In this document: piece by piece, positions 1 through 64,000 of the stretch | How positions within the stretch are numbered: position 1 is the stretch's first letter | Layout of the letters: each line of letters opens with the position of its first letter | Source of the DNA: an uncultured Chthonomonadales bacterium | GTDB taxonomy: Bacteria > Armatimonadota > Chthonomonadetes > Chthonomonadales > CAJBBX01 | Assembly (NCBI GenBank): GCA_938005745.1 | Contig: CALLMM010000002.1 | Location: 101,000 to 164,999 of the forward strand | Direction: 5' to 3' | Length of the DNA: 64,000 bases | The notes under the pieces: generated by a model | The model's input: only the letters and a program-made list of their open reading frames with translations | Database searches by the model: none | What the model was told of the DNA's origin: nothing | Program-made: the position numbers and the translations under genes

Positions 1-1300
1 AGCCGGCGGGCAGGACTCGCAATCCCTTCTGCTGGAAATAGCGCACCGAAGGATAGTCGTCCATCTTCTCGTAGTGCCAGTCGGTGATGATAATATCCTT
101 CGCGATCTTATCTATGGCGGGAGCGGTCTCGTTCGCGCTCGCCTCCCACTCCCCGTACTTCATCACCGCGCTGTCAATCAGCCGGTCGCCCCACATCATC
201 ATCTGCACCTTCCGCCTGCCGACCAGATGCGCATGGTAGTCGTTCACCGCCTTCGCAAACAGGTCGGCATTGGGCTTGCCCTTGCAGCGCGGGCACTTGC
301 CGAGAATGAAGACCTCGTCCATGCCGACATGAAAGGCGTCCGCCTGAAAGGCGTCAATCAGTTCATCGAAGAGGGCGAAGACCACGCGGTTGATATCGGG
401 ATGCGAAGGACACCAGCTCCGGCAGTAGATCCCCTTGTTGTCCTTCGGATAGTCGGGCGTCTCGTCGAACTCCGGATAGGCGGTCAACAGCTTGAAGGTC
501 GTCTCCGCCCAGGACTGATGCCCGAGACAGTTGATCATCGGCGCCAGGCGCACGAAGTTCCTTCGCGCCAGCTCGCTCAAACGGCGGCAGTCCTCCGCCG
601 TCAGCCCCCCTTCATTCGCCACCTCCGGATGCGAGCGATACTGAAAGTTGTAGTTGATCTCCAGGATCAACAGGTTCAGGCGCAGTTCGGGCATATGGCG
701 GGTCAGCAGCCGCTCTAACTGCGGCATACTGGCGCGCCCGTTGACCATGACATGCATCCCGCGCCACCGCATGGCGGGACGATCCGCGATCAGCGCAGCG
801 GGAAGGTCGGCGGGGTTTTTCGGATCGCTCCCCATCCTCTCCAGCAGCCGCAGAACGCCGTAGAATGCGCCCGCCGGCTTGGCGGCGGCGATCAGGATAC
901 GCTGCGGGGTTATCTCCAGCAGATAGCCCTCCTCGCCCATTCCTTCCGTCGAGAGTTTCGTCTTCCACCGCTCTGCCAGCCGGCGCAGCGCGGCATGCTC
1001 TCGCGTCAGTCCCACCAGGATCAGCGGCTGCGACGGCAGTCTCCCGGCGGCGGACTGCGGCTGGACCGCCTCTCCGTAACGCGCGCGCAGCCGCTCCTGC
1101 AGCGGAGCGATCGCGTCTGCTCCCGACCTCCTCAGCCCATCCGTTACCAGCAGCTTCGGGGCGGTCTCCCAGCGGAAGACGCCCGCGCCCTGTTCCGCCC
1201 ATGTTGGCTTCATCGCCCTCTTCTGTCCTTTCTGTTCCAGACCGGAAGCGTTCCCGGCAAGCGTGAATACGATGAGCAAACCTATCATCCAGCGCCGCAT
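1..1300 (-). CDS. Glycoside hydrolase family 20-like protein (beta-N-acetylhexosaminidase type); C-terminal end cut by window edge
   Basis: Manual minus-strand translation from the ATG at 1298-1300 to position 2 gives 433 codons without a stop. The ORF is missing from the track because it is edge-truncated. Signal-like N-terminus MRRWMIGLLIVFTLAG. DRPAMRWRGMHV and FHVGMDEV resemble the GH20 R-W-RG and H-x-G-x-DE signatures. Confidence 0.6.
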   Translation of the reverse strand, partial: MRRWMIGLLIVFTLAGNASGLEQKGQKRAMKPTWAEQGAGVFRWETAPKLLVTDGLRRSGADAIAPLQERLRARYGEAVQPQSAAGRLPSQPLILVGLTREHAALRRLAERWKTKLSTEGMGEEGYLLEITPQRILIAAAKPAGAFYGVLRLLERMGSDPKNPADLPAALIADRPAMRWRGMHVMVNGRASMPQLERLLTRHMPELRLNLLILEINYNFQYRSHPEVANEGGLTAEDCRRLSELARRNFVRLAPMINCLGHQSWAETTFKLLTAYPEFDETPDYPKDNKGIYCRSWCPSHPDINRVVFALFDELIDAFQADAFHVGMDEVFILGKCPRCKGKPNADLFAKAVNDYHAHLVGRRKVQMMMWGDRLIDSAVMKYGEWEASANETAPAIDKIAKDIIITDWHYEKMDDYPSVRYFQQKGLRVLPAG

Positions 1301-1484
1301 GACACTCTTCTCCTTCCGGTTCGTCGTTCCGCACGGTCTGCCTGTCCGCTCATAACTTTGGTTAAAGATCCATTACGCCTGTAAGACGGTAATCCCTGCC
1401 AGGCGCATGGCGGCTTTTGAAAGGATTTCACCGCCGCAGGCAGGAACTACGGGAGAAGCGAATGACGCGGATTAGGGGGAGAGG

Positions 1485-2195
1485 ATGTTTCACGGTCACG
1501 TTCTGTCTTCGATCGTTGTCTTTGCGGCAGCGATTATGGCGGCGGCTCCCGCCTCCGCCCGGAATACCGTTTTTGGAATTGAGGGAACACGCTTTACGCT
1601 CAACGGCAGTCCGGTATTTCTGCTGGGTATCAGCTACTATGGGGGTCTGGGCGCGCCCCGGGAGATGGTAGGGCGCGACCTGGACGCGATGCAGAAGCAC
1701 GGCTTTAACTGGCTTCGCCTGTGGGCGGTCTGGAGCTACCGAGAGGAGGATGTCTCCGCCGTAGACCCTGCCGGGCAGCCCCGCGAGCCGTTCATAAGCC
1801 GCTTGAAGTACCTGGTGGAGGAGTGTGACCGGAGAAAGATCGTTGTGGACGTTACGCTGACCCGCGGGCGTAATCTTCCAGATATGCAGTCGCACCGCGC
1901 CGCCGTTCGCACCCTTGTGCGAACGCTCTCCGGCTGCCGCAACTGGTATCTGGACCTTGCCAACGAGCGGGATGTGCGGGATGCGCGCTATGTGCCGGTC
2001 GAGGAGCTGCGCGAACTGCGCGAACTGGTGCGCGGGCTGGCGCCCGACCTTCCGGCAACCGCCTCGTTCGGCGGGCACGACCTGGACGAGAAGGAGATCC
2101 GCGCCGCCCTCAACGACGCCCGGCTGGACTTCCTCGCCCCGCACCGCCCCCGACACGCAGGGTCGCCGGGAGAGACGCAGGAGCATTCGAAGTAG
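1485..2195 (+). CDS. Secreted GH5-like (clan GH-A TIM-barrel) glycoside hydrolase, unusually short
   Basis: 236-aa ORF with signal peptide MFHGHVLSSIVVFAAAIMAAAPASA. GFNWLRLW and an acid/base-type LANE motif are present. It ends 13 nt before the convergent gene. Confidence 0.5.
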   Translation: MFHGHVLSSIVVFAAAIMAAAPASARNTVFGIEGTRFTLNGSPVFLLGISYYGGLGAPREMVGRDLDAMQKHGFNWLRLWAVWSYREEDVSAVDPAGQPREPFISRLKYLVEECDRRKIVVDVTLTRGRNLPDMQSHRAAVRTLVRTLSGCRNWYLDLANERDVRDARYVPVEELRELRELVRGLAPDLPATASFGGHDLDEKEIRAALNDARLDFLAPHRPRHAGSPGETQEHSK

Positions 2196-2208
2196 CAGGC
2201 GTCACTCG

Positions 2209-3318
2209 TCACTGCAGGTCCGCCAGACGTTGACGTGCGACGCTCTCAAACCAGGTGGCGGGATACTCCCGGATGATCTCCTCGAACGCCTCCGCCGCCT
2301 GCGCCAGCCGACCGCAGCGCAGATGCTCCTCTGCCGCCGCGTACTGTTCATGCCCCACCGTGATGGCGCGATTCATGATCCGGGCGATGTCGGCAGCCGG
2401 ACCGGGCGCGAGGGGAGGGAGCGACTTCAGAACCGGCGGGTCTGGCTCCGTGAGGCGATGGTACGCCTCCGGGCGGCGTTCGCGGAACAGGCGCGCCCGC
2501 ATATCCTCCTGCCGGTTCGCCCAGTCGCCCGCCTGCCGCCCGTCGAAGGGGTCAATCTCCGCGATCGCGATCTCGCCGGGACGCCTCTCCTCCGCCAGTA
2601 TCTCCCCTCCGGGGGAGAGGATCAGGCTGCCCTCCTCATCGCCCCAGCCGCCCCACGAAACGACCAGATAGACGAAGTTCTCAACGGCGCGGGTACGAAA
2701 GGCGGCGCGGCTGATCTCTGAGCCGCCGAACGCCGCGCCTCCCTCCGTCGGGTGGAAGAGGATGCCGGCTCCGCCCAGCGCCAGGCAGCGCGCCGCCTCG
2801 GGGAAGAGCATATCGTAGCAGATGAGCATTCCCAGCCCGCCCAGATCGGGGGTCTGAAAGACCGGGAAGTCCTCTCCGGGACGCTTGAGCTGCTCGTGGA
2901 CAGGCAGGTGCGCCTTGTGGTAGCGTCCGATCTCGCGCCCGTCGCGCCCCAGCAGGAACGCCGTGTTACGAATGGAGCCGTCCGGCTCAACGCTGTCGGA
3001 GCAGCAGATCAGATACATACCGAAGGCGGCGGCGCGCGCGCCCAGCCGTGCAATCATCTGCTCCACCGCAGCGGTCAGTATCTCTCCGGCGGTCTCCTCG
3101 TGCGCCGCCTCCCACGGAGCCAGCCCCATCGCGTCCTCCGGAAGCGTCAGGATATCGCATCCCGCCTCGCCCCCCCGGATAACCAGCCCCTCCAGAATAT
3201 CCAGCGCGCGCTCCACATGCTCCGCCGCCGCTTCCCGCGAGAGACGGTAGTCTATATTCACGGCGCGGCGGATGTCGCCACCGGCGTTGGCGCTGCCGAT
3301 CCGGAACAGCCTTCCCAT
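2209..3318 (-). CDS. Carbon-nitrogen hydrolase (nitrilase superfamily) with C-terminal helical extension
   Basis: 369-aa ORF. Glu/Lys/Cys triad contexts are LTLPEDA, YHKAHLP and LICYDMLFPE. Confidence 0.8.
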   Translation of the reverse strand: MGRLFRIGSANAGGDIRRAVNIDYRLSREAAAEHVERALDILEGLVIRGGEAGCDILTLPEDAMGLAPWEAAHEETAGEILTAAVEQMIARLGARAAAFGMYLICCSDSVEPDGSIRNTAFLLGRDGREIGRYHKAHLPVHEQLKRPGEDFPVFQTPDLGGLGMLICYDMLFPEAARCLALGGAGILFHPTEGGAAFGGSEISRAAFRTRAVENFVYLVVSWGGWGDEEGSLILSPGGEILAEERRPGEIAIAEIDPFDGRQAGDWANRQEDMRARLFRERRPEAYHRLTEPDPPVLKSLPPLAPGPAADIARIMNRAITVGHEQYAAAEEHLRCGRLAQAAEAFEEIIREYPATWFESVARQRLADLQ

Positions 3319-3330
3319 GCTTTTCCTCCG

Positions 3331-4311
3331 TCAATCGCGGGACGGCGGTCCGCCGCGCAGACCGATCAACGCCTCGCGGCAGCGCGCCAGCTCCTCCGGT
3401 CTGGTCGCAAAGCCCAGAGACCGAACCATCTGCATGATGGGCGTCGCGGGATCGTTCGACCAGAAGATGCCACAGTCCTCCGCCTCCGAATAGCGATACC
3501 CGACCCGCTCCCCGAACGTCTCCTGAAACAGCAGCCCGCCGCGCAGCGTCGGCTGCCAGGAGAGGATCGCGTAGTCGAGGTCAATCTGCTCCACAAAGAC
3601 GCCGTCCTCGCGCATCTCCCGCAGAAGATGCCCGGTAGGATCCGCCAGACAGGCGTTATTGCGCCAGGTGCTGGTGAGAAGATAGCACGATCCCTCCAGC
3701 GCGCGGCGCGACGCATGGATCTGTCCGGGCCACTGCGTCGTCCAGACGATCAGCTCCGCCCCCTTTCGCGCCAGCGTCTCCCATCCCTCATCAAAAGCCA
3801 TGTCGTAACAGATCTGGATTCCGAGACGACCGAAATCGCAGTCGAAGACCGGGAACGCGCTGCCGGGCGTCACGCCGCCCTCCGCCGTCTCGCCGTCTGG
3901 ATCCAGCACCGGAAAGACCTTCCGATAGATGCCGACCACGCCGCCGGTTCGATCTACCAGCGCGGCGGCGTTGCTGTACAGCCCCCGCTCCGGATCGTCC
4001 GCCAGATAGAGCGGAACCACGATATAGCAGCCATTGCGACGGGCGCAGGCTCCCATCTCCTCCAGAACCGCCCCCTCCAGCGGATCGGCGACCTCGGAGA
4101 TCGCCCCCTCTTTGCCGCCGTTGACCGCCATCTCCGGCAGGGCGGCGATATCCAGCCGCACGCCGTCAAACTGCGCCGACGCCTCGACCGCCATTCGATC
4201 CACCAGCGCGGTCAGTTCCGCCAGCCGCGCCCGCAAGCCGGGATAGGGGCGGAACATGTTGTGCATGGCTGTGCCGACGACGACCTTGCGCGGTCCCGAA
4301 GACTGCTCCAT
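3331..4311 (-). CDS. Carbon-nitrogen hydrolase (nitrilase superfamily)
   Basis: Triad contexts are AALPEMA, YRKVFPV and IQICYDMAFDE. I chose the internal ATG at 4309-4311 (MEQSSGPRKVVVG), preceded by aggaga/gagagg, rather than the longest ORF start at 4413. Confidence 0.8.
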   Translation of the reverse strand: MEQSSGPRKVVVGTAMHNMFRPYPGLRARLAELTALVDRMAVEASAQFDGVRLDIAALPEMAVNGGKEGAISEVADPLEGAVLEEMGACARRNGCYIVVPLYLADDPERGLYSNAAALVDRTGGVVGIYRKVFPVLDPDGETAEGGVTPGSAFPVFDCDFGRLGIQICYDMAFDEGWETLARKGAELIVWTTQWPGQIHASRRALEGSCYLLTSTWRNNACLADPTGHLLREMREDGVFVEQIDLDYAILSWQPTLRGGLLFQETFGERVGYRYSEAEDCGIFWSNDPATPIMQMVRSLGFATRPEELARCREALIGLRGGPPSRD

Positions 4312-4577
4312 CCTCTCTATCTCTCCTTTCGCCGTCGGGAAGGCTTCCTCCAGACAGTATCCGTCGTTCCGCTCTGTTCGGCGAAACGACGGTGAGTTCC
4401 TGTGGGCTTCCACGCGAACCGGACCGTCTCAGGACCGCCTGCTCCCCGTCTGCGGAGCCGCATCCGATCCTCACGCAGAGCTGGAGGATGTGGGATTCAG
4501 ACACGGCGAATAAGATAAGGGGTTCGTCCACAGTCACGTGGAGACCGATTTCTGTTCTCAAGGCGCGGGAGGTCTCT

Positions 4578-7500
4578 ATGTCTATATACCGTCTGACACT
4601 GTTTATCATAGCGATGATCTGCATGCCGCTCTGCGGGAGGGCGCAGGAGGGACTGCTGCTGCGCTACTCCTTTGACGAAGGTCAGGGAAACATCGTCCGG
4701 GATATGTCCGACAACGGACTGCACGGCGAGGCGGGTGCGGCATGGGTCGCTTCGCCCGCCGACAAGGCTGTCGTCATGGACGGAGAGCCGTCCAGCATCG
4801 TGCGGGTGCAGATACCGATGGAGAAACGGTTTGGAACAGGCTCCTGGTCCTTCAGCGCGTGGCTGAAACCGACCCGGTTCGACATAGACGACGCGCAGAA
4901 CCAGCGCCGCATCTTCGCCTTCGGGGTCTATCCCGACGCCTATCTGGTCATTGACCTGATGGGCAGCGGTCATCTGAGCCACTACTTCTGCTATCGCAGT
5001 CCGGAGGGAGAGATCCGCTCTACCGGAGGCTCCGGGGGAATGCCTCTGTCAACGGGACAGTGGGCGCATGTGGCGCTGGTCTGCGATCGGCAGAAGGGCG
5101 TGGTGAGCGTCTATGTGAACGGCTTCAAACAGGGAGAGTCGCGCATCCCCCCCGAGTTCCGAGGCGACTTCTCGCTGGGCGGAGAGCTGACCCTGGGGAG
5201 CAGCTGGCACAACTACCATGGCGTGATGGACGAGGTCAGTCTCTGGCGGCGCGCGCTGACCCGCGCGGAGGTGCGGGCGGAGTTTGCCCGATGGAAAGAG
5301 GTCTTCGGCGTAGCCGAGTCGAAGGAGGCGGCGGAGGCGGAGAGACGGGAGAGGTACATGGAGATCCTGGAGCAGTCAAGAAGAGCCTGGCTTGCGGGCG
5401 ACTATGCGAAGGCGCGCGCCCTCTGCCAGACGCTGATCGAGGCGACCGATGCCTCCCCAGCTGTCCGGAGCATCGCCCATCTGCGTATTGCGGAGAGCTG
5501 GATGGCGCAGCGCAACCCTCGCGCCGCCCGCAGCGAGTTTCAGAAGATCGCCAACCACACGGACTATCCGGCAGTCCATCGCATGGAGGCGCGTGAACGG
5601 ATCGCGGAGCTGGATCGCACGGCGCGCGGGCTGCCTCCCCGCGACCCTGCCGCCACTCGCACCCGCATTGCGCCCGTTACGCGGTTCGCGGGACGCATCT
5701 TCGTCTCGCCCCGCGGAAAGGATACCAATCCCGGAACCTCCGCCGCGCCGGTTGCCACGCTCTCCCGTGCGCGCGATCTGATACGCGCCCTGAAAGCGCG
5801 GGGCGTCCGAGGAGCGATCGCGGTGGAGATACTGCCCGGAGAGTACCGAATCACCGCGCCCCTCACCCTGACAAAAGAGGATTCGGGGTCGCCAGACGCC
5901 CCGATCGTCTACCGCGCTGGGCAGCCGGGAAGAGCGGTCTTCTACGGCGGAAGACGCCTGCGAGGCTTTCAGCCGGTTACCGACCCGGCGGTCTTGAGTC
6001 GAATGCCGGAGGAGGCGCGGGGGAAGGTGATGCAGTGCGACCTGCGGGCACAGGGGATCACGGACTACGGCAGGCTTGCGGTGCGCGGATTCGGGCAGCC
6101 TCCCTCCCCGCCGACCCTCGAACTGTTCGTCAACGGGCGACCGATGACGCTGGCGCGCTGGCCCAACGCCGGATTTGTCGGGATACGCCGGCTGCGGGAG
6201 CCGGGAGACCGGCGCGCCGGCAAGCCCTCCGTGTTCGAATATCTGGACGACCGCCATGCCCGATGGACGCAGGCGGAGGACGCCTGGCTTTTCGGCTATT
6301 TTCGCTTCCTCTGGGCGGACTCGACCGTTCCCATCGGCAGCATTGACCCGCAGGCACGCACCCTCGCGACGGCGGAAGCCTACCACTACAGCCCGGACAT
6401 TCCCGGCATGGATACCGGGCAGGGCATCCAGTACTACGCCTTCAACCTGCTGGAGGAGATAGACCAGCCGGGAGAGTGGTACCTGAATCGCCGCACCGGC
6501 ATCCTCTACCTCTACCCGCCGACCGATCTGGCAAAGGCGACGGTGGAGATCGGAATGCTCTCTACGCCGATGATCGTGATGAACGGGGTGTCGGATGTGC
6601 GGCTGGAGGGGCTGACCTTCGATCTAGCGCGCTTCAACGGGCTGGTTCTCACCGACTGCCGCCGGAGCCTGATCGCCGGCTGCACCATCCGCCGCATGGC
6701 GGGCAACGGCGTCATGATCCACGGGGGCGAGCAGAACGGGCTGCTGGGCTGCGACATCCACACCATCGGCAGACGCGCCTCCGAGGTGATCGGGGGAGAC
6801 CGGCAGACCCTCAAGCCGGGCAGACACTTCGTCGAAAACTGCCGCATCTACGACTTCGGGCGGATTGACCGCACCTACACGCCCGCCGTACAGCTGGAGG
6901 GCGTGGGCAACCGGGTGGCGCATAACCTGATGTACGACTGCCCCAGCAGCGTCATGCGCATCGAGGGCAACGACCATCTGATCGAGTTCAACGAGGTGCA
7001 CAGCGCGGTGCTGGAGTCGGACGATCAGGGCGCGATGGAGCTTTTCGGCAACCCGACCTATCGCGGCGTGATCTTCCGCTACAACCGCTATACCAACTGC
7101 GGCAAACCGCAGCCCGGCGTAGCGGTGCACGGACAGGCGGCGATCCGGCTCGACGATGTGATCAGCGGCATCGTGATCTACGGCAATATCTTTATCCGCA
7201 GTGCGAACGGCAACTTCGGGGCGGTGCAGATGAACGGCGGGCGCGACAACATCATAGACAATAATCTCTTTGAGGACTGCAAGCAGGGCGTCAGCGGCGG
7301 CTGGTATGCCGGCAGCCCGATGTGGGCAAGCGCCGCCTCCGCCAACCGTCCGCCGGAGTTCATCATGAGCGAACTCTACCTGCAGCGCTACCCGGAGATG
7401 CGCACGATGCTTACCGGCATCGGCATGAACTATCTGTGGCGCAACGCCTTCCGCCGCTGCGGTCCGATGATCACTGGCAACGCCGCCCATCTGGAGATGC

Positions 7501-7631
7501 TGGAGAACGGGGAGCAGCCGCTCTTCAAGCCGATCCCGGCGGGGGAGATCGGTCTCTACCGGGATCGCTACCGCGCGAGCTGGCCCGTTCCGATCCAGCC
7601 GGTGAAGAAGCAGGACTGGCGCAGCCCGTAG
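4578..7631 (+). CDS. Secreted LamG (concanavalin-A-like lectin) plus right-handed parallel beta-helix protein
   Basis: Start at ATG 4578 (MSIYRLTLFIIAMICMPLCGRAQE signal peptide, gggagg 6 nt upstream). The N-terminal LRYSFDEG...LHG...LWRRALT pattern is LamG/Laminin_G_3-like. The C-terminal half has repeated beta-helix-like NGVMIHGG / NGLLGCDIH / NRVAHNLMYD turns. Confidence 0.7.
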   Translation: MSIYRLTLFIIAMICMPLCGRAQEGLLLRYSFDEGQGNIVRDMSDNGLHGEAGAAWVASPADKAVVMDGEPSSIVRVQIPMEKRFGTGSWSFSAWLKPTRFDIDDAQNQRRIFAFGVYPDAYLVIDLMGSGHLSHYFCYRSPEGEIRSTGGSGGMPLSTGQWAHVALVCDRQKGVVSVYVNGFKQGESRIPPEFRGDFSLGGELTLGSSWHNYHGVMDEVSLWRRALTRAEVRAEFARWKEVFGVAESKEAAEAERRERYMEILEQSRRAWLAGDYAKARALCQTLIEATDASPAVRSIAHLRIAESWMAQRNPRAARSEFQKIANHTDYPAVHRMEARERIAELDRTARGLPPRDPAATRTRIAPVTRFAGRIFVSPRGKDTNPGTSAAPVATLSRARDLIRALKARGVRGAIAVEILPGEYRITAPLTLTKEDSGSPDAPIVYRAGQPGRAVFYGGRRLRGFQPVTDPAVLSRMPEEARGKVMQCDLRAQGITDYGRLAVRGFGQPPSPPTLELFVNGRPMTLARWPNAGFVGIRRLREPGDRRAGKPSVFEYLDDRHARWTQAEDAWLFGYFRFLWADSTVPIGSIDPQARTLATAEAYHYSPDIPGMDTGQGIQYYAFNLLEEIDQPGEWYLNRRTGILYLYPPTDLAKATVEIGMLSTPMIVMNGVSDVRLEGLTFDLARFNGLVLTDCRRSLIAGCTIRRMAGNGVMIHGGEQNGLLGCDIHTIGRRASEVIGGDRQTLKPGRHFVENCRIYDFGRIDRTYTPAVQLEGVGNRVAHNLMYDCPSSVMRIEGNDHLIEFNEVHSAVLESDDQGAMELFGNPTYRGVIFRYNRYTNCGKPQPGVAVHGQAAIRLDDVISGIVIYGNIFIRSANGNFGAVQMNGGRDNIIDNNLFEDCKQGVSGGWYAGSPMWASAASANRPPEFIMSELYLQRYPEMRTMLTGIGMNYLWRNAFRRCGPMITGNAAHLEMLENGEQPLFKPIPAGEIGLYRDRYRASWPVPIQPVKKQDWRSP

Positions 7632-7702
7632 CGGCGCAGCCCGTAGCGGCGCAGCCCGTAGCGGCGCAGCCCGTAGCGGCGCAGCCCGTAGCGGCGCAGC
7701 CC
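7618..7702. repeat. 15-bp tandem repeat (GGCGCAGCCCGTAGC), 5 full copies plus a 10-nt partial copy
   Basis: Read directly: units at 7618, 7633, 7648, 7663 and 7678, with a partial unit at 7693-7702. The stop codon TAG of the upstream CDS (7629-7631) lies in unit 1. Confidence 0.95.
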
Positions 7703-7722
7703 TCCGATGACGGGATAGACGG

Positions 7723-7757
7723 CGAGCCGTCCTGCGTTCGACAGGACGGCTCGTTTC
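7723..7757 (+). terminator. Intrinsic terminator hairpin between convergent genes
   Basis: Perfect 12-bp stem cgagccgtcctg (7723-7734) / caggacggctcg (7742-7753), 7-nt loop, then tttc. Confidence 0.65.
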
Positions 7758-7772
7758 GGGAATGAACGCCGG

Positions 7773-10700
7773 TCAGCGGTCGCGCCGGTCAACGCCCGCG
7801 CCGCTGCGATCGGGATATGCCGGACGTTTCGGAGCCACATACGGATTGCGCTTCAGTTCCTCCTGCAGGTGCTTGATCGCCGCATCCAGCTGCGGATCGC
7901 CGCCGTTGACCATCAGCGCGGGATCGTCCACCACCTCGATGTCCGGGTCCACGCCATACCCCTCGATCCCCCAGGTTCCGTCCTTGCGATAGAAGGCAAA
8001 GGTCGGCGCGGTAACCCTTCCGCCATCAATCAAGCCCGGATTTCCGGAGATGCCGACCAGACCGCCCCAGGTGCGCGTTCCGATCAGCTTGCCCAGACCC
8101 GCCTGACGGAAGTACCAGGGGAAGGCGTCGCCGCCCGACCCCGCCAGACCGTTGATCAGCATCGCCTTCGGTCCCTGATGCGAATCGGGGGGCCAGCGGA
8201 AGTCGTTGCCGTCCCGGCGCGCCCAGTAGTTGGTTACCGGACGGTTGAGCAGTTCGATGAAGCGAGTGGGAATCTGCCCGCCGCCGTTCCACCGTTCGTC
8301 TATAATCAGCGCCTCTTTGCCGCGCTGTCCGACCAGCTGCCGCACCAGATCGCTCTGCCCGCCGGTTCCAGTATCCGGCACATAGATATAGCCGATCCTG
8401 CCGTTGGACTGCTTCTCCACATAGGCGCGGTTGCGCTCGATCCACGCCCGGTAGCGCAGAAGGGAGTCGCTGCCGGTCAGGTGCACCGCCACCTCGCGCG
8501 CCGTCGAGTCCCGCTGCGGCTTATCGCTCACGGTGAGCGTGACGGTTCGATCCGCCAGCCCCTGAAACGCCGCCCAGGGGTCTCTGTCGGTGTCCATCGG
8601 AACCCCGTTGACCGCCAGCAGGTAGTCGCCGACCTTCACCTGCCCGCCGGTCTGCGTGAGCGGGTTGCGCGCATCGGTGTCCCACGCCGCGCCCTGATAG
8701 ATGTTCGTAATCCGGTACGCGCCGTTCTCCAGCGCAAAGTCCACGCCCATCATGCCGACGGAGACGCTCGGCTGAGACTCCACATCGCCGCCGAAGTAGT
8801 AGGCGTGCCCGACATTCAGCTCCGCGATCATCTCGCCGATGACGTAGCTGACATCCTCACGGCTCACGCAGTCCGCCAGCATCGGCGCATACTGCTCCCG
8901 AACCTTCACCCAGTCCACCCCGTGCATATTCGGGTCGTAGAAGAAGTCTCTCTCGATGCGCCAGGCGTCGTTGAAAAGCTGCCTCCACTCCTCGCGCGGG
9001 TCAATCATGGCGGTCATGCCGGAGGTAACCACCGCCTCGCCCTGCGCGCCGGGCGCAGCGTCCTGGATCGTGGCGGCGTTGCCGCGAATCACCAGCAGCT
9101 TCTTGCCGTCCGCCGAGAGGTCGTAACTAGAGGCGCCGGCAGCCACCATCTTCTCTTCACGCTTCTCGTCGTTGATATCGAACAGCTTGATGCCCGCGCC
9201 GTCCTCCGCACCCGCCACCGGGATTCGCGCAAAGATCAGTTGATTGCGGTCGTTGACGGAGAGTCCGCTGAACCGCCCCGGGCGTACCGGCAGCGCGATC
9301 ACCCGCGCCTCGAAGCCGTCGAAGTCTATCGTTACCCTCTCCGGAGCCTTTGGCGCGCCGCCCTGCGCCTGCGGCGCGGCTCCCTGCCCCGACGCGCCCG
9401 GAACGGCGGCTCCGCCGATGCGCTGCGCCCGGAAGGGGAAGCTGCCTCCGCCGGCGGATGCGGTCCCGCTCATGACCGCCCCGTTGATCTTCGCCGTGAT
9501 GGAGAGCGCGATGCCGCCATCCAGCGATCCGGAGAGGTTCAGCTCCTTCGAGGCTGGTTGATAGGTTCCGGACACCGTCCCGTTGCCCATCTGCGTCTCG
9601 AGGGTTCCGGAGACCATGCTGCCGGCTCCCAGTTTGAGCGTGATCTTGAAGCTGATGCTGCCGCCCGGAAGCTCCTGTCCGGCCGCCCTGCCCTCCCAGA
9701 CGCCGCTGACCTCATCGGCTTGCGCTGCGATCTGCGGCGCTTCGCGCTCCAGCGATATCTGCCCGGTTCGGGGCTTGTCCTCCGTCTTCGGCTCGCTCCA
9801 GGTCTCCTCATCCACCTTCGGCGCGTAGGGATACTTCAGGTCTTTACGCAGCGGCGCCGCCATCAGCATCTCGGAACCGGTGTATATCCAGGTGGTGCCG
9901 AAGTCCTCATACGTCGGGCGGAAGTTCCGATTGCTGATAAAGTAGAGGTACTCGCCTTTCCGGTCGAATACCGGCTGCACGTCGTTGAACATCCCGCTGG
10001 TTACCGAACGCTTCTCGCCCGTCTCCACGTTGTAGAACCAGAGAACGCCCTGCTGCGAGCGGTCATCGCTGCGCGCATAGACCAGCCAGCGGCTGTCGTG
10101 CGACCAGCTGGCGGACAGGCGAATATCCCAGTTGTCCCTGTCCACCAGTTTCGTCTGCCCGGAGGCGAGGGTGTAGAGGAACAGGGAGCCGGTCTTATCG
10201 CCAAACAGGAGGTGTCTGCTGTCGGGCGACCAGCGGGGCATCCAGCGAAAGGCTTTCCCGTCCTTCGTCAGCGCCTTTGTCTCGCCCCTGCCGTCCGACT
10301 GCGTGATGTAGAGTTCATACTCGCCGGTCTTATCGGAGAAGTAGGCGATCCAGCGTCCGTCGGGACTCCAGGCGGGGTCGCGCTCCGCCACGCCGCTGGT
10401 GCGGGTCAGGTTGCGGGGCGTGCCGTCTTTTGCGGGCAGGGTCCAGATGTCGCCGCGCGCCTCCACGGCGGCGCGTTTTCCGGTGGATGAGATGCTCCAG
10501 CCCTCAATAAACCGGCTGGCGTCTACCGCCCGGGCGCGCAGGGTTGGGCGGTCACCGGGAATGCGAACCTCCACCGTCCGCGTTTTGCCGGTGGACAGGT
10601 CGAGCGTCTGCAGCTCGGAGCCGTACTGATAGACGATCTCTCCCCCGCCTTTCGGACCAGGTCCGATGGAGGGCCACTTCACATCGTACTCCCTGAACCG

Positions 10701-11483
10701 GGTCACCTGCTGTCGCCTTCCCGTCTTCACGTCATAGACCCAGATGTTCAGGCGATGCTCCGTGCCCTGATCCGACAGGTAGTAGAGCTTCTCTCCGTGC
10801 CACATCGGGACGCCGTCCGTCCCCGCCCAGTCGGTAATCTTTTTCGACCGGAGGCTCTTGAGGTCGAACAGCCAGATGTCGGTCGCCATGCCGCCCTGAT
10901 ACCGCTTCCAGGTGCTGAACAGGGTGGTGTGCGGCGTGTAGGCGAGCCACTGCCCGTCGGCGCTGAGGGAGGCGTCTTCGCCATAGGGGACGGGCAGCTT
11001 TGCGGGCAAGCCTCCCCGGGCGGGAACCAGAAACAGCTGCCGCTGTCGCCCCAGTCCCGCCAAGCCGTTGGTCGCAAACAGCAGTTTTCCGTCCGCCGTC
11101 CAGTCGCAGAGAAACTCGGCGGAGGGATGATGGGTCACCCGATGCGGCAGCCCGCCCTCGACCGGGATCGTGTAGAGATCGCGATTGCCGTCGTAGTTGC
11201 CGACGAAGGCGATGGTTCTGCCATCGGCGCTGAACCGGGGGAAGGTCTCTGCGCCCGGAGGGCTTGCCAGCGGAAGGGCGACCCCGCCCTCACGGGGAAC
11301 CAGCCAGAGGTCGTTGGCATAGGTGAAAACAATGTGCGTCGCGCTGATATCCGGATAGCGCATCATTCCGCTGTGGGGTTTGATGTTTGCCTGTGGAGCC
11401 TGCGCCCACGCAAAGGGAAGACCGAGCAGCGTCAAAGCGCCAACCAGCGCCGGCAGCGCCGCCCGGTATCTGCGAGTGATCAT
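7773..11483 (-). CDS. Tricorn protease homologue (TolB-like beta-propellers, PDZ and S41 peptidase) with an internal insertion
   Basis: 1236-aa ORF. Signal peptide, then MRYPDISATHIVFTYANDLWLV, a typical tricorn-homologue N-terminus. Repeated propeller blades (WSPDG...). The C-terminal S41-type region contains GGGQIPTRFIELL and LINGLAGSGGDAFP. Confidence 0.85.
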   Translation of the reverse strand: MITRRYRAALPALVGALTLLGLPFAWAQAPQANIKPHSGMMRYPDISATHIVFTYANDLWLVPREGGVALPLASPPGAETFPRFSADGRTIAFVGNYDGNRDLYTIPVEGGLPHRVTHHPSAEFLCDWTADGKLLFATNGLAGLGRQRQLFLVPARGGLPAKLPVPYGEDASLSADGQWLAYTPHTTLFSTWKRYQGGMATDIWLFDLKSLRSKKITDWAGTDGVPMWHGEKLYYLSDQGTEHRLNIWVYDVKTGRRQQVTRFREYDVKWPSIGPGPKGGGEIVYQYGSELQTLDLSTGKTRTVEVRIPGDRPTLRARAVDASRFIEGWSISSTGKRAAVEARGDIWTLPAKDGTPRNLTRTSGVAERDPAWSPDGRWIAYFSDKTGEYELYITQSDGRGETKALTKDGKAFRWMPRWSPDSRHLLFGDKTGSLFLYTLASGQTKLVDRDNWDIRLSASWSHDSRWLVYARSDDRSQQGVLWFYNVETGEKRSVTSGMFNDVQPVFDRKGEYLYFISNRNFRPTYEDFGTTWIYTGSEMLMAAPLRKDLKYPYAPKVDEETWSEPKTEDKPRTGQISLEREAPQIAAQADEVSGVWEGRAAGQELPGGSISFKITLKLGAGSMVSGTLETQMGNGTVSGTYQPASKELNLSGSLDGGIALSITAKINGAVMSGTASAGGGSFPFRAQRIGGAAVPGASGQGAAPQAQGGAPKAPERVTIDFDGFEARVIALPVRPGRFSGLSVNDRNQLIFARIPVAGAEDGAGIKLFDINDEKREEKMVAAGASSYDLSADGKKLLVIRGNAATIQDAAPGAQGEAVVTSGMTAMIDPREEWRQLFNDAWRIERDFFYDPNMHGVDWVKVREQYAPMLADCVSREDVSYVIGEMIAELNVGHAYYFGGDVESQPSVSVGMMGVDFALENGAYRITNIYQGAAWDTDARNPLTQTGGQVKVGDYLLAVNGVPMDTDRDPWAAFQGLADRTVTLTVSDKPQRDSTAREVAVHLTGSDSLLRYRAWIERNRAYVEKQSNGRIGYIYVPDTGTGGQSDLVRQLVGQRGKEALIIDERWNGGGQIPTRFIELLNRPVTNYWARRDGNDFRWPPDSHQGPKAMLINGLAGSGGDAFPWYFRQAGLGKLIGTRTWGGLVGISGNPGLIDGGRVTAPTFAFYRKDGTWGIEGYGVDPDIEVVDDPALMVNGGDPQLDAAIKHLQEELKRNPYVAPKRPAYPDRSGAGVDRRDR

Positions 11484-11527
11484 ATCCTATCCTTCCAGAA
11501 CAGACTGCGTCAGGGCGATCCTGACAC

Positions 11528-11569
11528 CCGGAGCGTAGACGAAACGGTCTGCGCTCCGGTTTCGTTTTT
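11528..11569 (+). terminator. Orphan terminator-like hairpin with T-tract on the plus strand
   Basis: 13-bp stem ccggagcgtagac / gtctgcgctccgg (one G-T wobble), 6-nt loop, then tttcgttttt. No plus-strand gene lies upstream. It sits between the tricorn start and the folE stop. Confidence 0.4.
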
Positions 11570-11595
11570 CCGGCGAGCAGGTGAAGGATCGCCGG

Positions 11596-12150
11596 CTATA
11601 CGTTGCGCTCAAGATGCAGCAGGTTCAGAAACTCCTCCCGCGTCGGACGATCCTCGCGAAAGATTCCCCGCATCTCGCTGGTGGTTACCTTGCTGTTCTG
11701 CTTCTCCACGCCCCGCGCCATCATGCACATATGCCGCGCCTCCATCACCACGCCGACGCCTTTGGGCTGAAGCACCTCCTCCAGCGCCATCGCGATCTGC
11801 ACGGTCATCCGCTCCTGCACCTGCAGTCTTCGGGCGAAGATGTCCACCAGCCGCGCCAGCTTGCTGATGCCGATGATCTTTCCGGCGGGCAGGTAGGCGA
11901 CGTGCGCCTTGCCGAAAAAGGGAAGGATATGGTGCTCGCAGAGACTGTAGAACTCGATGTCGCGCACAATCACCATCTGATCGTGCGTCTCGGTGAAGAT
12001 CGCGTCGTTGACGATCTCCTCCACGCTCTGACGATAGCCCTGCGTCAGGTAGCGCATGGCTTCGGCAGCGCGGCTGGGGGTCTTGATCAGTCCTTCGCGA
12101 TCCGGGTCTTCTCCGATCTGTATCAAAATCTGCCGGTATTGCTCTTCCAT
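11596..12150 (-). CDS. folE: GTP cyclohydrolase I
   Basis: 184 aa. Contains [28 protein letters not shown] and [15 protein letters not shown], typical FolE motifs. Confidence 0.95.
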
Positions 12151-12196
12151 CTTCGCTCACAAACCCCTGTTATCCGGCGAACTCGCGGTTGACCGG

Positions 12197-12934
12197 CTAC
12201 CCCTCGCGCGCAAGCGCGCGGTATCGCAGATAGAGTTCGCTTCCATCCCGGTAGAGAGAGAGCAGCTGCATGGGAATAAACGCCTGTCCCGGCAGTCCGG
12301 GACCGTCTACCACGGTTGGCAGATGCGCTCCCCCTTTAATCTTCGGCGCCAGTGTCAGAAATAACTCGTCCACCAGCCCCTTCTCAAAAAAAAGATAGTT
12401 GATCGCCGCGCCTCCCTCCAGCGCCAGGCGTCGGATACCGAACTCCTCCCGCAGCAGACGCAGCGCCGCCGGCAGATCCGCCTCCTCCCGCCCGACCAGC
12501 CGCAGCGTCGCCGCGCGCTCCAGCCGCTCCCGCGTTTCGGCGGAGAGGGACTCCGGCGCAAAGACGATGGCGCGCCCCGGCGGATCGGTAAAGAAGCGGT
12601 TCTCCAGGGGCAGATCGCCGGTGCGGGTAACGACGACGCGCCATAACGGCAGGGGATAGACCACCTGACCGGGTCGCAGGGTTCCCGCCCCGATCATCAC
12701 CGCCTCCGCCGCCTCCTCCAGACGGCGCATCAGCATCTGATCGGTCGGGCTTCCCAGCCCTGCGGCGGTAGAGCCGATGGGTCCCTGCAGAGTCTTCCCG
12801 TCCGCCGTCGAGACCATATTGATGAAGACATAGGGACGACCCGGCGGCGGCTCCGGGAAGCGAAGTCCCTCGTAGAGCCGATCGGGCGTCCCGGGCGGCT
12901 CTTCCGTCAGATCCAGCAGCTTTTCTATGGACAA
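12197..12934 (-). CDS. RibD C-terminal-domain / dihydrofolate-reductase-like reductase
   Basis: YVFINMVSTADGK...GAGTL...RRLALEGGAAIN...DELFLTLAPKI resembles the RibD_C fold. I chose the TTG start at 12932-12934 because aaggag lies 6 nt upstream. The longest ORF runs to 13069. Confidence 0.65.
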   Translation of the reverse strand: MSIEKLLDLTEEPPGTPDRLYEGLRFPEPPPGRPYVFINMVSTADGKTLQGPIGSTAAGLGSPTDQMLMRRLEEAAEAVMIGAGTLRPGQVVYPLPLWRVVVTRTGDLPLENRFFTDPPGRAIVFAPESLSAETRERLERAATLRLVGREEADLPAALRLLREEFGIRRLALEGGAAINYLFFEKGLVDELFLTLAPKIKGGAHLPTVVDGPGLPGQAFIPMQLLSLYRDGSELYLRYRALAREG

Positions 12935-12992
12935 TGATGACTCCTTATATATTGTGCTGCGATAATCGTGATAGACTGATGTGTGTGTTTGT

Positions 12993-13150
12993 GAGATTGC
13001 TTCGGTCGGCTTGCGCCTCCCTCGCCATGACATTTCGGGACGCTCGCCCCTTCCAGAGACGCGCGACATGCCCCTAGCCTGTCATTGCGAGCGCAGCGAG
13101 CAATCTTTTGCCTGCCGGAACGCAGGAGATTGCTTCGGTCGGCTGCGCCT
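12993..13150. repeat. Short interspersed element: two direct copies and one inverted partial copy
   Basis: gagattgcttcggtcggcttgcgcct (12993-13018) and gagattgcttcggtcggctgcgcct (13126-13150) differ by one indel. gtcattgcgagcgcagcgagcaatct (13081-13106) is a related inverted copy. Confidence 0.7.
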
Positions 13151-13422
13151 GCCCTGCAAGGACGACCGGGAGGCTCTACGACTGCAGAAAGAGGAGCGTT
13201 CCCGCTGTAGCGGCGCAGGCGGCTTTTCATCCTCTACTTAACATCATGAATACGACTGGCGCCTCTCAAGGTTGTTATACCTGCTTGCCGGTTCTCCCGA
13301 CAACGCGCTGCGTACGCAGCGCAGCGGCTCTATCGGGTAGACTATAGGGCAGCAGCGGAGCGAGCAGACCTGCCGTCGGGTCGCCCCTCCGCCGATCTAG
13401 ATTGGATGCTCACCTTCCGCGC

Positions 13423-15486
13423 ATGCAACGCACCATTCACCTGCTTCTCCGGGCATGTATCGCTGTGGGACTGGCTGCCGGTCTCTATGCAGCCCTCCAG
13501 CGCTACCACGCCGAACGCCTCAACCGCCGGGTCGAGATCGCCGTAGACCTGCTGGAGGTCAAAACGCTTGCCGCCGCCGCCCGCAAGCCGCTCCAGGAGA
13601 CGCTCCGGCATCTCAAGAGCGCGGGCGTTACCTCTGTCGCCATCCCGGAAGACACCCTGACCACCCTCGAACAGCAGGGAGAGACGCACATCGCCCGTCG
13701 CGGGAACGTAACCACGCTGACCCTCTCCTCCGCCTCCGTTCTGGAGCGGCTGCGCACGGGACTGGCGCATCGAGGCTACCCCTGCTCACCCTCCCCTCCC
13801 GCCGGCTCCTTTGACAGTCTGACCATGCTGCGGCTGGAGGCGGATGGAGGCGCGAACTCCGCAGCCTGCTATCTGCCGGCAGACTATGCCGTGCTGCGTC
13901 CGCTCGGTTTCGGGCTGGACCCGCAGGCGGTCGAACTGGTGCGACAGGCGGGGCTGTATCCCGTCGGGCGGATCAGCAACTTCCCCGGAGCCTCCCCGCA
14001 GACCATGCAGGCGACCCTGAATGAACTGCGGCGGCTGGGGATTCAGACCGTCATCTTTCAGGGGCTGGAGGTTCTGGGTTTCCGCGGACAGACGAAGGAG
14101 GCGGCTGCCGCGCTGCAAGCCAGCGGTCTCCTCTACGGGCAGGTGGAGTTCGGGAAGCAGAAGGGCGACGCCTCCCTCAGCGTCGCGCTCAGAGGCGAAT
14201 ATCTGCGCGTCCACAGCATCACCGAAGGGGAGATGGGGATACTGGATGAGAGCGAAGCCATAGACCGCTTCGAGCGCGCCGCCCGCGAACGCAACATACG
14301 TCTGTGCTACGTCCGCCTCGTCACCTACGCGGGAGAGGACCCCGAAAAGACCAACGCCGCCTATATCCATCAGATCGCCAGAGGCATCATGCGCGGCGGC
14401 GAGATGCAGTTGGGACAGGCGCGGCTCTTTTCCGAAACGGGTGTCCCCTTTGCGGTCTATCCTCTGATCGCCGTCGGGATCGCCGCCGCCTGCGCCCTGC
14501 TTCTGTCTCGCCTGCTTGCGCTCTCCCCCTCCTCCCTTCTGCTGGTTTTCGGCATCTCGCTGGCGGTCTGCGCGGGGGCGACGCTGGCGCCGGGCGAGAC
14601 CGGGAAGAAGGGGGCGGCGCTGCTGGCTGCCTTCGTCTTCCCGACCCTCGCCTGCCTGCATCGCGGTGCGCTCACCCCCGCGGACTCCGATAAAGAGGAT
14701 TTCCCGCCGCTCGGCGCGAAAGCGGCGGCGGTTCGCGCGCTGATCGGCACATTTTATGCAAGCATGGTAACATCGGGCGGGATTATCGCCGTAATAGGGT
14801 TATTGGCGTCGCGCCCCTACATGCTCAAAGCCGATCAGTTTATGGGGATCAAAGCCGCGCATGTCGTGCCCATCTTTCTGATCGGACTGACCGCCATTGT
14901 CGGCTTGCCGCGCAGCGGCGCTCTCTGGCGCGAAGAGCGGCAGCGGATGCGCCGGCGCCTCGAAAGCTTCTGGGGCGAGCCGGCGCGGATCGGGATGCTG
15001 CTGCTGACGCTGATCGCCCTTGCCGCGCTGATGCTGGCGGTAGCGCGTACCGGCAATGAGCCGGGAGTCGGCGTATCCGGCTTCGAACTGAAGTTTCGCG
15101 CCCTGCTGGACAACCTGCTGCCGGCGCGCCCGCGCACCAAAGAGTTTCTGATCGGTCATCCGGCGTTTGTGCTGGCGCTCGCGCTCTTCTTCCGGGGGCG
15201 GCGGCGATTCACGCTTCCGCTGTTTGTGGTCGGGACGGTCGGTCAGGTCTCCCTTCTCAATACGTTCTGCCATATCCATACGCCGCTCTACCTCTCCGCC
15301 ATCCGGGCGGCAACCGGACTGGTCGCGGGCGCGGCGATTGGACTGGCGCTGTTCTGGCTGATCGAATGGTCCGCGGGACGCTCCGCCCGCCTCGCGCAGA
15401 CCCGCGCCGACGACCCGGCGCGCTCCTCCGCAGCCGAAGAGACGCCGCCTCGCCGCGATTGCGCGCCGGGAGAGCGTTCCGGGTGA
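13423..15486 (+). CDS. Large polytopic membrane protein, DUF5693-like
   Basis: N-terminal TM segment, a roughly 330-aa soluble domain, then multiple C-terminal TM helices. It sits directly upstream of csaB, a pairing I recall for DUF5693. Start taken at ATG 13423; the track start at 13402 is a TTG. Confidence 0.55.
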   Translation: MQRTIHLLLRACIAVGLAAGLYAALQRYHAERLNRRVEIAVDLLEVKTLAAAARKPLQETLRHLKSAGVTSVAIPEDTLTTLEQQGETHIARRGNVTTLTLSSASVLERLRTGLAHRGYPCSPSPPAGSFDSLTMLRLEADGGANSAACYLPADYAVLRPLGFGLDPQAVELVRQAGLYPVGRISNFPGASPQTMQATLNELRRLGIQTVIFQGLEVLGFRGQTKEAAAALQASGLLYGQVEFGKQKGDASLSVALRGEYLRVHSITEGEMGILDESEAIDRFERAARERNIRLCYVRLVTYAGEDPEKTNAAYIHQIARGIMRGGEMQLGQARLFSETGVPFAVYPLIAVGIAAACALLLSRLLALSPSSLLLVFGISLAVCAGATLAPGETGKKGAALLAAFVFPTLACLHRGALTPADSDKEDFPPLGAKAAAVRALIGTFYASMVTSGGIIAVIGLLASRPYMLKADQFMGIKAAHVVPIFLIGLTAIVGLPRSGALWREERQRMRRRLESFWGEPARIGMLLLTLIALAALMLAVARTGNEPGVGVSGFELKFRALLDNLLPARPRTKEFLIGHPAFVLALALFFRGRRRFTLPLFVVGTVGQVSLLNTFCHIHTPLYLSAIRAATGLVAGAAIGLALFWLIEWSAGRSARLAQTRADDPARSSAAEETPPRRDCAPGERSG

Positions 15487-15496
15487 GGATCGGCGA

Positions 15497-16660
15497 TTGA
15501 GACGCGACTCCTGCCTGCATATCGCCCTCTCCGGCTACTACGGGTGCGGCAATACCGGCGATGAAGCGGTGCTGGCGGGCATTGTCGAGTCGTTCCGGCA
15601 GCGCGCCGGAGAGGGCGCGGCGAGGATCACCGTCCTCTCCGCCGACCCGCAGGACACGCGGCGGCGTCATGGGCTGGACGCGGCAGACCGGATGCGGATG
15701 CCGCAGGTGCGCCGGACGCTGACGGAGTGCGACCTGCTGCTCTCCGGCGGCGGGAGCCTGCTGCAGGATGCAACCAGCCTGCGCTCCCTGCTCTACTACC
15801 TGATGGTGATCTGGATGGCGCGGCGGCAGGGCAAGCCGGTGATGTTCTACGCGCAGGGCATCGGTCCGCTGCGTCGGCGTATGGCGCGCGCGCTGACCCG
15901 CATGGTCGCCGACCGGACGCAGTATATCACGGTGCGCGATCCGGCGTCGGCAGAGCTGTTGAAGCGAATCGGAGTCCGAAAACCGCCGATAGAGGTGACG
16001 GCGGATCCCGCTTTTGCATTAAAACCGCAGGAACCGCAGGCGCTGGCGGCGTATCTTAAGAGAAGGGGGGAGTTTTGCGACAAACCCCTGATAGGGATCG
16101 CGCTGCGCCCCTGGATGCCGCCGGAGCCGACCGTCGAGGAGTATGCGCGGATGGCGCAGAGGACGGCGCAGAAGACCGGCGGACTCCTGCTCTTCCTGCC
16201 GATGCAGCCGCCGGGAGACGCGACGCTGTCACGGCAGATCGCCGACCGCCTGTCCGGCGCGGAGGTGCTGGAGGCTCCGCTCTCGCCGCAGGAGATGCTC
16301 GGCGTGACGGGGCGGCTGTCCGGCTTGATCGCCATGCGGCTCCATGCGCTGATCTTCGGCGCGATAGGAGCGGTTCCGATGGTGGCGCTGGGATACGACC
16401 CGAAGGTCGCCAGCCTGATGGAGACGCTGGGAGAGACGCAGCGCCATCTTCCGCTGGAGAGGTTCGACGCGGAGGCTGTTTCGCAGATGCTGGCAGCGGC
16501 GATGGCGGAGGGCGAGACGCTGCGCTCTCATCTGCGCAGACGCGCGCAAGAGCTGACCGAGCGCGCCCTGACGAACGTTGATCGCGCCCTGCTGGTGGCT
16601 GCAGGTCAGGTCTACGGAGCCGATACAGGCTTCACACGCCCCGACGAGGCTGCTCAATGA
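15497..16660 (+). CDS. csaB: Polysaccharide pyruvyl transferase CsaB
   Basis: 387 aa. LSGYYGCGNTGDEAVLAGI and LLLSGGGSLLQDATSLRSLLYY are typical of CsaB-type pyruvyl transferases. TTG start with gagga upstream. Confidence 0.8.
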   Translation: MRRDSCLHIALSGYYGCGNTGDEAVLAGIVESFRQRAGEGAARITVLSADPQDTRRRHGLDAADRMRMPQVRRTLTECDLLLSGGGSLLQDATSLRSLLYYLMVIWMARRQGKPVMFYAQGIGPLRRRMARALTRMVADRTQYITVRDPASAELLKRIGVRKPPIEVTADPAFALKPQEPQALAAYLKRRGEFCDKPLIGIALRPWMPPEPTVEEYARMAQRTAQKTGGLLLFLPMQPPGDATLSRQIADRLSGAEVLEAPLSPQEMLGVTGRLSGLIAMRLHALIFGAIGAVPMVALGYDPKVASLMETLGETQRHLPLERFDAEAVSQMLAAAMAEGETLRSHLRRRAQELTERALTNVDRALLVAAGQVYGADTGFTRPDEAAQ

Positions 16661-19600
16661 CGAAACGCGCATATCTACCGATCTTCCTGCTCGCGGCGCT
16701 GCTGCTCTGCCCGCTGTCCGCGCAGGCGCAGAACACGCTCTGGGATCTGCTGCGCATCGGCGATCCGGAGAAGCCGGCGGCGCTGCCCCCCACCCTTCGA
16801 CAGGTCGCGCTGGCGTCGCAGCAGAAGGTGCAAGAGCCGAAAATTGACCCGCGCACCGGACAGATGAACAGCGCAAAGCCCCCCGCAAAGCGGCGCACCG
16901 GCATGATCGGCTTCTTTGATAATTTAGGAGACGCCTTCCGGCGTATCGGCAAGCAGACCAACTCCGATCTGAAGGTGCAGGGGCAGCATAATCTGGGCTT
17001 CCACATGGAGAGCATATCGGGCAGCTCGGAGTCGTATCAGAACGCGATCTATCGGGGCAGGCGCGGGCTGGGCGGAGGCTACAACAACACCGACCTGACC
17101 ATTCAGGGCAAGATCGGCGGCATTATCAACTTTGAGACCCGCTACAGCAACAGTCTCTACGGCAATCCCTACGATAACCGCCTCTCGCTTAACTACGCCA
17201 CCTCGCGCTTCAAGATTGACGCCGGAGACATACAGGGTTCCATCGTCGGCAACTCGCTGATTGACTTCAGCCGCACCCTCAAAGGCATTCAACTCTCCGC
17301 CGATCTGTTCAAAGGGCTGCGCCTGACGACCCTCTACTCCGAAACTAAATCGCAGCCGCGCACCATCACCCTGGAGGGCGCCAACCGCTCCGGTCCCTAC
17401 TACGTCTATGCCGGTCTGATCGTGGATGGGAGCGAACGGGTGCGCGTCAACAACCGGGAGATGGTCAAGGGCGAGGACTACACACTCGATCCCTACACCG
17501 GAGAGCTGAACTTCCTGAAGGGTCTCATCATCCACACCTTCGACACCATCGCCGTCACCTATGAGACCTACGACTACAACCAGACCCCCGGCATGCTGAC
17601 CGGATGGCGCGCCGATATGACGATGCTGAAGAGCTTCAAACTCGGCGCGACCTACCTCTCGCAGACCAGTTCCGCCAACCGACGCCCGGAACGCTACAAA
17701 ACCGAGCAGTTCTACGGCTACAACAACCCCGATACGCCCTATGTTCTGGAGTTTCCGGTAGACGCGGTTCTGATCAAGGATGCCGACGGGAAGATCATTG
17801 GCATTACGCCCAAACAGCCGATGACGGTGACGGTCGGAGCGCTGCCGCAGGTCTACGGAACCGACTACGCCCTCGACCCGCTGCGCCCCAACCGCCTCTA
17901 CTTCAAGCTGCCCATTCCCAGCACGCAGATCATCAAGGTCAGCTACGTGCCGGCGAATACCAGCGAGATGCCGGGCGACCGCAATGTGCTGGGTATGGAC
18001 GCCTCGTTCCTGCTTGGCAAGACCGGCACCATCGTCGCCGAGTTCGCCTCCAGCGGCGTATCCCTCGCGGATCGGAACGTGTCGGGGCGCGCCACGCAGA
18101 TACGCGGCGACATGGCGTTCCTGAAAAACCGACTGCGCTGGAACTGGAACCTGCGCGACATCAGCCCCAACTTTACCGCCATCGAAAGCCCCGGCTTCCG
18201 ACGAAACGAAAAGGGACTGACAACAAGCGTTGACTACCAGGCGTCGTCCACCCTCAAGCTCAACGCCAACTTCGAGCGGACGAAACGCCCCTCCTACAAC
18301 TTCAGCAGTCTGGGCGGCAGTTCCAGCTACGCCACCGCCAGCGGTCTGGACGACTATACCGGCATCACCTTCGCCGTCAACTGGAGGCTCGGCAGCGCGG
18401 GACAGTTAAGCTTCAACCATAACGAGATGACGACCCGGCTGTATCAGGGAGGAAAAAGCTCCTTCCTGACCGACACCCTCAACTTCTCCTATAACTATAA
18501 ATCGCTGGGGGCGACCGTCTCGGTTGGACGCAACGCCAGCTCCTCCATCAACACCGTCGGCAATAACGCCGGAGGAACCGGCACGGGAACCGGAACCAGC
18601 TACAGCTACAACAGCGACTCGCTGCTGTCACGCCTCAACCTGACCTGGCGCGCCAGCGATACCGTCACCTTCGACGCCCTCTTCTCCAACAGCCAGGTCA
18701 ACATGAGCGGACGGCGCACCAACGCGCAGGATATGACGTTCGCCGCCAAACTGAACCCGCTGAAGAACCTGCAGCTCTCTCTGGGCTATCAGCTTCAGGA
18801 TTCCGGAGGCGTCTCGCTCTACGGCAATACCGACAACACCGGCACAGGAAGAAGTCGGCAGGGTATCGGCACAGGCTTGGGAACCGGTCTGGGAACCGGA
18901 CCGGGGAGCTACGCCAATTTCGGAGGCGGATACAACAACAATCTGGGCAACTTCGGCAACTACAGCGGCGGGTTCTACAGCGGGGGCAGCAGCTTCTCCA
19001 GCTTCGGAGGATCCAGCTTCGGAGGACGATCCCGCGCCTTCAACTTCGCGCTCAGCTATCAGCCCTGGAACTCCCTGACCCTCGACCTGAACTACAACAA
19101 CGCCGACAGCGAAGGGGACTACCTTTATAACAGCAAGCGAGACGACATCAGCTTCAATATCGGCTACAACATGGGCGAGCGTCTCTCCATCAACACCAAC
19201 TTCAGCCTGCAGAACGTGCGCTACATCGGCAGCGCCGGCGGCACCCGAAGCAACCTGATGTCGTTCTATGTCCGATCCAAACCGGTCGGCAGGCTCTCCG
19301 CCATCGTCAGCTACCAGATGATGCGCACCGACAGCACCATCTTTACGCCTCGTGACAGCGGAACGGGGACGGGAACCGGCACGGGAGACCCCTACACCGG
19401 CGGAAATCCCTTCTACAACGGCGGCGCGTTCTTCGGCTCCGGCGGAACCAATCTCAACTCGATCTCCCTGCGCCTGGAGTATCCGGTCTGGCGCGGCAAC
19501 AACCTCTTCTTCCAGCTTGACAATGCCGACAGCAGCGGCTATCTGGCGGGCAATCAGCGCACCTGGATGCTCGGCATGGACTTCCCGCTGACCAACAACA

Positions 19601-19716
19601 TGCGCTTCACGCTCGGCTGGCGCGATCAGAGCTACCTCAGCAGGGACAGCTCTCTGGGCAGCAACTTCAGCTACCGCGTCCGTTCGCTCGACGCGGACAT
19701 CGGCATGCGCTTCTAA
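16657..19716 (+). CDS. Large outer-membrane beta-barrel-type protein (1019 aa)
   Basis: Signal peptide MTKRAYLPIFLLAALLLCPLSAQAQ. Long alternating Y/N/S/G/T-rich strand-like sequence. The C-terminus ends ...DADIGMRF with a terminal Phe, as in an OMP beta-signal. ATG 16657-16659 overlaps the csaB TGA (ATGA). Confidence 0.6.
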   Translation: MTKRAYLPIFLLAALLLCPLSAQAQNTLWDLLRIGDPEKPAALPPTLRQVALASQQKVQEPKIDPRTGQMNSAKPPAKRRTGMIGFFDNLGDAFRRIGKQTNSDLKVQGQHNLGFHMESISGSSESYQNAIYRGRRGLGGGYNNTDLTIQGKIGGIINFETRYSNSLYGNPYDNRLSLNYATSRFKIDAGDIQGSIVGNSLIDFSRTLKGIQLSADLFKGLRLTTLYSETKSQPRTITLEGANRSGPYYVYAGLIVDGSERVRVNNREMVKGEDYTLDPYTGELNFLKGLIIHTFDTIAVTYETYDYNQTPGMLTGWRADMTMLKSFKLGATYLSQTSSANRRPERYKTEQFYGYNNPDTPYVLEFPVDAVLIKDADGKIIGITPKQPMTVTVGALPQVYGTDYALDPLRPNRLYFKLPIPSTQIIKVSYVPANTSEMPGDRNVLGMDASFLLGKTGTIVAEFASSGVSLADRNVSGRATQIRGDMAFLKNRLRWNWNLRDISPNFTAIESPGFRRNEKGLTTSVDYQASSTLKLNANFERTKRPSYNFSSLGGSSSYATASGLDDYTGITFAVNWRLGSAGQLSFNHNEMTTRLYQGGKSSFLTDTLNFSYNYKSLGATVSVGRNASSSINTVGNNAGGTGTGTGTSYSYNSDSLLSRLNLTWRASDTVTFDALFSNSQVNMSGRRTNAQDMTFAAKLNPLKNLQLSLGYQLQDSGGVSLYGNTDNTGTGRSRQGIGTGLGTGLGTGPGSYANFGGGYNNNLGNFGNYSGGFYSGGSSFSSFGGSSFGGRSRAFNFALSYQPWNSLTLDLNYNNADSEGDYLYNSKRDDISFNIGYNMGERLSINTNFSLQNVRYIGSAGGTRSNLMSFYVRSKPVGRLSAIVSYQMMRTDSTIFTPRDSGTGTGTGTGDPYTGGNPFYNGGAFFGSGGTNLNSISLRLEYPVWRGNNLFFQLDNADSSGYLAGNQRTWMLGMDFPLTNNMRFTLGWRDQSYLSRDSSLGSNFSYRVRSLDADIGMRF

Positions 19717-20465
19717 TCCGCCGTCTCCGCAAAGGTCAGCACGCCGAACCGCTGCGGGACGTGGAAGTTCGCGGGAACCTCCAGCGTGGGCGACCAGGCG
19801 GTAAACTCCGGCGGATCGGCGCGGTCTATGCGATAGAAGTTGACGCGCCAGGATTCGCCCGGCTGCGGAGGCGCGATCTCCGGAAACGCGGCAAAGGGGA
19901 TGCTCATCTCCACGCTCCACCAGCGGTCAGCCTCGCCCGAAGCCTCCGGCGGATTTCGCCGGACGGCGGTCGCCAGACCGGGACAGTCCCAGGAGACATC
20001 CACCTGCATGGTCGCCCGATTCAGATCCGGACTGAAAACCCGTGCGTCAAACACCACATTGCGCGGGCTGACCTCAAACTCGTAGTAGTGCCGCAGGTCG
20101 CCGGTCGGACAGAGAAACGCCTCGACAACCTCCTCCTCATAGAGCGGATCGTCCCGCTGCAGATAGGCGCTCTGAATGTCGCGATCCACGCAGTGAAACG
20201 CCAGATAGAGGCGTCTATGGTTCCAGCAGGCGCGAAAAGCGGTCGGCTGCCAGGGAAGAGGCAGCGCAGGCGGAGAATCGGAGAGGAGAGCCTGCCGCTC
20301 CTCCTCCGACAGTTGCTGAAACGGATCGGCGTGAGTCGGGGTAGTGATGGTAAGCCAGCGCGGACGGAGGGACTGCCACAGAGGCTTGCGAAGGTCTCCA
20401 TCCGGCGTAAAGTCCTCCGTGATCCACGGGCATCTGTAGACGGGCGGGTGTGTCTGTCTGTTCAT
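19713..20465 (-). CDS. Carbohydrate-binding family 9 (CBM9/DOMON-like) domain protein
   Basis: FRACWNHRRLYLAFHCVD...EEVVEAFLCP...YYEFEVSPRN...WSVEMSIPF...WRVNFYRIDR fits the CBM9-like pattern. Start taken at MNRQTHPP (20465). Confidence 0.55.
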   Translation of the reverse strand: MNRQTHPPVYRCPWITEDFTPDGDLRKPLWQSLRPRWLTITTPTHADPFQQLSEEERQALLSDSPPALPLPWQPTAFRACWNHRRLYLAFHCVDRDIQSAYLQRDDPLYEEEVVEAFLCPTGDLRHYYEFEVSPRNVVFDARVFSPDLNRATMQVDVSWDCPGLATAVRRNPPEASGEADRWWSVEMSIPFAAFPEIAPPQPGESWRVNFYRIDRADPPEFTAWSPTLEVPANFHVPQRFGVLTFAETAD

Positions 20466-20479
20466 GGAGTGGTCTCCCG

Positions 20480-20794
20480 ATGAGCTATGCAAGGATCGGA
20501 TCGGACGGAAATATCACCTGTCCGAACTGCTACGGGATCATGCTGGAGCTGCACAGGTTTGACGCACGCGACGATATTCTGGGTCTGGACTATGATCATG
20601 CCCCTCTCTACCGGCGCGGCTTCGGGTATGAAGGCTCGCTCCTGGCGTCTCTGGCGCAGTCTCTGTTCGCCTGGATCGGCGCCCACTGCAAACAGTGGCG
20701 TCTCAGGAGAGTTCTGCGACGATGGCCCCTCTCCCTCTACTGTCCGGCGTGCGGTTATCTGATCAAACGCGGCAGACAATCCGGTAGGGTATAA
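20480..20794 (+). CDS. Small zinc-ribbon-like hypothetical protein
   Basis: Two CxxC pairs (CPNC...CPAC). ATG at 20480 with ggag upstream. Confidence 0.4.
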   Translation: MSYARIGSDGNITCPNCYGIMLELHRFDARDDILGLDYDHAPLYRRGFGYEGSLLASLAQSLFAWIGAHCKQWRLRRVLRRWPLSLYCPACGYLIKRGRQSGRV

Positions 20795-20827
20795 TCAGAG
20801 GCAGACCCCGCTGGGAGGAAGAGACCT

Positions 20828-21469
20828 ATGCAGCACGACTGGATGTCCGCGCAGGTGCGCTACTATCTGGAGAGTCTGGTTCCGCCGCGCCCGGACGAGC
20901 TGATGAAGATGGAGGAGTACGCCTACGCGGTGAATTTTCCCATCATCGGTCCCTCCTCGGGCTTATTCTGTTATCAGATTGCGCGGATGATCGGCGCGCG
21001 CCGCATCTTCGAGATGGGTTCGGGCTTCGGCTATTCGACCGCCTGGTTCGCCCGGGCGGTGCAGGAGAACGGCGGAGGCGAGGTGCATCATGTCGTCTGG
21101 AACGAGGACCTCTCCCAGCTGGCGCAGAAGCATATGCAGGCTCTGGGATACGCCGACATCGTCCGGTTTCGCGTCAGCGAGGCGGTCGAGGCGCTGCGCG
21201 AGACGCCGGGTCCCTTCGACCTGATCTTCAACGACATAGACAAGCGCGGCTATCCCGACTCTCTGCCGGTCATCGCCGAAAAGCTGCGACCGGGCGGCGT
21301 TCTCATCATAGACAACATGCTGTGGCAGGGCTGGATATTCAACGACGAGGATCAGTCCGCCGACACGGAGGGCGTCCGCGAGGCGACCCGCATACTCACC
21401 GGCTCTCCGGACTGGATCGCCTCGCTGATCCCCCTGCGAGACGGCATGATCCTTGCCATGAAAAAGTAG
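20828..21469 (+). CDS. Class I SAM-dependent O-methyltransferase (caffeoyl-CoA OMT-like)
   Basis: 213 aa. SAM-binding motif RRIFEMGSGFGYST, DLIFNDIDK, and GGVLIIDNMLW typical of OMT family 3. Confidence 0.8.
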   Translation: MQHDWMSAQVRYYLESLVPPRPDELMKMEEYAYAVNFPIIGPSSGLFCYQIARMIGARRIFEMGSGFGYSTAWFARAVQENGGGEVHHVVWNEDLSQLAQKHMQALGYADIVRFRVSEAVEALRETPGPFDLIFNDIDKRGYPDSLPVIAEKLRPGGVLIIDNMLWQGWIFNDEDQSADTEGVREATRILTGSPDWIASLIPLRDGMILAMKK

Positions 21470-21482
21470 GCTCCGGCTCTCC

Positions 21483-22403
21483 CTAACGCACGATCTCAAC
21501 GGAGCAGTGGGCGCGCACCGCCACCGACGCCGAGACGCTGCCCAGAAGGAACCGATCCACCGCACTCATGCCCCGCGCGCCGACGAAAAGACAGTCCGCC
21601 TCCCATCGCTCCGCCTCTTCCACCAGCGTTCGCTTCGGGTCGCCCTCCAGCGCTACCGTAGAGACCTCCAGTCCCTTCTGCGCCAGCGGCTCCGAAAGCC
21701 CCGTCAGCATGCGCGCCGCCCAGTCATGCGCCTCTTCCTCTTCCTCCGCCGTCCATCGCATCAGGGCGTAGTCGGCGGAGACGATCCGCGTGATCGTTCT
21801 CTCATCCAGCGCAACCGCCAGCCGCGCCTGCGTCCCCCGGGACCAGGAGCGCGCCCCCACGCTCTTCACCGCCGCCTCCGAGTTTGCCGAGCCGTCCACG
21901 CCGATCAGCAGCCGGATCGGTTGATCGGCAGTGACTGCCCTGCCTCTTGCCACGCGCACAGAGCAGGGCGCGTCGGTAACCACCCGCTGCGAGACGCTGC
22001 CCAGAAAGAAGCGTCCGACCGCCGAATAGCCGTGTGAACCGATCACCACCAGATCGGGCTTCCACTCCTCCGCCCGCCGCACAATGCCCCAGCCCGGAGA
22101 ATCGGCGACGCTCTCCGCATGGACGACCCAGCCCGGAAACATCTCGCGCAGGATCTGCGCGCCCTGCTCCGCCAGCGACTTCGCCTCCGCGATCCGCAGC
22201 GCCGCCTGCTCGCGGGCGCGCTGCACGATCGTCAGGATCGCCTTCGTTACCGCCGGAATGTCCGACTCGCTGCGCGTCGGCTCCCAGACATCCGCAACAG
22301 TCAGCGATACCGCCTCTCCCGTCTCGGGCAGTCCGGCGCGCCGCAGATCCTCCAGCGCGCGCCGCGCGCACTCAGACCCGTCGTAGGCTGCCAGCAGCTT
22401 CAT
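21483..22403 (-). CDS. Tandem-domain universal stress protein
   Basis: Two UspA-like halves, each ending with G-x-x-G...GSV(S/A) ATP-binding-type motifs (VIGSHGYSAVGRFFLGSVSQRV; FVGARGMSAVDRFLLGSVSASV). ATG at 22401-22403 is preceded by ggaggga. Confidence 0.85.
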   Translation of the reverse strand: MKLLAAYDGSECARRALEDLRRAGLPETGEAVSLTVADVWEPTRSESDIPAVTKAILTIVQRAREQAALRIAEAKSLAEQGAQILREMFPGWVVHAESVADSPGWGIVRRAEEWKPDLVVIGSHGYSAVGRFFLGSVSQRVVTDAPCSVRVARGRAVTADQPIRLLIGVDGSANSEAAVKSVGARSWSRGTQARLAVALDERTITRIVSADYALMRWTAEEEEEAHDWAARMLTGLSEPLAQKGLEVSTVALEGDPKRTLVEEAERWEADCLFVGARGMSAVDRFLLGSVSASVAVRAHCSVEIVR

Positions 22404-25191
22404 CGTGCTCCCTCCTCTCTTCACGACGCCGGAAGAGCCACTTCTCGATCTCCACCCCCCAGAAGATCGCGCTGCTCAACGCCAGACTGAGCAGAAGCTG
22501 TCCCGGCGTCAGCGAAACCGTCTTAAATATACCCTGCAGGAACGGCAGGTAGATCACCGCCATCTGAGAGAGGACGGTGAGGACAATCGCTCCCATCAGC
22601 AGGCGGTTGGCAAACAGACCGGCGCGAAAAACCGAATCGCGGGAGACGCGCAGCGCCAGCACATGCCCCATCTGTGCCAGCGTAACGGTGGTGAAGACCA
22701 TCGTCTGCCACTCGGCATGGGAGGCGCGCCAGTAGATAAATCCCGCGCCCAGCGAGATCACCCCCATCAGCACGCCGACCCACAGGATATGCCAGCCCAG
22801 CCCCCGACTGAAGATCCCTTCGGAGGGCTTGTAGGGAGGACGCCTCATTGTGTCGCGCTCCGCCGCCTCCACGCTCAACGCCAGCGCGGGCAGTCCATCC
22901 GTCACCAGATTGATCCAGAGGATCTGCAGCGGCAGCAGCGGCAGCGGCATCCCCAGAAAAGGAGCCAGAAACATCACCCACAGCTCTCCGGCGTTGCTCG
23001 CCATCAGATACTTGATGAACTTGCGCGTGTTCTCATAGATGACGCGCCCCTCCTCCACCGCCGCCACAATCGTCGCGAAGTTATCGTCCTGCAGCACCAG
23101 GTCTGCGGCTTCCTTGGCCACATCGGTTCCGCTCCGCCCCATCGCCACGCCGATATCCGCCTTCTTCAGCGCGGGGGCGTCGTTGACCCCGTCGCCCGTC
23201 ATGGCGACGACATGCCCTCTCTGCTGCAACGCCTCGACGATCTTGAGCTTGTGTTCCGGCGAGACCCGCGCATAGACAGAGACGCTCTCCGCCATTCTCT
23301 GCAGCTCTCTGTCGGAGAGGCGATCCAGTTCGGAACCGGTCAGCAGCAGGCCGTCGTCGGCGATACCCAACTGCCGGGCGATAGACCGGGCGGTTACCGG
23401 ATGATCGCCGGTGATCATCACGGGACGTATCCCCGCCTGCCTGCAGGTGCGCACCGCCTCCGGCGCCTCCGGTCTCGCCGGGTCCACCATGCCCTGCATC
23501 CCGACAAAGATCAGATCCTGCTCCAGCGCAGCCTCTGCGCCCTCCTCCGGCGGCTCGAGTACCGGACGAAACGCCACTCCCAGTATCCGCCTCCCGTCTC
23601 TCGCCAGTTCCTCAACGCTGCGCGAGAGCCGCTCTCTCCACCCCTCATCCAGCGGCTCCGCACACCCCTCCGCCCAGACGGAGCTGCAGACCTCGATCAG
23701 GCTGTCCACCGCCCCCTTCGTGAAGACGATACAAGGAGTACGGGCGGCGGTCTGCAGACTGCGGCGGGCGTCCGTTAACGCACCTGACTCCGCCTCCTCC
23801 GCCGCAGTCAGCCGATGCAGCGTCGTCATGCGCCTGCGGGTCGAGTCGAAAGGTATCTCGGCAATGCGGGGAAACGCCTTCTCCAGCGCATCCTTCCACA
23901 ATCCCAGACGCGCAGCGGCGACGACCAGCGCCGCCTCCGTCGGGTCTCCGAGGGTCATCACGCCCCCCGGCTCCGATTCGGCGACATTCAACACGGCATC
24001 GTTGCACAGCACGCCCCCGACAACCAGCAGGGTCAGCGCGACGCTCTCCCGGAGCAGAGGCGGGGGAGTTCTGTCGGGAGGAAGCGCAGACGATCCGCCC
24101 TTCCGGGAGGAGCCGTTCTCGTCCCGAAGTGTCTCCGTCAGATGCACCCTGTTTCCGGCGACATCCAGCGTCACGACGGTCATCCGGTTTTCGGTGAGCG
24201 TGCCGGTCTTGTCCGCGCAGATCACCGTCACGGAGCCGAGGGTCTCCACCGCCGGAAGCTTGCGGATCAGGGCATGGCGTTTGACCATGCGCTGCGCGCC
24301 CAGCGCCAGTGAGATGGTAACGACGGCAGGCAGTCCCTCCGGCACGGCGGCGACCGCCATGCTGACGGCGGTCAGAAACATCGTCTTCGCCGACTCGCCG
24401 CGCAGCAGCCCGACCATAAAGATGATGCCGACCAGCACCAGCGCGATCACCGCCAGCGAACGCCCCAGCTGATCCAGACGCCGCTGCAGCGGGGTCGGCT
24501 CCGGCTTCACCTGATGCAGCAGGGTCGCGATCTGTCCCAGCCGTGTCTGCATTCCGGTCTCGGTCACCACGGCGACGCCCCGCCCGTAGGAGATCACCGT
24601 CCCCATGAAGACCCTGTTGACCTGCTCCGCCAGCGACACCTCCTCGCCGGAGAGGATCGCAGGATGTTTCTCCACCGGCTCCGCTTCGCCGGTCAGCACC
24701 GCCTCCTGCGCGCGCAGGTTCACGCTCTCCAGCAGACGACAGTCCGCCGGAACCAGGCAGCCCGCCTCCATATACACGATGTCGCCCGGAACCAGTTCCA
24801 GCGCGGAGATCTCGCGAACCATGCCCTCGCGCAGGACCCGCACCATCGGCGTCGCCAGCCGCTTGAGCGCGGCAATCGCCTTCTCCGCCCGGTAGTCCTG
24901 GCTGTAGCCGAGAACGACATTCAGTACCACGATCACCAGGATGGCAGCCGTATCCTGGTAGTCGCCCAGCGCCAGTGAAAACAGGGCGGCGACGATCAGC
25001 ACCACCACCATGGTCGCCGAGATCTGCTCCCAGAGTATCTGCCACGGGGTTCGAGAACCGGTCTCTGTCAGTCGGTTATACCCGTACTGCTCCAGACGTC
25101 GGGACGCCTCCGCCTCGCTCAAGCCCGCCTGCGGGTCGGTCCCAAGGCGCTGCAGCGTCTCTTCCGTCGTTAACTGATGGCAGTAATTCAC
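22372..25191 (-). CDS. Cation-transporting P-type ATPase (type II, Ca2+/Mg2+-like)
   Basis: LTGEAEPV, ICADKTGTLTEN, MITGDHP and MTGDGVNDAPALKKADIGVAMG motifs plus about 10 TM helices. The preferred start GTG 25189-25191 (VNYCHQLTTEETLQRLG) matches typical N-termini. The longest ORF extends to 25311. Confidence 0.9.
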   Translation of the reverse strand: MNYCHQLTTEETLQRLGTDPQAGLSEAEASRRLEQYGYNRLTETGSRTPWQILWEQISATMVVVLIVAALFSLALGDYQDTAAILVIVVLNVVLGYSQDYRAEKAIAALKRLATPMVRVLREGMVREISALELVPGDIVYMEAGCLVPADCRLLESVNLRAQEAVLTGEAEPVEKHPAILSGEEVSLAEQVNRVFMGTVISYGRGVAVVTETGMQTRLGQIATLLHQVKPEPTPLQRRLDQLGRSLAVIALVLVGIIFMVGLLRGESAKTMFLTAVSMAVAAVPEGLPAVVTISLALGAQRMVKRHALIRKLPAVETLGSVTVICADKTGTLTENRMTVVTLDVAGNRVHLTETLRDENGSSRKGGSSALPPDRTPPPLLRESVALTLLVVGGVLCNDAVLNVAESEPGGVMTLGDPTEAALVVAAARLGLWKDALEKAFPRIAEIPFDSTRRRMTTLHRLTAAEEAESGALTDARRSLQTAARTPCIVFTKGAVDSLIEVCSSVWAEGCAEPLDEGWRERLSRSVEELARDGRRILGVAFRPVLEPPEEGAEAALEQDLIFVGMQGMVDPARPEAPEAVRTCRQAGIRPVMITGDHPVTARSIARQLGIADDGLLLTGSELDRLSDRELQRMAESVSVYARVSPEHKLKIVEALQQRGHVVAMTGDGVNDAPALKKADIGVAMGRSGTDVAKEAADLVLQDDNFATIVAAVEEGRVIYENTRKFIKYLMASNAGELWVMFLAPFLGMPLPLLPLQILWINLVTDGLPALALSVEAAERDTMRRPPYKPSEGIFSRGLGWHILWVGVLMGVISLGAGFIYWRASHAEWQTMVFTTVTLAQMGHVLALRVSRDSVFRAGLFANRLLMGAIVLTVLSQMAVIYLPFLQGIFKTVSLTPGQLLLSLALSSAIFWGVEIEKWLFRRREERREHDEAAGSLRRV

Positions 25192-25349
25192 CCGGCAACC
25201 CTTCCACCAACAGCATTGAGAGGCAAGTGAACGTCCCTGAGACAGGAAAGGACTGTCCTTCCTGCCGGAAACAGACAGTCCCCCTTCTCCAGGCGGCAGC
25301 CCGGCTGCCATGTACTACAAACCATTGTATCTGCAGACGGCTCCCTCTA

Positions 25350-26078
25350 TCATCCGCGAATTGGCGGATTGTCGGTGCAGAGACGCTCGCGGGCGGCGGC
25401 GCGGTTCGGCACGGCGAGATGCGCGGCGAACCATTCGCGTGCCAGCCGCGCCACCTCCTCCAGCGCGCCCGGCTCTGAGAACAGATGCGTTGCGCCGGTG
25501 ACGATCGCCAGCCTCTTATCCCGCACGGGAAGCTGCGCGTACGCCCACTCGTTCAGTTCGATCACCAGTGTATCGTCGCCGCCGACAATCAGCAGCGTGG
25601 GAGCCTGCACCATGCGCAGGGTCGTTCCTGCCAGGTCGGGGCGTCCGCCGCGCGAGACGATCGCGCGCACCTCCTCCCGACAGCGCGCCGCCGCCACAAT
25701 CGCCGCTCCGGCGCCCGTGCTGGCTCCAAAGCACCCGATCTGCAGCGAGCGCGTCTCCGGGTTCTGCCGCAGCCAGCCGATCGCTCCCGCCAGCCGCTGC
25801 GCCAGAAGGTCTACATCGAAACGCATTTGATGGGTGTGCGCGTCCGTCTCCTCCTCTTCCGAGGTCAACAGGTCCATCAACAGCGTCCCAAGCCCCGCGT
25901 TCTGAAGCTCATGCGCGACAAAACGATTGCGCGTACTGAAGCGGCTGCTGCCGCTGCCATGCGCAAAGAGAACCACGCCCTGCGCGCCGGGAGGGATGCA
26001 CAGATTTCCCTCCAGCGTCACCTCTCCTTCCGTGATATGAACCGGCTTGCCCTCCGCCAGTGGCATCTTCGCGTCCAT
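25350..26078 (-). CDS. Dienelactone hydrolase family alpha/beta hydrolase
   Basis: 242 aa. VVLFAHGSGSSRFSTRN and a nucleophile-elbow-like CFGASTGAGAA. Confidence 0.75.
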   Translation of the reverse strand: MDAKMPLAEGKPVHITEGEVTLEGNLCIPPGAQGVVLFAHGSGSSRFSTRNRFVAHELQNAGLGTLLMDLLTSEEEETDAHTHQMRFDVDLLAQRLAGAIGWLRQNPETRSLQIGCFGASTGAGAAIVAAARCREEVRAIVSRGGRPDLAGTTLRMVQAPTLLIVGGDDTLVIELNEWAYAQLPVRDKRLAIVTGATHLFSEPGALEEVARLAREWFAAHLAVPNRAAARERLCTDNPPIRG

Positions 26079-26093
26079 CTTTCCACCTTCCGA

Positions 26094-26777
26094 CTATCCG
26101 CTCTCCTGCGTGAAACCGATTTGCGGCTCTCGTAGACGCTCCAGCAGCGTGAGAACCTCGTTATCCGAAACCGGCGAAAAGTCTTCGTACCAGTAGCCCA
26201 CTGCCCAGAAAGAGGCGGGGTTCTCCAGACTCACGAAGTTATCTACCTCTTTGAGCAGCATCTGCGCCGACTCGCGGGAAGCCACCGGAACCGCCAGCAC
26301 GATCTGCGCGGGCTTGCGGGCGCGCAGAGCGCGCACCGCCGCCTGCGCCGTCAGTCCGGTCGCCAGCCCGTCATCCACCAGAATCACCGTCCGCCCGGTC
26401 AGATCGGGCAGGGGTCTCCCCTGCCGATAGCGCAGAAGCCGGCGCGCAATCTCCTCTGTCTCCGTTGCGACCACCTGTTCGATCTCCTCCGGACGCAGAC
26501 CGACATAGGAGACTGTCCGGGGATCAATCACCTTCTCTCCCCCCTCCGCAATGGCTCCGAAAGCCAGTTCCGGCTGGATGGGCACGCCCAGTTTTCGAAC
26601 GATCAGCACATCCAGAGGAGCGCACAGCGTCCGCGCAATCTCATACCCCACCACGACGCCGCCGCGTGGAAGCGCCAGAACTATCGGGTTCTGGCTGCGA
26701 TAGCGGGTCAGCATCTGCGCAAGCTGCTGACCGGCATCCATGCGGCTGGCGAAAACCTGCAGTCCGTTACTGCTCAT
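26094..26777 (-). CDS. Phosphoribosyltransferase family protein
   Basis: 227 aa. PRPP-binding loop VILVDDGLATGLT. Confidence 0.85.
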   Translation of the reverse strand: MSSNGLQVFASRMDAGQQLAQMLTRYRSQNPIVLALPRGGVVVGYEIARTLCAPLDVLIVRKLGVPIQPELAFGAIAEGGEKVIDPRTVSYVGLRPEEIEQVVATETEEIARRLLRYRQGRPLPDLTGRTVILVDDGLATGLTAQAAVRALRARKPAQIVLAVPVASRESAQMLLKEVDNFVSLENPASFWAVGYWYEDFSPVSDNEVLTLLERLREPQIGFTQESG

Positions 26778-26793
26778 GGCGGTCCCTCTCCCT

Positions 26794-27936
26794 TCAGTAC
26801 CGGAACACAGCCATCACGACGACTCCTTCCGGCGTCTCCTGCGGGGCAAGCGTATAGACGTCGCCCCCGTGAAGGAGCGTCTGTCCGACCGCATAGTTGA
26901 TCAGCTCCTCATCTTCCGCGCCGGGCTGTTCAACGAGATGGATCCTGCTCGTCTCCTCCTCGAACCGTCCGTACACAGGATGATTCGGCGCGACAAACAG
27001 GCTTGCGACCCGTCCATACCGCGCGGCGGGGATCACCTCCTGCAGGAAGTGCGAGGAGCCTCCCTGGTGGTTCCGCTGCCAGTACTCCTCCAGCGCCTGC
27101 TTCCGCGCTGCCTGAAAGCGCGGCTGCACGACCCGCCATGCGCTCTCGCGAAGGGTTCGCGGGGACACGCGATCCGGGCTGCCGGAAACCCCCTCCGCCT
27201 CCAGATAGGGGTAGGTGTTCGCCTCCCGATAGATCGAGAAGAGGTATTCGGCTGCGGCGAGCACCAGCGGCGAACGCTCCTCCCGCAGAAGGTGATGGAC
27301 CCCATGATTGACCTGCCGGAAGAAGTGCAGCAGGTTCTCGTGCGTGTCCACCCGATCCGGCATATTGCCGTAGATTCGCGCTCCGCCGCCCGGCGCGCCG
27401 CTCGTTCGAAAGTGAAGCTGCCGCTCCGGGGTGTCATACGCCAGCGCCTGTGCCAGACTGAGAGGAGTATTCTCCAGTGTCAGCTCCTCTTCGCTGAAGC
27501 GATTCGCCTTGAACAGCCTCACATCGTTCTGGCTGAGCGCCAGGATGTAGAACGGATGATTATCATGGAACATCTCCAGCAGGGGCAGCAGCATAAAGCG
27601 TCTCCCGACGAAGCTCCCCTCCGACGGAGCGATCGGCAGACCGCAGCAGCGCACCATATCCTCCGCCAGAAAGACCGCCAGCCCCTCATCCGGACGCTCC
27701 CAGAAGAGGCTGTGATCCAGCTGCCGCTCCGCCTTCGCAAACCACGCCTGCGCCTGCTGCGCCGGGAGTTCTCCCTCGCGAACCTGTTTCAGCGCCTGCC
27801 GGAACAGGCTTTTGAGGCGCACGGGATTGTTCAGCGCGTCCGGTCCGCCCCGTTGGAGAGGAAGAAAGAGAGAGATAGAGAACCCTTCCGAGCGAGAAGC
27901 CAGCGTTTTTAATCCATCAGTGGTCAGGGTATACAT
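26794..27936 (-). CDS. eRF1-like (bacterial archaeo-eukaryotic release-factor family, baeRF3-like) protein
   Basis: 380 aa. The overall pattern resembles baeRF3-type proteins as I recall them: ISLFLPLQRGGPD...NPVRLKSLFRQA...FYILALSQNDVRLF...VVVMAVFRY. No HMM was run. Confidence 0.5.
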   Translation of the reverse strand: MYTLTTDGLKTLASRSEGFSISLFLPLQRGGPDALNNPVRLKSLFRQALKQVREGELPAQQAQAWFAKAERQLDHSLFWERPDEGLAVFLAEDMVRCCGLPIAPSEGSFVGRRFMLLPLLEMFHDNHPFYILALSQNDVRLFKANRFSEEELTLENTPLSLAQALAYDTPERQLHFRTSGAPGGGARIYGNMPDRVDTHENLLHFFRQVNHGVHHLLREERSPLVLAAAEYLFSIYREANTYPYLEAEGVSGSPDRVSPRTLRESAWRVVQPRFQAARKQALEEYWQRNHQGGSSHFLQEVIPAARYGRVASLFVAPNHPVYGRFEEETSRIHLVEQPGAEDEELINYAVGQTLLHGGDVYTLAPQETPEGVVVMAVFRY

Positions 27937-27944
27937 GCATCACC

Positions 27945-28385
27945 TCAGCGTACAATGAGAACCGGGCAGTGCGCGTGGTGCAGTACGCCGTCGGACACGC
28001 TGCCCAGCAGGAACGATTTCCAGCCGCTCAAGCCCCGGCTGCCCAGCACAATCAGGTCTACCTTCTCGCGCTCCGCCACATCCACGATCACATCCACCGG
28101 ATGCCCCGTCTCGCGGCAGGCTACATAGTCTACGCCTGCCGCACGAAACACCTCTCCGGTTCGCTCCTCGATATCGCGCTGTATCTCTTCGATATAGCGG
28201 CTGAGCAGCGCGGAGTCGATCGGGGCGATGGGGGCGTCGCCGTTGGCATAGATCACGGTGGAGGGGTTGAAGACAGTCAGGAGCAGGGTGCAGGCGTGAA
28301 ACTCGCGCGCGATAACGGCGGCGACGCGCGCCGCCTGAAGCGCGCTTTCGGAGCCGTCGGAACAGGCAAGTATCTTGCGAAACAT
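27945..28385 (-). CDS. Universal stress protein (single domain)
   Basis: 146 aa. MFRKILACSDGSE...DLIVLGSRGLSGWKSFLLGSVSDGVLHHAHCPVLIV. Confidence 0.9.
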   Translation of the reverse strand: MFRKILACSDGSESALQAARVAAVIAREFHACTLLLTVFNPSTVIYANGDAPIAPIDSALLSRYIEEIQRDIEERTGEVFRAAGVDYVACRETGHPVDVIVDVAEREKVDLIVLGSRGLSGWKSFLLGSVSDGVLHHAHCPVLIVR

Positions 28386-28440
28386 GGTTCCCCTCCTTTT
28401 TGCGTAGCTTTCAGAGGGCAGAAGGCGGGACAGGCGCCGA

Positions 28441-28490
28441 TCGAAAGAAGAGCGCGCCTGAGACGCATCCTTCGGGCGTCTCAGGCGCGC
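28441..28490 (-). terminator. Intrinsic terminator downstream of hsp20
   Basis: 15-bp perfect stem gcgcgcctgagacgc (28452-28466) / gcgtctcaggcgcgc (28476-28490). On the minus strand it is followed by tcttctttcga. Confidence 0.6.
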
Positions 28491-28570
28491 CGCCTCAGCC
28501 GCTTCCCATCACGATCGAAACAGAGGACGCACCTCAGACATCCCTTCCTGCGCGAAGGATCGCCGGGCGT

Positions 28571-29080
28571 TTAGCCGGAGGCGACGTTCACCTTCACGCT
28601 GCGGGGATGAACCGGATGAACCTTCGGCATCTCCAGGCGAAGGATGCCGTTTTCGAAGATCGCCTTGACTCTGTCCGGGTCAATTTCGGCGGGCAGGGAG
28701 AAGGTAAGGGAGAAGTTTTCGGAGGAGGCAAGCCAGCCCTCGCGATGCAGGGTCGCCTTCTCCGGGCGCAGCGGTTGGCGCTCGCCCTCGATCGTCACGG
28801 AATCCTCGGTCGCCTCGACGCGAATGGCTTCCGGCGTGTAGCCGGGACAGGCGGCATAGACCATCACCATCTCGTCGGTCTCGAAGATGTCTACGGGAGG
28901 CTCCAGCCGCATCTCCGCACCCGGAATCATGCGCGAGAGCGGCGTGTATCCGAGCATTCTGGAGAAGAACTCGTCCATCTGGTGGCGCATCTCGCTGAGT
29001 TCGCGCCAGGGACTCCAGGGAGCCATCGCCCCTTCGCCGCGACGGGCTATCGCGGCGGTCGGCTCAGTCTTCGTTGACAT
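28571..29080 (-). CDS. Hsp20/alpha-crystallin family small heat-shock protein
   Basis: Alpha-crystallin domain PPVDIFETDEMVMVYAACPGY...FSLPAEIDPDRVKAIFENGILRLEMPK. Start taken at ATG 29078-29080, 6 nt after aaggag. Confidence 0.9.
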   Translation of the reverse strand: MSTKTEPTAAIARRGEGAMAPWSPWRELSEMRHQMDEFFSRMLGYTPLSRMIPGAEMRLEPPVDIFETDEMVMVYAACPGYTPEAIRVEATEDSVTIEGERQPLRPEKATLHREGWLASSENFSLTFSLPAEIDPDRVKAIFENGILRLEMPKVHPVHPRSVKVNVASG

Positions 29081-29115
29081 GATCATCTCCTTTTCTGCGC
29101 GCATCATGGAACGCA

Positions 29116-29355
29116 TCAGGATGGAGGGGCTGAGGTTTTCTGCTTTCTCTTTCTCTGCTCCTGTACGACACACCAGATATGTTCTATCGGCTCATAGCAG
29201 GCGATACGCCCGTCGAGGCTGGCGGGCAGATAGTCCTCCGTCTCCAGCACGACCTGACGGTCGCTGCCGATCTGACGGTAGACGCCGGGAGGAACCAGCT
29301 CGCCTGCAAGAAAGAGGTGTCCATCATAGGACTCTCGCACCCGGGGATGTTTCAT
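29116..29355 (-). CDS. Small hypothetical protein (79 aa)
   Basis: ORF starts at MKHPRVRESYDGHLFLAG. It lies in an operon position upstream of hsp20. No recognisable motif. Confidence 0.4.
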   Translation of the reverse strand: MKHPRVRESYDGHLFLAGELVPPGVYRQIGSDRQVVLETEDYLPASLDGRIACYEPIEHIWCVVQEQRKRKQKTSAPPS

Positions 29356-29683
29356 GTTCGTTCCCCTGACGGAAGCGCGTCTCTCTCTCCGGCGCCTCTT
29401 CCGACGCATCTTTCTCCGGAGAGATTGGATCGGTTTGCGGACTGCCGGACTCCTCCGGCAGTTCCGGGGGGTTGGCGAGAGTCCCCAGATACGCCTGCGT
29501 GCAGCGATGGCAGTAGTGATGCCAAACATCGTGGCTCAAAACAAACAGCCAGCCGTCTACCTGCTTAATCTTCTGCTCGTGACTCTGCGACAGCACCGGA
29601 CGCAGCCCCACCGGCAAAAGCGCAGTCTCCTGACAATTCTCGCCATCGCACTGTATGCGCTGACCATCCTGCGCCAGACTCAT
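29324..29683 (-). CDS. Small Cys/His-rich hypothetical protein (119 aa)
   Basis: ATG 29681-29683 with gggag 6 nt upstream. The Cys/His pattern C..C....HHYCHRC suggests metal binding. The tail is disordered and acidic. Confidence 0.4.
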   Translation of the reverse strand: MSLAQDGQRIQCDGENCQETALLPVGLRPVLSQSHEQKIKQVDGWLFVLSHDVWHHYCHRCTQAYLGTLANPPELPEESGSPQTDPISPEKDASEEAPERETRFRQGNEHETSPGARVL

Positions 29684-29837
29684 CGAAAACTCCCGCTTTC
29701 ACGCTATCCCCTCTATTGTATTCGGACTGTCCGCCGGTGACATCCCCCAAATGACGGATTGTAAATCCGCGCCGCGCAGCAGGTTCTCCGCAGCGCGAGG
29801 GAGAAGTAGATGCCAACTCTCTTCAGGAGCGCCGAAC

Positions 29838-31742
29838 ATGGCATCCCGTTATCTTCTCTACTACGGTCGTTCGGAGCCGCTGCCGCCGCCCGTCCTTCTG
29901 CGCGCCGGTCCGCTGACCCTGCTCTACGACCATGGCGACCTGCGCTATATCCGTCTGGGCGACCGGCTGCTGCTGCTGCGGCTCTATGCGGCGGTGCGCG
30001 ACCAGCACTGGGGGACCGTTCCCGGCAGCCTGCGGATGATCGAGCAGACGATCCATCCGGACTCGTTTCGCATCCTCTATGAGTCGGAACATCGTCAGGA
30101 GGAGATCCACTTCGTCTGGCGCGGCGAGATCACGGGAGACGCGCGGGGCGTCATCACCTTCACGATGGACGGGGAGGCGCGGACCCGCTTCGCGCGCAAC
30201 CGCATCGGGTTCTGTATCCTGCATCCCGCCTCCTGCGCCGGAACGCCCTGTCTGGTCGAACATGTGGACGGGACGCGCTCCGCCGCGCCGCTGCCGGAGT
30301 ATATCGTCCCCGATCAGCCGGTCGAGCCGTTCAGCGAGATGCGCGCCCTGACGATGGAGATGGAGAACGGACTACGGGCGCGTCTGGAGATGGAGGGGGA
30401 TATCTTCGAAATGGAGGATCAGCGCAACTGGACGGACGCCTCCTACAAGACCTTCTGCACGCCGCTGCGCCTGCCCTACCCGGTTGTCATCCCGGCGGGC
30501 ACACGCATTCAACAGAAGATCACGCTGAGTCTGGAGAATCCGCCGGACGTCTCCGCCGCCGTCCTGCCGACCCCGTCGGCTCACCGACTCGCGCTCGATC
30601 CGGGCGCAGAGATGCATCCCCTGCCCGCCGTCGGTCTGGGGTTTGCCGAAAGCGAAGCCCCGCTCTCTTCCGAGCAGACGGAGCGGCTGAGACGCCTGTC
30701 TGCGGCGCATCTGCGCGTCGAACTGCGTCTGTCAGACCCGCGCTGGCGCGAAACGCTGCGCGCCGGGACGGCGCAGGGGGCGGCGATCGGCGCGCCGCTG
30801 GAGATAGCGCTCCTGCTTCCCGCAGAGCCGGAACCCGCGCTGGAGGCGCTGCGCACCGCGCTGAAGGAGACCCACGCCCCGCAGATCGCCCGCTGGCTGG
30901 TTCTGCCAGAGCGCGAGCGGATGCGCGAAGCCCCCGACCATGCCCGACTGCTTCGCGCCGCCCGCGCCGCGCTGCAGAGCCTCTCCACCCGCGCCGAATT
31001 TGCCGCCGGGAGCAACAGCGACTTTCTCTTCGCCAACCGCTTCCCGCCCCCTGCGCAGGCGGACGCCCTGACGTTCGCCGTCAATCCGCAGGTGCATGCC
31101 TTTGACAACGCCTCGCTGCTCGAAACGCTGGAGGCGCAGGGCGCGGTTATCCGCAGCGCGCGTCGTATCGCGGCGGGACGCCCAGTGATCGTCAGTCCAG
31201 TTACCCTGCTGCCGCGTCATAACCCCTACTCCGCCGTCCCGCTGCCCTGGTCTCCTCCTCCCGCCGACTACCGTCAGCCGACCCTCTTCGGGGCGGTCTG
31301 GACGCTGGGGAGCCTCAAGTATCTGTCGGAGAGCGGGGCGTCTTCCGTTACCCTCTTTGAGACGGTCGGAGACGGCGGGGTCCTGCGCGGCGGCGAGGTC
31401 TTTCCGCTCTATCACGTGATGGCGGATATTGCGGAGTTTGCGGGCGGCTCGATCATCGCGGTACGCTCTTCGGATCCGCTGACCGTGATCGGGATGGCGC
31501 TGAAGCAAGAAAACCGCCTGCGCCTGCTGCTCGCCAATCTGACGACGCAGGCGCAGACGCTGACCGTTTCGGGACTGCCCCCGCAGATGACTCTGCGGAT
31601 GCTGGACGAGACGACGGCAGAGGAGGCGATCCACGCCCCGGAGGCGTTTCGCGCGCGCGCGGCAGAGGCGGTCTCGACCGACAACAGCCTGCTTGCACTC
31701 ACCCTGCCGCCGCTGGCAATCGCGCGGCTGGACGCACCGTAA
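29838..31742 (+). CDS. Uncharacterised 634-aa protein
   Basis: ATG 29838 with aggag 8 nt upstream. Coding-like composition throughout. No signal peptide and no motif I can assign. Confidence 0.6.
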   Translation: MASRYLLYYGRSEPLPPPVLLRAGPLTLLYDHGDLRYIRLGDRLLLLRLYAAVRDQHWGTVPGSLRMIEQTIHPDSFRILYESEHRQEEIHFVWRGEITGDARGVITFTMDGEARTRFARNRIGFCILHPASCAGTPCLVEHVDGTRSAAPLPEYIVPDQPVEPFSEMRALTMEMENGLRARLEMEGDIFEMEDQRNWTDASYKTFCTPLRLPYPVVIPAGTRIQQKITLSLENPPDVSAAVLPTPSAHRLALDPGAEMHPLPAVGLGFAESEAPLSSEQTERLRRLSAAHLRVELRLSDPRWRETLRAGTAQGAAIGAPLEIALLLPAEPEPALEALRTALKETHAPQIARWLVLPERERMREAPDHARLLRAARAALQSLSTRAEFAAGSNSDFLFANRFPPPAQADALTFAVNPQVHAFDNASLLETLEAQGAVIRSARRIAAGRPVIVSPVTLLPRHNPYSAVPLPWSPPPADYRQPTLFGAVWTLGSLKYLSESGASSVTLFETVGDGGVLRGGEVFPLYHVMADIAEFAGGSIIAVRSSDPLTVIGMALKQENRLRLLLANLTTQAQTLTVSGLPPQMTLRMLDETTAEEAIHAPEAFRARAAEAVSTDNSLLALTLPPLAIARLDAP

Positions 31743-31767
31743 CGCCCGTCAGAGCGACGCTCCCTGT

Positions 31768-31796
31768 ACGCCCTCTCCCGCTTCAGGAGAGGGCGT
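31768..31796. terminator. Hairpin between convergent genes (possible bidirectional terminator)
   Basis: 11-bp stem acgccctctcc / ggagagggcgt with a 7-nt loop. Confidence 0.45.
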
Positions 31797-31808
31797 CTCT
31801 CCTGGACA

Positions 31809-32519
31809 TCAGGCGGCGATGGTCTGCTCGGACTCGTTCACCGTGGTAACCGCCATCTCGCCGGGGTTTGCGGCGGTAACCGCCGCCATGCTGCCGATCG
31901 AAAGGCTCGAGAGCAGCTCTCCCGGATCGGGCAGCAGGCTCAGATGCGCCTCCAGCGTCCGGCGAATCCGCGCGGCAGTCTCATCATACTCCCGGCACAG
32001 GTTCCGCAGACGCTCCTCCTGCAGCGCGCAGGCGGCTTCCGCCAGCGTGATCATCTCTTCCGAACTGCGCTTCGCCTCCCGCACAATGTCGTCGGCTTCG
32101 GTCTGCGCGTCGGCGAGGATCTGCTCCATCTTCAACTGCGTGTTGGTGCGCTCGATCTCCAGTTCTCGCTCCACCGCCACGCGCCGCTGCTCGACCGCAA
32201 TGATTCCGCCGGCAATGGCTGCCTCTTTCTCGATATACAGAGCCAGGTCCTGGGTGACCGACGCAAGCTGCTCATTGAGCGCCTGTTTCTCGGCGTTTAG
32301 GCGGGCGGTCAGCGTCTCCATCTCCTGCGCATGCTGCCTCTTGAGCGTGTCCAGCTCTCTGGTCAGCCGCTCGGCGCGATCCGTCTGCTCGTTCAGACGC
32401 TCCTCCAGAAGCTGCAGTCGCTGCCCCATCTGACGCACAAAATCGTCCACCGCGAGCCGCGAGTATCCGCGCACAGCGATCGGAAACTCCGCGATAAGTT
32501 CACCGGATGGGATCGTCAT
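31809..32519 (-). CDS. DivIVA-domain coiled-coil protein
   Basis: N-terminal FPIAVRGYSRLAVDDFVRQM is the DivIVA lipid-binding-domain signature. The rest is heptad-rich coiled coil. Confidence 0.8.
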   Translation of the reverse strand: MTIPSGELIAEFPIAVRGYSRLAVDDFVRQMGQRLQLLEERLNEQTDRAERLTRELDTLKRQHAQEMETLTARLNAEKQALNEQLASVTQDLALYIEKEAAIAGGIIAVEQRRVAVERELEIERTNTQLKMEQILADAQTEADDIVREAKRSSEEMITLAEAACALQEERLRNLCREYDETAARIRRTLEAHLSLLPDPGELLSSLSIGSMAAVTAANPGEMAVTTVNESEQTIAA

Positions 32520-32561
32520 GAGATACCTCCGTAGGGGGTGTAGGGTGTAGGTCCAGGGTTA

Positions 32562-32614
32562 TCAAAACAGGGAGCGTTCCGCCGTCGGACGGCGCTTCGC
32601 AGCCCGACGGCGGA
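32562..32614 (-). terminator. Intercistronic hairpin (terminator or attenuator-like) between kinase-like gene and DivIVA gene
   Basis: 11-bp stem tccgccgtcgg (32578-32588) / ccgacggcgga (32604-32614). On the minus strand it is followed by ...ctgttttga. Confidence 0.4.
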
Positions 32615-32625
32615 TCTCCCGATCG

Positions 32626-33882
32626 TTACAGGATCGTCTCTTCCGAGGCAAGGGGCGTCTCGACCAGCGACTGCCACAGAGTGCGCTGCTCCGGGTTCAA
32701 AACAGCCAGAACCTGCTTTCCAGTCTCCTCGCGCAGCTGCTGCATGGTTGCGCCGGTGTCCACTTTCGCCCCGCCGTCCATCGCATCCACCAGCCACTCA
32801 ACCCGTGCGCGCTGATCCTCCAGACAGGCGCGTATCTCCTGATACTGCGCCTCCGTCAAGCCGAAGACCTCCGCGACGGTAGCGTTGGTCAGAAGGGCGA
32901 CGCCCTGTCGGCGAACCGACAGCCGGAGCACCTCCCAGTCCTCCTGGGTCAGGTTCAGGATCGCCGGTCTTCCTGCCTCCAGGCTCTCCGCCTGATGCGT
33001 GCGACTCGCGGACGCCTTCCGCGCCGCGGTCTCCGGGAGAACGCCCTTCTCCGACATAGCGGTTCCGCCCAGCGTCACCAGCGCGCCGATCAGCCCCGTC
33101 GCCGCCGCCGGTCTCCAGGCATAGCGGAAGAGCGAGGGATGCTGCTCCAGCGTGAGCGCGCGCGCAAAATCCGCCGCGCTGCGGAAGCCGTTCCAGCCTC
33201 CCGTCAGCGCGCGATGCAGCGCGTTGCGCACCGGCGCGGGAAGGTGGTAGGCGCGAGAGATCGTTCCATCGCGATGCAGGGGCCAGTAGCCCGCCAGCGA
33301 CCGGAAGACCAGCGCCGCCAGCGCGGTCAGATCGTTGGGAGGAGCCGAAGAGAGAAGCCGGCAGCGCGCGCCGTAGAGCGGAAAGGCTCCCGCCGCCTGC
33401 ATAAAGCCGGCGTCGGTTACGCGCCAGCGTCCGTCCGTGCCGCAGAAGAGGTTGTCCGCCGTCAGCGCGCCGTGAACATATCCGGCTCCGTTGAGCGCTT
33501 CCAGCGCTTCGGAGACCTGCGAAGCCATCTGTCCGGCTTCATACAGAGAGAGCGTATCTTCTCGTTCCAGACGCTGCCGCAGAGAGTTTCCGGGGGGCAG
33601 ATCGCGCACGATATAGACGCTCTGCTCCACCCTTCCCACTTCATAGACCGAGACCAGATTGGGATGACGCAGGCAGATCATCGGGGTAAGGTGATCTACG
33701 ATCTGCCGGCACAGCGCCTCCGCCTCCGTCTGACGCATCCAGACAGCCGGTCGGAACGTTTTGATGGCATAGGGGCGATGGGTGGTCGCCTCGCGGGCGC
33801 GCCAGACCGTGGTATGCGGTCCGCAGCCCAGCAGGGACTCCAGGAGATAGTTATCAGGAACAGCAGTCTTTGTAGTAAACAT
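32626..33882 (-). CDS. Membrane-anchored Ser/Thr-kinase-like protein, predicted pseudokinase, with LTxxQ-like extracytoplasmic domain
   Basis: Kinase fold markers are present: LGCGPHTTVW, YAIK. The catalytic loop reads YVHGALTADN (Ala139 in place of the catalytic Asp), and DFG is DAG (157-159). One TM helix (AATGLIGALVTLGG). The C-terminal domain contains LTEAQYQEI and LNPEQRTLW. Confidence 0.7.
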   Translation of the reverse strand: MFTTKTAVPDNYLLESLLGCGPHTTVWRAREATTHRPYAIKTFRPAVWMRQTEAEALCRQIVDHLTPMICLRHPNLVSVYEVGRVEQSVYIVRDLPPGNSLRQRLEREDTLSLYEAGQMASQVSEALEALNGAGYVHGALTADNLFCGTDGRWRVTDAGFMQAAGAFPLYGARCRLLSSAPPNDLTALAALVFRSLAGYWPLHRDGTISRAYHLPAPVRNALHRALTGGWNGFRSAADFARALTLEQHPSLFRYAWRPAAATGLIGALVTLGGTAMSEKGVLPETAARKASASRTHQAESLEAGRPAILNLTQEDWEVLRLSVRRQGVALLTNATVAEVFGLTEAQYQEIRACLEDQRARVEWLVDAMDGGAKVDTGATMQQLREETGKQVLAVLNPEQRTLWQSLVETPLASEETIL

Positions 33883-33932
33883 AGCGAGACCTCCGACATC
33901 CTTATTGGATTATCGGAGGCTGCCCGCAATTT

Positions 33933-34502
33933 TTACAGGTTTATCGTGGATTTACGCGAACCGGAGACCTGAATGCCAAATTCGGAGGCATGGCTCTGCC
34001 ACCAGCGATCCCAGGGGAGATTGGTGCGGTAGATGTAGTACCACTCGATCAGAACGCGCACCCGGCGGGCGTTGAGACGATAGTCCGGCGAGGTGAGCGA
34101 GCGAAGCAGCGCGACCTGGGTCTGCTTGTCGCGAATATTCTTCAGCACCTCCAGCTGAATCTCAGGACGCAGCAGAAAGACCGGGGCGACGCGAATGCAG
34201 CTATAGCCGGTTGCGCCCAGACCGCGATCCACCACCACCGTACATCCGCTCTGCTCCCACTGGTGCGGATGCTGGGGGTCCAGACCGTGACGGGGGTCAA
34301 TGTTCTGACGATACCAGTCGGTTAAAACGCTGTCTTCAATACGCTCGTAGGCGAACCCGTAGTGTTCTCCAGAGTAGCGTGTCGCGCGGCAGAGCAGGCA
34401 GGAGTCCTCCTTACGCACCTCTCCCGTAAAGAAGCCGGAGGCATAGCCCATTAATACCAGTACCGCCACAATCGTCAATGCAGAAAACGCAATTCGGCGC
34501 AT
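33933..34502 (-). CDS. Membrane-anchored hypothetical protein (189 aa)
   Basis: Start at ATG 34500-34502 (MRRIAFSALTIVAVLVLMGYA). The longer ORF would overlap ribD. Confidence 0.5.
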   Translation of the reverse strand: MRRIAFSALTIVAVLVLMGYASGFFTGEVRKEDSCLLCRATRYSGEHYGFAYERIEDSVLTDWYRQNIDPRHGLDPQHPHQWEQSGCTVVVDRGLGATGYSCIRVAPVFLLRPEIQLEVLKNIRDKQTQVALLRSLTSPDYRLNARRVRVLIEWYYIYRTNLPWDRWWQSHASEFGIQVSGSRKSTINL

Positions 34503-34534
34503 AGCTTCACTCACAGACTGCCCGAAGACAGGCT

Positions 34535-35644
34535 CTATTCGATCGGAAAAGTTTCCAGCAGAATATCGGAGCCGAAACGACGCACATGGAATGGCGTCAA
34601 CGCCATCGCGTCCGCCATTCGCTCCGCGCCCTCTCCCTCCATCGGAGTGGGCGCGCTGCGTCCGCCGATCAGCTTCGGGGCTATGAACCATAACAACCGG
34701 TGCGCGTATCTGCCTGCCAGAAGCGCGGCATGCGTGTTACCGCCGCCCTCGACCAGTATGCTGATGATCTCCCGTCGCCCCAGTTCTGCCAGCAGGGACT
34801 CCAGCACTAACTCTCCATTTGTATCGGTTTCCGTATAGAGAATATCCACTCCGTATTTATGCAGGTTTTCAGCTTTTGCCGGGTCTGCCTTCGCAGAAGT
34901 AACGAGCAGGGTCGGGAACTGATCCGCCGTCGCAACCAGCTTTGCCGTCAGGGGGAGCCGCAGGGAGGGGTCCAGCACGATGCGCAGCGGCTGGCGCGGA
35001 GGGTCCGGCTTCAGACGCGCCGTCAGCATCGGGTCGTCCGCCAGTGCAGTACCGACGCCGCACAGCACCGCGCCGCTCTGCGCCCGCAGCCGATGAACAT
35101 AGCGGCGCGCCGCCTCCCCCGTAATCCAGCGGGAGTCTCCGGTGCGCGTGGCGATCTTGCCGTCCAGCGTCATCGCCGCTTTCAGGGTAATGTAGGGTCT
35201 GCGGGTCTTCTGGAAGTGGAAGAAGGCGGCGTTCAGACGACGCGCCTCCTCCTCCAGCACGCCGACCTCCGCCGCGATTCCCGCCGCGCGCAGCAGAGCC
35301 AGTCCCCGCCCGCAGACCTGCGGATTGGGATCGGCGACGGCTGCCACCACGCGCGCCACGCGCGCCTCGATCAGGGCGTTGACGCAGGGAGGCGTGCGCC
35401 CGTAGTGACAGCAGGGTTCCAGCGAGACGTAGGCGGTCGCTCCGCGCGCCCGCTCTCCCGCCGCACGCAGCGCAAAGACCTCCGCATGGGGCGCGCCCGC
35501 CCGCGGATGAAAGCCCTCTCCGACCACCTCCCCCGCTTTGACCAGCACGCAGCCGACCATCGGATTGGGAGGAGTGAAGCCGCGTTCCGCCAGCCGCAGC
35601 GCGCGGCGCATCCATCGAACGTCTTCCGCTCTAGCCGCTGTCAT
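34535..35644 (-). CDS. ribD: Bifunctional riboflavin biosynthesis deaminase/reductase RibD
   Basis: Deaminase zinc motifs HAEVFAL and PCCHYGRTPPC, followed by the reductase domain TLKAAMTLDGKIA...GVGT...DDP. Start at ATG 35642-35644. Confidence 0.9.
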   Translation of the reverse strand: MTAARAEDVRWMRRALRLAERGFTPPNPMVGCVLVKAGEVVGEGFHPRAGAPHAEVFALRAAGERARGATAYVSLEPCCHYGRTPPCVNALIEARVARVVAAVADPNPQVCGRGLALLRAAGIAAEVGVLEEEARRLNAAFFHFQKTRRPYITLKAAMTLDGKIATRTGDSRWITGEAARRYVHRLRAQSGAVLCGVGTALADDPMLTARLKPDPPRQPLRIVLDPSLRLPLTAKLVATADQFPTLLVTSAKADPAKAENLHKYGVDILYTETDTNGELVLESLLAELGRREIISILVEGGGNTHAALLAGRYAHRLLWFIAPKLIGGRSAPTPMEGEGAERMADAMALTPFHVRRFGSDILLETFPIE

Positions 35645-36062
35645 CTGCCGTCCCGTCGGTCGGCGGCTTGCCGCTGCCGTTGCCCCGCGCTCTCTCCCGC
35701 ATCCGCTCCGCCATGCGCTCATTCGAGCGATCCGCGATCTCCCGCCATATCCGGGCGCGCTCGACCATCAACTGCCGCATGATCTCCCGCGTATAGAGCC
35801 AGGCGATGACCAGCAACGACATGAGCAGCAGAAAGCAGATCGTCCAGTAGCCCATGATGAACATGGTTTTCACGACCAGCGCGCGGCGCACCGTCTCCGT
35901 CAGAACCGGGGGATTCGACGGACGGAAAAACGGATGCACCATCGCAAAGATAATCATGGCGGCAATAAAACCGATAATCACGAAGGAGTAGAGGCGCAGG
36001 CGGCGCTGGCGCGGCGTCAGCGGAAATCCGGATAATCGTCGCGGCGTCCGGCTTCCGGTCAT
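35631..36062 (-). CDS. Small membrane protein (two TM helices plus basic/acidic tail)
   Basis: 143-aa ORF. Its start overlaps the rpe stop (ATGA) and its stop overlaps the ribD start, a coupled operon position. Confidence 0.5.
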   Translation of the reverse strand: MTGSRTPRRLSGFPLTPRQRRLRLYSFVIIGFIAAMIIFAMVHPFFRPSNPPVLTETVRRALVVKTMFIMGYWTICFLLLMSLLVIAWLYTREIMRQLMVERARIWREIADRSNERMAERMRERARGNGSGKPPTDGTADDSG

Positions 36063-36733
36063 AGTATCTGTTCCCGAGAGACCGCCTGACGCAGGGCGCG
36101 TATCCCTGCCGCCGGACCGTCCGGATGCGAAAAGAGGCTGGAGCCGGCTACCAGCACGTTCGCGCCCGCCGCGACGACCTGCGCCGCGTTCTGCGGACCG
36201 ATGCCCCCGTCAACCTCCAGTTCCACGGGACGCCCCGCTGCATCCAGCAGCTGCCGCGCCGCCGCGATCTTCGCCAGGGTCGCCGGAATAAACTTCTGAC
36301 CGCCGAAGCCGGGATTGACCGTCATCACCAGCAGCAGGTCTATCTCGTCCAGCACATGATCCAGCGCATTCAGGGGCGTGGCGGGATTGAGCGCGAGTCC
36401 CGCCTTCGCGCCCGCCTCGCGAATCTGCGCCAGCGTGCGCTGCAGATGGGTGGTCGCCTCCGCATGGACGGTGATGATGTCGGCGCCCGCCGCCGCAAAG
36501 GTCTCAATATACCGTTCCGGTTGAACAATCATCAGGTGGACATCGAAGACGGCGCGGGAGCGGGGGCGCAGCGCCTCGACCAGCGGCGCGCCGAAGGTGA
36601 GGTTCGGCACAAACAGCCCGTCCATGATGTCAAAATGCAGATACTCCGCGCCCGCCTCCTCGCACAGACGGGCGGCGGCGGCAAACGCGCCAAAATCGGC
36701 GGACAGCAGCGAGGGAGAGAGCTTCACGCTCAT
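36059..36733 (-). CDS. rpe: Ribulose-phosphate 3-epimerase
   Basis: 224 aa. LHFDIMDGLFVPNLTFG, DVHLM, MTVNPGFGGQKF and VDGGI motifs. Confidence 0.95.
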   Translation of the reverse strand: MSVKLSPSLLSADFGAFAAAARLCEEAGAEYLHFDIMDGLFVPNLTFGAPLVEALRPRSRAVFDVHLMIVQPERYIETFAAAGADIITVHAEATTHLQRTLAQIREAGAKAGLALNPATPLNALDHVLDEIDLLLVMTVNPGFGGQKFIPATLAKIAAARQLLDAAGRPVELEVDGGIGPQNAAQVVAAGANVLVAGSSLFSHPDGPAAGIRALRQAVSREQIL

Positions 36734-38604
36734 GGACGCCCCCGGGGAATGATCTTCGTCTCCTCCAGCACGGGGGTCGGATTATCATCGTAGTAGACGC
36801 GCACGATCACTCTGCCTCCGTAGACCTCTACCTTCTGCGAGATCAGGTCTCCCTCGTTATGCCGCTCATCTATCAGCGTGCGCTTGCCCAGCGCATCCTC
36901 CAGTTCGATGCGCACCTGCCTCTGTCCCTGCCCGGTTCCCCGGACGCGCACGTTGAGATTGTAGTTGCGCGGCTGGGTATCCTCCGGGTCGGGCGGGGCG
37001 GCTCCGCCGCCTCCAGGGTCGCTGTTGTTCTGGCTCTGATCCGGGTCAGGCGGAAGGTCTTCCTGCGGTTTCACGCCGTCGCTGAGGATCAGGTTGACAG
37101 GCTCCCCGCGCCGAACGCGCTTGCCGGCGCGGGGATTCTGCACGATCACATAGTCGTAGGGAACCTTATCGTCATAGCGGCGATCCACCGCGCCCAGCGT
37201 CAGCCCCGCCTCCTTCAGTTTCGCCTCCGCCTCCTGTCCGGGCATCTGAAGCACCTTTGGAACCCAGACCATGCGCGATCCCTTGCTGATCCAGACATTG
37301 ACGCTGCGCCCCGGACGGATGGGACGCCCCGGCTCCCAGTCGGCGCGATAGATGACCCCCGGCTCCCGCTCCTCATTGAACTCTTCATGCTCCATCAGGC
37401 GCACGTTCGCCTTCTCGGCGGCGGCGCGCGCATCCTCGATCTTCATGCCGACCAGATTGGGAAACTTCTGCTCCTCCGGCGGCTTGAAGGTCGCCATCCA
37501 GAAACTGACGCCGACGAGCACCGTGCCCAGAATGATGACGATCACCGTTGCCAGGGCGATCTTCAGGAAGGGCGAAATGCGGTCATCTGAGGCGCGAGTG
37601 GCGGACATACGCGCGGCTCCCTCTACCGGGGCTTCCGGTTCCTGCGGCGCGGCGCGGCGAACGGCGACGCTCTCCTTCGTCGGGGGAGGAGCGGCAGCGG
37701 GAGCCTCGACCGCCGCGGGAGTCGGCTTTGGCGCGACGGTAACCGGCTCATTGTCCGCCGGAGTCCAGGAGAGAGACTTGCCGAAACGCAGGGCGTCGCG
37801 CACCGATTTGAGATCGTTGAGGAGATCGGCGGCGGAGCGGTAACGCTGCTCGGGACGCTTCTGGAGCGCCTTCAGGACGATTCCCTCGACCGAGCGGGGG
37901 ACGCCGGGATTCAGATGGCGCGGAGAGGGGGTCGGTTCGTTCTGGCGCTTCTGTTCCACAGCGGAAGGGGTCTCGCCGGGAAAGGGAGCCGATCCGGTCA
38001 GCATCTCATAGAGCATCGCCCCCAGCGCATACAGGTCCGAAGGGATGGAGGCGGGACGCCCCTCCGCCACCTCCGGCGCCTGGTAGTAGACCGCCCGCGC
38101 CAGATTGCTGGCGGAAGCCTGCCGGGAGGCTGCCAGCGCCTGCGCCATCCCGAAATCGGTCACCTTGACCGCGCCCTCCGGGCTGATAACCACGTTCTGC
38201 GGGCGCAGGTCGCCATGCACCACCCCGGCATGATGCGCCGCCTGCAGCGCCTCCGCAATCGCGATCGCGAAGTCCACCGCCACCGCCAGCGAGAAGGGAG
38301 CCAGCCGGCGGATCCGCTCCTTCAGGTTCATGCCGCGCACGAACTCGGCGACCAGCATCGGCGCGCCGTCATCCTCCAGCACCTCGTACAGGGCGGCGAC
38401 GTTGGGGTGATTCAGTCCGGTGATGGAGGAGGCGGTTCGCAGTGCGGAGCAGAAGTCGGCGTCACGTGCGAAGAGGGGCTGAAGCGCCTTTACCACCACG
38501 ATCCTTCCCGTCGTTCGGTCGCGGGCTTTGAATACCTGGAAGAACGTCCCTTCCCCCAGGCGCTCCAGCACTTCATAGCGGTGTTTGATCAGGCGGCTAA
38601 TCAA
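36730..38604 (-). CDS. PASTA-domain Ser/Thr protein kinase (PknB/PrkC-like)
   Basis: Canonical VVVKAL, VVHGDLRPQNV, VTDFGMA and YQAPE motifs. One TM helix. The extracellular segments PNLVGMKIEDARAAAEKANV... and VPKVLQMPGQEAEAKLKEAGL... are PASTA-like. Confidence 0.9.
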   Translation of the reverse strand: MISRLIKHRYEVLERLGEGTFFQVFKARDRTTGRIVVVKALQPLFARDADFCSALRTASSITGLNHPNVAALYEVLEDDGAPMLVAEFVRGMNLKERIRRLAPFSLAVAVDFAIAIAEALQAAHHAGVVHGDLRPQNVVISPEGAVKVTDFGMAQALAASRQASASNLARAVYYQAPEVAEGRPASIPSDLYALGAMLYEMLTGSAPFPGETPSAVEQKRQNEPTPSPRHLNPGVPRSVEGIVLKALQKRPEQRYRSAADLLNDLKSVRDALRFGKSLSWTPADNEPVTVAPKPTPAAVEAPAAAPPPTKESVAVRRAAPQEPEAPVEGAARMSATRASDDRISPFLKIALATVIVIILGTVLVGVSFWMATFKPPEEQKFPNLVGMKIEDARAAAEKANVRLMEHEEFNEEREPGVIYRADWEPGRPIRPGRSVNVWISKGSRMVWVPKVLQMPGQEAEAKLKEAGLTLGAVDRRYDDKVPYDYVIVQNPRAGKRVRRGEPVNLILSDGVKPQEDLPPDPDQSQNNSDPGGGGAAPPDPEDTQPRNYNLNVRVRGTGQGQRQVRIELEDALGKRTLIDERHNEGDLISQKVEVYGGRVIVRVYYDDNPTPVLEETKIIPRGRP

Positions 38605-38608
38605 CAGA

Positions 38609-38917
38609 TTATCCCCTCTTTAACCGCAGGCGCAGCACGAAAAACAGAGCGGTCAGCGCCAGCAGCAACACATAGAAGGGCAGCAGGTCTAAAGAAGCCA
38701 GTTCCGGCAGGAAAGCGACGCCTTCCAGCTGCAGCTGCGTGCGCTGCACCGTGCCGACGTACTGGATCATGGGCAGGAGAATCCAGCCGGTCGCCAACCC
38801 CCAGCCGACAACCTCCCGCGCGGTCGGCTTGCCGCTTCGGGGCGTGTCCGCGCCGACCGTCACGGCATCGGTTCCGACGCCGCTCCGCCCCGGTCTCTTT
38901 CCGGCAGCCTTTTTCAC
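38609..38917 (-). CDS. Small membrane protein (102 aa)
   Basis: ORF with two hydrophobic helices. It overlaps the aroB stop by 4 nt and ends 4 nt before the kinase start. Confidence 0.4.
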   Translation of the reverse strand: MKKAAGKRPGRSGVGTDAVTVGADTPRSGKPTAREVVGWGLATGWILLPMIQYVGTVQRTQLQLEGVAFLPELASLDLLPFYVLLLALTALFFVLRLRLKRG

Positions 38918-40011
38918 GGCTCAGAACCACCTCTGCGCCGATGACGCCGAAGCGCGGCTTCGACCGCCTGTGCGGTAACATCCTTCACCACCGACACCCT
39001 GCCGATCTCCGAAGCCAGCACGAAGGTCAATCTGCCTCCCACCGTCTTCTTGTCGCGCTGCATCGCCTGTAAGACGGCGTCTGTGGAGATGTCGGCGGGG
39101 AATGCGGTCGGCAGACGCGCCTCCTGCAGCGCGTCCGCGATGGCGCCGGTCGTCTCCTTCGGCGTGATGCCCATCTCCTCCCCGATCAGACCGGCGGAGA
39201 CCATGCCGATGGAGATCGCCTCCCCGTGCTTGTAACGGCGATACCCGGTCAGCGACTCCAGGGCATGTCCGACCGTATGCCCGAAGTTGAGAATGGCGCG
39301 CAGTCCCTGCTCGGTCTCATCCTGCCCGACCACCTCCGCCTTCAGGGCGCAGGAGCGGAGGATCGCATGCGAGAGGGCGTCCGGGTCGCGGCGCAGAAGC
39401 CGCCTCATCTCCTCTTTTATACAGACAAAGAACTCCCTGTCGCAGATTATACCATACTTGATAACCTCCGCCAATCCGGAGCGCAATTCGCGGGCGGAGA
39501 GGGTCTGGAGGGTATCCGGGTCTATCAGAACCGCGCGGGGCTGATGGAAGGCGCCCACCAGATTCTTACCGCGCGCCAGGTCCACGCCCGTCTTGCCCCC
39601 CACGCTCGCATCCACCTGCGCCAGCAGAGTCGTAGGAACCTGTATAAAGGGGATGCCCCGCAGATAGGTCGCTGCCGTGAACCCGCCCACATCGCCCAGT
39701 ACGCCCCCGCCGAGCGTAATCAGCAGGCTCCGGCGGTCGAGCCCGGCATCCAGCAGCGCATCGTAGAGGCGCGCCACCGTCTTCAGGTTCTTGAAACGCT
39801 CTCCGGCGGGGACGGTGATCAGCGAGCAGGCGATCCCTTCGCGCGCCAGCCCTTCCAGCAGCGGAGCGGCGTACAGAGCCGCCAGCCGCGGATGAGAGAG
39901 CAGCGCGACGCGGGACGGTCTGCCAGCCCACTGCGCCGCCCGCGCCAGCAGTCCGCTCTCCACCACAATCGGGTAGCTGCGCGTTCCCAGATCAACAGTC
40001 AGTGTGCTCAT
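38914..40011 (-). CDS. aroB: 3-dehydroquinate synthase
   Basis: Start ATG 40009-40011 (MSTLTVDLGTRSYPIVV). GGGVLGDVGGFTAATYLRGIPFIQVPTTLLAQVDASVGGKTGV and the metal-binding HTVGHALE are present. The 546-aa track ORF is an artefactual upstream extension across aroK. Confidence 0.95.
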   Translation of the reverse strand: MSTLTVDLGTRSYPIVVESGLLARAAQWAGRPSRVALLSHPRLAALYAAPLLEGLAREGIACSLITVPAGERFKNLKTVARLYDALLDAGLDRRSLLITLGGGVLGDVGGFTAATYLRGIPFIQVPTTLLAQVDASVGGKTGVDLARGKNLVGAFHQPRAVLIDPDTLQTLSARELRSGLAEVIKYGIICDREFFVCIKEEMRRLLRRDPDALSHAILRSCALKAEVVGQDETEQGLRAILNFGHTVGHALESLTGYRRYKHGEAISIGMVSAGLIGEEMGITPKETTGAIADALQEARLPTAFPADISTDAVLQAMQRDKKTVGGRLTFVLASEIGRVSVVKDVTAQAVEAALRRHRRRGGSEP

Positions 40012-40037
40012 AGGCGTTGTGATTACGAATCGGCGTC

Positions 40038-40649
40038 TCAGGCGGTTTCGCCGTCCTCCTTCTCCTTTCGCGACGCGCCGCCAGTCCATCGCCATCGCTC
40101 CGCCTCGGCGTGATAGGCTTCCAGAACGCGCTCCGCCGCCTCCTCGCGGCTCAGTCCGGTCGTCTCGACGACGGCGTGCGCCGCCGCATGATAGTAGGGT
40201 TCTCTCTGAAGCAGCAGCGTCTCGATCCGCGCCAGGGGATCCGGCGCGTCCGCCAGCAGCGGACGGCTCTGACGATTGCCGACGCGCATCAGGATCTCCT
40301 CCGGCGCGGCACGAAGCAGGATCACCACGCCTGTGCGGCGCAGCCGCGCGACATTGACGGCGTTCATCACCGCGCCGCCCCCCGTCGCGATCACCAGGTG
40401 ATGCCCTCTCGCAAGGTCCTGCAGCGCTTCGGCTTCGCGGGTGCGGAAGGCGGCTTCGCCCTCCTCGGCAAAGATCTCCGGAATGAGACGACCCGCCCGC
40501 CGCTGGATCAGCGTATCGCTGTCGCGGAACCGAAACCCGAGCGCGCGGGCGCACAGGCGTCCGATAGTGCTCTTTCCGGTCGCCATGAAGCCGATGAGCA
40601 CCAGGTTCGGCTCACGCGGGCGTTCGGTTCCGGGGCGTGCAGTACTCAC
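40038..40649 (-). CDS. aroK: Shikimate kinase (with C-terminal extension)
   Basis: Walker A LIGFMATGKSTIG, RDSD, and ATGGGAV motifs. Confidence 0.9.
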   Translation of the reverse strand: MSTARPGTERPREPNLVLIGFMATGKSTIGRLCARALGFRFRDSDTLIQRRAGRLIPEIFAEEGEAAFRTREAEALQDLARGHHLVIATGGGAVMNAVNVARLRRTGVVILLRAAPEEILMRVGNRQSRPLLADAPDPLARIETLLLQREPYYHAAAHAVVETTGLSREEAAERVLEAYHAEAERWRWTGGASRKEKEDGETA

Positions 40650-40656
40650 GGAACGC

Positions 40657-41847
40657 TCAGCCCTGAGAGCCGAAACCGCGCTGGCGGATCGCGTCCCGGT
40701 AACTCTGAAGGTTTCGCAGAAGCTCCTCCATGCTGTCCCCGCCGAACTTCTCCAGCACCGCCTCGCACACCACGATCCCGACCATCGCCTCGCCGATCAC
40801 CCCGGCGGCAGGAACCGCGCAGACATCGGAGCGTTCAAAGTGCGCCGTTACCGCCTCACGGGTCTCCATATTCACCGAACGCAGGGGCGATTTCAAAGTG
40901 GAGAGGGGCTTCATGGCGGCGCGCACGACGATCGGCTCGCCGTTGGTCATGCCGCCCTCTAGTCCTCCGGCGTTATTGGTGCTGCGCGAGAAGCCGGTTG
41001 CGGGATCGTGGAAGATCTCGTCATGCACCTGCGATCCGGGGCGGTAGGCGACGCCAAACCCCATGCCGATCTCGACCCCCTTGATCGCCTGAATCCCCAT
41101 CAACGCCGCCGCCAGACGGCTGTCCAGCCGCCGATCCCAGTGGACATGGCTGCCCAGTCCGGGCGGACAGCCGATAGCGACCACCTCGAAGACCCCTCCA
41201 AGCGTGTCGCCGCGTGCGCCTGCGGCGTCTATCGCGGCGATAATCTTCTCCTCCGCCTCCGGATCGGCAACGCGCACCGGCGACGCCTCCGCCGCCCTCT
41301 CTACCTGCGCATAGTCCGGCGCAGGAGGCAGTTTCGCCTCGATCCCTCCGAGCACGGCGACATGGCTCAGCACGCGAATGCCGCACGCCTGGAGCAGCCC
41401 CCGGCAGATCGCCCCGACCGCCACCAGCGTCGCGGTATTGCGCGCGCTCGACCGCTCCAGAATGTTGCGCAGGTCGTTGGTGGCGTACTTGAGCATGCCG
41501 GCGAAATCGGCGTGTCCGGGTCGCGCCTCCACAATCGGGGGCGTCTCGCTCGCCACCGGCGCAACCGACATCCGGTCTCTCCAGTTGTCGAAATCGCGGT
41601 TGCGCACCACAAGCGTGATCGGGCTGCCCAGCGTGCGACCGAACCGCACGCCGGAGAGGATCTCCACCGTATCGCTCTCGATCTTCTGCCGGTCTCCGCG
41701 TCCGTAACCTCCCTGCCTCCGTTTTAACTGCCGGTTGATCTCTTCGAAGTCTATGGTGAGACCGGCAGGCAGACCTTCGATGACTGCCGAAAGCGAGGGA
41801 CCATGCGACTCTCCGCCGGTTAGAAAGCGAAACACGGGTGATGACAT
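40657..41847 (-). CDS. aroC: Chorismate synthase
   Basis: FRFLTGGESHGPSLSAVIEGLPAG, RPGHADF and SARNTA motifs. Confidence 0.95.
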   Translation of the reverse strand: MSSPVFRFLTGGESHGPSLSAVIEGLPAGLTIDFEEINRQLKRRQGGYGRGDRQKIESDTVEILSGVRFGRTLGSPITLVVRNRDFDNWRDRMSVAPVASETPPIVEARPGHADFAGMLKYATNDLRNILERSSARNTATLVAVGAICRGLLQACGIRVLSHVAVLGGIEAKLPPAPDYAQVERAAEASPVRVADPEAEEKIIAAIDAAGARGDTLGGVFEVVAIGCPPGLGSHVHWDRRLDSRLAAALMGIQAIKGVEIGMGFGVAYRPGSQVHDEIFHDPATGFSRSTNNAGGLEGGMTNGEPIVVRAAMKPLSTLKSPLRSVNMETREAVTAHFERSDVCAVPAAGVIGEAMVGIVVCEAVLEKFGGDSMEELLRNLQSYRDAIRQRGFGSQG

Positions 41848-41860
41848 CCTTTCGTCTGAT

Positions 41861-41900
41861 AAAAAATCGCGCCCCTACAGCGTCGGCGTGTAGGGGCGCG
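41861..41900 (-). terminator. Rho-independent terminator after the secretin gene
   Basis: Perfect 12-bp stem cgcgcccctaca (41868-41879) / tgtaggggcgcg (41889-41900), 9-nt loop. On the minus strand it is followed by a TTTTTT run (complement of 41861-41866). Confidence 0.75.
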
Positions 41901-41967
41901 TCTGCCTCGCGCCCGGAGGCTCCCGGTCAACGGCTCTGAGAGCGACAGGCGCAGATGGGACTACCGT

Positions 41968-43737
41968 TTAAGGAGTGATGCTCAATCCACCGACGTTGGC
42001 GGGACCGCCGCCCGTCGCGCCGCCCGTCGTCTCTTTGAGGATGGTCGGCGTTACAAAGACCAGCAGTTCGGTGTCGTTGACCCGCACATCGCGCGAGCGG
42101 AACAGCTGACCGATCAGCGGCAGATCGCCAAACAGCGGCACCTTTGAAGAACTCGACGAGTCGTTTTTGGTCGCCAGACCGGCGATCACCATCGTCTCGC
42201 CGTTTTTGATGCGGCGGCTGATGGGACCGATGATCTGCTGCGACAGGATCGGCGCGGTGATGCCTTCCGGACCGGTCACCTGTCCCACCACATCAATCAC
42301 GTAGGGCACGATGAACAGCGAGATGGTGTCGTCGCCGTTAATACGCGGCAGCACGAACATACCGGAGTTCGCCGAGACCACCTGAAGCTGAGTCTGCAGG
42401 ACGACGGTTCCGTTGCCTGCCGCCACCGGGCTGGTGATGAAGACGGGGATCTGCCGCCCGATGTTGATGTTGACCGGCACGTTGTTGAGCGTCGTAACCA
42501 TCGGGGCGCTGACAAGGCGTCCGCGACCTTCCGTCAGGGAGGTGCGCAGGTTCGCCACCAGGTTGCCGGTCGCGTAGTTGACGAAGACCTGACCGGCGGC
42601 GAAACCGGGCGCGCCCGCCACCACGTTCCCGCGGGTCAACTGCCAGTCAATACCGAACTGGCGCAGGTTGCTCTGATCTACCTGAATGAACTCGGACTTG
42701 ATCATCAACTGGCGCGGCGCGATGTCGAGCAGTCGGATGATCTCTTTGAGTTCGCGAATGGCTTCATCGGTTCCACGGGCAATGATCGTGTTATCCACAT
42801 CGTAAGCGATCACCGCCTCGATGTCGTCAGGAAGGAGACTGCCGGCTCCGCCGCCGCCCCCCTGTCCGCCGCCTAAGCCGCCGCCCAGACCGCCGCCCAG
42901 ACCGCCACCGATGCCGCCGCCCTGTCCGCCGCCGAAGCCACCGCCCAGACCGCCGCCGCGACCGCCGCCGATGCCGCCGCCCAGACCACCGCCGCGACCG
43001 CCGCCGATGCCGAACTGAAGCTCATCCGCTCCTGCGCCCGGAGCGCGGTTCTCCTGATTGACGGAGTCGCCCCTGGTGGGCACGACAGGCGGGACTGAAC
43101 GCTCAGGATCGTTCAAGCCCTGAATCTGCGGACGGTGATTGCGGCTCTTCTGAACATCCGTCCAGGGTTTGCCGATCTGCTCAAGGTTGGCATAGAGCAG
43201 TTCCCGCTCCACCCGGTTCAGAATGCCGTCCGTTTCGGGCTGCAGGAACGCGAGCAGTTCTGAGGGACGCGCATTCTGCAGGCGGATGCGCTCCGTCCGC
43301 AGTTTGCGAACGATCGGTTCATGAACGGTCTGGCTGTTATTGTTGTTGTTCTCAGGCTCTACTTTCGGCGCAGGCTGAGGCGCGAGACCTTTGGGACCGA
43401 TGATATAGACCCCGCCCTCGACACGCACCGATGCGCCCGCCGAACGCGCCATCAAGTTCAACACCTGGTCGAGCGGCTTATTCGTCAGGCTGAGAGTGAT
43501 CTTGCCGTAGGGCTTGTCGCTCGGCTCCACCACGATCTCGACGCCGGTCTGAGTCATCAGAAAACGAATAGCCTGCATAAGGTCCGCATCTGCCAGTTCG
43601 ATAGAGCGGACGATAATCTGGTCTGGCTTCGACTCTTGCGCGCGGCTAGACGGCGCGAGACCGATCGTTAGTCCCAGTCCCACGATCACTGCCACTATTC
43701 CGGCTCTCAAGCCGGAGGAACGAGCACGAAAGCCCAT
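41968..43737 (-). CDS. pilQ: Secretin (type IV pilus PilQ / T2SS GspD family) with internal poly-glycine repeat region
   Basis: 589 aa. Signal peptide, then an STN-like N-terminal domain (DADLMQAIRFLMTQTGVEIVV...GVYIIGPK). Secretin C-domain signature SKVPLFGDLPLIGQLFRS...ELLVFVTPTIL. aaggaggg RBS. Confidence 0.9.
   Translation of the reverse strand: MGFRARSSGLRAGIVAVIVGLGLTIGLAPSSRAQESKPDQIIVRSIELADADLMQAIRFLMTQTGVEIVVEPSDKPYGKITLSLTNKPLDQVLNLMARSAGASVRVEGGVYIIGPKGLAPQPAPKVEPENNNNNSQTVHEPIVRKLRTERIRLQNARPSELLAFLQPETDGILNRVERELLYANLEQIGKPWTDVQKSRNHRPQIQGLNDPERSVPPVVPTRGDSVNQENRAPGAGADELQFGIGGGRGGGLGGGIGGGRGGGLGGGFGGGQGGGIGGGLGGGLGGGLGGGQGGGGGAGSLLPDDIEAVIAYDVDNTIIARGTDEAIRELKEIIRLLDIAPRQLMIKSEFIQVDQSNLRQFGIDWQLTRGNVVAGAPGFAAGQVFVNYATGNLVANLRTSLTEGRGRLVSAPMVTTLNNVPVNINIGRQIPVFITSPVAAGNGTVVLQTQLQVVSANSGMFVLPRINGDDTISLFIVPYVIDVVGQVTGPEGITAPILSQQIIGPISRRIKNGETMVIAGLATKNDSSSSSKVPLFGDLPLIGQLFRSRDVRVNDTELLVFVTPTILKETTGGATGGGPANVGGLSITP
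42844..43011. repeat. Glycine-codon tandem repeat region inside the secretin gene
   Basis: Encodes GGGRGGGLGGGIGGGRGGGLGGGFGGGQGGGIGGGLGGGLGGGLGGGQGGGGG. It includes two adjacent near-identical 36-nt units (cagacc[g/a]ccgccgcgaccgccgccgatgcc...). Confidence 0.85.
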
Positions 43738-44045
43738 TCGTATGCCCTCCTTATATGAGCCTCACCTGAGTATGACTGCCCTCCATACGCATCCAGGAGG
43801 CGATCCGGCTGGGCTGCCAGCCGCGCTGCACAGTCCACAGCGTATAGTAGACGAAGACCAGGCACTCATGTCCTGCCTGCCTGTTTTCGACAAAGGGGAA
43901 GGAATATCCTTCTCAGTTTACGCCCGCGAAACGAATTCCGGACGGTTTTTTCTGAACGTTTGAGGCGCGCCCTCAGAGGGCAGGCGGCATGCCTGCCCTT
44001 CTGAAGTTACAGGTGCATGGTTTGAGGTTATGCTGGAAGCGCAGA

Positions 44046-44606
44046 CTACCGGCCCCGTCCGAAGCCGCCGCCGCCAAAGCCGCCGCCGAAGCCGCCCTGG
44101 CTGCCGCCGGTGCTGAAGCGCGACTCGATGTAGCTGCCGCCAAGCGCCAGCGCGATATCAATGGCGTCCGCGTAGTTGATCTGGATCTTCACAATCCGGG
44201 ATCGAGGCTGGGTCTCTCTTCCCGGCTCGTCCGGCGTGGTTCCCGGCTCGGGAGCCGCCTCCTGGCGCGGGGCGATATAGTAGACGTTATCTTCCACGCG
44301 ATAGGTCAGCGGATACTGGAAGGAGGTCGAACGCAGGACCGATTCCAGCGCGACCCGGAAAGGCACATCCGTCAGAGACGCCGTGACGGTTCCCTGAACC
44401 GCCTGATCCAGTTGATAGTTGGCTCCCACAGACTGGAAAAGCAGCTTCAGCGCAAAGCGAATGTCCGCATTCTCCAGATTCAGGGTAACCCGCTTCTGGT
44501 TGATATCCGACGCATCCTGTGCGCGAACCGGAACGCCGCTCAGGCAGACGGACGCCAGCACAATCGCAAGAGCCAAGCTTCCAGAGCGTCGTAAAGCCTT
44601 AAGCAT
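44046..44606 (-). CDS. Secreted STN-domain mini-protein (paralogue of the secretin N-terminus) with Gly-rich tail
   Basis: 186 aa. Signal peptide. NLENADIRFALKLLFQSVGANYQL...VYYIAPRQ parallels the secretin segment ELADADLMQAIRFLMTQTGVEIVV...VYIIGPKG. The C-terminus reads GGSQGGFGGGFGGGGFGRGR. aaggagga RBS. Confidence 0.6.
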   Translation of the reverse strand: MLKALRRSGSLALAIVLASVCLSGVPVRAQDASDINQKRVTLNLENADIRFALKLLFQSVGANYQLDQAVQGTVTASLTDVPFRVALESVLRSTSFQYPLTYRVEDNVYYIAPRQEAAPEPGTTPDEPGRETQPRSRIVKIQINYADAIDIALALGGSYIESRFSTGGSQGGFGGGFGGGGFGRGR

Positions 44607-44716
44607 CTTCAGGACTCCTCCTTATGGGTAGTCTGTTGCCAGTAAAAGGTGAACAGTCTCCCAACAGTTCACAAAATTCCAATGGTAACCCCGCTGCGGC
44701 AGCGACGACGCCAGCG

Positions 44717-45484
44717 CTAGTCTTCTGCTTCTCCCGCTCTTCCACCGCCGCCACCGCCGGCTCCAGGCAGTCCGCCGCCGAAGCCGGGACCGGGTCCGCC
44801 GGGCGGGAACGGCGCGCCGCCGCCAAAGCGCGGGACGTTGGACGAGCCGATATCCGTCAACGGCACGGTCTGCCGATAGGTTCGGTTGCCGACTTTCCGC
44901 TTCAGCGAGATGGACGTCGCATTAATAGACTCTACGCGGTAATCCCCCAGCATATCGCCGGGTTTTACCACGGTCTGCCCCTCCGGTCCTTCGACCAGAG
45001 CATAGACGCCCTGCCCGCTCAGGATGCCGGCGACGCGCCGGGTCGGCGTCTCGATGATCTCGACCGGCACCTCCGGCGGAGGCTCCACCTTGAAGGTCGC
45101 GATACGGATCATCGGGATCTGCGCCAGCACCGGCGGAGGCGGAGGCGTCGAGTCCCACCACGGTGCGAACGGGTCGGCGCGCCGCGCAGAGGGTCGGGCG
45201 GTCTCTTTCGGGGCTGCGCCCTGCGCGGGAGCGGCAGGCTGCGCCCCGCCGCCACCGCCGCCCATCATGCCGGGAGGCATCGCGGTGGACATCTGCCCGG
45301 CTCCGCCACCGCCCGGACTGGTCTGGGCGGGATCATCTTCTTCTTCGCGACCCCCTGTGCGGGGACCGGAAGCCGTACTGGTTGTGCCGGTGTCCTCTCC
45401 GCCGCCGCAGCCAGCCATCACCATTCCCAGCAGTGCGGCTCCCGCCAGCAACCCCAGGAATCTTCGTTTTTTCAGCATATTCAT
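44717..45484 (-). CDS. PilP-like pilus-assembly lipoprotein with Gly-rich tail
   Basis: Lipobox-like LLGMVMAGCGG. The beta-domain RVAGILSGQGVYALVEGPEGQTVVKPGDMLGDYRVESINATSISLKR resembles the PilP/GspC HR domain. Position between PilO-like and secretin genes. Tail is GGGAPFPPGGPGPGFGGGLPGAGGGGGG. Confidence 0.5.
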   Translation of the reverse strand: MNMLKKRRFLGLLAGAALLGMVMAGCGGGEDTGTTSTASGPRTGGREEEDDPAQTSPGGGGAGQMSTAMPPGMMGGGGGGAQPAAPAQGAAPKETARPSARRADPFAPWWDSTPPPPPVLAQIPMIRIATFKVEPPPEVPVEIIETPTRRVAGILSGQGVYALVEGPEGQTVVKPGDMLGDYRVESINATSISLKRKVGNRTYRQTVPLTDIGSSNVPRFGGGAPFPPGGPGPGFGGGLPGAGGGGGGRAGEAED

Positions 45485-45519
45485 CACCGTGATGTACCTC
45501 TCAGGGTAATCTGACAGTC

Positions 45520-46386
45520 CTACTCCTCGGCTAATCGCGAGGCGCCGCCCATGGATCCCATCGCGCCGCCGCCGCCCGGCGCCCCCCTGCCGCCCGGCGC
45601 GCCGGAGAAGCCGCCCGGTCCGGGCATGCCGCCGGGGAAGCCAGGGAAGCCGCCGCCAAAGCCGCCGCTGCCGCCCTGCTGTCCGCCGATACGCGGCTCC
45701 ACCGGAGGAATGGCATCGCGCACGATAATCGTGAGCGTTACATCATACTGCGCGATCAGGTTGGGGCTGTTTCCCGCCAGCTGGAAGTTCTCTATCGTCG
45801 GAACTCCCATGCCGCGAACGCCCTGCCATGCGCGAATATGATCCATCAGGGCGCGAATGCTGCGCGCCCGCACAGTCATCGGAAAGCGGTAGTGAATCGT
45901 TCCGTTCTCTCCCAGCCCCTCTCCCGGAAACATTCCCGCCTGGATGGTGTTGGGATCGGGACCATACGGACCCAGCCGCAGGACGCCGGGGTTCTCCCAT
46001 ACGATTCCCCGCGCCTTCTGCTCCTGCGCCATGTGCGCCCGGTAGGTGCGGATGAACCGCTCGGGCCACGAACGACCACTGTTGGGCCAGAACACCGTCC
46101 GCATGGTGGACAGGCGGTCGTTCGTATAGCCGAGTATCGGCATGTACTGCGCCTCAAACTGCGCGTACTGCGCCGTGGCGTCCGCCTTGTCCTTCTCCGC
46201 CTTCTCCTTATTTCGCCTGGCGGCGGGCAACTTATCGGCGCGCTCCTTGACGCCGTTGTACGCGACCTGGTTCTCCTCGATCTGCTTGTTCGCGGGCTGG
46301 ATCAGGAAATAGTAGAGCGCGCCAGCCACGATCAGCGCCACCACCGCGCCAATGATGTTGATGTGAAGCATCGTCAGCTTGCCCAT
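45520..46386 (-). CDS. pilO: PilO-like pilus-assembly protein with Gly-rich tail
   Basis: Single N-terminal TM helix, a coiled-coil segment (QPANKQIEENQVAYNGVKERADKL...) and a folded core. Position directly after PilN. Tail is GGQQGGSGGFGGGFPGFPGGMPGPGGFSGAPGGRGAPGGGGAMGSMGG. Confidence 0.55.
   Translation of the reverse strand: MGKLTMLHINIIGAVVALIVAGALYYFLIQPANKQIEENQVAYNGVKERADKLPAARRNKEKAEKDKADATAQYAQFEAQYMPILGYTNDRLSTMRTVFWPNSGRSWPERFIRTYRAHMAQEQKARGIVWENPGVLRLGPYGPDPNTIQAGMFPGEGLGENGTIHYRFPMTVRARSIRALMDHIRAWQGVRGMGVPTIENFQLAGNSPNLIAQYDVTLTIIVRDAIPPVEPRIGGQQGGSGGFGGGFPGFPGGMPGPGGFSGAPGGRGAPGGGGAMGSMGGASRLAEE
45543..45633. repeat. 91-nt repeat copy A (pilO 3' end), 86/91 identical to 46408-46498
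   Basis: Hand alignment of the two segments gives 5 mismatches and no gaps. Confidence 0.85.
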
Positions 46387-46399
46387 CTACTCTCTCCTC

Positions 46400-47218
46400 T
46401 TATTTCCCGCCGCCCATAGATCCCATCGCGCCGCCGCCGCCCGGTGCACCGCCGCCGCCCGGCGCGCCGGAGAAGCCGCCCGGTCCGGGCATGCCGCCCA
46501 TGCCGGAGTAGCCGCCCATACCCGGCATGCCCGGGAAGCCGCCGCCACCGCCGAAGCCGCCTCCGCCGCCTCCGCCCGCGCCGGGCGGATAGGAAGGCGC
46601 CGGCGGAAGCGGATTCACCAGACGCATGGTCACCGTAAAGTCGTGTCCGGTTATCCCCGGCGGGCGCAGGCTCGATCCCTGCTGCTGGGTCCCGAAGCCA
46701 CCCTGCTGCTGACCGGTCGTTCCGACGGGGAAGCCGGGAATAGAGTTCATGGCAATCGAGACGTTGCTGATGTTCGGGTTATTCCGCATCCAGCGCAGGT
46801 ATTCACCCACCACCGCCAGACTGGGCGCCCAGGCGCTGATGGTAACGGTGTCCCCCCGCGGCTGGAACGAACTGTAGAGAACGTCCCGGTAGGTGTACTC
46901 CTGAACGCTGCTGATCGCCTTCGGATAGGTCTCCTGAATATGGGTGCGCGCGTTCTGCACGAAGTCGCGCTTGCCGCGTATCTTTTCCGACTCGGCGTTG
47001 ATACTGTTCGCCTCGTTCTGCAGCCTGTCCGCCAGATCCGCGTCCGGGCGTATCTTCTCGGTATCCTCTTTGATCTGCGCCGCATGTGCGTTGAGGGCGG
47101 AGGTCCAGAACAGGAACCCGCCGACCACCGCCAGCACAATCACCGACCAGAGGATCATCAGATTGCGCCGTTTCGCTGGCTCATAGATATAGGGCGGTAG
47201 GAGGTTAATTTTCAACAT
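46400..47218 (-). CDS. pilN: PilN (fimbrial assembly) protein with Gly-rich tail
   Basis: MLKINLLPPY... is the canonical PilN N-terminus that binds PilM. TM helix and coiled coil follow. The roughly 70-aa tail reads PGAGGGGGGGFGGGGGFPGMPGMGGYSGMGGMPGPGGFSGAPGGGGAPGGGGAMGSMGGGK. Confidence 0.8.
   Translation of the reverse strand: MLKINLLPPYIYEPAKRRNLMILWSVIVLAVVGGFLFWTSALNAHAAQIKEDTEKIRPDADLADRLQNEANSINAESEKIRGKRDFVQNARTHIQETYPKAISSVQEYTYRDVLYSSFQPRGDTVTISAWAPSLAVVGEYLRWMRNNPNISNVSIAMNSIPGFPVGTTGQQQGGFGTQQQGSSLRPPGITGHDFTVTMRLVNPLPPAPSYPPGAGGGGGGGFGGGGGFPGMPGMGGYSGMGGMPGPGGFSGAPGGGGAPGGGGAMGSMGGGK
46408..46498. repeat. 91-nt repeat copy B (pilN 3' end)
   Basis: See copy A. Both encode GMPGPGGFSGAPGG(G/R)GAPGGGGAMGSMGG. 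Confidence 0.85.
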
Positions 47219-47235
47219 GGATGTCGTTACTCTCC

Positions 47236-48561
47236 TTACTTCTTTCCGCGCTTGCCGCCGGCGGCAGCTGTTGCCGGAGCCTGTACCATCTCGCGGGCGG
47301 CGAGTCCGATCGCCACCACGAAAGAGGGACCGATCTCACGCGCATACTCCGGTGAGAAGTTGCGCGAGGCAAGGCTTGCCAGCTGGAACGGATCGGCGAC
47401 GCGCGTCGGAATTCCCAGATCGGACTGCAGCAACTGATCCAGGTTCTTCAGATTGGCGGAACCGCCGCACAACAGTATCTCATCAATGCGCCCGTCCGCC
47501 GAGCGTCCACGGTAGTACTCTACCGAACGGCGAAGCTCGGTCAGCAGTTCGCTGAGCACCGGCGCGATGGCATTGAAGACCGCCACCTTCTGCGGGTCGT
47601 GCTCGGCAGCGGGCGCGCTCGGCTCCGGAGTAATACTCGCCTCAAAGGAGGGCGCAGGCGCAGACTCCTCCATGCCGGTCGGAGCGGTATCCGAAGGATC
47701 GGAGAAGTCGAACGGCATCCGATCCGGCGGCGGGGGCGCGGCGGTCGGAGAGGGGAGCGAGAAGTCCAGGAAGCCCTCCTCCTGCGCCGGAGCCTGTGGC
47801 TGTCCGACCTGATCCAGGATCACCTCCCCGAATTTGCGTTTCAACTCCTCCGCCTGTTCCGGCGTCACTCCTAGCTGCTGCGCGATATTGTGCGTCATCA
47901 TATCTCCCGCCATGGGCAGCACGCGCGGGAACGAGAGAATGCCGTTGCGGAACACGCCGATATCGGTGCTGCTGGCTCCGATATTGACGATCACGACCGT
48001 TCGTTCGCCGTAAGGATTCGGTCCCAGTTCCACCAGACAGCGGTTGGCAGCCAGCGGCTCCACATCTATCGCCTTGGGCTTCAACCCTGCCGCCAGAAGC
48101 ATCTGCACATGTCGGTCAATCATATCCTGCTGCGCAACCGCCAGCAGAACCTCCATGTTCGGGGCGTCGGGCGGGGCGTCCGGGCGAATGATGGGCTGAT
48201 AGTCCATGATCACCTCATTCGCCGCAAACGGCACATGGCGCTCCACCTCGTAACGCATCGTCTCCGCCAGCTCCGAGTCGGACATCTTCGGCACCTCGAT
48301 GACGCGCACCACCAGCGCGCCCTGCCCGGAGACGGAACTGACCGAGTCTTTGACCGTCACACCCGCCTCTTTCAGCAGGCGCTTGAGCGCGGCGCCCAGC
48401 TGCTGCGGATCCACCACCATGCCGTTTTCGAGCGTTCCGGGAGGCGTGGGAGCCATCCCCAGAGCCGTCACCGAAACGCCGCCCCGTCCGGCAGCGACCT
48501 GCGCGACCTTTATCATCTGCGAGCCGATATCTATGCCTACTCTCGGCGCACCACTAGCCAT
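47236..48561 (-). CDS. pilM: Type IV pilus assembly protein PilM (actin-like ATPase fold) with roughly 75-aa disordered insertion
   Basis: VGIDIGSQMIKVAQV..., VVNIGASSTDIGV, and ILLCGGSANLKNL are actin/FtsA-like phosphate and adenosine motifs typical of PilM. The gene is followed by pilN. Confidence 0.9.
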   Translation of the reverse strand: MASGAPRVGIDIGSQMIKVAQVAAGRGGVSVTALGMAPTPPGTLENGMVVDPQQLGAALKRLLKEAGVTVKDSVSSVSGQGALVVRVIEVPKMSDSELAETMRYEVERHVPFAANEVIMDYQPIIRPDAPPDAPNMEVLLAVAQQDMIDRHVQMLLAAGLKPKAIDVEPLAANRCLVELGPNPYGERTVVIVNIGASSTDIGVFRNGILSFPRVLPMAGDMMTHNIAQQLGVTPEQAEELKRKFGEVILDQVGQPQAPAQEEGFLDFSLPSPTAAPPPPDRMPFDFSDPSDTAPTGMEESAPAPSFEASITPEPSAPAAEHDPQKVAVFNAIAPVLSELLTELRRSVEYYRGRSADGRIDEILLCGGSANLKNLDQLLQSDLGIPTRVADPFQLASLASRNFSPEYAREIGPSFVVAIGLAAREMVQAPATAAAGGKRGKK

Positions 48562-48629
48562 GTCCTGTGAACCCCCGATGGTTAAAATGACACACGAATC
48601 CTGCGGCTCTACATATTACAGATTTCTTG

Positions 48630-48658
48630 ATTGTAGCAATTTTAACAGGGTGTGTCAA
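48630..48658 (-). promoter_or_regulatory. Near-consensus sigma70-type promoter for the pilM operon
   Basis: The minus strand reads TTGACA (48658-48653), a 17-nt spacer ending in TGc (extended -10), then TACAAT (48635-48630). It lies about 70 nt upstream of the pilM ATG, in the only AT-rich stretch of the region. Confidence 0.6.
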
Positions 48659-48734
48659 GCATGCAATATCGGAAAGCTCTATAAGCATCCTTTAGACGCG
48701 CAAAGAAGACGGCGGGTTACACCGTCCCGGTTCG

Positions 48735-48772
48735 CGGAAAAGGAAAGGGGGGGCGCGAAGACTCGCGCCCCC
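48735..48772 (-). terminator. Terminator after the 2676-aa gene
   Basis: 10-bp GC stem gggggcgcga / tcgcgccccc with a 4-nt loop. On the minus strand it is followed by CCTTTCCTTTTCC. Confidence 0.55.
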
Positions 48773-48777
48773 GACGC

Positions 48778-51700
48778 CTACGGAGCTGCCGTAAGAGGAT
48801 AGAACTGCGGACAGAGAACCGTCGAGTAGAGGTCTACGGTTCCCGCGCGTGTGCTGGACCAGAAGACCCAGACACGATCCGTCAGCGGGTCTTTGAAGGC
48901 GCTGATCTGCCCCTCGTTCACCGCCGCGTCCAGCGGCATGGCGGTCTCATTGGTCGTCTGGTCGCCGGGCTGCAGCGCCACGCTGATCTCATCGCCCCAG
49001 GCGACGCGATAGCGCGTCTCCGGCACCGTCAGCACGTTGCCCTGTGCGTCACGGGCATAGTTGAAGACGACCCGGATGTTGTCGTTGCCTTCGTCCAGCT
49101 CCGTAAAGTAGAGGCGTCCGCGCACCCAGTCCACCTCCACCGGTCCCCGGTTTCCGGCGATCTGGATGTTGCTGCCCAGACTGTACTGACCGGTCTGGGG
49201 GTTGAAGTCGCGCAGTACGCCGCGCGGCAGGCGCACCATCAGGCGCATCGTCTTGTAGTAGATCGTCGCCGCCGAGGTGACGCCCGTCCCCGTCTTGCGA
49301 TAGAACGTCCACATCCGCGTCACCGGAACGATGCCGTTCTGCGGAAGCCCGAGGATATAGGGCGTGCGCGGGTTCGCAGAGCGGTCTATGAAGGCAACCG
49401 CTCCATAGTTCGAGCCTGCCGCCGGGACATGCGGGCGCGCGGCAAAGCCCGCGTCCGTCAGCCAGCCGGAGGGTATCTCGATGGCGCCGGAGTCGTTGCG
49501 CGTGACATTCACCCGCATCGCCTGCGGCGTATAGGTGACAAACAGACCGTCCGAGTTGCGCGGAGCCACATCCGGGAAGGTTACCGTCCCCAGCTGCGGA
49601 TCCACGATCAGTCGTCCGCCCAGCGCCGAGTTGAAGTAGAGCAGCCCGGTCGCGTTGTCGAAGGTCGGGCGTCCCTGCGTCAGCGGCGTGATCACGGAGC
49701 CGTCGGCGCGCCGCAGGCTCAGCGTGTAGGGCGGGTTGCCGTTGGCATCCACAAAGTCGCGCGTGCCCGGATCACGGAACACCCAGCCGATGTCGCGCGA
49801 CATCCAGACCTTCGAGGAGCCGTCGCGCACCATCAGCTCATTCTGCACCGCCGGAAGCGTTGTGACGAACAGCCGCCCGTTGCCTCCCAGCGTGTAGCGG
49901 GTCAGGAAGACCTCCGGCACGCGCCGATTGCGCATGACGCCGGTATAGAACAGGTCTATCGCGTCTATCAACTGTCCGCTCGCGTTGGGGATCAGCCGGC
50001 GAACCGGCAGCGGATCCGAGACCGAGATGAAGACGTTGGAGGTCGGAAGCGGAATGTCGCGCGACCAGTCGGTGACGCTGGTCAAGTCTCCGCCATTCAG
50101 GTTGTAGTAGATTCGCGAACGCCCGCTTGCGCCGCCGTACCAGAACAGGTAGGCGCGCCGCCGTCCGTTCACATCGGTCATCAGCAGCGGCTTCGGCGCG
50201 AACTTGGGCAGCGCGGGGTCGTTGAGGAAGGAGAATGGCACGCCGCCGTTGACCGTCGTATCGGGAGCCAGCGTATTGCGATCCAGCGGCACATAGAACG
50301 TGCGCGTATCAATCGTCGTGCTGCCGCCCTCGCGCTTGGTCACCGCGCCCTGCCAGAAGAGCCACGTGTCCAGATTGTTGACCGGAGCCAGGTCGTCCTG
50401 CGCCAGCGCGGGCGTGGCGTGGCGCACGTCGTAGTACTCTGCCGAGCCGTTGACCGGAAGCGTTACGAGCCGCCCCGGAACCAGCGGCGTATTGGGGTTG
50501 CCCGCCACCTCGGTCTGATTCGCCGGGAACAGTCGGGGCGTCAGTCCGGAGGCGACGCTGGCGTCCGGATACTGCGCGGACGCGCTCAGCGGCATCCACC
50601 AGCGCGTATTGCCCGGCTCAAACCGCCAGTCGAGAACCGTTCCGTTGTTGTTCGCCACCGCGTTCAGCCGCGTGAAGAACAGGGTCCACGGGCTGCCCCA
50701 CAGCGGCTCCGGCGGGCGGTTGTCGTTGAGGCGGTTGCTCGCCCAGAAGAGCGCGATGTGCCCGGTGCGCCGGTCGCGGATCGCCGCCGGAAGCAGGTTC
50801 GCTCCGAAGGCGGGCAGGCTGCCCCGCACATCAATCATCGGGAAGGTGCCGGGAGTCGTTCCGTTGGTCAGGCGCGTCTCGCGCACCGTCACCTTCAGCC
50901 GGAAGGGGTTGGACACCACCGGCTCCACCGGCGATGCGCGTCCGCCGTTGACGGCGATATTCAGGATACCGTCGTCGTCCTGCGCCGCCGCCACCGGACT
51001 GACCGGATTGCCCGTCAACTGCTGATAGGCTGCCAGCCACTGACGCCACGCCGTCGGCGTGAAGTCCTCGAACAGGTAGATCGGCGTGGTGTAGGTTCCG
51101 GCGGGAGTGCCCAGCGGAATGGCGATGCCGATCTTCGGGCGCACTTCGCGCCCCGGCACGCCGTTGCCGCCGGTGGTCAGCGTCCCGAGCACGCCCAGCG
51201 GATCGCCATACGCCACATCCGGGATCGAGAGCACCGTCGGGGCGGCGTCGCCCGGGCGCGCCTTGTGCAGGGTCGGGCGCGGATTGATTCCGGGCGCCCA
51301 CCCCTGACTCACCAGCGGGTTGCCAGCCTGCACATAGGGGTTGCCGCTCGGGAACAGCGCGGCGGGCAGACCCAGGGGCCAGAAGTTCTCGGTGCCGAAT
51401 CGCGCGTTGTAGTTGATCTCGATATCGAAGACATTCGATCCCGAGGCGACCGTGCGACCGTGGTCGAGCGAGGTGACCATGCCCAGATTGCCCACCGCCG
51501 GAAGACCGATCAGGTTAAACGGAACCGTCCAGATCTGCCCGACGCCGGTCAGCGTCTCCACCTGATCGCTGGTCATGCTTCCCCAGAAGCTCGGATCGGA
51601 GATGCTGGAGCCGGGCGCGCCGATCATCTTGGCGACGCGCAGGTTCACCAGGTTGACATTCCCCTCGTTCTTGACGGTGAACGGCGCGAAGAACCGCGTC

Positions 51701-54700
51701 TGTCCCGGCGTATCCCACGGCGAGAGGAAGGCGTTCAGCGGCGAGTTGCCGTTATAGGGTCCCAGGAAGCTGGGCGTGAACGGGATGTTGGGCGAGTAGC
51801 CGGTTGAATGGGGCAGACTGCCCATATCAATCGTCTCCTCTTCCGTGCGCAGACGAACATCCGGCGGGATCGCCACGCCCACATCGAGCTGCCGATAGAC
51901 CTCGTCGCGGCTGACCTGCGCCTGCTGCGCCTCGACCTGCGGCGCATTGCCGGCGAAGCGTCCGTCCCCATTGCTATCTATGTACACCACATAGCTGCCC
52001 ACATATCCGGCGCTCGGCGAGATCAGTCCGCTGATGCCGGGGATGCCGCCCGTTACCGGGTCGGTGCCGGCGGTAACCGCCATGGGAGCCATCAGCCCGT
52101 TGGGAAGTCCGACATTCACCCCGCCGGAGATGTCGAAGTAGATCCGATTGACGTTCGCCGGCTGGAATCTCGGCGCCGTCACCAGCAGATCGAGCGGCAG
52201 CGGATTGAGGGTCTTGACGCCCGTGGTCGTATCCACCGTCGGGCGCGGCAGCGGAATGCCGCGCGTGCTCATATCCACCCCGCCGCCTCGGAAGATGGAG
52301 GCGGTGCGGTCTATGTTCGGGTAGTCCAGCGAGTCGTTGGGCAGGCGGTTGGGGAAGTCTTCCCACGGCAGCGGGTTCATGACGCCCCCCGTCGCCGCGT
52401 AGAGTGCGTTGGTTTCGCCGGGGTTCCATCCCCAGCGCAATTCGCGCCGCTCCACGCGCACGTTGTTGAGCGACTGCCCCAGCTTGTAGAGGCTGCTGCG
52501 ATCGGCGATGAAGAGCGCGGGAACGCGGTTACCGTTGTTATCCACGCCCAGATACGCGCTGCTGCTGCCGTGATTGACCAGTCCGACCGGCGCAACCAGA
52601 TTCTTCTCGCCGGCGACCGTGATGCTGTTGGCAGCGATATTGACGACCCGGTTGCCGTTGGCGAGCACCTCGGTAAAGTCGGTGCCGCCGGTCGTCCAGC
52701 CAATGATATTGCGGAAGTTCGCTCCGACCGGCGTCCCGGCGGGGATGCTGCGGGTCGTCAGAGAGAACGGATGCGCCACAGCGATATTGCGGCGGTTATT
52801 GTTCGGCAGATCGTTGGGATCCTGTCCGGGAGCCGGGTTCGGATTGCCCAGCACCACCGAAGCCTGCCCCGCCGCAAGCTGGAAGGTCGGGAAGGTCGCC
52901 CCGCCCGGCGTCTGGATCTGCGCCTGCGCGAAGACGGTGTAGCGACGTCCGGGAGTCTGCGGATCGGCTTCGCTGCCGCGTCCGAGCGGGAAGGCGTACT
53001 TCGCCACCCAGGGAGTCGCCGGGTCTCCATTGAGGGTCAGGGGCGGACCGGCGTATGCGAGATCGCGCACCGCTCCGACCGTCACCGGCGGGCGGTTGGT
53101 TCCGGCTCCCGTCAGACGGAAGGTAACCTGCGGCAGCACCGGACCGGTATAGACGCCCCACGCCGCCACGTAGATGGTGTCGCCGTACTCATAGATCGTA
53201 AACCCGCCCTGACTGTTGGGCTTGGTGTTGTTGGCGTTCCACTCTGTCCAGGGTGAACGTTGAATCATCGGGTCGTTGGAGCCGAAGCCCTCGTAGGGAC
53301 CGTTCGCCGGGTTGTCCCGCCGCGACTCCCACAGCTCCACCAGCCGCAGATCCACGTTGCCCTGTCCGGCAGGCTGCACATCCGGCTCGTCCGGCGTGAT
53401 CATCCCGATGGTGTCAATCGCATAGGCGCGCATCTGTCCGTTGCGTTCGCCGGTGTCCGGGTTCCCCTCGTCTCCGCTGTAGACCCAGCCGTTGGCGGTG
53501 GTGGCGTCCGCACCCCGGAAGGCGTTGGAGGTCGAGAAGGTCGTCAGGTTGCCGTCGGCGTCTAGCAGCGGCACGCTGCCCACGATGGCGTCCACATAGC
53601 CCCAGAAGAGACGCCCGCCCGTCCGCACGCTCAGTCCGATGATCCCGCCCGTATCCAGAGGCAGCATGATCGCCGGTCCGGCAGCCGACAGGAAGCTCGG
53701 CTGCGGGGTCAGGCTATTGAGGAAGACGGCGGAGGCGCGGGTCGCGCCGAAGGTCCGGCTCTCCCAGAGAACGGAGGGTCCGCCGACCGGGTTGTTGTTG
53801 GGGCTGGCGTCAATCGCAAGGACGCGCCCGTCCTGATTGGCGATGAAGACCACCTCGTTGCCGCCGTTGAAGCCGGAGACCGACTGCCGGTAGGCGGGCG
53901 CGGTGAAGGCGGTATCCTCGCGCGGCTGATCGCCCGGGTTGGGATTGCCGGGCGGCGCGCTGGTGTAGGGATAGGTCCACTGCAGCGTGGCGACGTTATT
54001 CGGACCGCTCCCGCTGCTGCTGATTGCGTAGACGCGCCTTCCGGCGGTGAAGATATACTTGCCGGTCGGCGTCAGCACGCCCGGCTGCACGATCGGGTCG
54101 AGCTGCTGGTTCGGTCCCGGATATTGCCAGAGCGGACGCCCGGCGTTACTCGGGTTGGAGATACGCACGCGCGGATCGAGCGACTGCAGGTCAATCGCGT
54201 AGACGTGCCCGTCTCCGGCTCCCGCGATCACCTGATCGGTGCGGAAGTTGGCGTCCAGTTTGGGCGAGGCGAGCGAGGCGTCGAAGAAGCCCTTCGCCGG
54301 ATCGTCCGGATAGCGGGCGGAGTTATAGGCTCCCGCGCCCCCGTTGATTCCTCCGGCGCGCAGCCACTTGTCGCGTCCCAGCGTGGGCCAGGTCATCACC
54401 CGGAAGGTGGTGCCGGGAATGCCGGGATTGTCGCCCGCCGCCTGCGTCGCCGCATAGGGATCGTTGGTCGCCGGGTCGAATCGTCCGACCGCGTCGAAGG
54501 CGTAGATGCGTCCGTTGCGCGCGCCGATCACGATATACTTCTCGCGCACGCTGCCGCGCGGAACCTCCACATAGATCGGAGACGAGTAGAAGCCTCCCAG
54601 ATCCGGCACCTTTGCGTTGACCGTCCAGATGTCAATCGCGCCCGGTGGCGGGTTCGGGTTGGGTCGCTGCGTCCGCTCCAGATCGCCGTCAATGCCCTGC

Positions 54701-56808
54701 AGCGGCTGGTTGCTCGGCGTTCCCGGCTGGAAGTTGGGATCGTCCTGCGGATTGACGTTGACGTTGATCCCGTTGACGCCGGTCGCCGGATTGCCCAGCG
54801 AGGGATAGGTCCAGTAGACGGTGGTCTGCGTGCTGTCGGGACCGGCGCCGAGCGCGTCGAGCGCCCAGAGACGTCCCTCCGTCGTCGCGAAGTAGACCAC
54901 CGGTCGGGTCGTTCCGGAGGGCCACTGCACGTTGGCGATCAGGGGAGCCGCCACCACGCTGCTCGGAAGCTGCGACTCCGGCACAAACTGCAGGGCGTCC
55001 GCCGCCACGATCCGCCCGTTGGCGGCGTCCAGGGTCGAGTAGTTGTAGAGCGTTACCTGCCCGAGCGCCGGCACGTTATTGCCGTTGTAGACGCCCGCGC
55101 CGAAGCGGATGCCTCCGGTCAGCAGGCGCCAGGTTCCGACTCGCGGGCGTCCCGGGATCGTGTTATCGGTGTTGCGCTGATCGAGAACCACATCCAGCGG
55201 TCCGCGATCCGTCAGAATGCGATAGATCGCGTTGCGCGCATACTCCGGCTGTCCGTCCTGCCCTCCCGGGATCCAGACGTAGATCGAGTAGGTCAGGCTT
55301 GCGCTGAGCGGCTGCTCCCAGCGCGCATAGGGAGGCTCCGGATCACCGGGATTGGTCGGCGGCGGGGTCGTACCCTGCGCGGGAGCCGCGTAGTAGGTGG
55401 AGCCGAACGCCTGCTCCTGCGTGCTCTGCGGCGCGACGATCTGCGTGAAGCCGGGCGTCATTCCGGCAGGCGGCGTAAAGGTGAAGGCGGGCGTTCCCGC
55501 AAGATCGTCCACAGTGGTGGTTTGCAGCGGCGTAGCGGCGACCCGGCGCCAGCGCAGCCGGGAGAACCGTCCGTTGTTGAAATCGTCCTCGATGCAGTAG
55601 AAGACGGCGTTGCGCACGCTGCGGGTTGGGTCGGCGACCAGCGGGTTATAGTTGGCTCCGCTCACCGTCGGCTGAACCGGCAGGGTCGGGTTCAGGGGCA
55701 TGGTGGCGAAACCGCCGACCAGCGGACCGGGATTGCCTAGCGTCGGGAAGAGGTTGCGCGGACCGGTCGTCTCGTCGCGGGCGAAGAAGGTCAACTGCAC
55801 CGCGCCGGGATCGGTGATCTGCGAGCCGGACGGGAAGACGGCGCTGGCTGCCGGCGCGCGAATATCTCCGCGCAGCGCCTCAGGAACCAGCCGGACGGCG
55901 TCCGCGGCGATGACCGGGTCGTCCAGGAACAGGTTGCGATCCCCCACCGCGTCGGGTGTGATGCCGTAGAGCGTCACGCGGATCGGGTTCGTGCCGTCGT
56001 AGGGGAAGAAGCGGTCGTCGTCCTTATCGGTGCGGATCCGCTTCCAGAAGCCGCCGGTTCCGCCCGCCTCAATCATGAAGATGCGGCTGCGGATCGGGTC
56101 GTTGATGTCCGCACCCCAGCTGACGCGCACCATATAGTGGTCGGCGTTGGGGCGCGGTCCCGCCGTTCCCCGCGTTCCGCTGTTGGGGATATTGATATAG
56201 ATGGCGTAGCGCTGATTGGCAGCCAGCGGCTGCCCGCTCACGTCGCGCCGTCCCTGGAAGGTTCCCGCCGGGTACTGTCCGCCGAAGCTCCAGACCACCC
56301 GATCCAGCGTAACGGCGAGCAGCTCGTTATGCACGGCGCGATAGACTTCCGGCGTTACGTTGGGCAGCGCTTTCAGCGTCGGTATGCCGATATTCGCCAG
56401 GGTCTGACTCTGGATCGCGTTGGTGTAGACGTAGTCGCCTACCTTCTCGGGATCGCTGTCGCTGGGGGGCCAGGCGCCGGAGGCGCGCTGATCCGACGTG
56501 GGGCGCACCCACGTTCCGATAACCTGGAAATCCTGCCCGGTCGGCGTCGGTCCGGGGGGCGGCAGCGCGGTGTTGTCCACCACGATCTCCGCCGGCAGGT
56601 CGCGCGTGGGGGGCCAGACCCATGTCCGACTCAACTGCTGTCCCGGATTCAGTCCCGGGTCCTCATTGCTACCCTGGCGCGAGGGCGCGCCGCGATGCAT
56701 TAGCCAGTCGCTATCGCGGAAGGGCAGCTGCGCCAGTGCGACTGCCCCCGACGCCATCCACAGCGTCAGCACGCCGAAAACTATTAGCAGCGCTCGTTTA
56801 TGCCACAT
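48778..56808 (-). CDS. Giant secreted protein (2676 aa) with PQQ-like beta-propeller repeats
   Basis: Signal peptide MWHKRALLIVFGVLTLWMASGAVALAQ. WLMHRGAPSRQG plus recurring blade motifs GRLWALDALG, GRIYAFDAVG, GHVYAIDLQS, RRVYAISSSG and GRVLAIDASP. Later there are recurring ...LFW.. / ..VFWSS.R.G..DLY motifs. Confidence 0.8.
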   Translation of the reverse strand: MWHKRALLIVFGVLTLWMASGAVALAQLPFRDSDWLMHRGAPSRQGSNEDPGLNPGQQLSRTWVWPPTRDLPAEIVVDNTALPPPGPTPTGQDFQVIGTWVRPTSDQRASGAWPPSDSDPEKVGDYVYTNAIQSQTLANIGIPTLKALPNVTPEVYRAVHNELLAVTLDRVVWSFGGQYPAGTFQGRRDVSGQPLAANQRYAIYINIPNSGTRGTAGPRPNADHYMVRVSWGADINDPIRSRIFMIEAGGTGGFWKRIRTDKDDDRFFPYDGTNPIRVTLYGITPDAVGDRNLFLDDPVIAADAVRLVPEALRGDIRAPAASAVFPSGSQITDPGAVQLTFFARDETTGPRNLFPTLGNPGPLVGGFATMPLNPTLPVQPTVSGANYNPLVADPTRSVRNAVFYCIEDDFNNGRFSRLRWRRVAATPLQTTTVDDLAGTPAFTFTPPAGMTPGFTQIVAPQSTQEQAFGSTYYAAPAQGTTPPPTNPGDPEPPYARWEQPLSASLTYSIYVWIPGGQDGQPEYARNAIYRILTDRGPLDVVLDQRNTDNTIPGRPRVGTWRLLTGGIRFGAGVYNGNNVPALGQVTLYNYSTLDAANGRIVAADALQFVPESQLPSSVVAAPLIANVQWPSGTTRPVVYFATTEGRLWALDALGAGPDSTQTTVYWTYPSLGNPATGVNGINVNVNPQDDPNFQPGTPSNQPLQGIDGDLERTQRPNPNPPPGAIDIWTVNAKVPDLGGFYSSPIYVEVPRGSVREKYIVIGARNGRIYAFDAVGRFDPATNDPYAATQAAGDNPGIPGTTFRVMTWPTLGRDKWLRAGGINGGAGAYNSARYPDDPAKGFFDASLASPKLDANFRTDQVIAGAGDGHVYAIDLQSLDPRVRISNPSNAGRPLWQYPGPNQQLDPIVQPGVLTPTGKYIFTAGRRVYAISSSGSGPNNVATLQWTYPYTSAPPGNPNPGDQPREDTAFTAPAYRQSVSGFNGGNEVVFIANQDGRVLAIDASPNNNPVGGPSVLWESRTFGATRASAVFLNSLTPQPSFLSAAGPAIMLPLDTGGIIGLSVRTGGRLFWGYVDAIVGSVPLLDADGNLTTFSTSNAFRGADATTANGWVYSGDEGNPDTGERNGQMRAYAIDTIGMITPDEPDVQPAGQGNVDLRLVELWESRRDNPANGPYEGFGSNDPMIQRSPWTEWNANNTKPNSQGGFTIYEYGDTIYVAAWGVYTGPVLPQVTFRLTGAGTNRPPVTVGAVRDLAYAGPPLTLNGDPATPWVAKYAFPLGRGSEADPQTPGRRYTVFAQAQIQTPGGATFPTFQLAAGQASVVLGNPNPAPGQDPNDLPNNNRRNIAVAHPFSLTTRSIPAGTPVGANFRNIIGWTTGGTDFTEVLANGNRVVNIAANSITVAGEKNLVAPVGLVNHGSSSAYLGVDNNGNRVPALFIADRSSLYKLGQSLNNVRVERRELRWGWNPGETNALYAATGGVMNPLPWEDFPNRLPNDSLDYPNIDRTASIFRGGGVDMSTRGIPLPRPTVDTTTGVKTLNPLPLDLLVTAPRFQPANVNRIYFDISGGVNVGLPNGLMAPMAVTAGTDPVTGGIPGISGLISPSAGYVGSYVVYIDSNGDGRFAGNAPQVEAQQAQVSRDEVYRQLDVGVAIPPDVRLRTEEETIDMGSLPHSTGYSPNIPFTPSFLGPYNGNSPLNAFLSPWDTPGQTRFFAPFTVKNEGNVNLVNLRVAKMIGAPGSSISDPSFWGSMTSDQVETLTGVGQIWTVPFNLIGLPAVGNLGMVTSLDHGRTVASGSNVFDIEINYNARFGTENFWPLGLPAALFPSGNPYVQAGNPLVSQGWAPGINPRPTLHKARPGDAAPTVLSIPDVAYGDPLGVLGTLTTGGNGVPGREVRPKIGIAIPLGTPAGTYTTPIYLFEDFTPTAWRQWLAAYQQLTGNPVSPVAAAQDDDGILNIAVNGGRASPVEPVVSNPFRLKVTVRETRLTNGTTPGTFPMIDVRGSLPAFGANLLPAAIRDRRTGHIALFWASNRLNDNRPPEPLWGSPWTLFFTRLNAVANNNGTVLDWRFEPGNTRWWMPLSASAQYPDASVASGLTPRLFPANQTEVAGNPNTPLVPGRLVTLPVNGSAEYYDVRHATPALAQDDLAPVNNLDTWLFWQGAVTKREGGSTTIDTRTFYVPLDRNTLAPDTTVNGGVPFSFLNDPALPKFAPKPLLMTDVNGRRRAYLFWYGGASGRSRIYYNLNGGDLTSVTDWSRDIPLPTSNVFISVSDPLPVRRLIPNASGQLIDAIDLFYTGVMRNRRVPEVFLTRYTLGGNGRLFVTTLPAVQNELMVRDGSSKVWMSRDIGWVFRDPGTRDFVDANGNPPYTLSLRRADGSVITPLTQGRPTFDNATGLLYFNSALGGRLIVDPQLGTVTFPDVAPRNSDGLFVTYTPQAMRVNVTRNDSGAIEIPSGWLTDAGFAARPHVPAAGSNYGAVAFIDRSANPRTPYILGLPQNGIVPVTRMWTFYRKTGTGVTSAATIYYKTMRLMVRLPRGVLRDFNPQTGQYSLGSNIQIAGNRGPVEVDWVRGRLYFTELDEGNDNIRVVFNYARDAQGNVLTVPETRYRVAWGDEISVALQPGDQTTNETAMPLDAAVNEGQISAFKDPLTDRVWVFWSSTRAGTVDLYSTVLCPQFYPLTAAP

Positions 56809-56870
56809 GCGTGTATCACCTTAACAGGTCGGGTCCGGGCGGAGGATCGCTCCTCCGCCGGCTCCACTCC

Positions 56871-59800
56871 TTAGAACGGACGATCAGCAAACGCCGGCTG
56901 TTCCAGCAGCGACGTGGAGGTTGCGCGGGAACGATCCAGCGGACCGATGAAGCGGCGGAAGAAGCCGCCGAACAGCGTCTCGCGCGGCGTTCTCCAGACG
57001 ATGCTCGCGTTGGGATTGGGGATCAGGAAGTTGCCTCCCGGATCGGGCAGTCCCAGCGCGTTGGCGCGGATATAGTCCGGCTGATAGCCCCGCCCCGGCA
57101 GCCGGAGATCGAAGGTGGCGGGATTCAGTTCGAACACCTCGCCGCGAAACTCGCTGGTTCCCGCCACATTGCCGTTCGCCGGATTGTTGACGAACGTGAT
57201 GCCGAAGACGCGCGGATTATCCTCGCCGGTGAACCGGTTGGTGATCAGGAAGCGGCGCAGCGCGGGCGTGAAGGCGTTGGGCGTATTCCCCGCCGAGGTC
57301 GCCAGACGCCGGATGCTCGCCGCGTTCAGCCGCTTGCCGGTCATCAGGAAGTAGTCTTCCGACGTCAGCATCCACTCGACGTTTAGCACGGGAATCGGGG
57401 TGTTATTCGGTCCTATCGCCACGCCCGGCGACAGCTGATAGCAGCCGTTGGCATCGCTCAAGAGGTACTTAAAGACCACCTGCGGCTGCCCGTTCACCAC
57501 CACGACCTCATCAAACTTCGAGAACCAGGTCGGGTTGACAATCGGCTGAATGCGGAAACCGTTGGGATTGCCTGCGGTCGGTGTCGGGATGCGCAGGTTG
57601 CCGACAATGGTCAGGGGCGTCCCCTGCTCATTGAGCAGCACCAGCGAGCCGCCGCCCGTCTCCGCCACATCGCCAAAGGTGTTGATCTGCTGTCCCGCCA
57701 CCTGCGGGCTGCCGATCAGCTTGAAGTTGGAGATGGAAGCCATCGTCAGGCGCACGAGATCGTCGGGTCCCTTGGAGGCGTCCTGCCACTCCGCCGGCAG
57801 ATCGCGGTTGCGCATCAGGATACGCTCCACCGTCCGGTAGCGGTAACGCTTCCCCTCGTTGCTGTAGGTGGAGCTGGCGAAGTTCAACTGCCGCAGCATG
57901 ACGAAGGGCCAGGGCTGCGCGGTGTGCCGTCCGATGGGCGCGCCGTTGGCGCTGTAGACATCCACCAGTTCGATGACCCGGAAGTTACCCGAGTCGGCGA
58001 TCAGATAGTGAACGATATAGCCCGGTCCGTTGTAGACGTAGTTCTGATTGTTGAACGCAACATTGATGTTGAGGTTCGGCAGGAACTCCGTCCAGTATGA
58101 GATGTCGGTCGGCTCGTTGAGGGTGAGCGGATCGCCGGGGCGCAGCAGCCGCTTGAAGTCGTCAAACAGCCGGTTGACCTCCCAGACGATGTTGCCGCCG
58201 CGATCTATCTGCACGATGCGGTTGTTGCCCGTATCCACCACCAGCAGGTCGTTGATGCCGATGCGCCGCGCGACGGTCGGGCGGGCAAACGGCACATTCT
58301 TCACCGCCGCGACGCCCGTTGCGTTTGCCGGATTGTCCAGGACGATGTCGCCGTTCGGATCGCCGATGTAGCGGGGCAGGTCACCGCCCGCGATGCCGTA
58401 GGAGCGCGTGCCCTCCGAGACCCAGACCGCTTCGCCCGCCGCGTTCACCTCGATTAGCCGCTTGTTGTCGGCGATGATGGTGAAGGTATCCTCGAAGGCA
58501 GAGGCTCCGTTGAGCGTGTTGGCGACCAGCACGTTGGCGGTTGCGACCGGCGCGTTGAGGATCGCTCCGACGTTCCCGCCCGCCAGCGGGTTGGCGACGC
58601 GGGAGACCCAGCGCAGGTGGCGGGTCGTCCCGTCATCGTTGAACAGCCGCACCTGACTGCCCATCGCCTGCGCCTCCGGGTCGGTCGAAGCGGGGTCTAC
58701 GTTCATCGAGGCGATGAACCCGAACTGCGTCCCCAGCCACATGATGTCGCCCTGTATGGAGGGGGACGAGGAGACGAAGCCCGGATTGCCGATATTGACG
58801 GGCAGCGCCGCTGGCAGTACCGCGTACCACAGCAGGTTATCCACGCCATTGGGACCGATCAGCCGCGACTCCGTGAAGGTCGCGCTGTTGGGGTCGGCGG
58901 GATTCTGACGTATGGTGTCCACCTTTGTCCCGGCAACCAGGATCTCCTCACCCGTGCCGATCTGCACCACGAACGGCATAGAGGCACTCACGTAGTTGGC
59001 GGTTCCTCCGCGCGGAGCCATCGCGGTGATGCGGATCAAGCCGTTCTGATAGTCCACGGTGTACTGCTGCGGGTTCAGTTCGACCCAGGCGGGAGCGGCG
59101 GCGGTCTGCGAGTTGGCGGCGTTGACCTGCCGAATGCGCACCGGAGTTCCCGTCGTGATCTGCTGCCGCAGGCGCAGAACGATCTCCGGGTTCGCCTTGA
59201 ACGCCATCACCAGCGAGACCGGGATGCCGCCCGCCTCCAGCAGACCCCGCGCCGTGACATAGACGTTTCCGTCCTTGTAGGCAGGCGTCCCGAAGAACTG
59301 CACATTCAGAATGTAGCTGCCGTATCCGGGCAGCGAGGGGTCCAGTTGCCGCAGGCGCGGCGGGATCGTTACGGCAGCCCCGTTGACGGTGATCTGCAAG
59401 CCGTTATGCATGGCATACGCCCACTTCAGCGAGGTCTGCCCGGCGTTCTGCTCATTGACCCCGAACAGCACGCCCCGTCCCTGGATGCCCAATCCCGCTG
59501 GGCTGGTATCCGCCGTGAAGAAGACCATTTCGTCCGACGCCAGCGACGGCGCGCCCCCGACCCGGTTGCCGGAACTGGTTACGTCCGGGATATTGAGCAC
59601 CGAGCGGGCGTTGACCTTCGGACCGGTGAAGCCGATCGGCGGAGACCAGTTGAGGGTGTAGTCCGCGTAGAGGGTCAGATCGCCGTCGTTGACCGGAACG
59701 GTGGGTCCGCCGGAGAACTCCACGTTGGCGGAGGTGATAACCTGCACCGGCTGGTTCGCCGCTTGCGTGACGGAAAACTCGTTCTGTCCGGGCGTTCCCG

Positions 59801-61997
59801 CCGCATTAAAGCGCAGTTCCAGCGACCAGATGACGCCGGTCGCCGGGTCGCGATAGCGCGCAAATACCCGCGGTCGCAGCTCGATGTTTTCGTCGGCATT
59901 GACGGGCATGAACCAGGGGATCAGGGAGCGCGAACGGAAGTTGTTGCCGCCCGCCGGAACCAGCGGCTCCCCCTTTGTCCCGAACCAGAAGCCGCGCACC
60001 GAGGCGGGCGCGTTGCCCACGCCGCCTGCGCCGCCCGCCACATAGACATAGACCATCTTATCCATCGCGCCGGTGGCGTTGTCGCGCACGTAGCCGACGG
60101 TCGGCGTGCTCAACATGGAGCCGGTTCCCACCGCATCCGGCACGGCGGTTCGGTCGAAGGTCTCGCCGGAGTAGCCCAGCGGTCCCGGTCGGAAGAGGCT
60201 GCGACCGCCGCGCGGGTCTACCGTCACCAGACGCCCCCCGCTGGGAGTGTTCAGGCTGATAAACAGGACGCCCTCCGACCAGGCGGGAGCCGGGATCGGC
60301 AGGTCCTTGCCCGAGTCGGGGTTGGGCGCGCCGCCGGTGTTATGCGGCGAGTTGTCTATGCCGTAGTCGGTTCCCAGACCGGTCAGGACCCAGTCCACCG
60401 CCGTAACCGGAGCCAGAGGCAGACCCGGTGCGTTGGCGCGCGGCAGCGCGCGCAGCGCGGCGACTGTGCCGTCTGAGAGGGTAACGACCACCAGCTCCCG
60501 CTGATTGAAGTTCACCAATCCGTTGGGAACCGGCTGACTGGCAAAGTTGGGATCGTAGAACTCGATGATGGTCGGCGCGGAGGCTCCGGTTGCGTTCGGG
60601 GAGAGGGTCTTCAGATCGAACCGCCAGATCTCATCGAAGGAGGCTCCGGCAATAAAGTCCGGGATCCCCTCGTCCGCGTTGCCGTCTCCGTCCAGGTCCT
60701 CGCCGGGATTGGCGTTGTAGCAGCGCAGGATCAGATCGCCGTCCACCACAAAGACGCAGCGGCGGAACAGAGCCGCGCCGCCGACCTTGCGCGCGCCGGC
60801 GCCGGGCGGAGGCGGAGACGCCCACTTCTCCGTCAGCACCGCGCCGATCTTCTCGACCGTGCTGCCGTCGCGGCGCAGATTGGTCTGCGCGGTGGTATGC
60901 GAACCCGTCCAGGAGGCGAGGTTATAGGCGAACTTCAGGTCGGGAGGACGCGCCGCGATCAGGGTCTCGCCGCTGATGGCGCCGGTGTTGGACCCCCAGC
61001 CGACGTTGACGCCCCCGACATAGTTATTGATGGCGTCGCCGGAGTCCTGGCAGGAGAAGACGATCCGTCCCGCGCCCACCTGCCCGGCAAGAATGTAGGG
61101 TCTCCAGCCGGGATTGGGCGTTACCTGATTGATGGGAGCCAGTCCCCGCGAGTTCCAGACGATCGGAACCAGCGTATGGCGGGCGGGAGGATTGAGTGCG
61201 TCGGATCCCGCGACGTTGTCAAACTGGGTCGGATCGCCGGGATTGGTATACGGATTGAAGACGTAGTAGCCGTTGACGCCCTTGTCGCCGAAGGACTGAA
61301 GCTCCTGCGGCGAGAGGACGTAGGGATAGTTGAGCAGCGGATGATTGGTCGCCGCGATCACCGCGCCGGCGTTGGGATTGGGACCGTTGCTGAACTGCAC
61401 GTCGAACAGAAACGGCGCGCGCGGATCGAAGCTCATCCGTCCGGAGTTCTCCACCCACAGCGTCCCGCCCCCGTCTATGAACCGTCGCAGTTTCGCAAGC
61501 TGCTCCGCCGTGAACCGGGCGTTCGCCTTGTGCGAATGGATGTAGAGCAGATCGAACTGCTGCAGATCCTCTGCGCTCAGGTTATCCAGGTTGACCTCCC
61601 AGTACGCCCCCATGTTCTTGGTCACGCGCGCTCCGATTTGGAACACCTGAAACTGGGGCGTGCCGGGAACGAATGCCGGATCGCTGTTGGGGATACGCAC
61701 GCGGTTGCGCCACCGCTGATAGACATCGGCGGTGATGACGGTCGGCGCGAGCGGATTGACGAACTCCATCCCGAACGGCTTCAGATCGGTGCGGGAGTCC
61801 AGGATATAGAAGATATGCGTTCCGGTATTCTCAGGACCGAAGTTGCCCTCGTTGAGCGCGCTGCAAACCAGCACGCCCGCCCGCACCAGACGACGCTGCG
61901 TCGAGTAGGTGCTGGAGTCGGCGACGACTCGTGCGGGCAGCAGAACCGAACTGAGCAGAATGCCCAGAACTACACTGAGGATCAAACGATTTCTCAT
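56871..61997 (-). CDS. Giant secreted protein (1708 aa): DUF4159-like N-terminal domain plus beta-propeller (PQQ-like and NHL-like) repeats
   Basis: Start ATG 61995-61997 (MRNRLILSVVLGILLSSVLLPARVVA). FDLLYIHSHKANARFTAEQLAKLRRFIDGGGTLWVENSG...ATNHPLLNYPYVL resembles the DUF4159 pattern. NHL-like motifs LLVVDTGNNRIVQIDRGGNIVWEV and YLIADSGNFRVIELVD. The protein ends in ...FADRPF. Confidence 0.8.
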   Translation of the reverse strand: MRNRLILSVVLGILLSSVLLPARVVADSSTYSTQRRLVRAGVLVCSALNEGNFGPENTGTHIFYILDSRTDLKPFGMEFVNPLAPTVITADVYQRWRNRVRIPNSDPAFVPGTPQFQVFQIGARVTKNMGAYWEVNLDNLSAEDLQQFDLLYIHSHKANARFTAEQLAKLRRFIDGGGTLWVENSGRMSFDPRAPFLFDVQFSNGPNPNAGAVIAATNHPLLNYPYVLSPQELQSFGDKGVNGYYVFNPYTNPGDPTQFDNVAGSDALNPPARHTLVPIVWNSRGLAPINQVTPNPGWRPYILAGQVGAGRIVFSCQDSGDAINNYVGGVNVGWGSNTGAISGETLIAARPPDLKFAYNLASWTGSHTTAQTNLRRDGSTVEKIGAVLTEKWASPPPPGAGARKVGGAALFRRCVFVVDGDLILRCYNANPGEDLDGDGNADEGIPDFIAGASFDEIWRFDLKTLSPNATGASAPTIIEFYDPNFASQPVPNGLVNFNQRELVVVTLSDGTVAALRALPRANAPGLPLAPVTAVDWVLTGLGTDYGIDNSPHNTGGAPNPDSGKDLPIPAPAWSEGVLFISLNTPSGGRLVTVDPRGGRSLFRPGPLGYSGETFDRTAVPDAVGTGSMLSTPTVGYVRDNATGAMDKMVYVYVAGGAGGVGNAPASVRGFWFGTKGEPLVPAGGNNFRSRSLIPWFMPVNADENIELRPRVFARYRDPATGVIWSLELRFNAAGTPGQNEFSVTQAANQPVQVITSANVEFSGGPTVPVNDGDLTLYADYTLNWSPPIGFTGPKVNARSVLNIPDVTSSGNRVGGAPSLASDEMVFFTADTSPAGLGIQGRGVLFGVNEQNAGQTSLKWAYAMHNGLQITVNGAAVTIPPRLRQLDPSLPGYGSYILNVQFFGTPAYKDGNVYVTARGLLEAGGIPVSLVMAFKANPEIVLRLRQQITTGTPVRIRQVNAANSQTAAAPAWVELNPQQYTVDYQNGLIRITAMAPRGGTANYVSASMPFVVQIGTGEEILVAGTKVDTIRQNPADPNSATFTESRLIGPNGVDNLLWYAVLPAALPVNIGNPGFVSSSPSIQGDIMWLGTQFGFIASMNVDPASTDPEAQAMGSQVRLFNDDGTTRHLRWVSRVANPLAGGNVGAILNAPVATANVLVANTLNGASAFEDTFTIIADNKRLIEVNAAGEAVWVSEGTRSYGIAGGDLPRYIGDPNGDIVLDNPANATGVAAVKNVPFARPTVARRIGINDLLVVDTGNNRIVQIDRGGNIVWEVNRLFDDFKRLLRPGDPLTLNEPTDISYWTEFLPNLNINVAFNNQNYVYNGPGYIVHYLIADSGNFRVIELVDVYSANGAPIGRHTAQPWPFVMLRQLNFASSTYSNEGKRYRYRTVERILMRNRDLPAEWQDASKGPDDLVRLTMASISNFKLIGSPQVAGQQINTFGDVAETGGGSLVLLNEQGTPLTIVGNLRIPTPTAGNPNGFRIQPIVNPTWFSKFDEVVVVNGQPQVVFKYLLSDANGCYQLSPGVAIGPNNTPIPVLNVEWMLTSEDYFLMTGKRLNAASIRRLATSAGNTPNAFTPALRRFLITNRFTGEDNPRVFGITFVNNPANGNVAGTSEFRGEVFELNPATFDLRLPGRGYQPDYIRANALGLPDPGGNFLIPNPNASIVWRTPRETLFGGFFRRFIGPLDRSRATSTSLLEQPAFADRPF

Positions 61998-62095
61998 AGC
62001 CAGATTACCTGATGGGTGGAGTAAACGCAGAAGATGGGTAAATGAGCGCTTTTCCGTTTGAATGCTGCACATCTACCCATCTCCCCCTTCTCCTG

Positions 62096-64000
62096 TTAGC
62101 GAACTTCGCCAAAGAAAACGAATCCTGGACTGACGGGCAGTCGGGGGACGGGCGGCAGAATGCGACCGTGATCATCCTGCCGATACGGCTGTCCGTTATC
62201 CGGGTTATAGCCGGCATAGGGCGCGTAGAGAGACGGATCATACAGGAAGCGCAGCCCCCGCGTGAGTCCGATATTCTGTCCGTAGTAGTTGCGCTCGCTG
62301 GGCGCGCGCAGATCGCTGGAGCTGCCGCCCAGTTCATCAATGTTGATGTGGGCGGTCGGGATGCGCCGCGTTCGGTTCGGATCGGTGGGATACATGCCGG
62401 TAGAGCCGTAGATCTCCGGCATATAGCCCCACAGCTGCATCCAGGCGGCTTGCTGCGCGATGGAAGCCGTTCGATTCTCCGCGATCGCCCCGACAATCGT
62501 GATCCGGCAGTTGATCGGCTCTCCGTAGAACGGCATGAAGTCGGAGGTTCCCGGCGGACGCACGGAGGCGTCGGGATCCAGGTTCGGCAGCGCGGCGCGG
62601 CGCAGCGCCGCATCCCGCGTATCGTTCTTATCCCAATTGAACGGATAGCCAGGAATGATGAAGAACGAGCCGTTCTGCGCGTACATCACCGCTTCGATCC
62701 GCACGTCCATCGGCACGACGGCGGCGCGCATGAAGTCGTAGTTGAGCGTTCCGCTGGTCCCGGTGAAGGTCGGCTCGACCGCAAACCGCAGGGTGTTGCG
62801 GCTGCCCGGCTGTGTGAAGAAGTTGTACTGGGCGTTATTGATCTGCGGGAACAGCTGCATCTGGAACTGCTCGACATACGACTGCTGCTGCTGATTACCG
62901 ATGACCGGGCTGGCAACCACGTAGACCGAAGGCGGCAGGTTCTGCGGATCGTAGGGTCCGACGTTGGTGTTGAACCGGTAGAGCGCATCGCCGCCGGACG
63001 CGGAGGGCGTCGCCTCGTTGACAAACAGGTTCAGATAGGTGATCTGGTTCTGCGCCGGAGCCGCATGCTGAACCAGCAGCTGCAGCGGAACCTGATTGTT
63101 CTGCGCGTCGCGGTACTGCGTTACATCCTCCGCAAACAGCATGTCGAAGGTGAGCGGCGGCGTGGCGGCGTTCTCCGCCGTGCTGATGCTGTAGTAGGGG
63201 CGGTCGCCCCCGATCAGTCCGACCGGCTCCAGCGGCTTATTCGGAGAGAGGAACATCGTGGTGTTGAGGACCACGTACTCCTTCGCCAGCAGCGCGATCA
63301 TCGAACTCGGCGCTTCGCGAACCAGGCTGCCCTCGATGTAGATGTTGCGGTCCGAGACCACCGTCACCGACGGCGGGTTGACGCGCTGACGGATCTCCTG
63401 ATCGGTCAGGTTGTCCGGGTCGCCCTGCTGGCGCCGGATCGGAATATTCGTCAAACCCGGCAGCAGTCCGCGCGTGCGGATATTGCCCTCCGCAAAGATC
63501 ACCCCGTTGAAGGCGGGCAGGACGCGGTCAATCTCGCGCTCGGAGAGGTTCTGCGCGTTGCGCAGATAGGTGCGGAAGTACTCGTTCTCCAGCTTCAGCA
63601 CCGGGCGCAGTCCCGACGGCTTGTAGATGAAGAAGGAGTAGGTCATCACCGTCGGGGTGATCACGCCGTTGGGATCCACGAACTGCTGGTTGCTGTCTAC
63701 GCCTCGCTTGATGGTGATGCCGGGGCGCGCCTCATACTGACCGGGCACGATCTCGCTGTTGGAGTCGCGGGCGGGCACGACGGGATAGCCGAACTCGATG
63801 GTGACGGCGGGCGGGATATAGAAGGTTCCCTTCCAGGTCGCCGTGCTGCCGGGCTTCAGCCAGACCGACGGCAGCGACTGACCGCCGTTGACCGCCAGGG
63901 TCTCCTGCTCGATGTCGTTGCGGTTGTTCAGGTAGATGCCCGCGCCCAGACCGATCCGCCCGGTGTTGAAGGCGTTGGGTCCCGTGCCGAACCAGAGTCC
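62096..64000 (-). CDS. C-terminal 634 aa of a further large secreted protein (N-terminus beyond window)
   Basis: The track ORF begins at a GTG at 63778. Manual translation of 63779-64000 in the same frame has no stop, so the frame is open to the window edge. No assignable motif. Confidence 0.7.
   Translation of the reverse strand, partial: GLWFGTGPNAFNTGRIGLGAGIYLNNRNDIEQETLAVNGGQSLPSVWLKPGSTATWKGTFYIPPAVTIEFGYPVVPARDSNSEIVPGQYEARPGITIKRGVDSNQQFVDPNGVITPTVMTYSFFIYKPSGLRPVLKLENEYFRTYLRNAQNLSEREIDRVLPAFNGVIFAEGNIRTRGLLPGLTNIPIRRQQGDPDNLTDQEIRQRVNPPSVTVVSDRNIYIEGSLVREAPSSMIALLAKEYVVLNTTMFLSPNKPLEPVGLIGGDRPYYSISTAENAATPPLTFDMLFAEDVTQYRDAQNNQVPLQLLVQHAAPAQNQITYLNLFVNEATPSASGGDALYRFNTNVGPYDPQNLPPSVYVVASPVIGNQQQQSYVEQFQMQLFPQINNAQYNFFTQPGSRNTLRFAVEPTFTGTSGTLNYDFMRAAVVPMDVRIEAVMYAQNGSFFIIPGYPFNWDKNDTRDAALRRAALPNLDPDASVRPPGTSDFMPFYGEPINCRITIVGAIAENRTASIAQQAAWMQLWGYMPEIYGSTGMYPTDPNRTRRIPTAHINIDELGGSSSDLRAPSERNYYGQNIGLTRGLRFLYDPSLYAPYAGYNPDNGQPYRQDDHGRILPPVPRLPVSPGFVFFGEVR

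Follow-up and report, generated by a model that had tools for sequence, protein, structure and literature searches.

The window analyzed here is a 64-kb stretch of DNA from a bacterium of the Armatimonadota (Chthonomonadales). Its minus strand carries a type IV pilus assembly operon, in which pilM and pilN precede genes for a PilO-like protein, a PilP-like lipoprotein, a stand-alone secretin N0-N1 ("STN") protein and a secretin; aroC-aroK-aroB follow:

48778-56808, minus strand: secreted protein of 2676 aa, directly upstream of pilM
47236-48561, minus strand: pilM, cytoplasmic actin-like protein of 441 aa (PF11104, 2e-58; TIGR01175, 231.5 bits)
46400-47218, minus strand: pilN, 272 aa; MLKINLLPP N terminus, transmembrane helix and periplasmic core
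45520-46386, minus strand: PilO-like gene, 288 aa; transmembrane helix, long coiled coil and alpha/beta core
44717-45487, minus strand: PilP-like lipoprotein gene, 256 aa; lipobox VMAGC and beta core
44046-44606, minus strand: STN gene, 186 aa; periplasmic, with its own signal peptide
41968-43737, minus strand: secretin gene, 589 aa; signal peptide, N0/STN domain, split N-domain and secretin core
38914-41847, minus strand: aroC, aroK and aroB (Chorismate_synt, 1e-118; SKI, 2e-45; DHQ_synthase, 1e-47)

The initial annotation had read this locus as a PilM/N/O/P/STN/secretin module. Domain models recognized three of the components. PilM scored far above the TIGR01175 cut-off of 133 bits, the secretin matched PF00263 (110 bits, 8e-32), and the STN protein matched PF07660 (1e-6) and the N-terminal part of TIGR02515 (2e-13). 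PilN and the PilP-like protein had no match in Pfam or NCBIfam searches, and the PilO-like protein went unrecognized there apart from a weak T2SSM match, so that family profiles and fold comparison were needed to assign these three. A PilN family profile built from 13 orthologues matched Myxococcus xanthus PilN (3jc8_Na) at 2.2e-6. The PilO-like core, modeled by AF2 with a pLDDT of 74, was closest in fold to M. xanthus PilO (3jc8_Oa; probability 1.0, E of 1.8e-3), followed by Amuc_1100 and then Pseudomonas aeruginosa PilO (2rjz). PilP structures (2ivw, 2y4x, 2lc4 and 4av2) were the sole matches of the PilP-like core profile, at an E value of about 0.1, and one remote orthologue (L020) weakly matched T2SSC. 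The closest fold to the secretin was that of Vibrio cholerae PilQ (6w6m, 3e-19), and the STN family profile matched residues 280 to 404 (N0-N1) of P. aeruginosa PilQ at 1e-11. The STN protein is paralogous to the N0 domain of the secretin itself (28% identity, E of 7e-7). Component by component, these comparisons bear the reading out and show that the locus encodes a trans-envelope module of T4aP type (PilM-N-O-P-secretin) belonging to an Armatimonadota lineage that comprises Chthonomonadales and deeper relatives.

The position of aroC-aroK-aroB directly downstream of the secretin gene is the classic pilQ/hofQ-aroK-aroB neighborhood, and Escherichia coli hofMNOPQ-aroK-aroB has the same synteny. 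The same operon was found in each of the 21 related genomes examined, which were 19 Chthonomonadales species genomes and two remote loci (L020 and L021). The 2676-aa secreted protein belongs to no Pfam family. Of the 17 Chthonomonadales loci with DNA reaching that far, 15 have an orthologue of it upstream of pilM (39 to 95% identity); no match was found there in L018 or L019. Giant genes (2393 and 2777 aa) occupy this position in L020 and L021, the former with faint PQQ_2 and weak Golvesin_C matches.

Glycine-rich segments of the periplasmic proteins

Translation of the operon revealed the following low-complexity segments, all on the minus strand:

46403-46606, minus strand: PilN C-terminal Gly/Met/Pro tail (residues 205-272)
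46646-46723, minus strand: PilN internal Gly/Gln loop (residues 166-191)
45523-45687, minus strand: PilO-like Gly/Pro/Phe/Met tail (residues 234-288)
44720-44836, minus strand: PilP-like Gly/Pro tail with acidic tip AGEAED (residues 218-256)
45188-45409, minus strand: PilP-like Gly-rich N-terminal linker (residues 27-100)
44049-44123, minus strand: STN (GGGF)n tail ending GFGRGR (residues 162-186)
42841-43011, minus strand: secretin (GGGX)14 block (residues 243-299)
47587-47814, minus strand: PilM Pro/acidic disordered insertion (about residues 250-325)

The Gly-rich segments proposed from the sequence were confirmed in all five periplasmic proteins, with 40 to 62% Gly; the STN tail of the window, for example, reads …GGSQGGFGGGFGGGGFGRGR. 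PilM carries the Pro/acidic insertion instead, which also agrees with the earlier description. Four segments close their proteins at the C terminus and do not link domains, and the remaining one is an intra-domain loop. The initial annotation began its feature at 42844, which falls within the secretin Gly block and leaves the secretin core outside the range.

The specificity of the segments was assessed against the 32 other probable proteins (18,190 residues) of the one 64-kb window, rather than the whole proteome. Gly peaked at 15 to 23 per 30 residues in the five pil proteins versus 2 to 13 in the others, and a level of at least 15 was reached by 5/5 and 0/32 proteins, respectively (Fisher p = 2.3e-6). 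No such segments were seen in these neighbors, large secreted proteins included. The beta-barrel-like protein at 16657-19716, raised beforehand as a risk to the claim, peaked at 13, and its tracts differ in composition, being (GT)n and G/N/S/F/Y. Unlike the proteins of this operon, the compact E. coli HofMNOPQ controls have at most 2 to 6 Gly per 30 residues.

Gly segments recurred in 21/21 related genomes. PilN tails were found in all 21 loci and in 29/29 database homologues, PilO-like tails were found in 57/57 homologues, and conservation reached down to about 25% core identity. Among remote full-length PilO-like homologues, 74/106 had at least 12 Gly per 30 residues. The secretin block occupied a conserved position in 10 orthologues, and all but two of the database homologues at or above roughly 40% identity retained it. 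In the corresponding place, more distant secretins carried low-complexity inserts of a non-Gly kind, which suggests that the exact chemistry may not matter. PilM orthologues also have insertions, with NPF/DPY-type repeats. Thus, neither of the findings that could have counted against the claim, comparable segments in unrelated proteins or their absence from relatives, was made: within the window the segments are specific to the module, and in the related genomes they are present. No description of this feature of the pilus machine was found in the literature.

The tails had been described as matching. This did not hold, since the segments fall into two compositional classes. Those on the inner-membrane side (PilN, PilO-like and PilP-like) have about 41% Gly together with Met, Pro, Ala and Ser. 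Those on the outer-membrane side (the STN tail and the secretin insert) have 53 to 62% Gly arranged as (GGGX)n, where X is Phe, Tyr, Met, Leu or Gln. Met reaches 11% in the PilN and PilO tails versus 2.1% in the background, and charged residues are depleted (Asp plus Glu, 1.5 to 4.4% versus 10.7%). Enrichment extends to Met, Phe and Tyr, whose codons are AT-rich, but not to Arg or Ala; the GGG share of Gly codons is 2% in the segments versus 20% in the background. The recurrence of the segments in relatives, their kept composition, this enrichment and the depletion of charge all argue that they are not an artefact of GC content.

Drift of the segments and the secretin insertion site

Across relatives, the segments keep their composition and position and drift in sequence and length. 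STN tails range from 20 to about 100 aa of (GGGGF/Y/M)n and vary five-fold in length among close relatives. The segments are encoded by tandem DNA repeats with periods of 12, 18 and 60 nt, and a longer repeat is shared by two genes:

42853-43007, minus strand: tandem repeat under the secretin (GGGX)n (Tandem Repeats Finder, periods of 12 and 60 nt)
45543-45633, minus strand: 91-nt repeat copy in the PilO-like tail (repeat search), encoding GGMPGPGGFSGAPGG-GAPGGGGAMGSMGG
46408-46498, minus strand: 91-nt repeat copy in the pilN tail (repeat search)

The secretin repeat comprises 2.4 copies of 60 nt (89% match) or 11.8 copies of 12 nt, and the two 91-nt copies are 95% identical. PilN and PilO tails had longer common substrings within a genome than between genomes (permutation p = 5e-5), most clearly in the window, L001 and the distant L021, indicating that the two tails exchange DNA. 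These data show that the drift in sequence and length proceeds by tandem-repeat expansion and PilN/PilO tail exchange.

The tail tips differ in their conservation. STN tips were basic in 12/12 complete orthologues, most ending R-G-x-F, and PilP tips were acidic in 16/20 genomes; no conservation was found for PilN and PilO tips among the related genomes. Ignoring kinship, the PilN, PilO and PilP tails of a genome covaried in Met content (rho of 0.55 to 0.67), STN tail and secretin insert covaried in Tyr content (rho of 0.96, n = 7), and PilP tail length correlated with STN tail length (rho of 0.66). Computed in the same way, the segment lengths of PilN, PilO, PilP and secretin showed no covariation between components.

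An insertion of about 140 aa, which contains the (GGGX)14 block, interrupts the secretin N-domain. The Secretin_N match stretches over residues 148 to 343, although the profile has only 69 positions, and AF2 placed a strand at 147-152, a helix at 158-165, strands at 306-312 and 317-322 and a helix at 324-337. This split match and the modeled secondary structure show that the block lies in the N-domain loop between helix 1 and strand 2. The initial annotation had mentioned neither this position nor the two compositional classes, the conserved STN and PilP tips or the exchange between the PilN and PilO tails. The insert itself is predicted to be disordered (pLDDT below 50 for residues 183 to 298 and 31 to 38 in the Gly block). 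In InvG, the same variable loop site, which here carries the Gly block, constricts the lumen; when InvG is needle-bound, its corresponding loop runs outwards between N1 and N3 and not into the lumen.

Possible roles of the segments

As the most likely role, which we propose tentatively, the segments would serve as flexible tethers and as a tethered luminal plug or filler, occupying space inside the machine's periplasmic cage. That the lumen needs a seal is suggested by P. aeruginosa, in which SlkA and SlkB plug the PilQ lumen and block antibiotic influx (PMC13392014). The secretin block, about 60 to 80 residues long and located in the N-domain that adjoins the barrel, would line or reach into the vestibule beneath the gate. 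Each of roughly 12 to 15 subunits per ring would supply one chain, and the chains would form a built-in soft plug or constriction to be pushed aside by the pilus. The STN and PilP tails would be leashes offering their basic and acidic (E/D) tips to partners, and the PilN and PilO tails would add a Met-rich, uncharged brush around the pilus path. Several observations sit uneasily with tethers and a plug, namely, the outward loop of needle-bound InvG, the variable sequence and length of the segments, the non-Gly inserts of more distant secretins, and the unconserved PilN and PilO tips.

It is less probable that, as in the gel suggested by the initial annotation, the chains of all five proteins, Gly/aromatic and Gly/Met, cohere into a selective FG-nucleoporin-like phase that occupies the conduit and seals it around the moving pilus. 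Hydrophobic or aromatic "stickers" are evenly spaced in Gly spacers, as in (GGGGF)n, (GGGY)n and (GGM)n, charge is almost absent, and Met and Tyr covary as described above, although shared ancestry or gene conversion could explain this covariation. The PilN, PilO and PilP tails are rich in Pro and poor in aromatics, which makes cohesion doubtful, and the spacers of real FG domains are polar rather than Gly only. Phase separation has been documented for Gly-rich aromatic proteins (PMC11794139, PMC13261584).

We consider it similarly unlikely that the segments are spacers lengthening the machine for an unusually wide periplasm, the second suggestion of the initial annotation, or crossing the wall in place of missing AMIN domains. 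The secretin indeed lacks AMIN domains by Pfam and AF2, its linker between N0 and N-domain and the PilP N-terminal linker are true low-complexity inter-domain linkers, and PilP and STN tail lengths are correlated. However, C-terminal ends and an intra-domain loop set no distance unless the tip is anchored. The five-fold variation of the STN tail is a further difficulty, and the absence of length covariation apart from the PilP-STN pair weakly disfavors a pure spacer.

A comparably low probability attaches to a tolerated by-product, in which slippage-prone GGC-rich repeats grow, with no specific function, wherever the tails and loops encoded by a GC-rich genome tolerate them. The tandem repeats, the 91-nt exchange, the unconserved segment sequence and length, and the other inserts in distant secretins fit this account, as does the 75% share of GGC among tail Gly codons. 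Against it stand the presence of segments in all five proteins in every genome and in all PilN and PilO homologues recovered, their absence from the 32 neighbors, the enrichment of residues with AT-rich codons and the conserved STN and PilP tips. Reading frames also stay open everywhere through 40 to 100 low-complexity codons.

Periplasmic copper-resistance proteins carry Met-rich inserts, and the PilN and PilO tails have many MGGM/MPGM-type spacings besides their high Met content. Binding of Cu(I)/Ag(I) or scavenging of oxidants near the machine is nonetheless highly improbable: the tails have no His or Asp partners, Phe, Pro or Ala replaces Met in several lineages (the window, L010, L020 and L021 included), and no copper-handling genes lie nearby. 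Least credible of all is an artefact of wrong frame, repeat mis-assembly or a broken pilQ split into STN and secretin. Many MAG contigs do end inside these repeats (L001 has an N run there) and the clade's secretin entries in databases are mostly truncated, but 21 independent assemblies, with contigs of 6.1 Mb, 3.0 Mb and 1.07 Mb among them, agree in frames and architecture, the called frames have a GC3 of 0.72 to 0.82, and STN and secretin each possess a separate signal peptide and N0 domain.

Organization of the operon and identity of its components

The region between 38.9 and 48.6 kb of the window (GC content, 62-68%) is a single minus-strand gene string in which genes in the order M-N-O-P-Q are followed by aroC, aroK, and aroB. 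pilM is directly preceded by three very large ORFs for secreted proteins.

Genes of the pil operon and the giant ORFs upstream of it
47236-48561, minus strand: pilM, 441 aa
46400-47218, minus strand: pilN, 272 aa
45520-46386, minus strand: PilO-like protein, 288 aa
44717-45487, minus strand: PilP-like lipoprotein, 256 aa
44046-44606, minus strand: STN protein with a signal peptide, 186 aa
41968-43737, minus strand: secretin, 589 aa
48778-56808, minus strand: giant secreted ORF 1, 2676 aa, without a Pfam family
56871-62072, minus strand: giant secreted ORF 2, 1733 aa, with a borderline DUF4159 match as its sole Pfam trace
62096-64000, minus strand: giant secreted ORF 3, more than 633 aa, without a Pfam family

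The M-N-O-P-Q order, commonly followed by aroK-aroB, is kept in 21 genomes. The pilM-to-secretin module was found in the same order in 19 species-level Chthonomonadales genomes (loci L001 to L019), as far as their contigs extend, and in two remote loci, L020 and L021 (PilO-like E values of 1e-5 and 1e-15). aroC follows the secretin in seven of the eight loci whose DNA extends past it; aroC-aroK-aroB is present in the L021 operon, and aroK, aroB, and a downstream PASTA kinase are present in that of L020. Since the window also encodes a PASTA-domain Ser/Thr kinase downstream of aroB (36730-38619, minus strand; counterpart at L020 13869-15632), the conserved neighborhood reaches beyond the pilus and shikimate genes. 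The position of the 2676-aa protein upstream of pilM is kept in the 17 Chthonomonadales loci whose DNA reaches there, and no match to it was found in L018 or L019. A giant gene also lies upstream of pilM in L020 and L021, and that of L020 has faint PQQ_2 and weak Golvesin_C matches. The 2676-aa protein may be a PilY1-like pilus-associated adhesin. No PilB or PilT ATPase, PilC platform protein, or pilin was found among the scanned proteins of the 64-kb window.

The initial annotation had assigned the six operon products to the PilM, PilN, PilO, PilP, STN, and secretin families. Domain model searches confirmed this clearly for PilM and the secretin, and direct scans assigned no Pfam or NCBIfam family to the PilN, PilO-like, and PilP-like proteins, for which the HMM check proposed in the initial annotation formally failed. 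Because these scans gave no usable matches, the three assignments rest on family profiles searched against the PDB and on fold searches, which rescued them to differing degrees. PilM matched PF11104 (2e-58; 198 bits against a cutoff of 27) and TIGR01175 (231.5 bits against a cutoff of 133) and is a cytoplasmic, actin/FtsA-like member of the PilM family. The window PilN begins with MLKINLLPP, followed by a transmembrane helix, and the INLLP motif is invariant in 13 orthologues. The Pfam PilN model did not match this protein; a profile of the 13 orthologues matched Myxococcus xanthus PilN (3jc8_Na; E = 2.2e-6). The protein is a bitopic PilN, in which INLLP is the PilM-binding motif at the N terminus and the folded domain is periplasmic.

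PilO proteins are bitopic, with a coiled coil and a ferredoxin-like core. The PilO-like protein had no Pfam PilO match, only T2SSM at an E value of 0.006, and its sequence profile retrieved nothing from the PDB. Its AF2 model (pLDDT of 74) comprises a transmembrane helix, a long helix, and an alpha/beta core. M. xanthus PilO was the top fold match (probability of 1.0; E = 1.8e-3), with TM-scores of just 0.3 to 0.5, followed by Akkermansia Amuc_1100 and Pseudomonas aeruginosa PilO (the latter with a probability of 0.85 to 0.91 and TM-scores of 0.3 to 0.5). The position of the gene in the operon agrees with pilO. PilP is an inner membrane lipoprotein whose beta-sandwich HR domain binds the N0 domain of the secretin. 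The PilP-like protein has a lipobox (VMAGC) and no Pfam PilP match; its core profile matched nothing except four PilP structures, weakly (E of ~0.1), and the L020 orthologue has a weak T2SSC match.

The family profile of the STN protein matched residues 280 to 404 of P. aeruginosa PilQ (1e-11), which identifies it as a PilQ N0-N1 module encoded as a protein of its own, paralogous to the N0 domain of the secretin itself. That the two are halves of one broken pilQ was excluded, as a signal peptide and an N0 domain are present in both and all 21 genomes keep them as separate genes. The secretin matched PF00263 (8e-32; 110.6 bits) and Secretin_N (29.2 bits), and it scored 24.1 bits with the STN domain model, under the cutoff of 28.4. 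The top fold match of its AF2 model was Vibrio cholerae PilQ (6w6m; E = 3e-19). With the PilQ-specific model TIGR02515, it scored 162 bits, under the cutoff of 284; therefore, it is a PilQ-like member of the secretin superfamily but not an equivalog.

Few envelope machines have been studied as thoroughly as those of type IV pili, whose alignment proteins are described as compactly folded. The machine encoded here is of the known T4aP PilMNOPQ kind (M. xanthus and P. aeruginosa; 3jc8, 6ve2, and 2rjz), which it resembles in gene order, PilM family, PilN motif and profile, a probable PilO-like fold, a putative PilP-like lipoprotein, N0 and secretin core, and downstream aroK-aroB. Unlike those systems, it has Gly-rich disordered segments of 25 to 100 residues on all periplasmic subunits, an extra free-standing N0-N1 protein, a secretin that lacks AMIN domains and has ~140 residues inserted into its one N-domain, PilN, PilO, and PilP cores too divergent for Pfam, and a conserved protein of ~2700 aa encoded upstream. 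Three of these features are lineage-wide, and no description of them was found: the Gly-rich disordered segments on every periplasmic subunit, the extra N0-N1 protein (a proposed leash), and the associated giant protein. A search of the full-text literature returned no account of Gly tails on PilN, PilO, or PilP or of this Armatimonadota module, which is no proof of absence. The Akkermansia Amuc_1098-1102 module is likewise a divergent T4P-like module in a nonproteobacterial diderm, and Amuc_1100 is among the best PilO-like fold matches; the NCBIfam Amuc_1101 and Amuc_1098 family matches are weak (123 against a cutoff of 650 and 76 against 750).

Distribution of the Gly-rich segments

The initial annotation had described Gly-rich segments on all five periplasmic proteins, and these were seen in the translations at the places indicated: the C termini of PilN, the PilO-like, PilP-like, and STN proteins and an internal block of the secretin. 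At their maximum, the five contain 15 to 23 Gly per 30-residue window. The 32 other probable proteins of the single 64-kb window (18,190 residues), which include large secreted proteins, a tricorn-like protease, glycosidases, and giant ORFs, peak at 2 to 13 Gly per 30 residues (5 pil versus 32 other proteins; Fisher P = 2.3e-6). The protein at 16657-19716, which had been named as a possible counterexample, peaks at 13 Gly per 30, and its tracts are of a different kind. This 1019-aa signal-peptide protein (plus strand) has no Pfam family; it contains (GT)n runs and tracts rich in G, N, S, F, and Y, has alternating beta-like segments, ends in Phe, and is probably a large outer membrane beta-barrel. 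A wrong reading frame or an assembly artifact as the source of the segments was excluded, as the same frames occur in 21 independent assemblies.

The initial annotation had named absence of the tails from close relatives as a refutation, and the tails proved to be conserved in relatives. A tail is present in every complete PilN, PilO, PilP, and STN orthologue of the 21 loci, and a Gly block occurs at the same position in every secretin that spans the region. All 57 database homologues of the PilO-like core end in a Gly-rich tail of 40 to 95 residues, and the named ones are labeled Armatimonadetes or Chthonomonadales. An exhaustive HMMER scan of 1.84 billion representatives yielded just 160 members of this family; among the 106 full-length remote members, 74 have at least 12 Gly per 30 residues and the remainder mostly have Pro/Ala/Gly/Met-rich tails. 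The few remote homologues with a taxonomic label belong to Chthonomonadetes or Armatimonadota. Tails were also present in 29/29 PilN homologues found. Secretin relatives down to ~40% identity carry a Gly-rich block where their sequence extends that far (one carrier is labeled Fimbriimonadales, a label also present among the partial secretin relatives), with two exceptions, P0241 and P0246; these and more distant secretins have other low-complexity inserts at the same site, and canonical PilQ proteins have no insert there. The PilN-core search for a cross-phylum control returned in-clade proteins only, so Escherichia coli Hof is the sole out-group control. The HofMNOPQ-aroK-aroB operon shares the gene order and the downstream shikimate genes, but it encodes compact proteins without tails, of 179, 146, 134, and 412 aa, whose Gly maxima are no higher than 2 to 6 per 30 residues.

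The Gly repeats systematically break assembly and annotation. The contigs of ten metagenome-assembled loci (L002, L004, L005, L008, L009, L010, L011, L014, L016, and L017) stop inside or just past Gly-repeat DNA: seven inside the STN tail, one just past it, and one each in the secretin block and the PilO tail. In L001, Gly-repeat DNA is interrupted by a run of N (~9790-10572). Database secretins of the clade are mostly truncated (217 to 465 aa), and the window's secretin was not among the matches listed. Because repeats break metagenome assemblies and shorten gene calls, the secretins of the phylum are systematically misannotated.

Cytoplasmic PilM carries a Pro/acidic insertion instead, as had been noted at the outset. 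It spans residues ~250 to 325 (window 47587-47814) and is disordered and conserved, with short repeated motifs: PFDF in the window and NPFD/NPFA in L020 and L021, the former of which also has DPYAAPA repeats. These motifs could be docking sites for another pilus protein. In L018 and L019, the PilM ORFs read from stop to stop are 542 to 547 residues long.

Composition, conserved tips, and the secretin insert

Amino acid and Gly codon composition of the segments
Gly: tails, 40-62%; window background, 9%
Met: PilN and PilO tails, 11%; window background, 2.1%
Phe: STN tails, 7.6%; window background, 3.6%
Asp plus Glu: tails, 1.5-4.4%; window background, 10.7%
Arg: tails, 1-5.6%; window background, 8.3%
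Ala: no enrichment in tails
GGG share of Gly codons: tails, 2%; window background, 20%
GGC share of Gly codons: tails, 75%; window background, 47%

Pure GC or codon bias, raised in the initial annotation as a cause that would undo the observation, was excluded by the biased non-Gly composition and by the absence of such segments from neighboring proteins. The enrichment of Met, Phe, and Tyr counts against GC-driven drift because their codons are AT-rich. The description of the tails as matching on all components did not hold, as they fall into two compositional classes. The tails of inner-membrane-anchored PilN, PilO, and PilP contain ~41% Gly with Pro, Met, Ala, and Ser. On the outer membrane side, the STN tail and secretin insert contain 53 to 62% Gly in (GGGX)n repeats, where X is Phe, Tyr, Met, Leu, or Gln; both contain little Pro, the STN tail hardly any.

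The Gly segments are underlain by tandem DNA repeats of 12, 18, and 60 nt, and the pilN and pilO tails have a 91-nt stretch in common (95% identical). Within a genome, the PilN and PilO tails have longer substrings in common than do tails taken from different genomes (permutation P = 5e-5), and distant L021 is a second clear case of such sharing. The tails evolve by repeat dynamics. Within genomes, Met content covaries among the PilN, PilO, and PilP tails (rho of 0.55 to 0.67), and the Tyr content of the STN tail covaries with that of the secretin insert (rho of 0.96; n = 7), both uncorrected for phylogeny. In some relatives, an internal loop of PilN (window residues 166 to 191) grows to ~100 Gly/Met-rich residues (L013 6770-7999 and L016 6861-7982); PilN thus has two expandable low-complexity sites.

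Two of the tails have conserved tips. STN tails end basic in 12/12 complete orthologues, most finishing R-G-x-F (...FRGGF, ...NRGSF, or ...GGRGF), those of the remote loci included, and the PilP tail has an acidic tip in 16/20 (...GAESEL or ...AGEAED). Lpp-like covalent attachment to the wall via a C-terminal Lys was considered and dropped, as PilN ends in K/R in some genomes but inconsistently. The secretin C terminus (window 41968-41990 and orthologues) is a short Gly-rich stretch with a final Pro in 9/11 genomes (...GGLSITP, ...GGGPTP, or ...GGVSP); in L018 and L019, it is a tail of 23 to 32 Gly, Ala, and Val residues.

In the AF2 model, the secretin Gly block is a loop insertion inside the N-domain and not an interdomain linker. 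The Secretin_N match covers residues 148 to 343, although the domain model has 69 positions. A strand (147 to 152) and a helix (158 to 165) precede the insertion, two strands (306 to 312 and 317 to 322) and a helix (324 to 337) follow it, and the pLDDT over the Gly block is 31 to 38, which predicts disorder there. The N3 domain of the type III secretion secretin InvG has a variable loop that is disordered in other secretin structures, has been proposed to form a periplasmic constriction of the empty channel, and is reordered on needle passage (PMC6155069). The insertion described here occupies the equivalent position in the fold, after the first helix and before the second strand of the barrel-proximal N-domain. 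The InvG loop is ~50 residues of ordinary sequence, whereas here ~140 residues, including (GGGX)14, are inserted in a T4P secretin.

Possible roles of the chains

We propose that the chains would serve as flexible tethers and filler where the machine crosses the periplasm. For the secretin insert, the role may be that of a soft, tethered plug below the gate, for which it is well placed because each subunit contributes a chain of 60 to 80 Gly-rich residues, the ring has at least 12 subunits, and the chains sit at the site of the InvG constriction loop. The STN and PilP tails may be leashes that present short ligands to partners, as suggested by their conserved tips. That secretin channels need sealing was recently shown in P. 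aeruginosa, where the PilQ vestibule is filled by SlkA and SlkB, which keep antibiotics from flowing in (PMC13392014). The likeness is in concept only, as in both cases material in the vestibule below the gate would keep the outer membrane barrier until the pilus passes. SlkA and SlkB are separate proteins to which no homology is claimed, and the plug proposed here would consist of covalently tethered disordered chains. A whole lineage has added disordered, uncharged Gly chains to each periplasmic subunit, one of them in the secretin loop proposed to constrict the channel elsewhere. If they are a tethered plug or soft filler, they would be a second way of stopping leakage through secretins, beside the Slk plugs of P. 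aeruginosa, and a rare case of a functional disordered or phase-forming protein in the periplasm.

Neisseria PilQ has small basic low-complexity repeats, N-terminal to N0 and confined to the secretin; these too are low-complexity repeats upstream of the core of a T4P secretin, but those described here are uncharged Gly repeats, lie inside an N-domain loop, and have counterparts on all partners. SSB has a Gly/Gln/Pro linker with an acidic tip, GroEL has a (GGM)n tail, and FG-nucleoporins have Phe-Gly repeats. As physical analogies only, the STN (RGxF) and PilP (acidic) tails resemble the SSB linker, a disordered Gly-rich chain with a short conserved tip, and the Gly-Met or Phe-Gly repeats of GroEL and FG-nucleoporins line a cavity. 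All three are cytoplasmic or nuclear, and there is no homology.

The initial annotation had suggested either a gel-like mesh or spacers for a wide envelope. An FG-nucleoporin barrier has many copies of disordered repeats, with Phe or other hydrophobic residues at regular spacing, anchored around a conduit. For the aromatic (GGGX)n class, a gel in which the chains cohere with one another is physically plausible, as the STN tails and secretin inserts, with Phe, Tyr, Met, or Leu at X, are predicted to be disordered and Gly-rich aromatic proteins do phase-separate, according to two reports (PMC11794139 and PMC13261584). It is doubtful for the Pro-rich class, since the PilN, PilO, and PilP tails are poor in aromatics. 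Judging by the insertion site, the chains would be anchored around the conduit. The fullest form of this idea, in which ~60 to 70 Gly chains per machine (assuming 12 to 15 copies of each protein) form a cohesive, nucleoporin-like soft phase in the pilus conduit, with the (GGGX)n loops and the N0-N1 leash as a self-sealing plug under the gate, seems to us improbable. Were it true, the machine would need no separate plug proteins to stay sealed around a sliding pilus, and a periplasmic condensate would be bound to a membrane machine.

Two observations weaken the notion that the segments are pure spacers that lengthen the machine: four of the five segments simply end at the C terminus of their protein, and segment lengths do not covary; the exception, on which it could draw, is PilP with STN (uncorrected for phylogeny). 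A neutral by-product of repeat mutation would account for the fluidity of the sequences only and leaves their universality, restriction to the module, residue bias, and tips unexplained.

Two further features of the window were noted. A perfect 15-nt tandem repeat (GGCGCAGCCCGTAGC, 5.7 copies; 7618-7702) spans the junction between the 3' end of a Laminin_G/beta-helix ORF (4125-7631) and the tricorn-like protease gene. At 26797-27939 (minus strand), a baeRF (bacterial archaeo-eukaryotic release-factor-like) protein is encoded (4e-42 to family 3); its gene adjoins one with a phosphoribosyltransferase domain and one for a hydrolase.

Follow-up and report, generated by a model that had tools for sequence, protein, structure and literature searches.

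Two giant beta-propeller proteins in the PilY1 slot of the Armatimonadota type IVa pilus operon as candidate PilY1 analogues

The closest described counterparts of the locus analysed here are the pilus tip operons of P. aeruginosa, Neisseria and M. xanthus, which encode a quartet of minor pilins (FimU, PilV, PilW and a PilX type that lacks Glu5) followed by a large, Sec-exported beta-propeller protein, PilY1 or PilC (PMC7541494, PMC8833165). The studied systems have their tip-protein genes behind pilX in the minor-pilin operon, PilY1 pairs a variable N-terminus with a conserved C-terminus, and loss of Glu5 is a hallmark of both PilX and GspK, the cap pseudopilin of type II secretion (PMC7541494). 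The calcium motif of PilY1 follows the consensus Dx[DN]xDGxxD (PMC8833165). Thermus ComZ, a tip pilin that resembles GspK and carries a beta-solenoid insertion (PMC6561018), provides a further point of comparison.

The window, by which we mean the entire 64,000-nucleotide stretch of Chthonomonadales DNA that was analysed, shares this operon logic. As reported in a preliminary description, three open reading frames lie on one strand with spacers of 98 and 62 nt; we refer to the first, which is partial, as X994 and to the two complete ones as Y and Z. The genes and transcription signals are as follows.

62096-64000, minus strand: partial X994 gene, 634 aa, frame open to the window edge (base 64000)
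56871-61997, minus strand: Y, complete open reading frame, 1708 aa
48778-56808, minus strand: Z, complete open reading frame, 2676 aa
48749-48772, minus strand: terminator-like hairpin (10 pairs, 9 GC) 6 nt past the stop codon of Z, followed by a T-rich tail
48630-48658, minus strand: sigma-70-like promoter (TTGACA, 17 nt, TG-TACAAT; 11/12 matches) ahead of pilM
41968-48561, minus strand: downstream pilus assembly genes (Pfam and NCBIfam), namely the six below
47236-48561, minus strand: pilM (PilM_2, E=2e-58)
46400-47218, minus strand: PilN-like gene, weak match (E=0.19), assigned mainly by position
45520-46386, minus strand: PilO-like gene, weak match (T2SSM, E=0.006), assigned mainly by position
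44717-45487, minus strand: open reading frame of 256 aa
44046-44606, minus strand: 186-aa STN/N0 secretin-N protein (Pfam/NCBIfam)
41968-43737, minus strand: short secretin pilQ, 589 aa (Pfam/NCBIfam)

Y and Z are genuine genes, with hundreds of homologues and, for Y residues 380-1160, an AlphaFold2 model of pLDDT 91.8. An alternative in-frame ATG of Y at 62072 has a better Shine-Dalgarno sequence and would yield a 1733-aa protein and an X994-Y spacer of 23 nt. No terminator is predicted between X994, Y and Z. The earlier placement of these genes directly upstream of a pilus-assembly operon is correct as to position, but the GC hairpin and the promoter are predicted to divide Z from pilM, and pilMNOPQ appears to be separately promoted. 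Other genes of the window specify a tricorn-like PD40 protease and a Laminin_G/beta-helix protein.

Sequence past the window edge was taken from a 99%-identical relative (locus L002) and from other Armatimonadota loci. In L002, the stretch immediately 5' of Y and Z holds PilC, PilD, three pilins of the N_methyl type and the whole 994-aa gene, and two further loci (L076 and L077) also carry PilB (MshEN and T2SSE) and PilT upstream. The extension supplies minor pilins, pilB/pilC/pilT and the N-terminus of the third protein, and reveals pilins, not a separate, self-contained operon. In full, the genes run as pilB-pilT-pilC-pilD, then those of a 300-aa pilin and of 606-aa PilV-like, 641-aa PilW-like and 994-aa PilX/GspK-like proteins, followed by Y, Z and pilMNOPQ. 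This order is identical wherever the contig is long enough (phmmer and BLASTP synteny across 73 genome loci of Chthonomonadales, Armatimonadaceae, Fimbriimonadales and Capsulimonadaceae); in a closed 6.1-Mb genome it can be followed from the pilin genes by way of Y as far as a downstream gene of 3276+ aa, and both the order and its short spacers are retained over the distance that separates Chthonomonadales from Capsulimonadaceae and Fimbriimonadales (25-30% protein identity). The link between the large genes and the pilus is conserved in related genomes and much stronger than the window itself reveals: essentially every Armatimonadota locus of sufficient length has this supercluster order. 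The locus is the distal part of a type IVa pilus (T4aP) minor-pilin operon that the phylum Armatimonadota retains as a constant feature. Y and Z occupy the PilY1 slot inside a complete T4aP supercluster, where they come right behind a FimU/PilV/PilW/PilX-ordered set of four minor pilins.

The 300-, 606- and 641-aa proteins have G/FTLIE-type leaders with Glu5; the 606-aa protein matches PilV (TIGR02523, E=6e-9), and the 300-aa first pilin matches both GspG and PilA. The partial window protein, previously counted as one of three giant propeller proteins, proves to be the C-terminal 634 aa of the 994-aa minor pilin. The leader of the X994 family (...RRG/Q[ST]L[IV]VA...) is prepilin-like, with a conserved Gly and no Glu5; NCBIfam T2SS_GspK matches 6 of 40 relatives (best E=4.8e-4), Pfam PilX_N one and a FapA beta-solenoid two. 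Because the leader lacks Glu5, as in GspK, and relatives match GspK, if weakly, X994 is by sequence assigned as a GspK/PilX-type cap minor pilin. It resembles ComZ in its very large non-pilin insertion, with the FapA-type solenoid in those two relatives, and, as with ComZ, its bulk probably rules out any place other than the tip. X994 is larger than ComZ (554 aa), and its body has no match in PDB or Pfam. All four pilin-like partners (300-994 aa) are oversized compared with the PilY1 system, being about 2-5 times as large as the corresponding Pseudomonas proteins.

Y and Z begin with Sec-type (type I) signal peptides (...LLPARVVA/DSS and ...SGAVALA/QLP, respectively) and have neither a Cys lipobox nor a G/FTLIE motif, in agreement with the preliminary description, and no membrane anchor was found in either. 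Domain scans and segmental AlphaFold models place propeller folds in both proteins, and the features within them are as follows.

61311-61583, minus strand: DUF4159/GIFT-like (class I glutamine-amidotransferase-like) core, Y residues 139-229 (Pfam and family profile)
60672-60698, minus strand: DLDGDGNAD, Y residues 434-442, which fits the EF-hand-like calcium motif of PilY1 (Dx[DN]xDGxxD) exactly
58518-60860, minus strand: all-beta propeller region, Y residues 380-1160 (AlphaFold2 pLDDT 91.8, pTM 0.92)
57120-58247, minus strand: NHL-type propeller blades, Y residues 1251-1626 (LLVVDTGNNRIV ... GEVFELNP; family profile, relatives, motifs)
53413-54876, minus strand: PQQ-type propeller, Z residues 645-1132, six blade motifs G-x-hydrophobic-[YW]-A-hydrophobic-D/S
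48781-52371, minus strand: Z residues 1480-2676, inside the phylum-conserved half (AlphaFold2 pLDDT 77, pTM 0.79)

From its N-terminus, Y comprises the DUF4159/GIFT domain, the calcium-motif loop, a BamB/PQQ-type propeller with insertions, the NHL propeller and a tail with a conserved LEQPxFADRPF. Its length and architecture are kept across hundreds of clusters, and the DUF4159 domain, the calcium loop and the NHL propeller are conserved phylum-wide. The combination of DUF4159-, PQQ- and NHL-like parts suggested earlier holds at the family level, where Pfam DUF4159 matches 25, PQQ_2 nine and NHL eight of 29 relatives, but the window protein taken alone scores 25.8 bits for DUF4159 against a cut-off of 25.9. 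The family profile further matches the IFT52 GIFT domain (E=0.007) and the NHL propellers 'Pizza' and Brat (E=1e-5), and the model of residues 380-1160 has DDB1, BamB and PQQ alcohol dehydrogenases as its top Foldseek matches (E=3e-7 to 1e-5). BamB-like and NHL propellers would suit a periplasmic scaffold equally well. We came across no published account of DUF4159 associated with pili, nor of the Y and Z proteins.

The Dx[DN]xDGxxD motif recurs at the same position in 145 of 234 full-length Y family members, and its loop is modelled confidently between strands E44-49 and E77-82 (AlphaFold2); the motif was not found in Z. We regard it as no more than a supportive PilY1-like trait of the Y sequence, because DxDxDG loops are widespread among calcium-binding beta-propellers.

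Z consists of two Golvesin_C-like modules (present in 10 of 15 relatives), a PQQ propeller and a beta-sandwich-like middle, followed by a C-terminal half that contains a propeller of sialidase/GH43-like fold. Where at least five PQQ-like blade motifs had been noted we count six; matches of the family profile include PQQ-type 'Cake' propellers (E=1e-21) and 3hxj (6e-7), and 8 of 15 relatives have PQQ_2. BLASTP similarity between Z and the giant downstream gene of Armatimonadaceae and Capsulimonadaceae is limited to residues ~1250-2670: the C-terminal half is kept phylum-wide, and the N-terminal half, which in Chthonomonadales consists of the Golvesin_C-like modules and the PQQ propeller, is exchanged between families. 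At loci without phmmer similarity to Z, a signal-peptide gene of 1,700-3,300 aa still follows Y. The fold of part of the C-terminal half is shared with the five- and six-bladed propellers of GH43, GH33 sialidase, PL24 and GH32 (E from 3e-5 to 1e-3 in Foldseek, with probabilities reaching 1.0), but in a moderately confident model and at 8-12% identity and TM-scores of 0.2-0.44 (normalised by target length). Sequence-based domain searches detected neither glycoside-hydrolase nor lyase families and assigned no unrelated function; the polysaccharide lyases named earlier as a check are approached only at the level of fold. Such a fold is typical of carbohydrate-active enzymes and compatible with secreted cargo.

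We looked for homology to PilY1 and detected none. The PilY1/PilC domain (PF05567) was not found in Y, Z or relatives by Pfam at E<=0.1, the two family profiles matched no PilY1 chain in PDB at E<=10, and PilY1 was not among the best 50 Foldseek matches of either model. 'PilY1-analogous' is therefore the strongest permissible term, and the original reading of these proteins as PilY1-like adhesins retains the slot after pilX and the shared traits, but neither protein is recognisably related to PilY1. Those traits are the type I signal peptides of both proteins, the calcium loop of Y, the variable N-terminus and conserved C-terminus of Z, and the adjoining T4aP machine including PilT. Unlike PilY1, there are two proteins totalling 4,384 aa; their propellers are of the PQQ/BamB, NHL and sialidase/GH43-like types; and Y has DUF4159/GIFT rather than vWA as its N-terminal module, here the conserved instead of the variable part of the protein. 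The propellers of Y and the central propeller of Z match BamB, PQQ-dependent dehydrogenases and NHL-repeat proteins in fold or repeat type, but Y and Z are multi-domain giants in a pilus operon and lack a lipobox, and nothing indicates enzymatic PQQ chemistry.

Based on these comparisons, we favour, with somewhat better than even confidence, the proposal that Y and Z are non-homologous PilY1 analogues which, with the oversized minor pilins, would make up a priming/tip complex of ~0.75 MDa, probably one that binds glycans. It is also conceivable, if unlikely, that Y and/or Z are secreted cargo, driven through the secretin by a pseudopilus-like fibre with a GspK-like cap, as in type II secretion, and thereafter free or surface-bound carbohydrate-binding or -degrading exoproteins, not stable tip parts. 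Cultured Chthonomonas is a saccharolytic specialist, and the GspK matches of X994 relatives, the GspG match of the first pilin, the GH43/GH33/PL24/GH32-like fold and Golvesin_C-like modules of Z, and the description of PilY1 as 'an analog of T2SS substrates' (PMC7541494) all point in this direction. The machine, however, is of the T4aP type, with PilM_2, a PilT retraction ATPase and a PilB with an MshEN domain; no GspC/L-type match occurs among the window's assembly genes, where the PilO-like protein gives the weak T2SSM match. Type II substrates, moreover, normally lack the phylum-wide strict synteny to pseudopilins that Y and Z have, and the resemblance of Z to carbohydrate-active enzymes is confined to the distant fold matches described above.

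Improbable as well, in our estimation, is that Y and Z stay in the cell as lineage-specific periplasmic or outer-membrane parts of the pilus machine, such as an alignment, gating or secretin-assembly scaffold. The central propeller of Y is closest to BamB, an outer-membrane assembly scaffold, and DDB1, a scaffolding multi-propeller; the constancy of Y would be expected of a machine part, and the short secretin with its separate STN/N0 protein could imply a need for extra periplasmic components. Against this, Y and Z are encoded in the minor-pilin transcription unit, set apart from pilMNOPQ by terminator and promoter, and lack a lipobox and membrane anchor; exchange of the Z N-terminal half is typical of exposed ligand-binding parts, not machine cores; and the slot after pilX encodes tip proteins in studied systems (PMC7541494). 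That the adjacency is purely historical, Y and Z being ordinary cell-surface proteins functionally unlinked to the pilus, is highly improbable because, common as large propeller proteins are in Armatimonadota genomes, the same order survives divergence to 25-30% protein identity.

For the tip complex that we favour, we envisage a mechanism modelled on the priming complex that minor pilins and PilY1 form in Myxococcus and Pseudomonas. In the inner membrane, the four pilin-like proteins would nucleate the fibre, X994 being its cap, and Y and Z, exported to the periplasm by Sec, would both dock on this cap. Riding on the first pilus subunits, the resulting complex of ~6,900 residues would then be pushed out via PilQ and remain at the tip; this would require so large an assembly to pass the secretin. 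By analogy with PilY1 we infer the physical association of Y and Z with the pilus, their location at its tip, calcium binding and a ligand. Y may act as a calcium-dependent adaptor, and Z would be the outermost, ligand-binding part, with glycans as its most plausible ligand.

The gene truncated at the window edge, which encodes the minor-pilin-like protein X994, is followed on the same strand by the two complete genes for the giant proteins that we call Y and Z:

62096-64000, reverse strand: partial ORF of X994, 634 codons, frame open at the window edge
56871-61997, reverse strand: ORF of Y, 1708 aa
48778-56808, reverse strand: ORF of Z, 2676 aa

The ORF coordinates confirm the spacers of 98 nt (X994-Y) and 62 nt (Y-Z) given in the preliminary description. 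An in-frame ATG at 62072, with GGAGAAGGGGGAG before it, would make Y 1733 aa long and shorten the X994-Y spacer to 23 nt. Within that spacer (61998-62095, reverse strand; 9917-10000 in L002, a 99%-identical metagenomic contig that extends beyond the window edge), this upstream in-frame ATG has a strong Shine-Dalgarno sequence, and another ATG, at 62080, is out of frame in the window and in L002 heads a long ORF through Y. The choice between 1708 and 1733 aa for Y is therefore uncertain. The Y-Z spacer contains a perfect 9-bp GC-rich hairpin, GGCGGAGGA-GCGA-TCCTCCGCC (56838-56859, reverse strand), without a T-run after it, which may act in mRNA processing or stability or may set the Y:Z expression ratio. 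No tRNA or Rfam features were found in the 64-kb window.

That Y and Z are real genes rather than high-GC artefacts follows from their homologue clusters (148 for Y at E<=1e-3 and 43 for Z; the Y propeller profile matches 478 clusters at 50% identity in a library of 1.84 billion proteins) and from the confident fold of Y, whose residues 380-1160 are modelled by AlphaFold2 with a pLDDT of 91.8 and a pTM of 0.92. Both proteins had been described as having signal-peptide-like N-termini without a prepilin motif, and judged by eye from the N-terminal sequence these are Sec-type (type I) signal peptides; a prepilin motif is indeed absent from both. Lipoprotein status was rejected, as neither signal peptide contains a Cys.

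Extension upstream of the window edge, which the preliminary description had suggested as a search for minor pilins, pilB, pilC or pilT, was possible through L002 and yielded the pilins, pilC and pilD:

L002 gene 1: pilC (T2SSF)
L002 gene 2: pilD (A24 peptidase)
L002 gene 3: 300-aa pilin, leader GFTLIELL
L002 gene 4: 606-aa pilin-like protein, leader GVSLIEVL; PilV TIGR02523, E=6e-9
L002 gene 5: 641-aa pilin-like protein, leader GFTLVELL
L002 genes 6-10: X994, Y, Z, pilM and pilN, in that order

In a related Chthonomonadales genome, pilB (MshEN and T2SSE) and pilT precede pilC. Downstream of Z, the window contains pilM (PilM_2, E=2e-58), PilN-like and PilO-like genes (both weak matches), a 186-aa STN/N0 protein, the secretin gene pilQ (Secretin, E=8e-32), aroC and aroB; PilP was not identified among these assembly genes. 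Taken over the window and its relatives, the assembly genes, including PilM and PilQ, together with PilB and the retraction ATPase PilT, mark the system as type IVa rather than T2SS. Six nucleotides past the Z stop codon lies a 10-bp hairpin that has 9 GC pairs and is followed by a T-rich tail, and about 90 nt beyond it, ahead of pilM, is an 11/12 match to a sigma-70 promoter with an extended -10 TG (48630-48658). The genes are therefore likely to form two units, one running from the pilin genes through X994, Y and Z and the other comprising pilMNOPQ and the genes that follow. This split mirrors that of Pseudomonas, in which fimU-pilVWXY1 and pilMNOPQ are separate operons.

Several further features of the window deserve mention. 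The secretin seems to be in two pieces: a gene some 300 nt upstream of pilQ (41968-43737, reverse strand) encodes the separate 186-aa STN/N0 protein (44046-44606, reverse strand), which matches the N-terminus of PilQ TIGR02515 (E=2e-13), and PilQ itself is short, at 589 aa, and has its own STN domain. A 256-aa ORF (44717-45487, reverse strand) occupies the expected pilP position between the PilO-like and secretin genes; it gave no PilP match, the best being DUF6153 (E=0.014). Chorismate synthase (aroC) and a 546-aa aroB follow pilQ (38914-41847, reverse strand), so that the pilMNOPQ-aro linkage known from proteobacteria reappears in a distant phylum; the first ~245 residues of the aroB product have no strong Pfam match, only a weak one to Fe-ADH (E=0.007). 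Elsewhere, the gene for a DUF5693 protein (E=7e-139) precedes that for a CsaB-like polysaccharide pyruvyl transferase (13402-16660, forward strand), an enzyme type usually tied to the pyruvylated cell-wall polymers that anchor SLH-domain proteins. A 380-aa protein (26794-27936, reverse strand) resembles bacterial archaeo-eukaryotic release factors (baeRF family 3, E=4e-42), and two long ORFs (16657-19716, 1019 aa, and 29751-31742, 663 aa, both forward strand) have no Pfam match at E<=1e-4.

The truncated gene had been taken for a third propeller protein, a reading that the upstream DNA overturns: in L002 it encodes a 994-aa protein with a prepilin-like leader, ...RRSGRERG|QSLAVAVIVLFVLLFIGG..., which lies outside the window and was read from L002 and P0164. 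Among 40 aligned relatives the leader has the consensus ...RRG|Q[ST]L[IV]VA[LIV]..., with Gly at -1; G27, Q28, L30 and A33 hardly vary, and at position +5 the sampled N-termini have Val or Ala, never Glu. X994 thus combines a class III (prepilin) leader, a hydrophobic alpha-1 helix and the absence of Glu5, as expected of a cap pilin of the GspK/PilX type; the cap subunits of the minor-pilin and pseudopilin complexes, PilX and GspK, are marked out by having lost Glu5 (PMC7541494). NCBIfam T2SS_GspK matches 6 of the 40 relatives (best E=4.8e-4), Pfam PilX_N matches one weakly (E=0.046), and two have matches to a FapA-type beta-solenoid. The GspK and solenoid matches recall ComZ of Thermus, a tip pilin that resembles GspK and carries an inserted solenoid (PMC6561018). 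The X994 family profile had no match in the PDB, and NCBIfam searches with X994, Y and Z themselves returned nothing.

Linkage of the giant genes to pil genes proved to be conserved. A locus scan run with a 12-sequence alignment found 73 loci among 185,579 species genomes, all in Armatimonadota except for one in a Sericytochromatia MAG, where the match is weak and partial. Synteny was followed on the loci with thirteen cluster proteins (phmmer and BLASTP), and the order PilC-PilD-pilin(s)-606-641-994-Y-Z-PilM-PilN-PilO, in which the numbers are the lengths in aa of the pilin-like proteins, was recovered wherever the contig is long enough, down to 23-30% identity, in four lineages: Chthonomonadales, Armatimonadaceae, Fimbriimonadales and Capsulimonadaceae. 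The arrangement recurs in a closed 6.1-Mb genome over the stretch that starts with two pilin genes, includes Y (1741 aa) and ends with a gene for at least 3276 aa. At the Sericytochromatia locus, a 1189-aa ORF (2283-5852) is Y-like in the NHL region only (phmmer E=3e-10), and phmmer found no homologue of the window's pilus-cluster proteins beside it.

The combination of DUF4159-like, PQQ-like and NHL-like regions read from the sequence of Y holds at the level of the family. DUF4159 (PF13709) is borderline in Y of the window (25.8 bits against a cut-off of 25.9), where it is the sole Pfam match, and it is found in 25 of 29 relatives (best E=1e-9); PQQ_2 matches 9 of the 29 and the NHL repeat (PF01436) 8. 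Compared with the PDB, the Y family profile matches the GIFT domain of IFT52 (E=0.007) and the NHL propellers 'Pizza' and Brat (E=1e-5 to 3e-3). In a Foldseek search, the best 50 matches to the model of residues 380-1160 are DDB1, BamB and PQQ (alcohol) dehydrogenases (E=3e-7 to 1e-5). Residues 1-480 (DUF4159 and a loop) and 1130-1625 (the NHL propeller) are kept across relatives; the middle propeller region is variable. The most conserved short stretch of Y is its C-terminal tail, LEQPxFADRPF (residues 1698-1708; 56874-56906, reverse strand), with P1701 and R1706 invariant among the 29 relatives. We recognised no known motif in this tail, which could be a docking strand or a sorting signal.

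In Z, where at least five PQQ-like blades had been counted, residues 645-1132 contain six G-x-hydrophobic-[YW]-A-hydrophobic-D/S blade motifs, and the family supports their type: the Z profile matches PQQ-type 'Cake' propellers (E=1e-21) and 3hxj (E=6e-7) in the PDB, and PQQ_2 and Golvesin_C are found in 8 and 10 of 15 relatives, respectively. Pfam gave nothing credible for Z of the window alone, PQQ-like matches (PF13360/PF13570) were absent from window Y and Z at E<=0.1, and in the PDB phmmer found no match to either protein. The C-terminal model of Z (residues 1480-2676, pLDDT 77) resembles the propellers of GH43, GH33 sialidases/trans-sialidases, PL24 and GH32 (Foldseek, E=3e-5 to 1e-3, 8-12% identity), a resemblance at the fold level only, as no glycoside hydrolase, sialidase or polysaccharide lyase family was matched by sequence in Pfam or NCBIfam. 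Where phmmer finds no Z, a signal-peptide ORF of 1,700-3,300 aa still follows Y, and its BLASTP similarity is confined to Z residues ~1250-2670; the C-terminal half of Z is therefore the phylum-wide core, and the N-terminal half, consisting of Golvesin_C-like modules and the PQQ propeller, is exchangeable. Paralogy of Y and Z was considered and dropped: when their propeller regions were compared with hhalign, the probability was only 47% over 100 columns, a level of similarity generic to blades.

The preliminary description proposed that these proteins might be PilY1-analogous adhesins or cargo. Members of the PilY1/PilC family (PF05567) have a C-terminal PilY1 domain that is a modified beta-propeller (PDB 3HX6), and where type IVa systems with PilY1 have been studied, it acts as tip adhesin, priming factor and surface sensor; it is found in pili or at their tip, and pili need it in order to form. 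PilY1 is encoded with the minor pilins, downstream of the Glu5-less pilX (PMC7541494), and carries, on a surface loop of its propeller, an EF-hand-like calcium motif with the consensus Dx[DN]xDGxxD (PMC8833165). Y and Z resemble it in having a Sec signal peptide and an operon slot after a Glu5-less pilX-type gene, Z further in its variable N-terminus and conserved C-terminus, and Y in the sequence DLDGDGNAD (residues 434-442), an exact match to the calcium consensus. This sequence lies in a confidently modelled loop that separates two strands of the AlphaFold2 propeller, and the motif is present at this position in 145 of 234 full-length Y relatives; it is absent from Z. The motif is not specific to PilY1, and the site in Y is best called a putative calcium site. 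No homology to PilY1 was detected: PF05567 had no match at E<=0.1 in Y, Z, the 29 Y relatives or the 15 Z relatives, the family profiles found no PilY1 chain in the PDB at E<=10, and no PilY1 entry was among the best 50 Foldseek matches for either model (Y 380-1160, Z 1480-2676). Nor could the Y-profile search bridge to PilY1, because the matches listed (150 of the 478 clusters) belong to the Y family itself, nearly all with the same full-length architecture. Because the defining PilY1 domain was not found, we do not file Y and Z as members of that family; at most, they work like PilY1.

We propose that the four pilin-like proteins would form a priming stem capped by the Glu5-less X994. Sec would carry Y and Z to the periplasm, where both would dock on the X994 cap, and polymerisation of the fibre by PilB would then carry them through PilQ to the tip; retraction by PilT would pull whatever they hold. 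Y may serve as a conserved adaptor, probably calcium-dependent. The conserved C-terminal half of Z would be its anchor and the swappable N-terminal half its ligand-binding end; the ligand is probably a glycan, to judge from the Golvesin_C-like modules and from a propeller fold like that of carbohydrate enzymes. The six products (four pilin-like proteins, Y and Z) sum to ~6,900 residues, or ~0.75 MDa.

It is also conceivable, if unlikely, that Y and Z are glycan-active cargo exported in the manner of a T2SS, as the GspK-like cap and the CAZyme-like fold would fit; the machine, however, is of the PilT/PilM type and the synteny extends across the phylum. We give slightly less credence still to a periplasmic or outer-membrane scaffold of the pilus machine, which would account for the BamB-like and DDB1-like folds and the uniform architecture of Y, but not for the position of the genes within the transcription unit of the minor pilins, the absence of an anchor or the exchangeable half of Z. 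Fortuitous adjacency to the pilus genes is excluded in practice by an order conserved at 25-30% identity. Within the tip proposal, the boldest version is improbable: a ~0.75 MDa machine free of any PilY1 homologue, in which Y, an adaptor with its calcium loop, DUF4159 and NHL propeller, holds the modular Z, the exchangeable N-terminal half of Z binds polysaccharide and its conserved sialidase/GH43-like propeller is catalytically active. Were this grab-and-cut version true, a retractile pilus that binds and cuts glycans would be a harpoon for polysaccharide foraging, and the passage of so large a complex through a secretin would call for an explanation.

Modules of this type, in which T4aP minor pilins are paired with a tip protein, are already known. 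What is new is what this one is made of and how large every part is: it has a cap pilin of 994 aa, a DUF4159/GIFT module and two giant propeller proteins that are not PilY1. A full-text literature search found no paper on DUF4159 except a Pfam release note and nothing in which the pili of Armatimonadota are connected with PilY1-like or giant tip proteins; nor did it reveal a DUF4159-like domain joined to propellers in a pilus context, in agreement with the initial impression that this combination had not been described. Because cultured species exist, the idea is directly testable. Our data suggest that, throughout a phylum, the operon slot of PilY1 is taken by two giant, unrelated multi-propeller proteins, and that every one of the minor pilins is oversized. 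Should Y and Z be located at the tip, the cap formed by the minor pilins would serve as a docking platform in general, able to carry very different, very large passengers, and these pili would provide a natural test of the size limit of the PilQ secretin for folded complexes. Such a location would also place DUF4159 in a functional context for the first time and would indicate glycan binding as the job of pili in this poorly studied, saccharolytic phylum.
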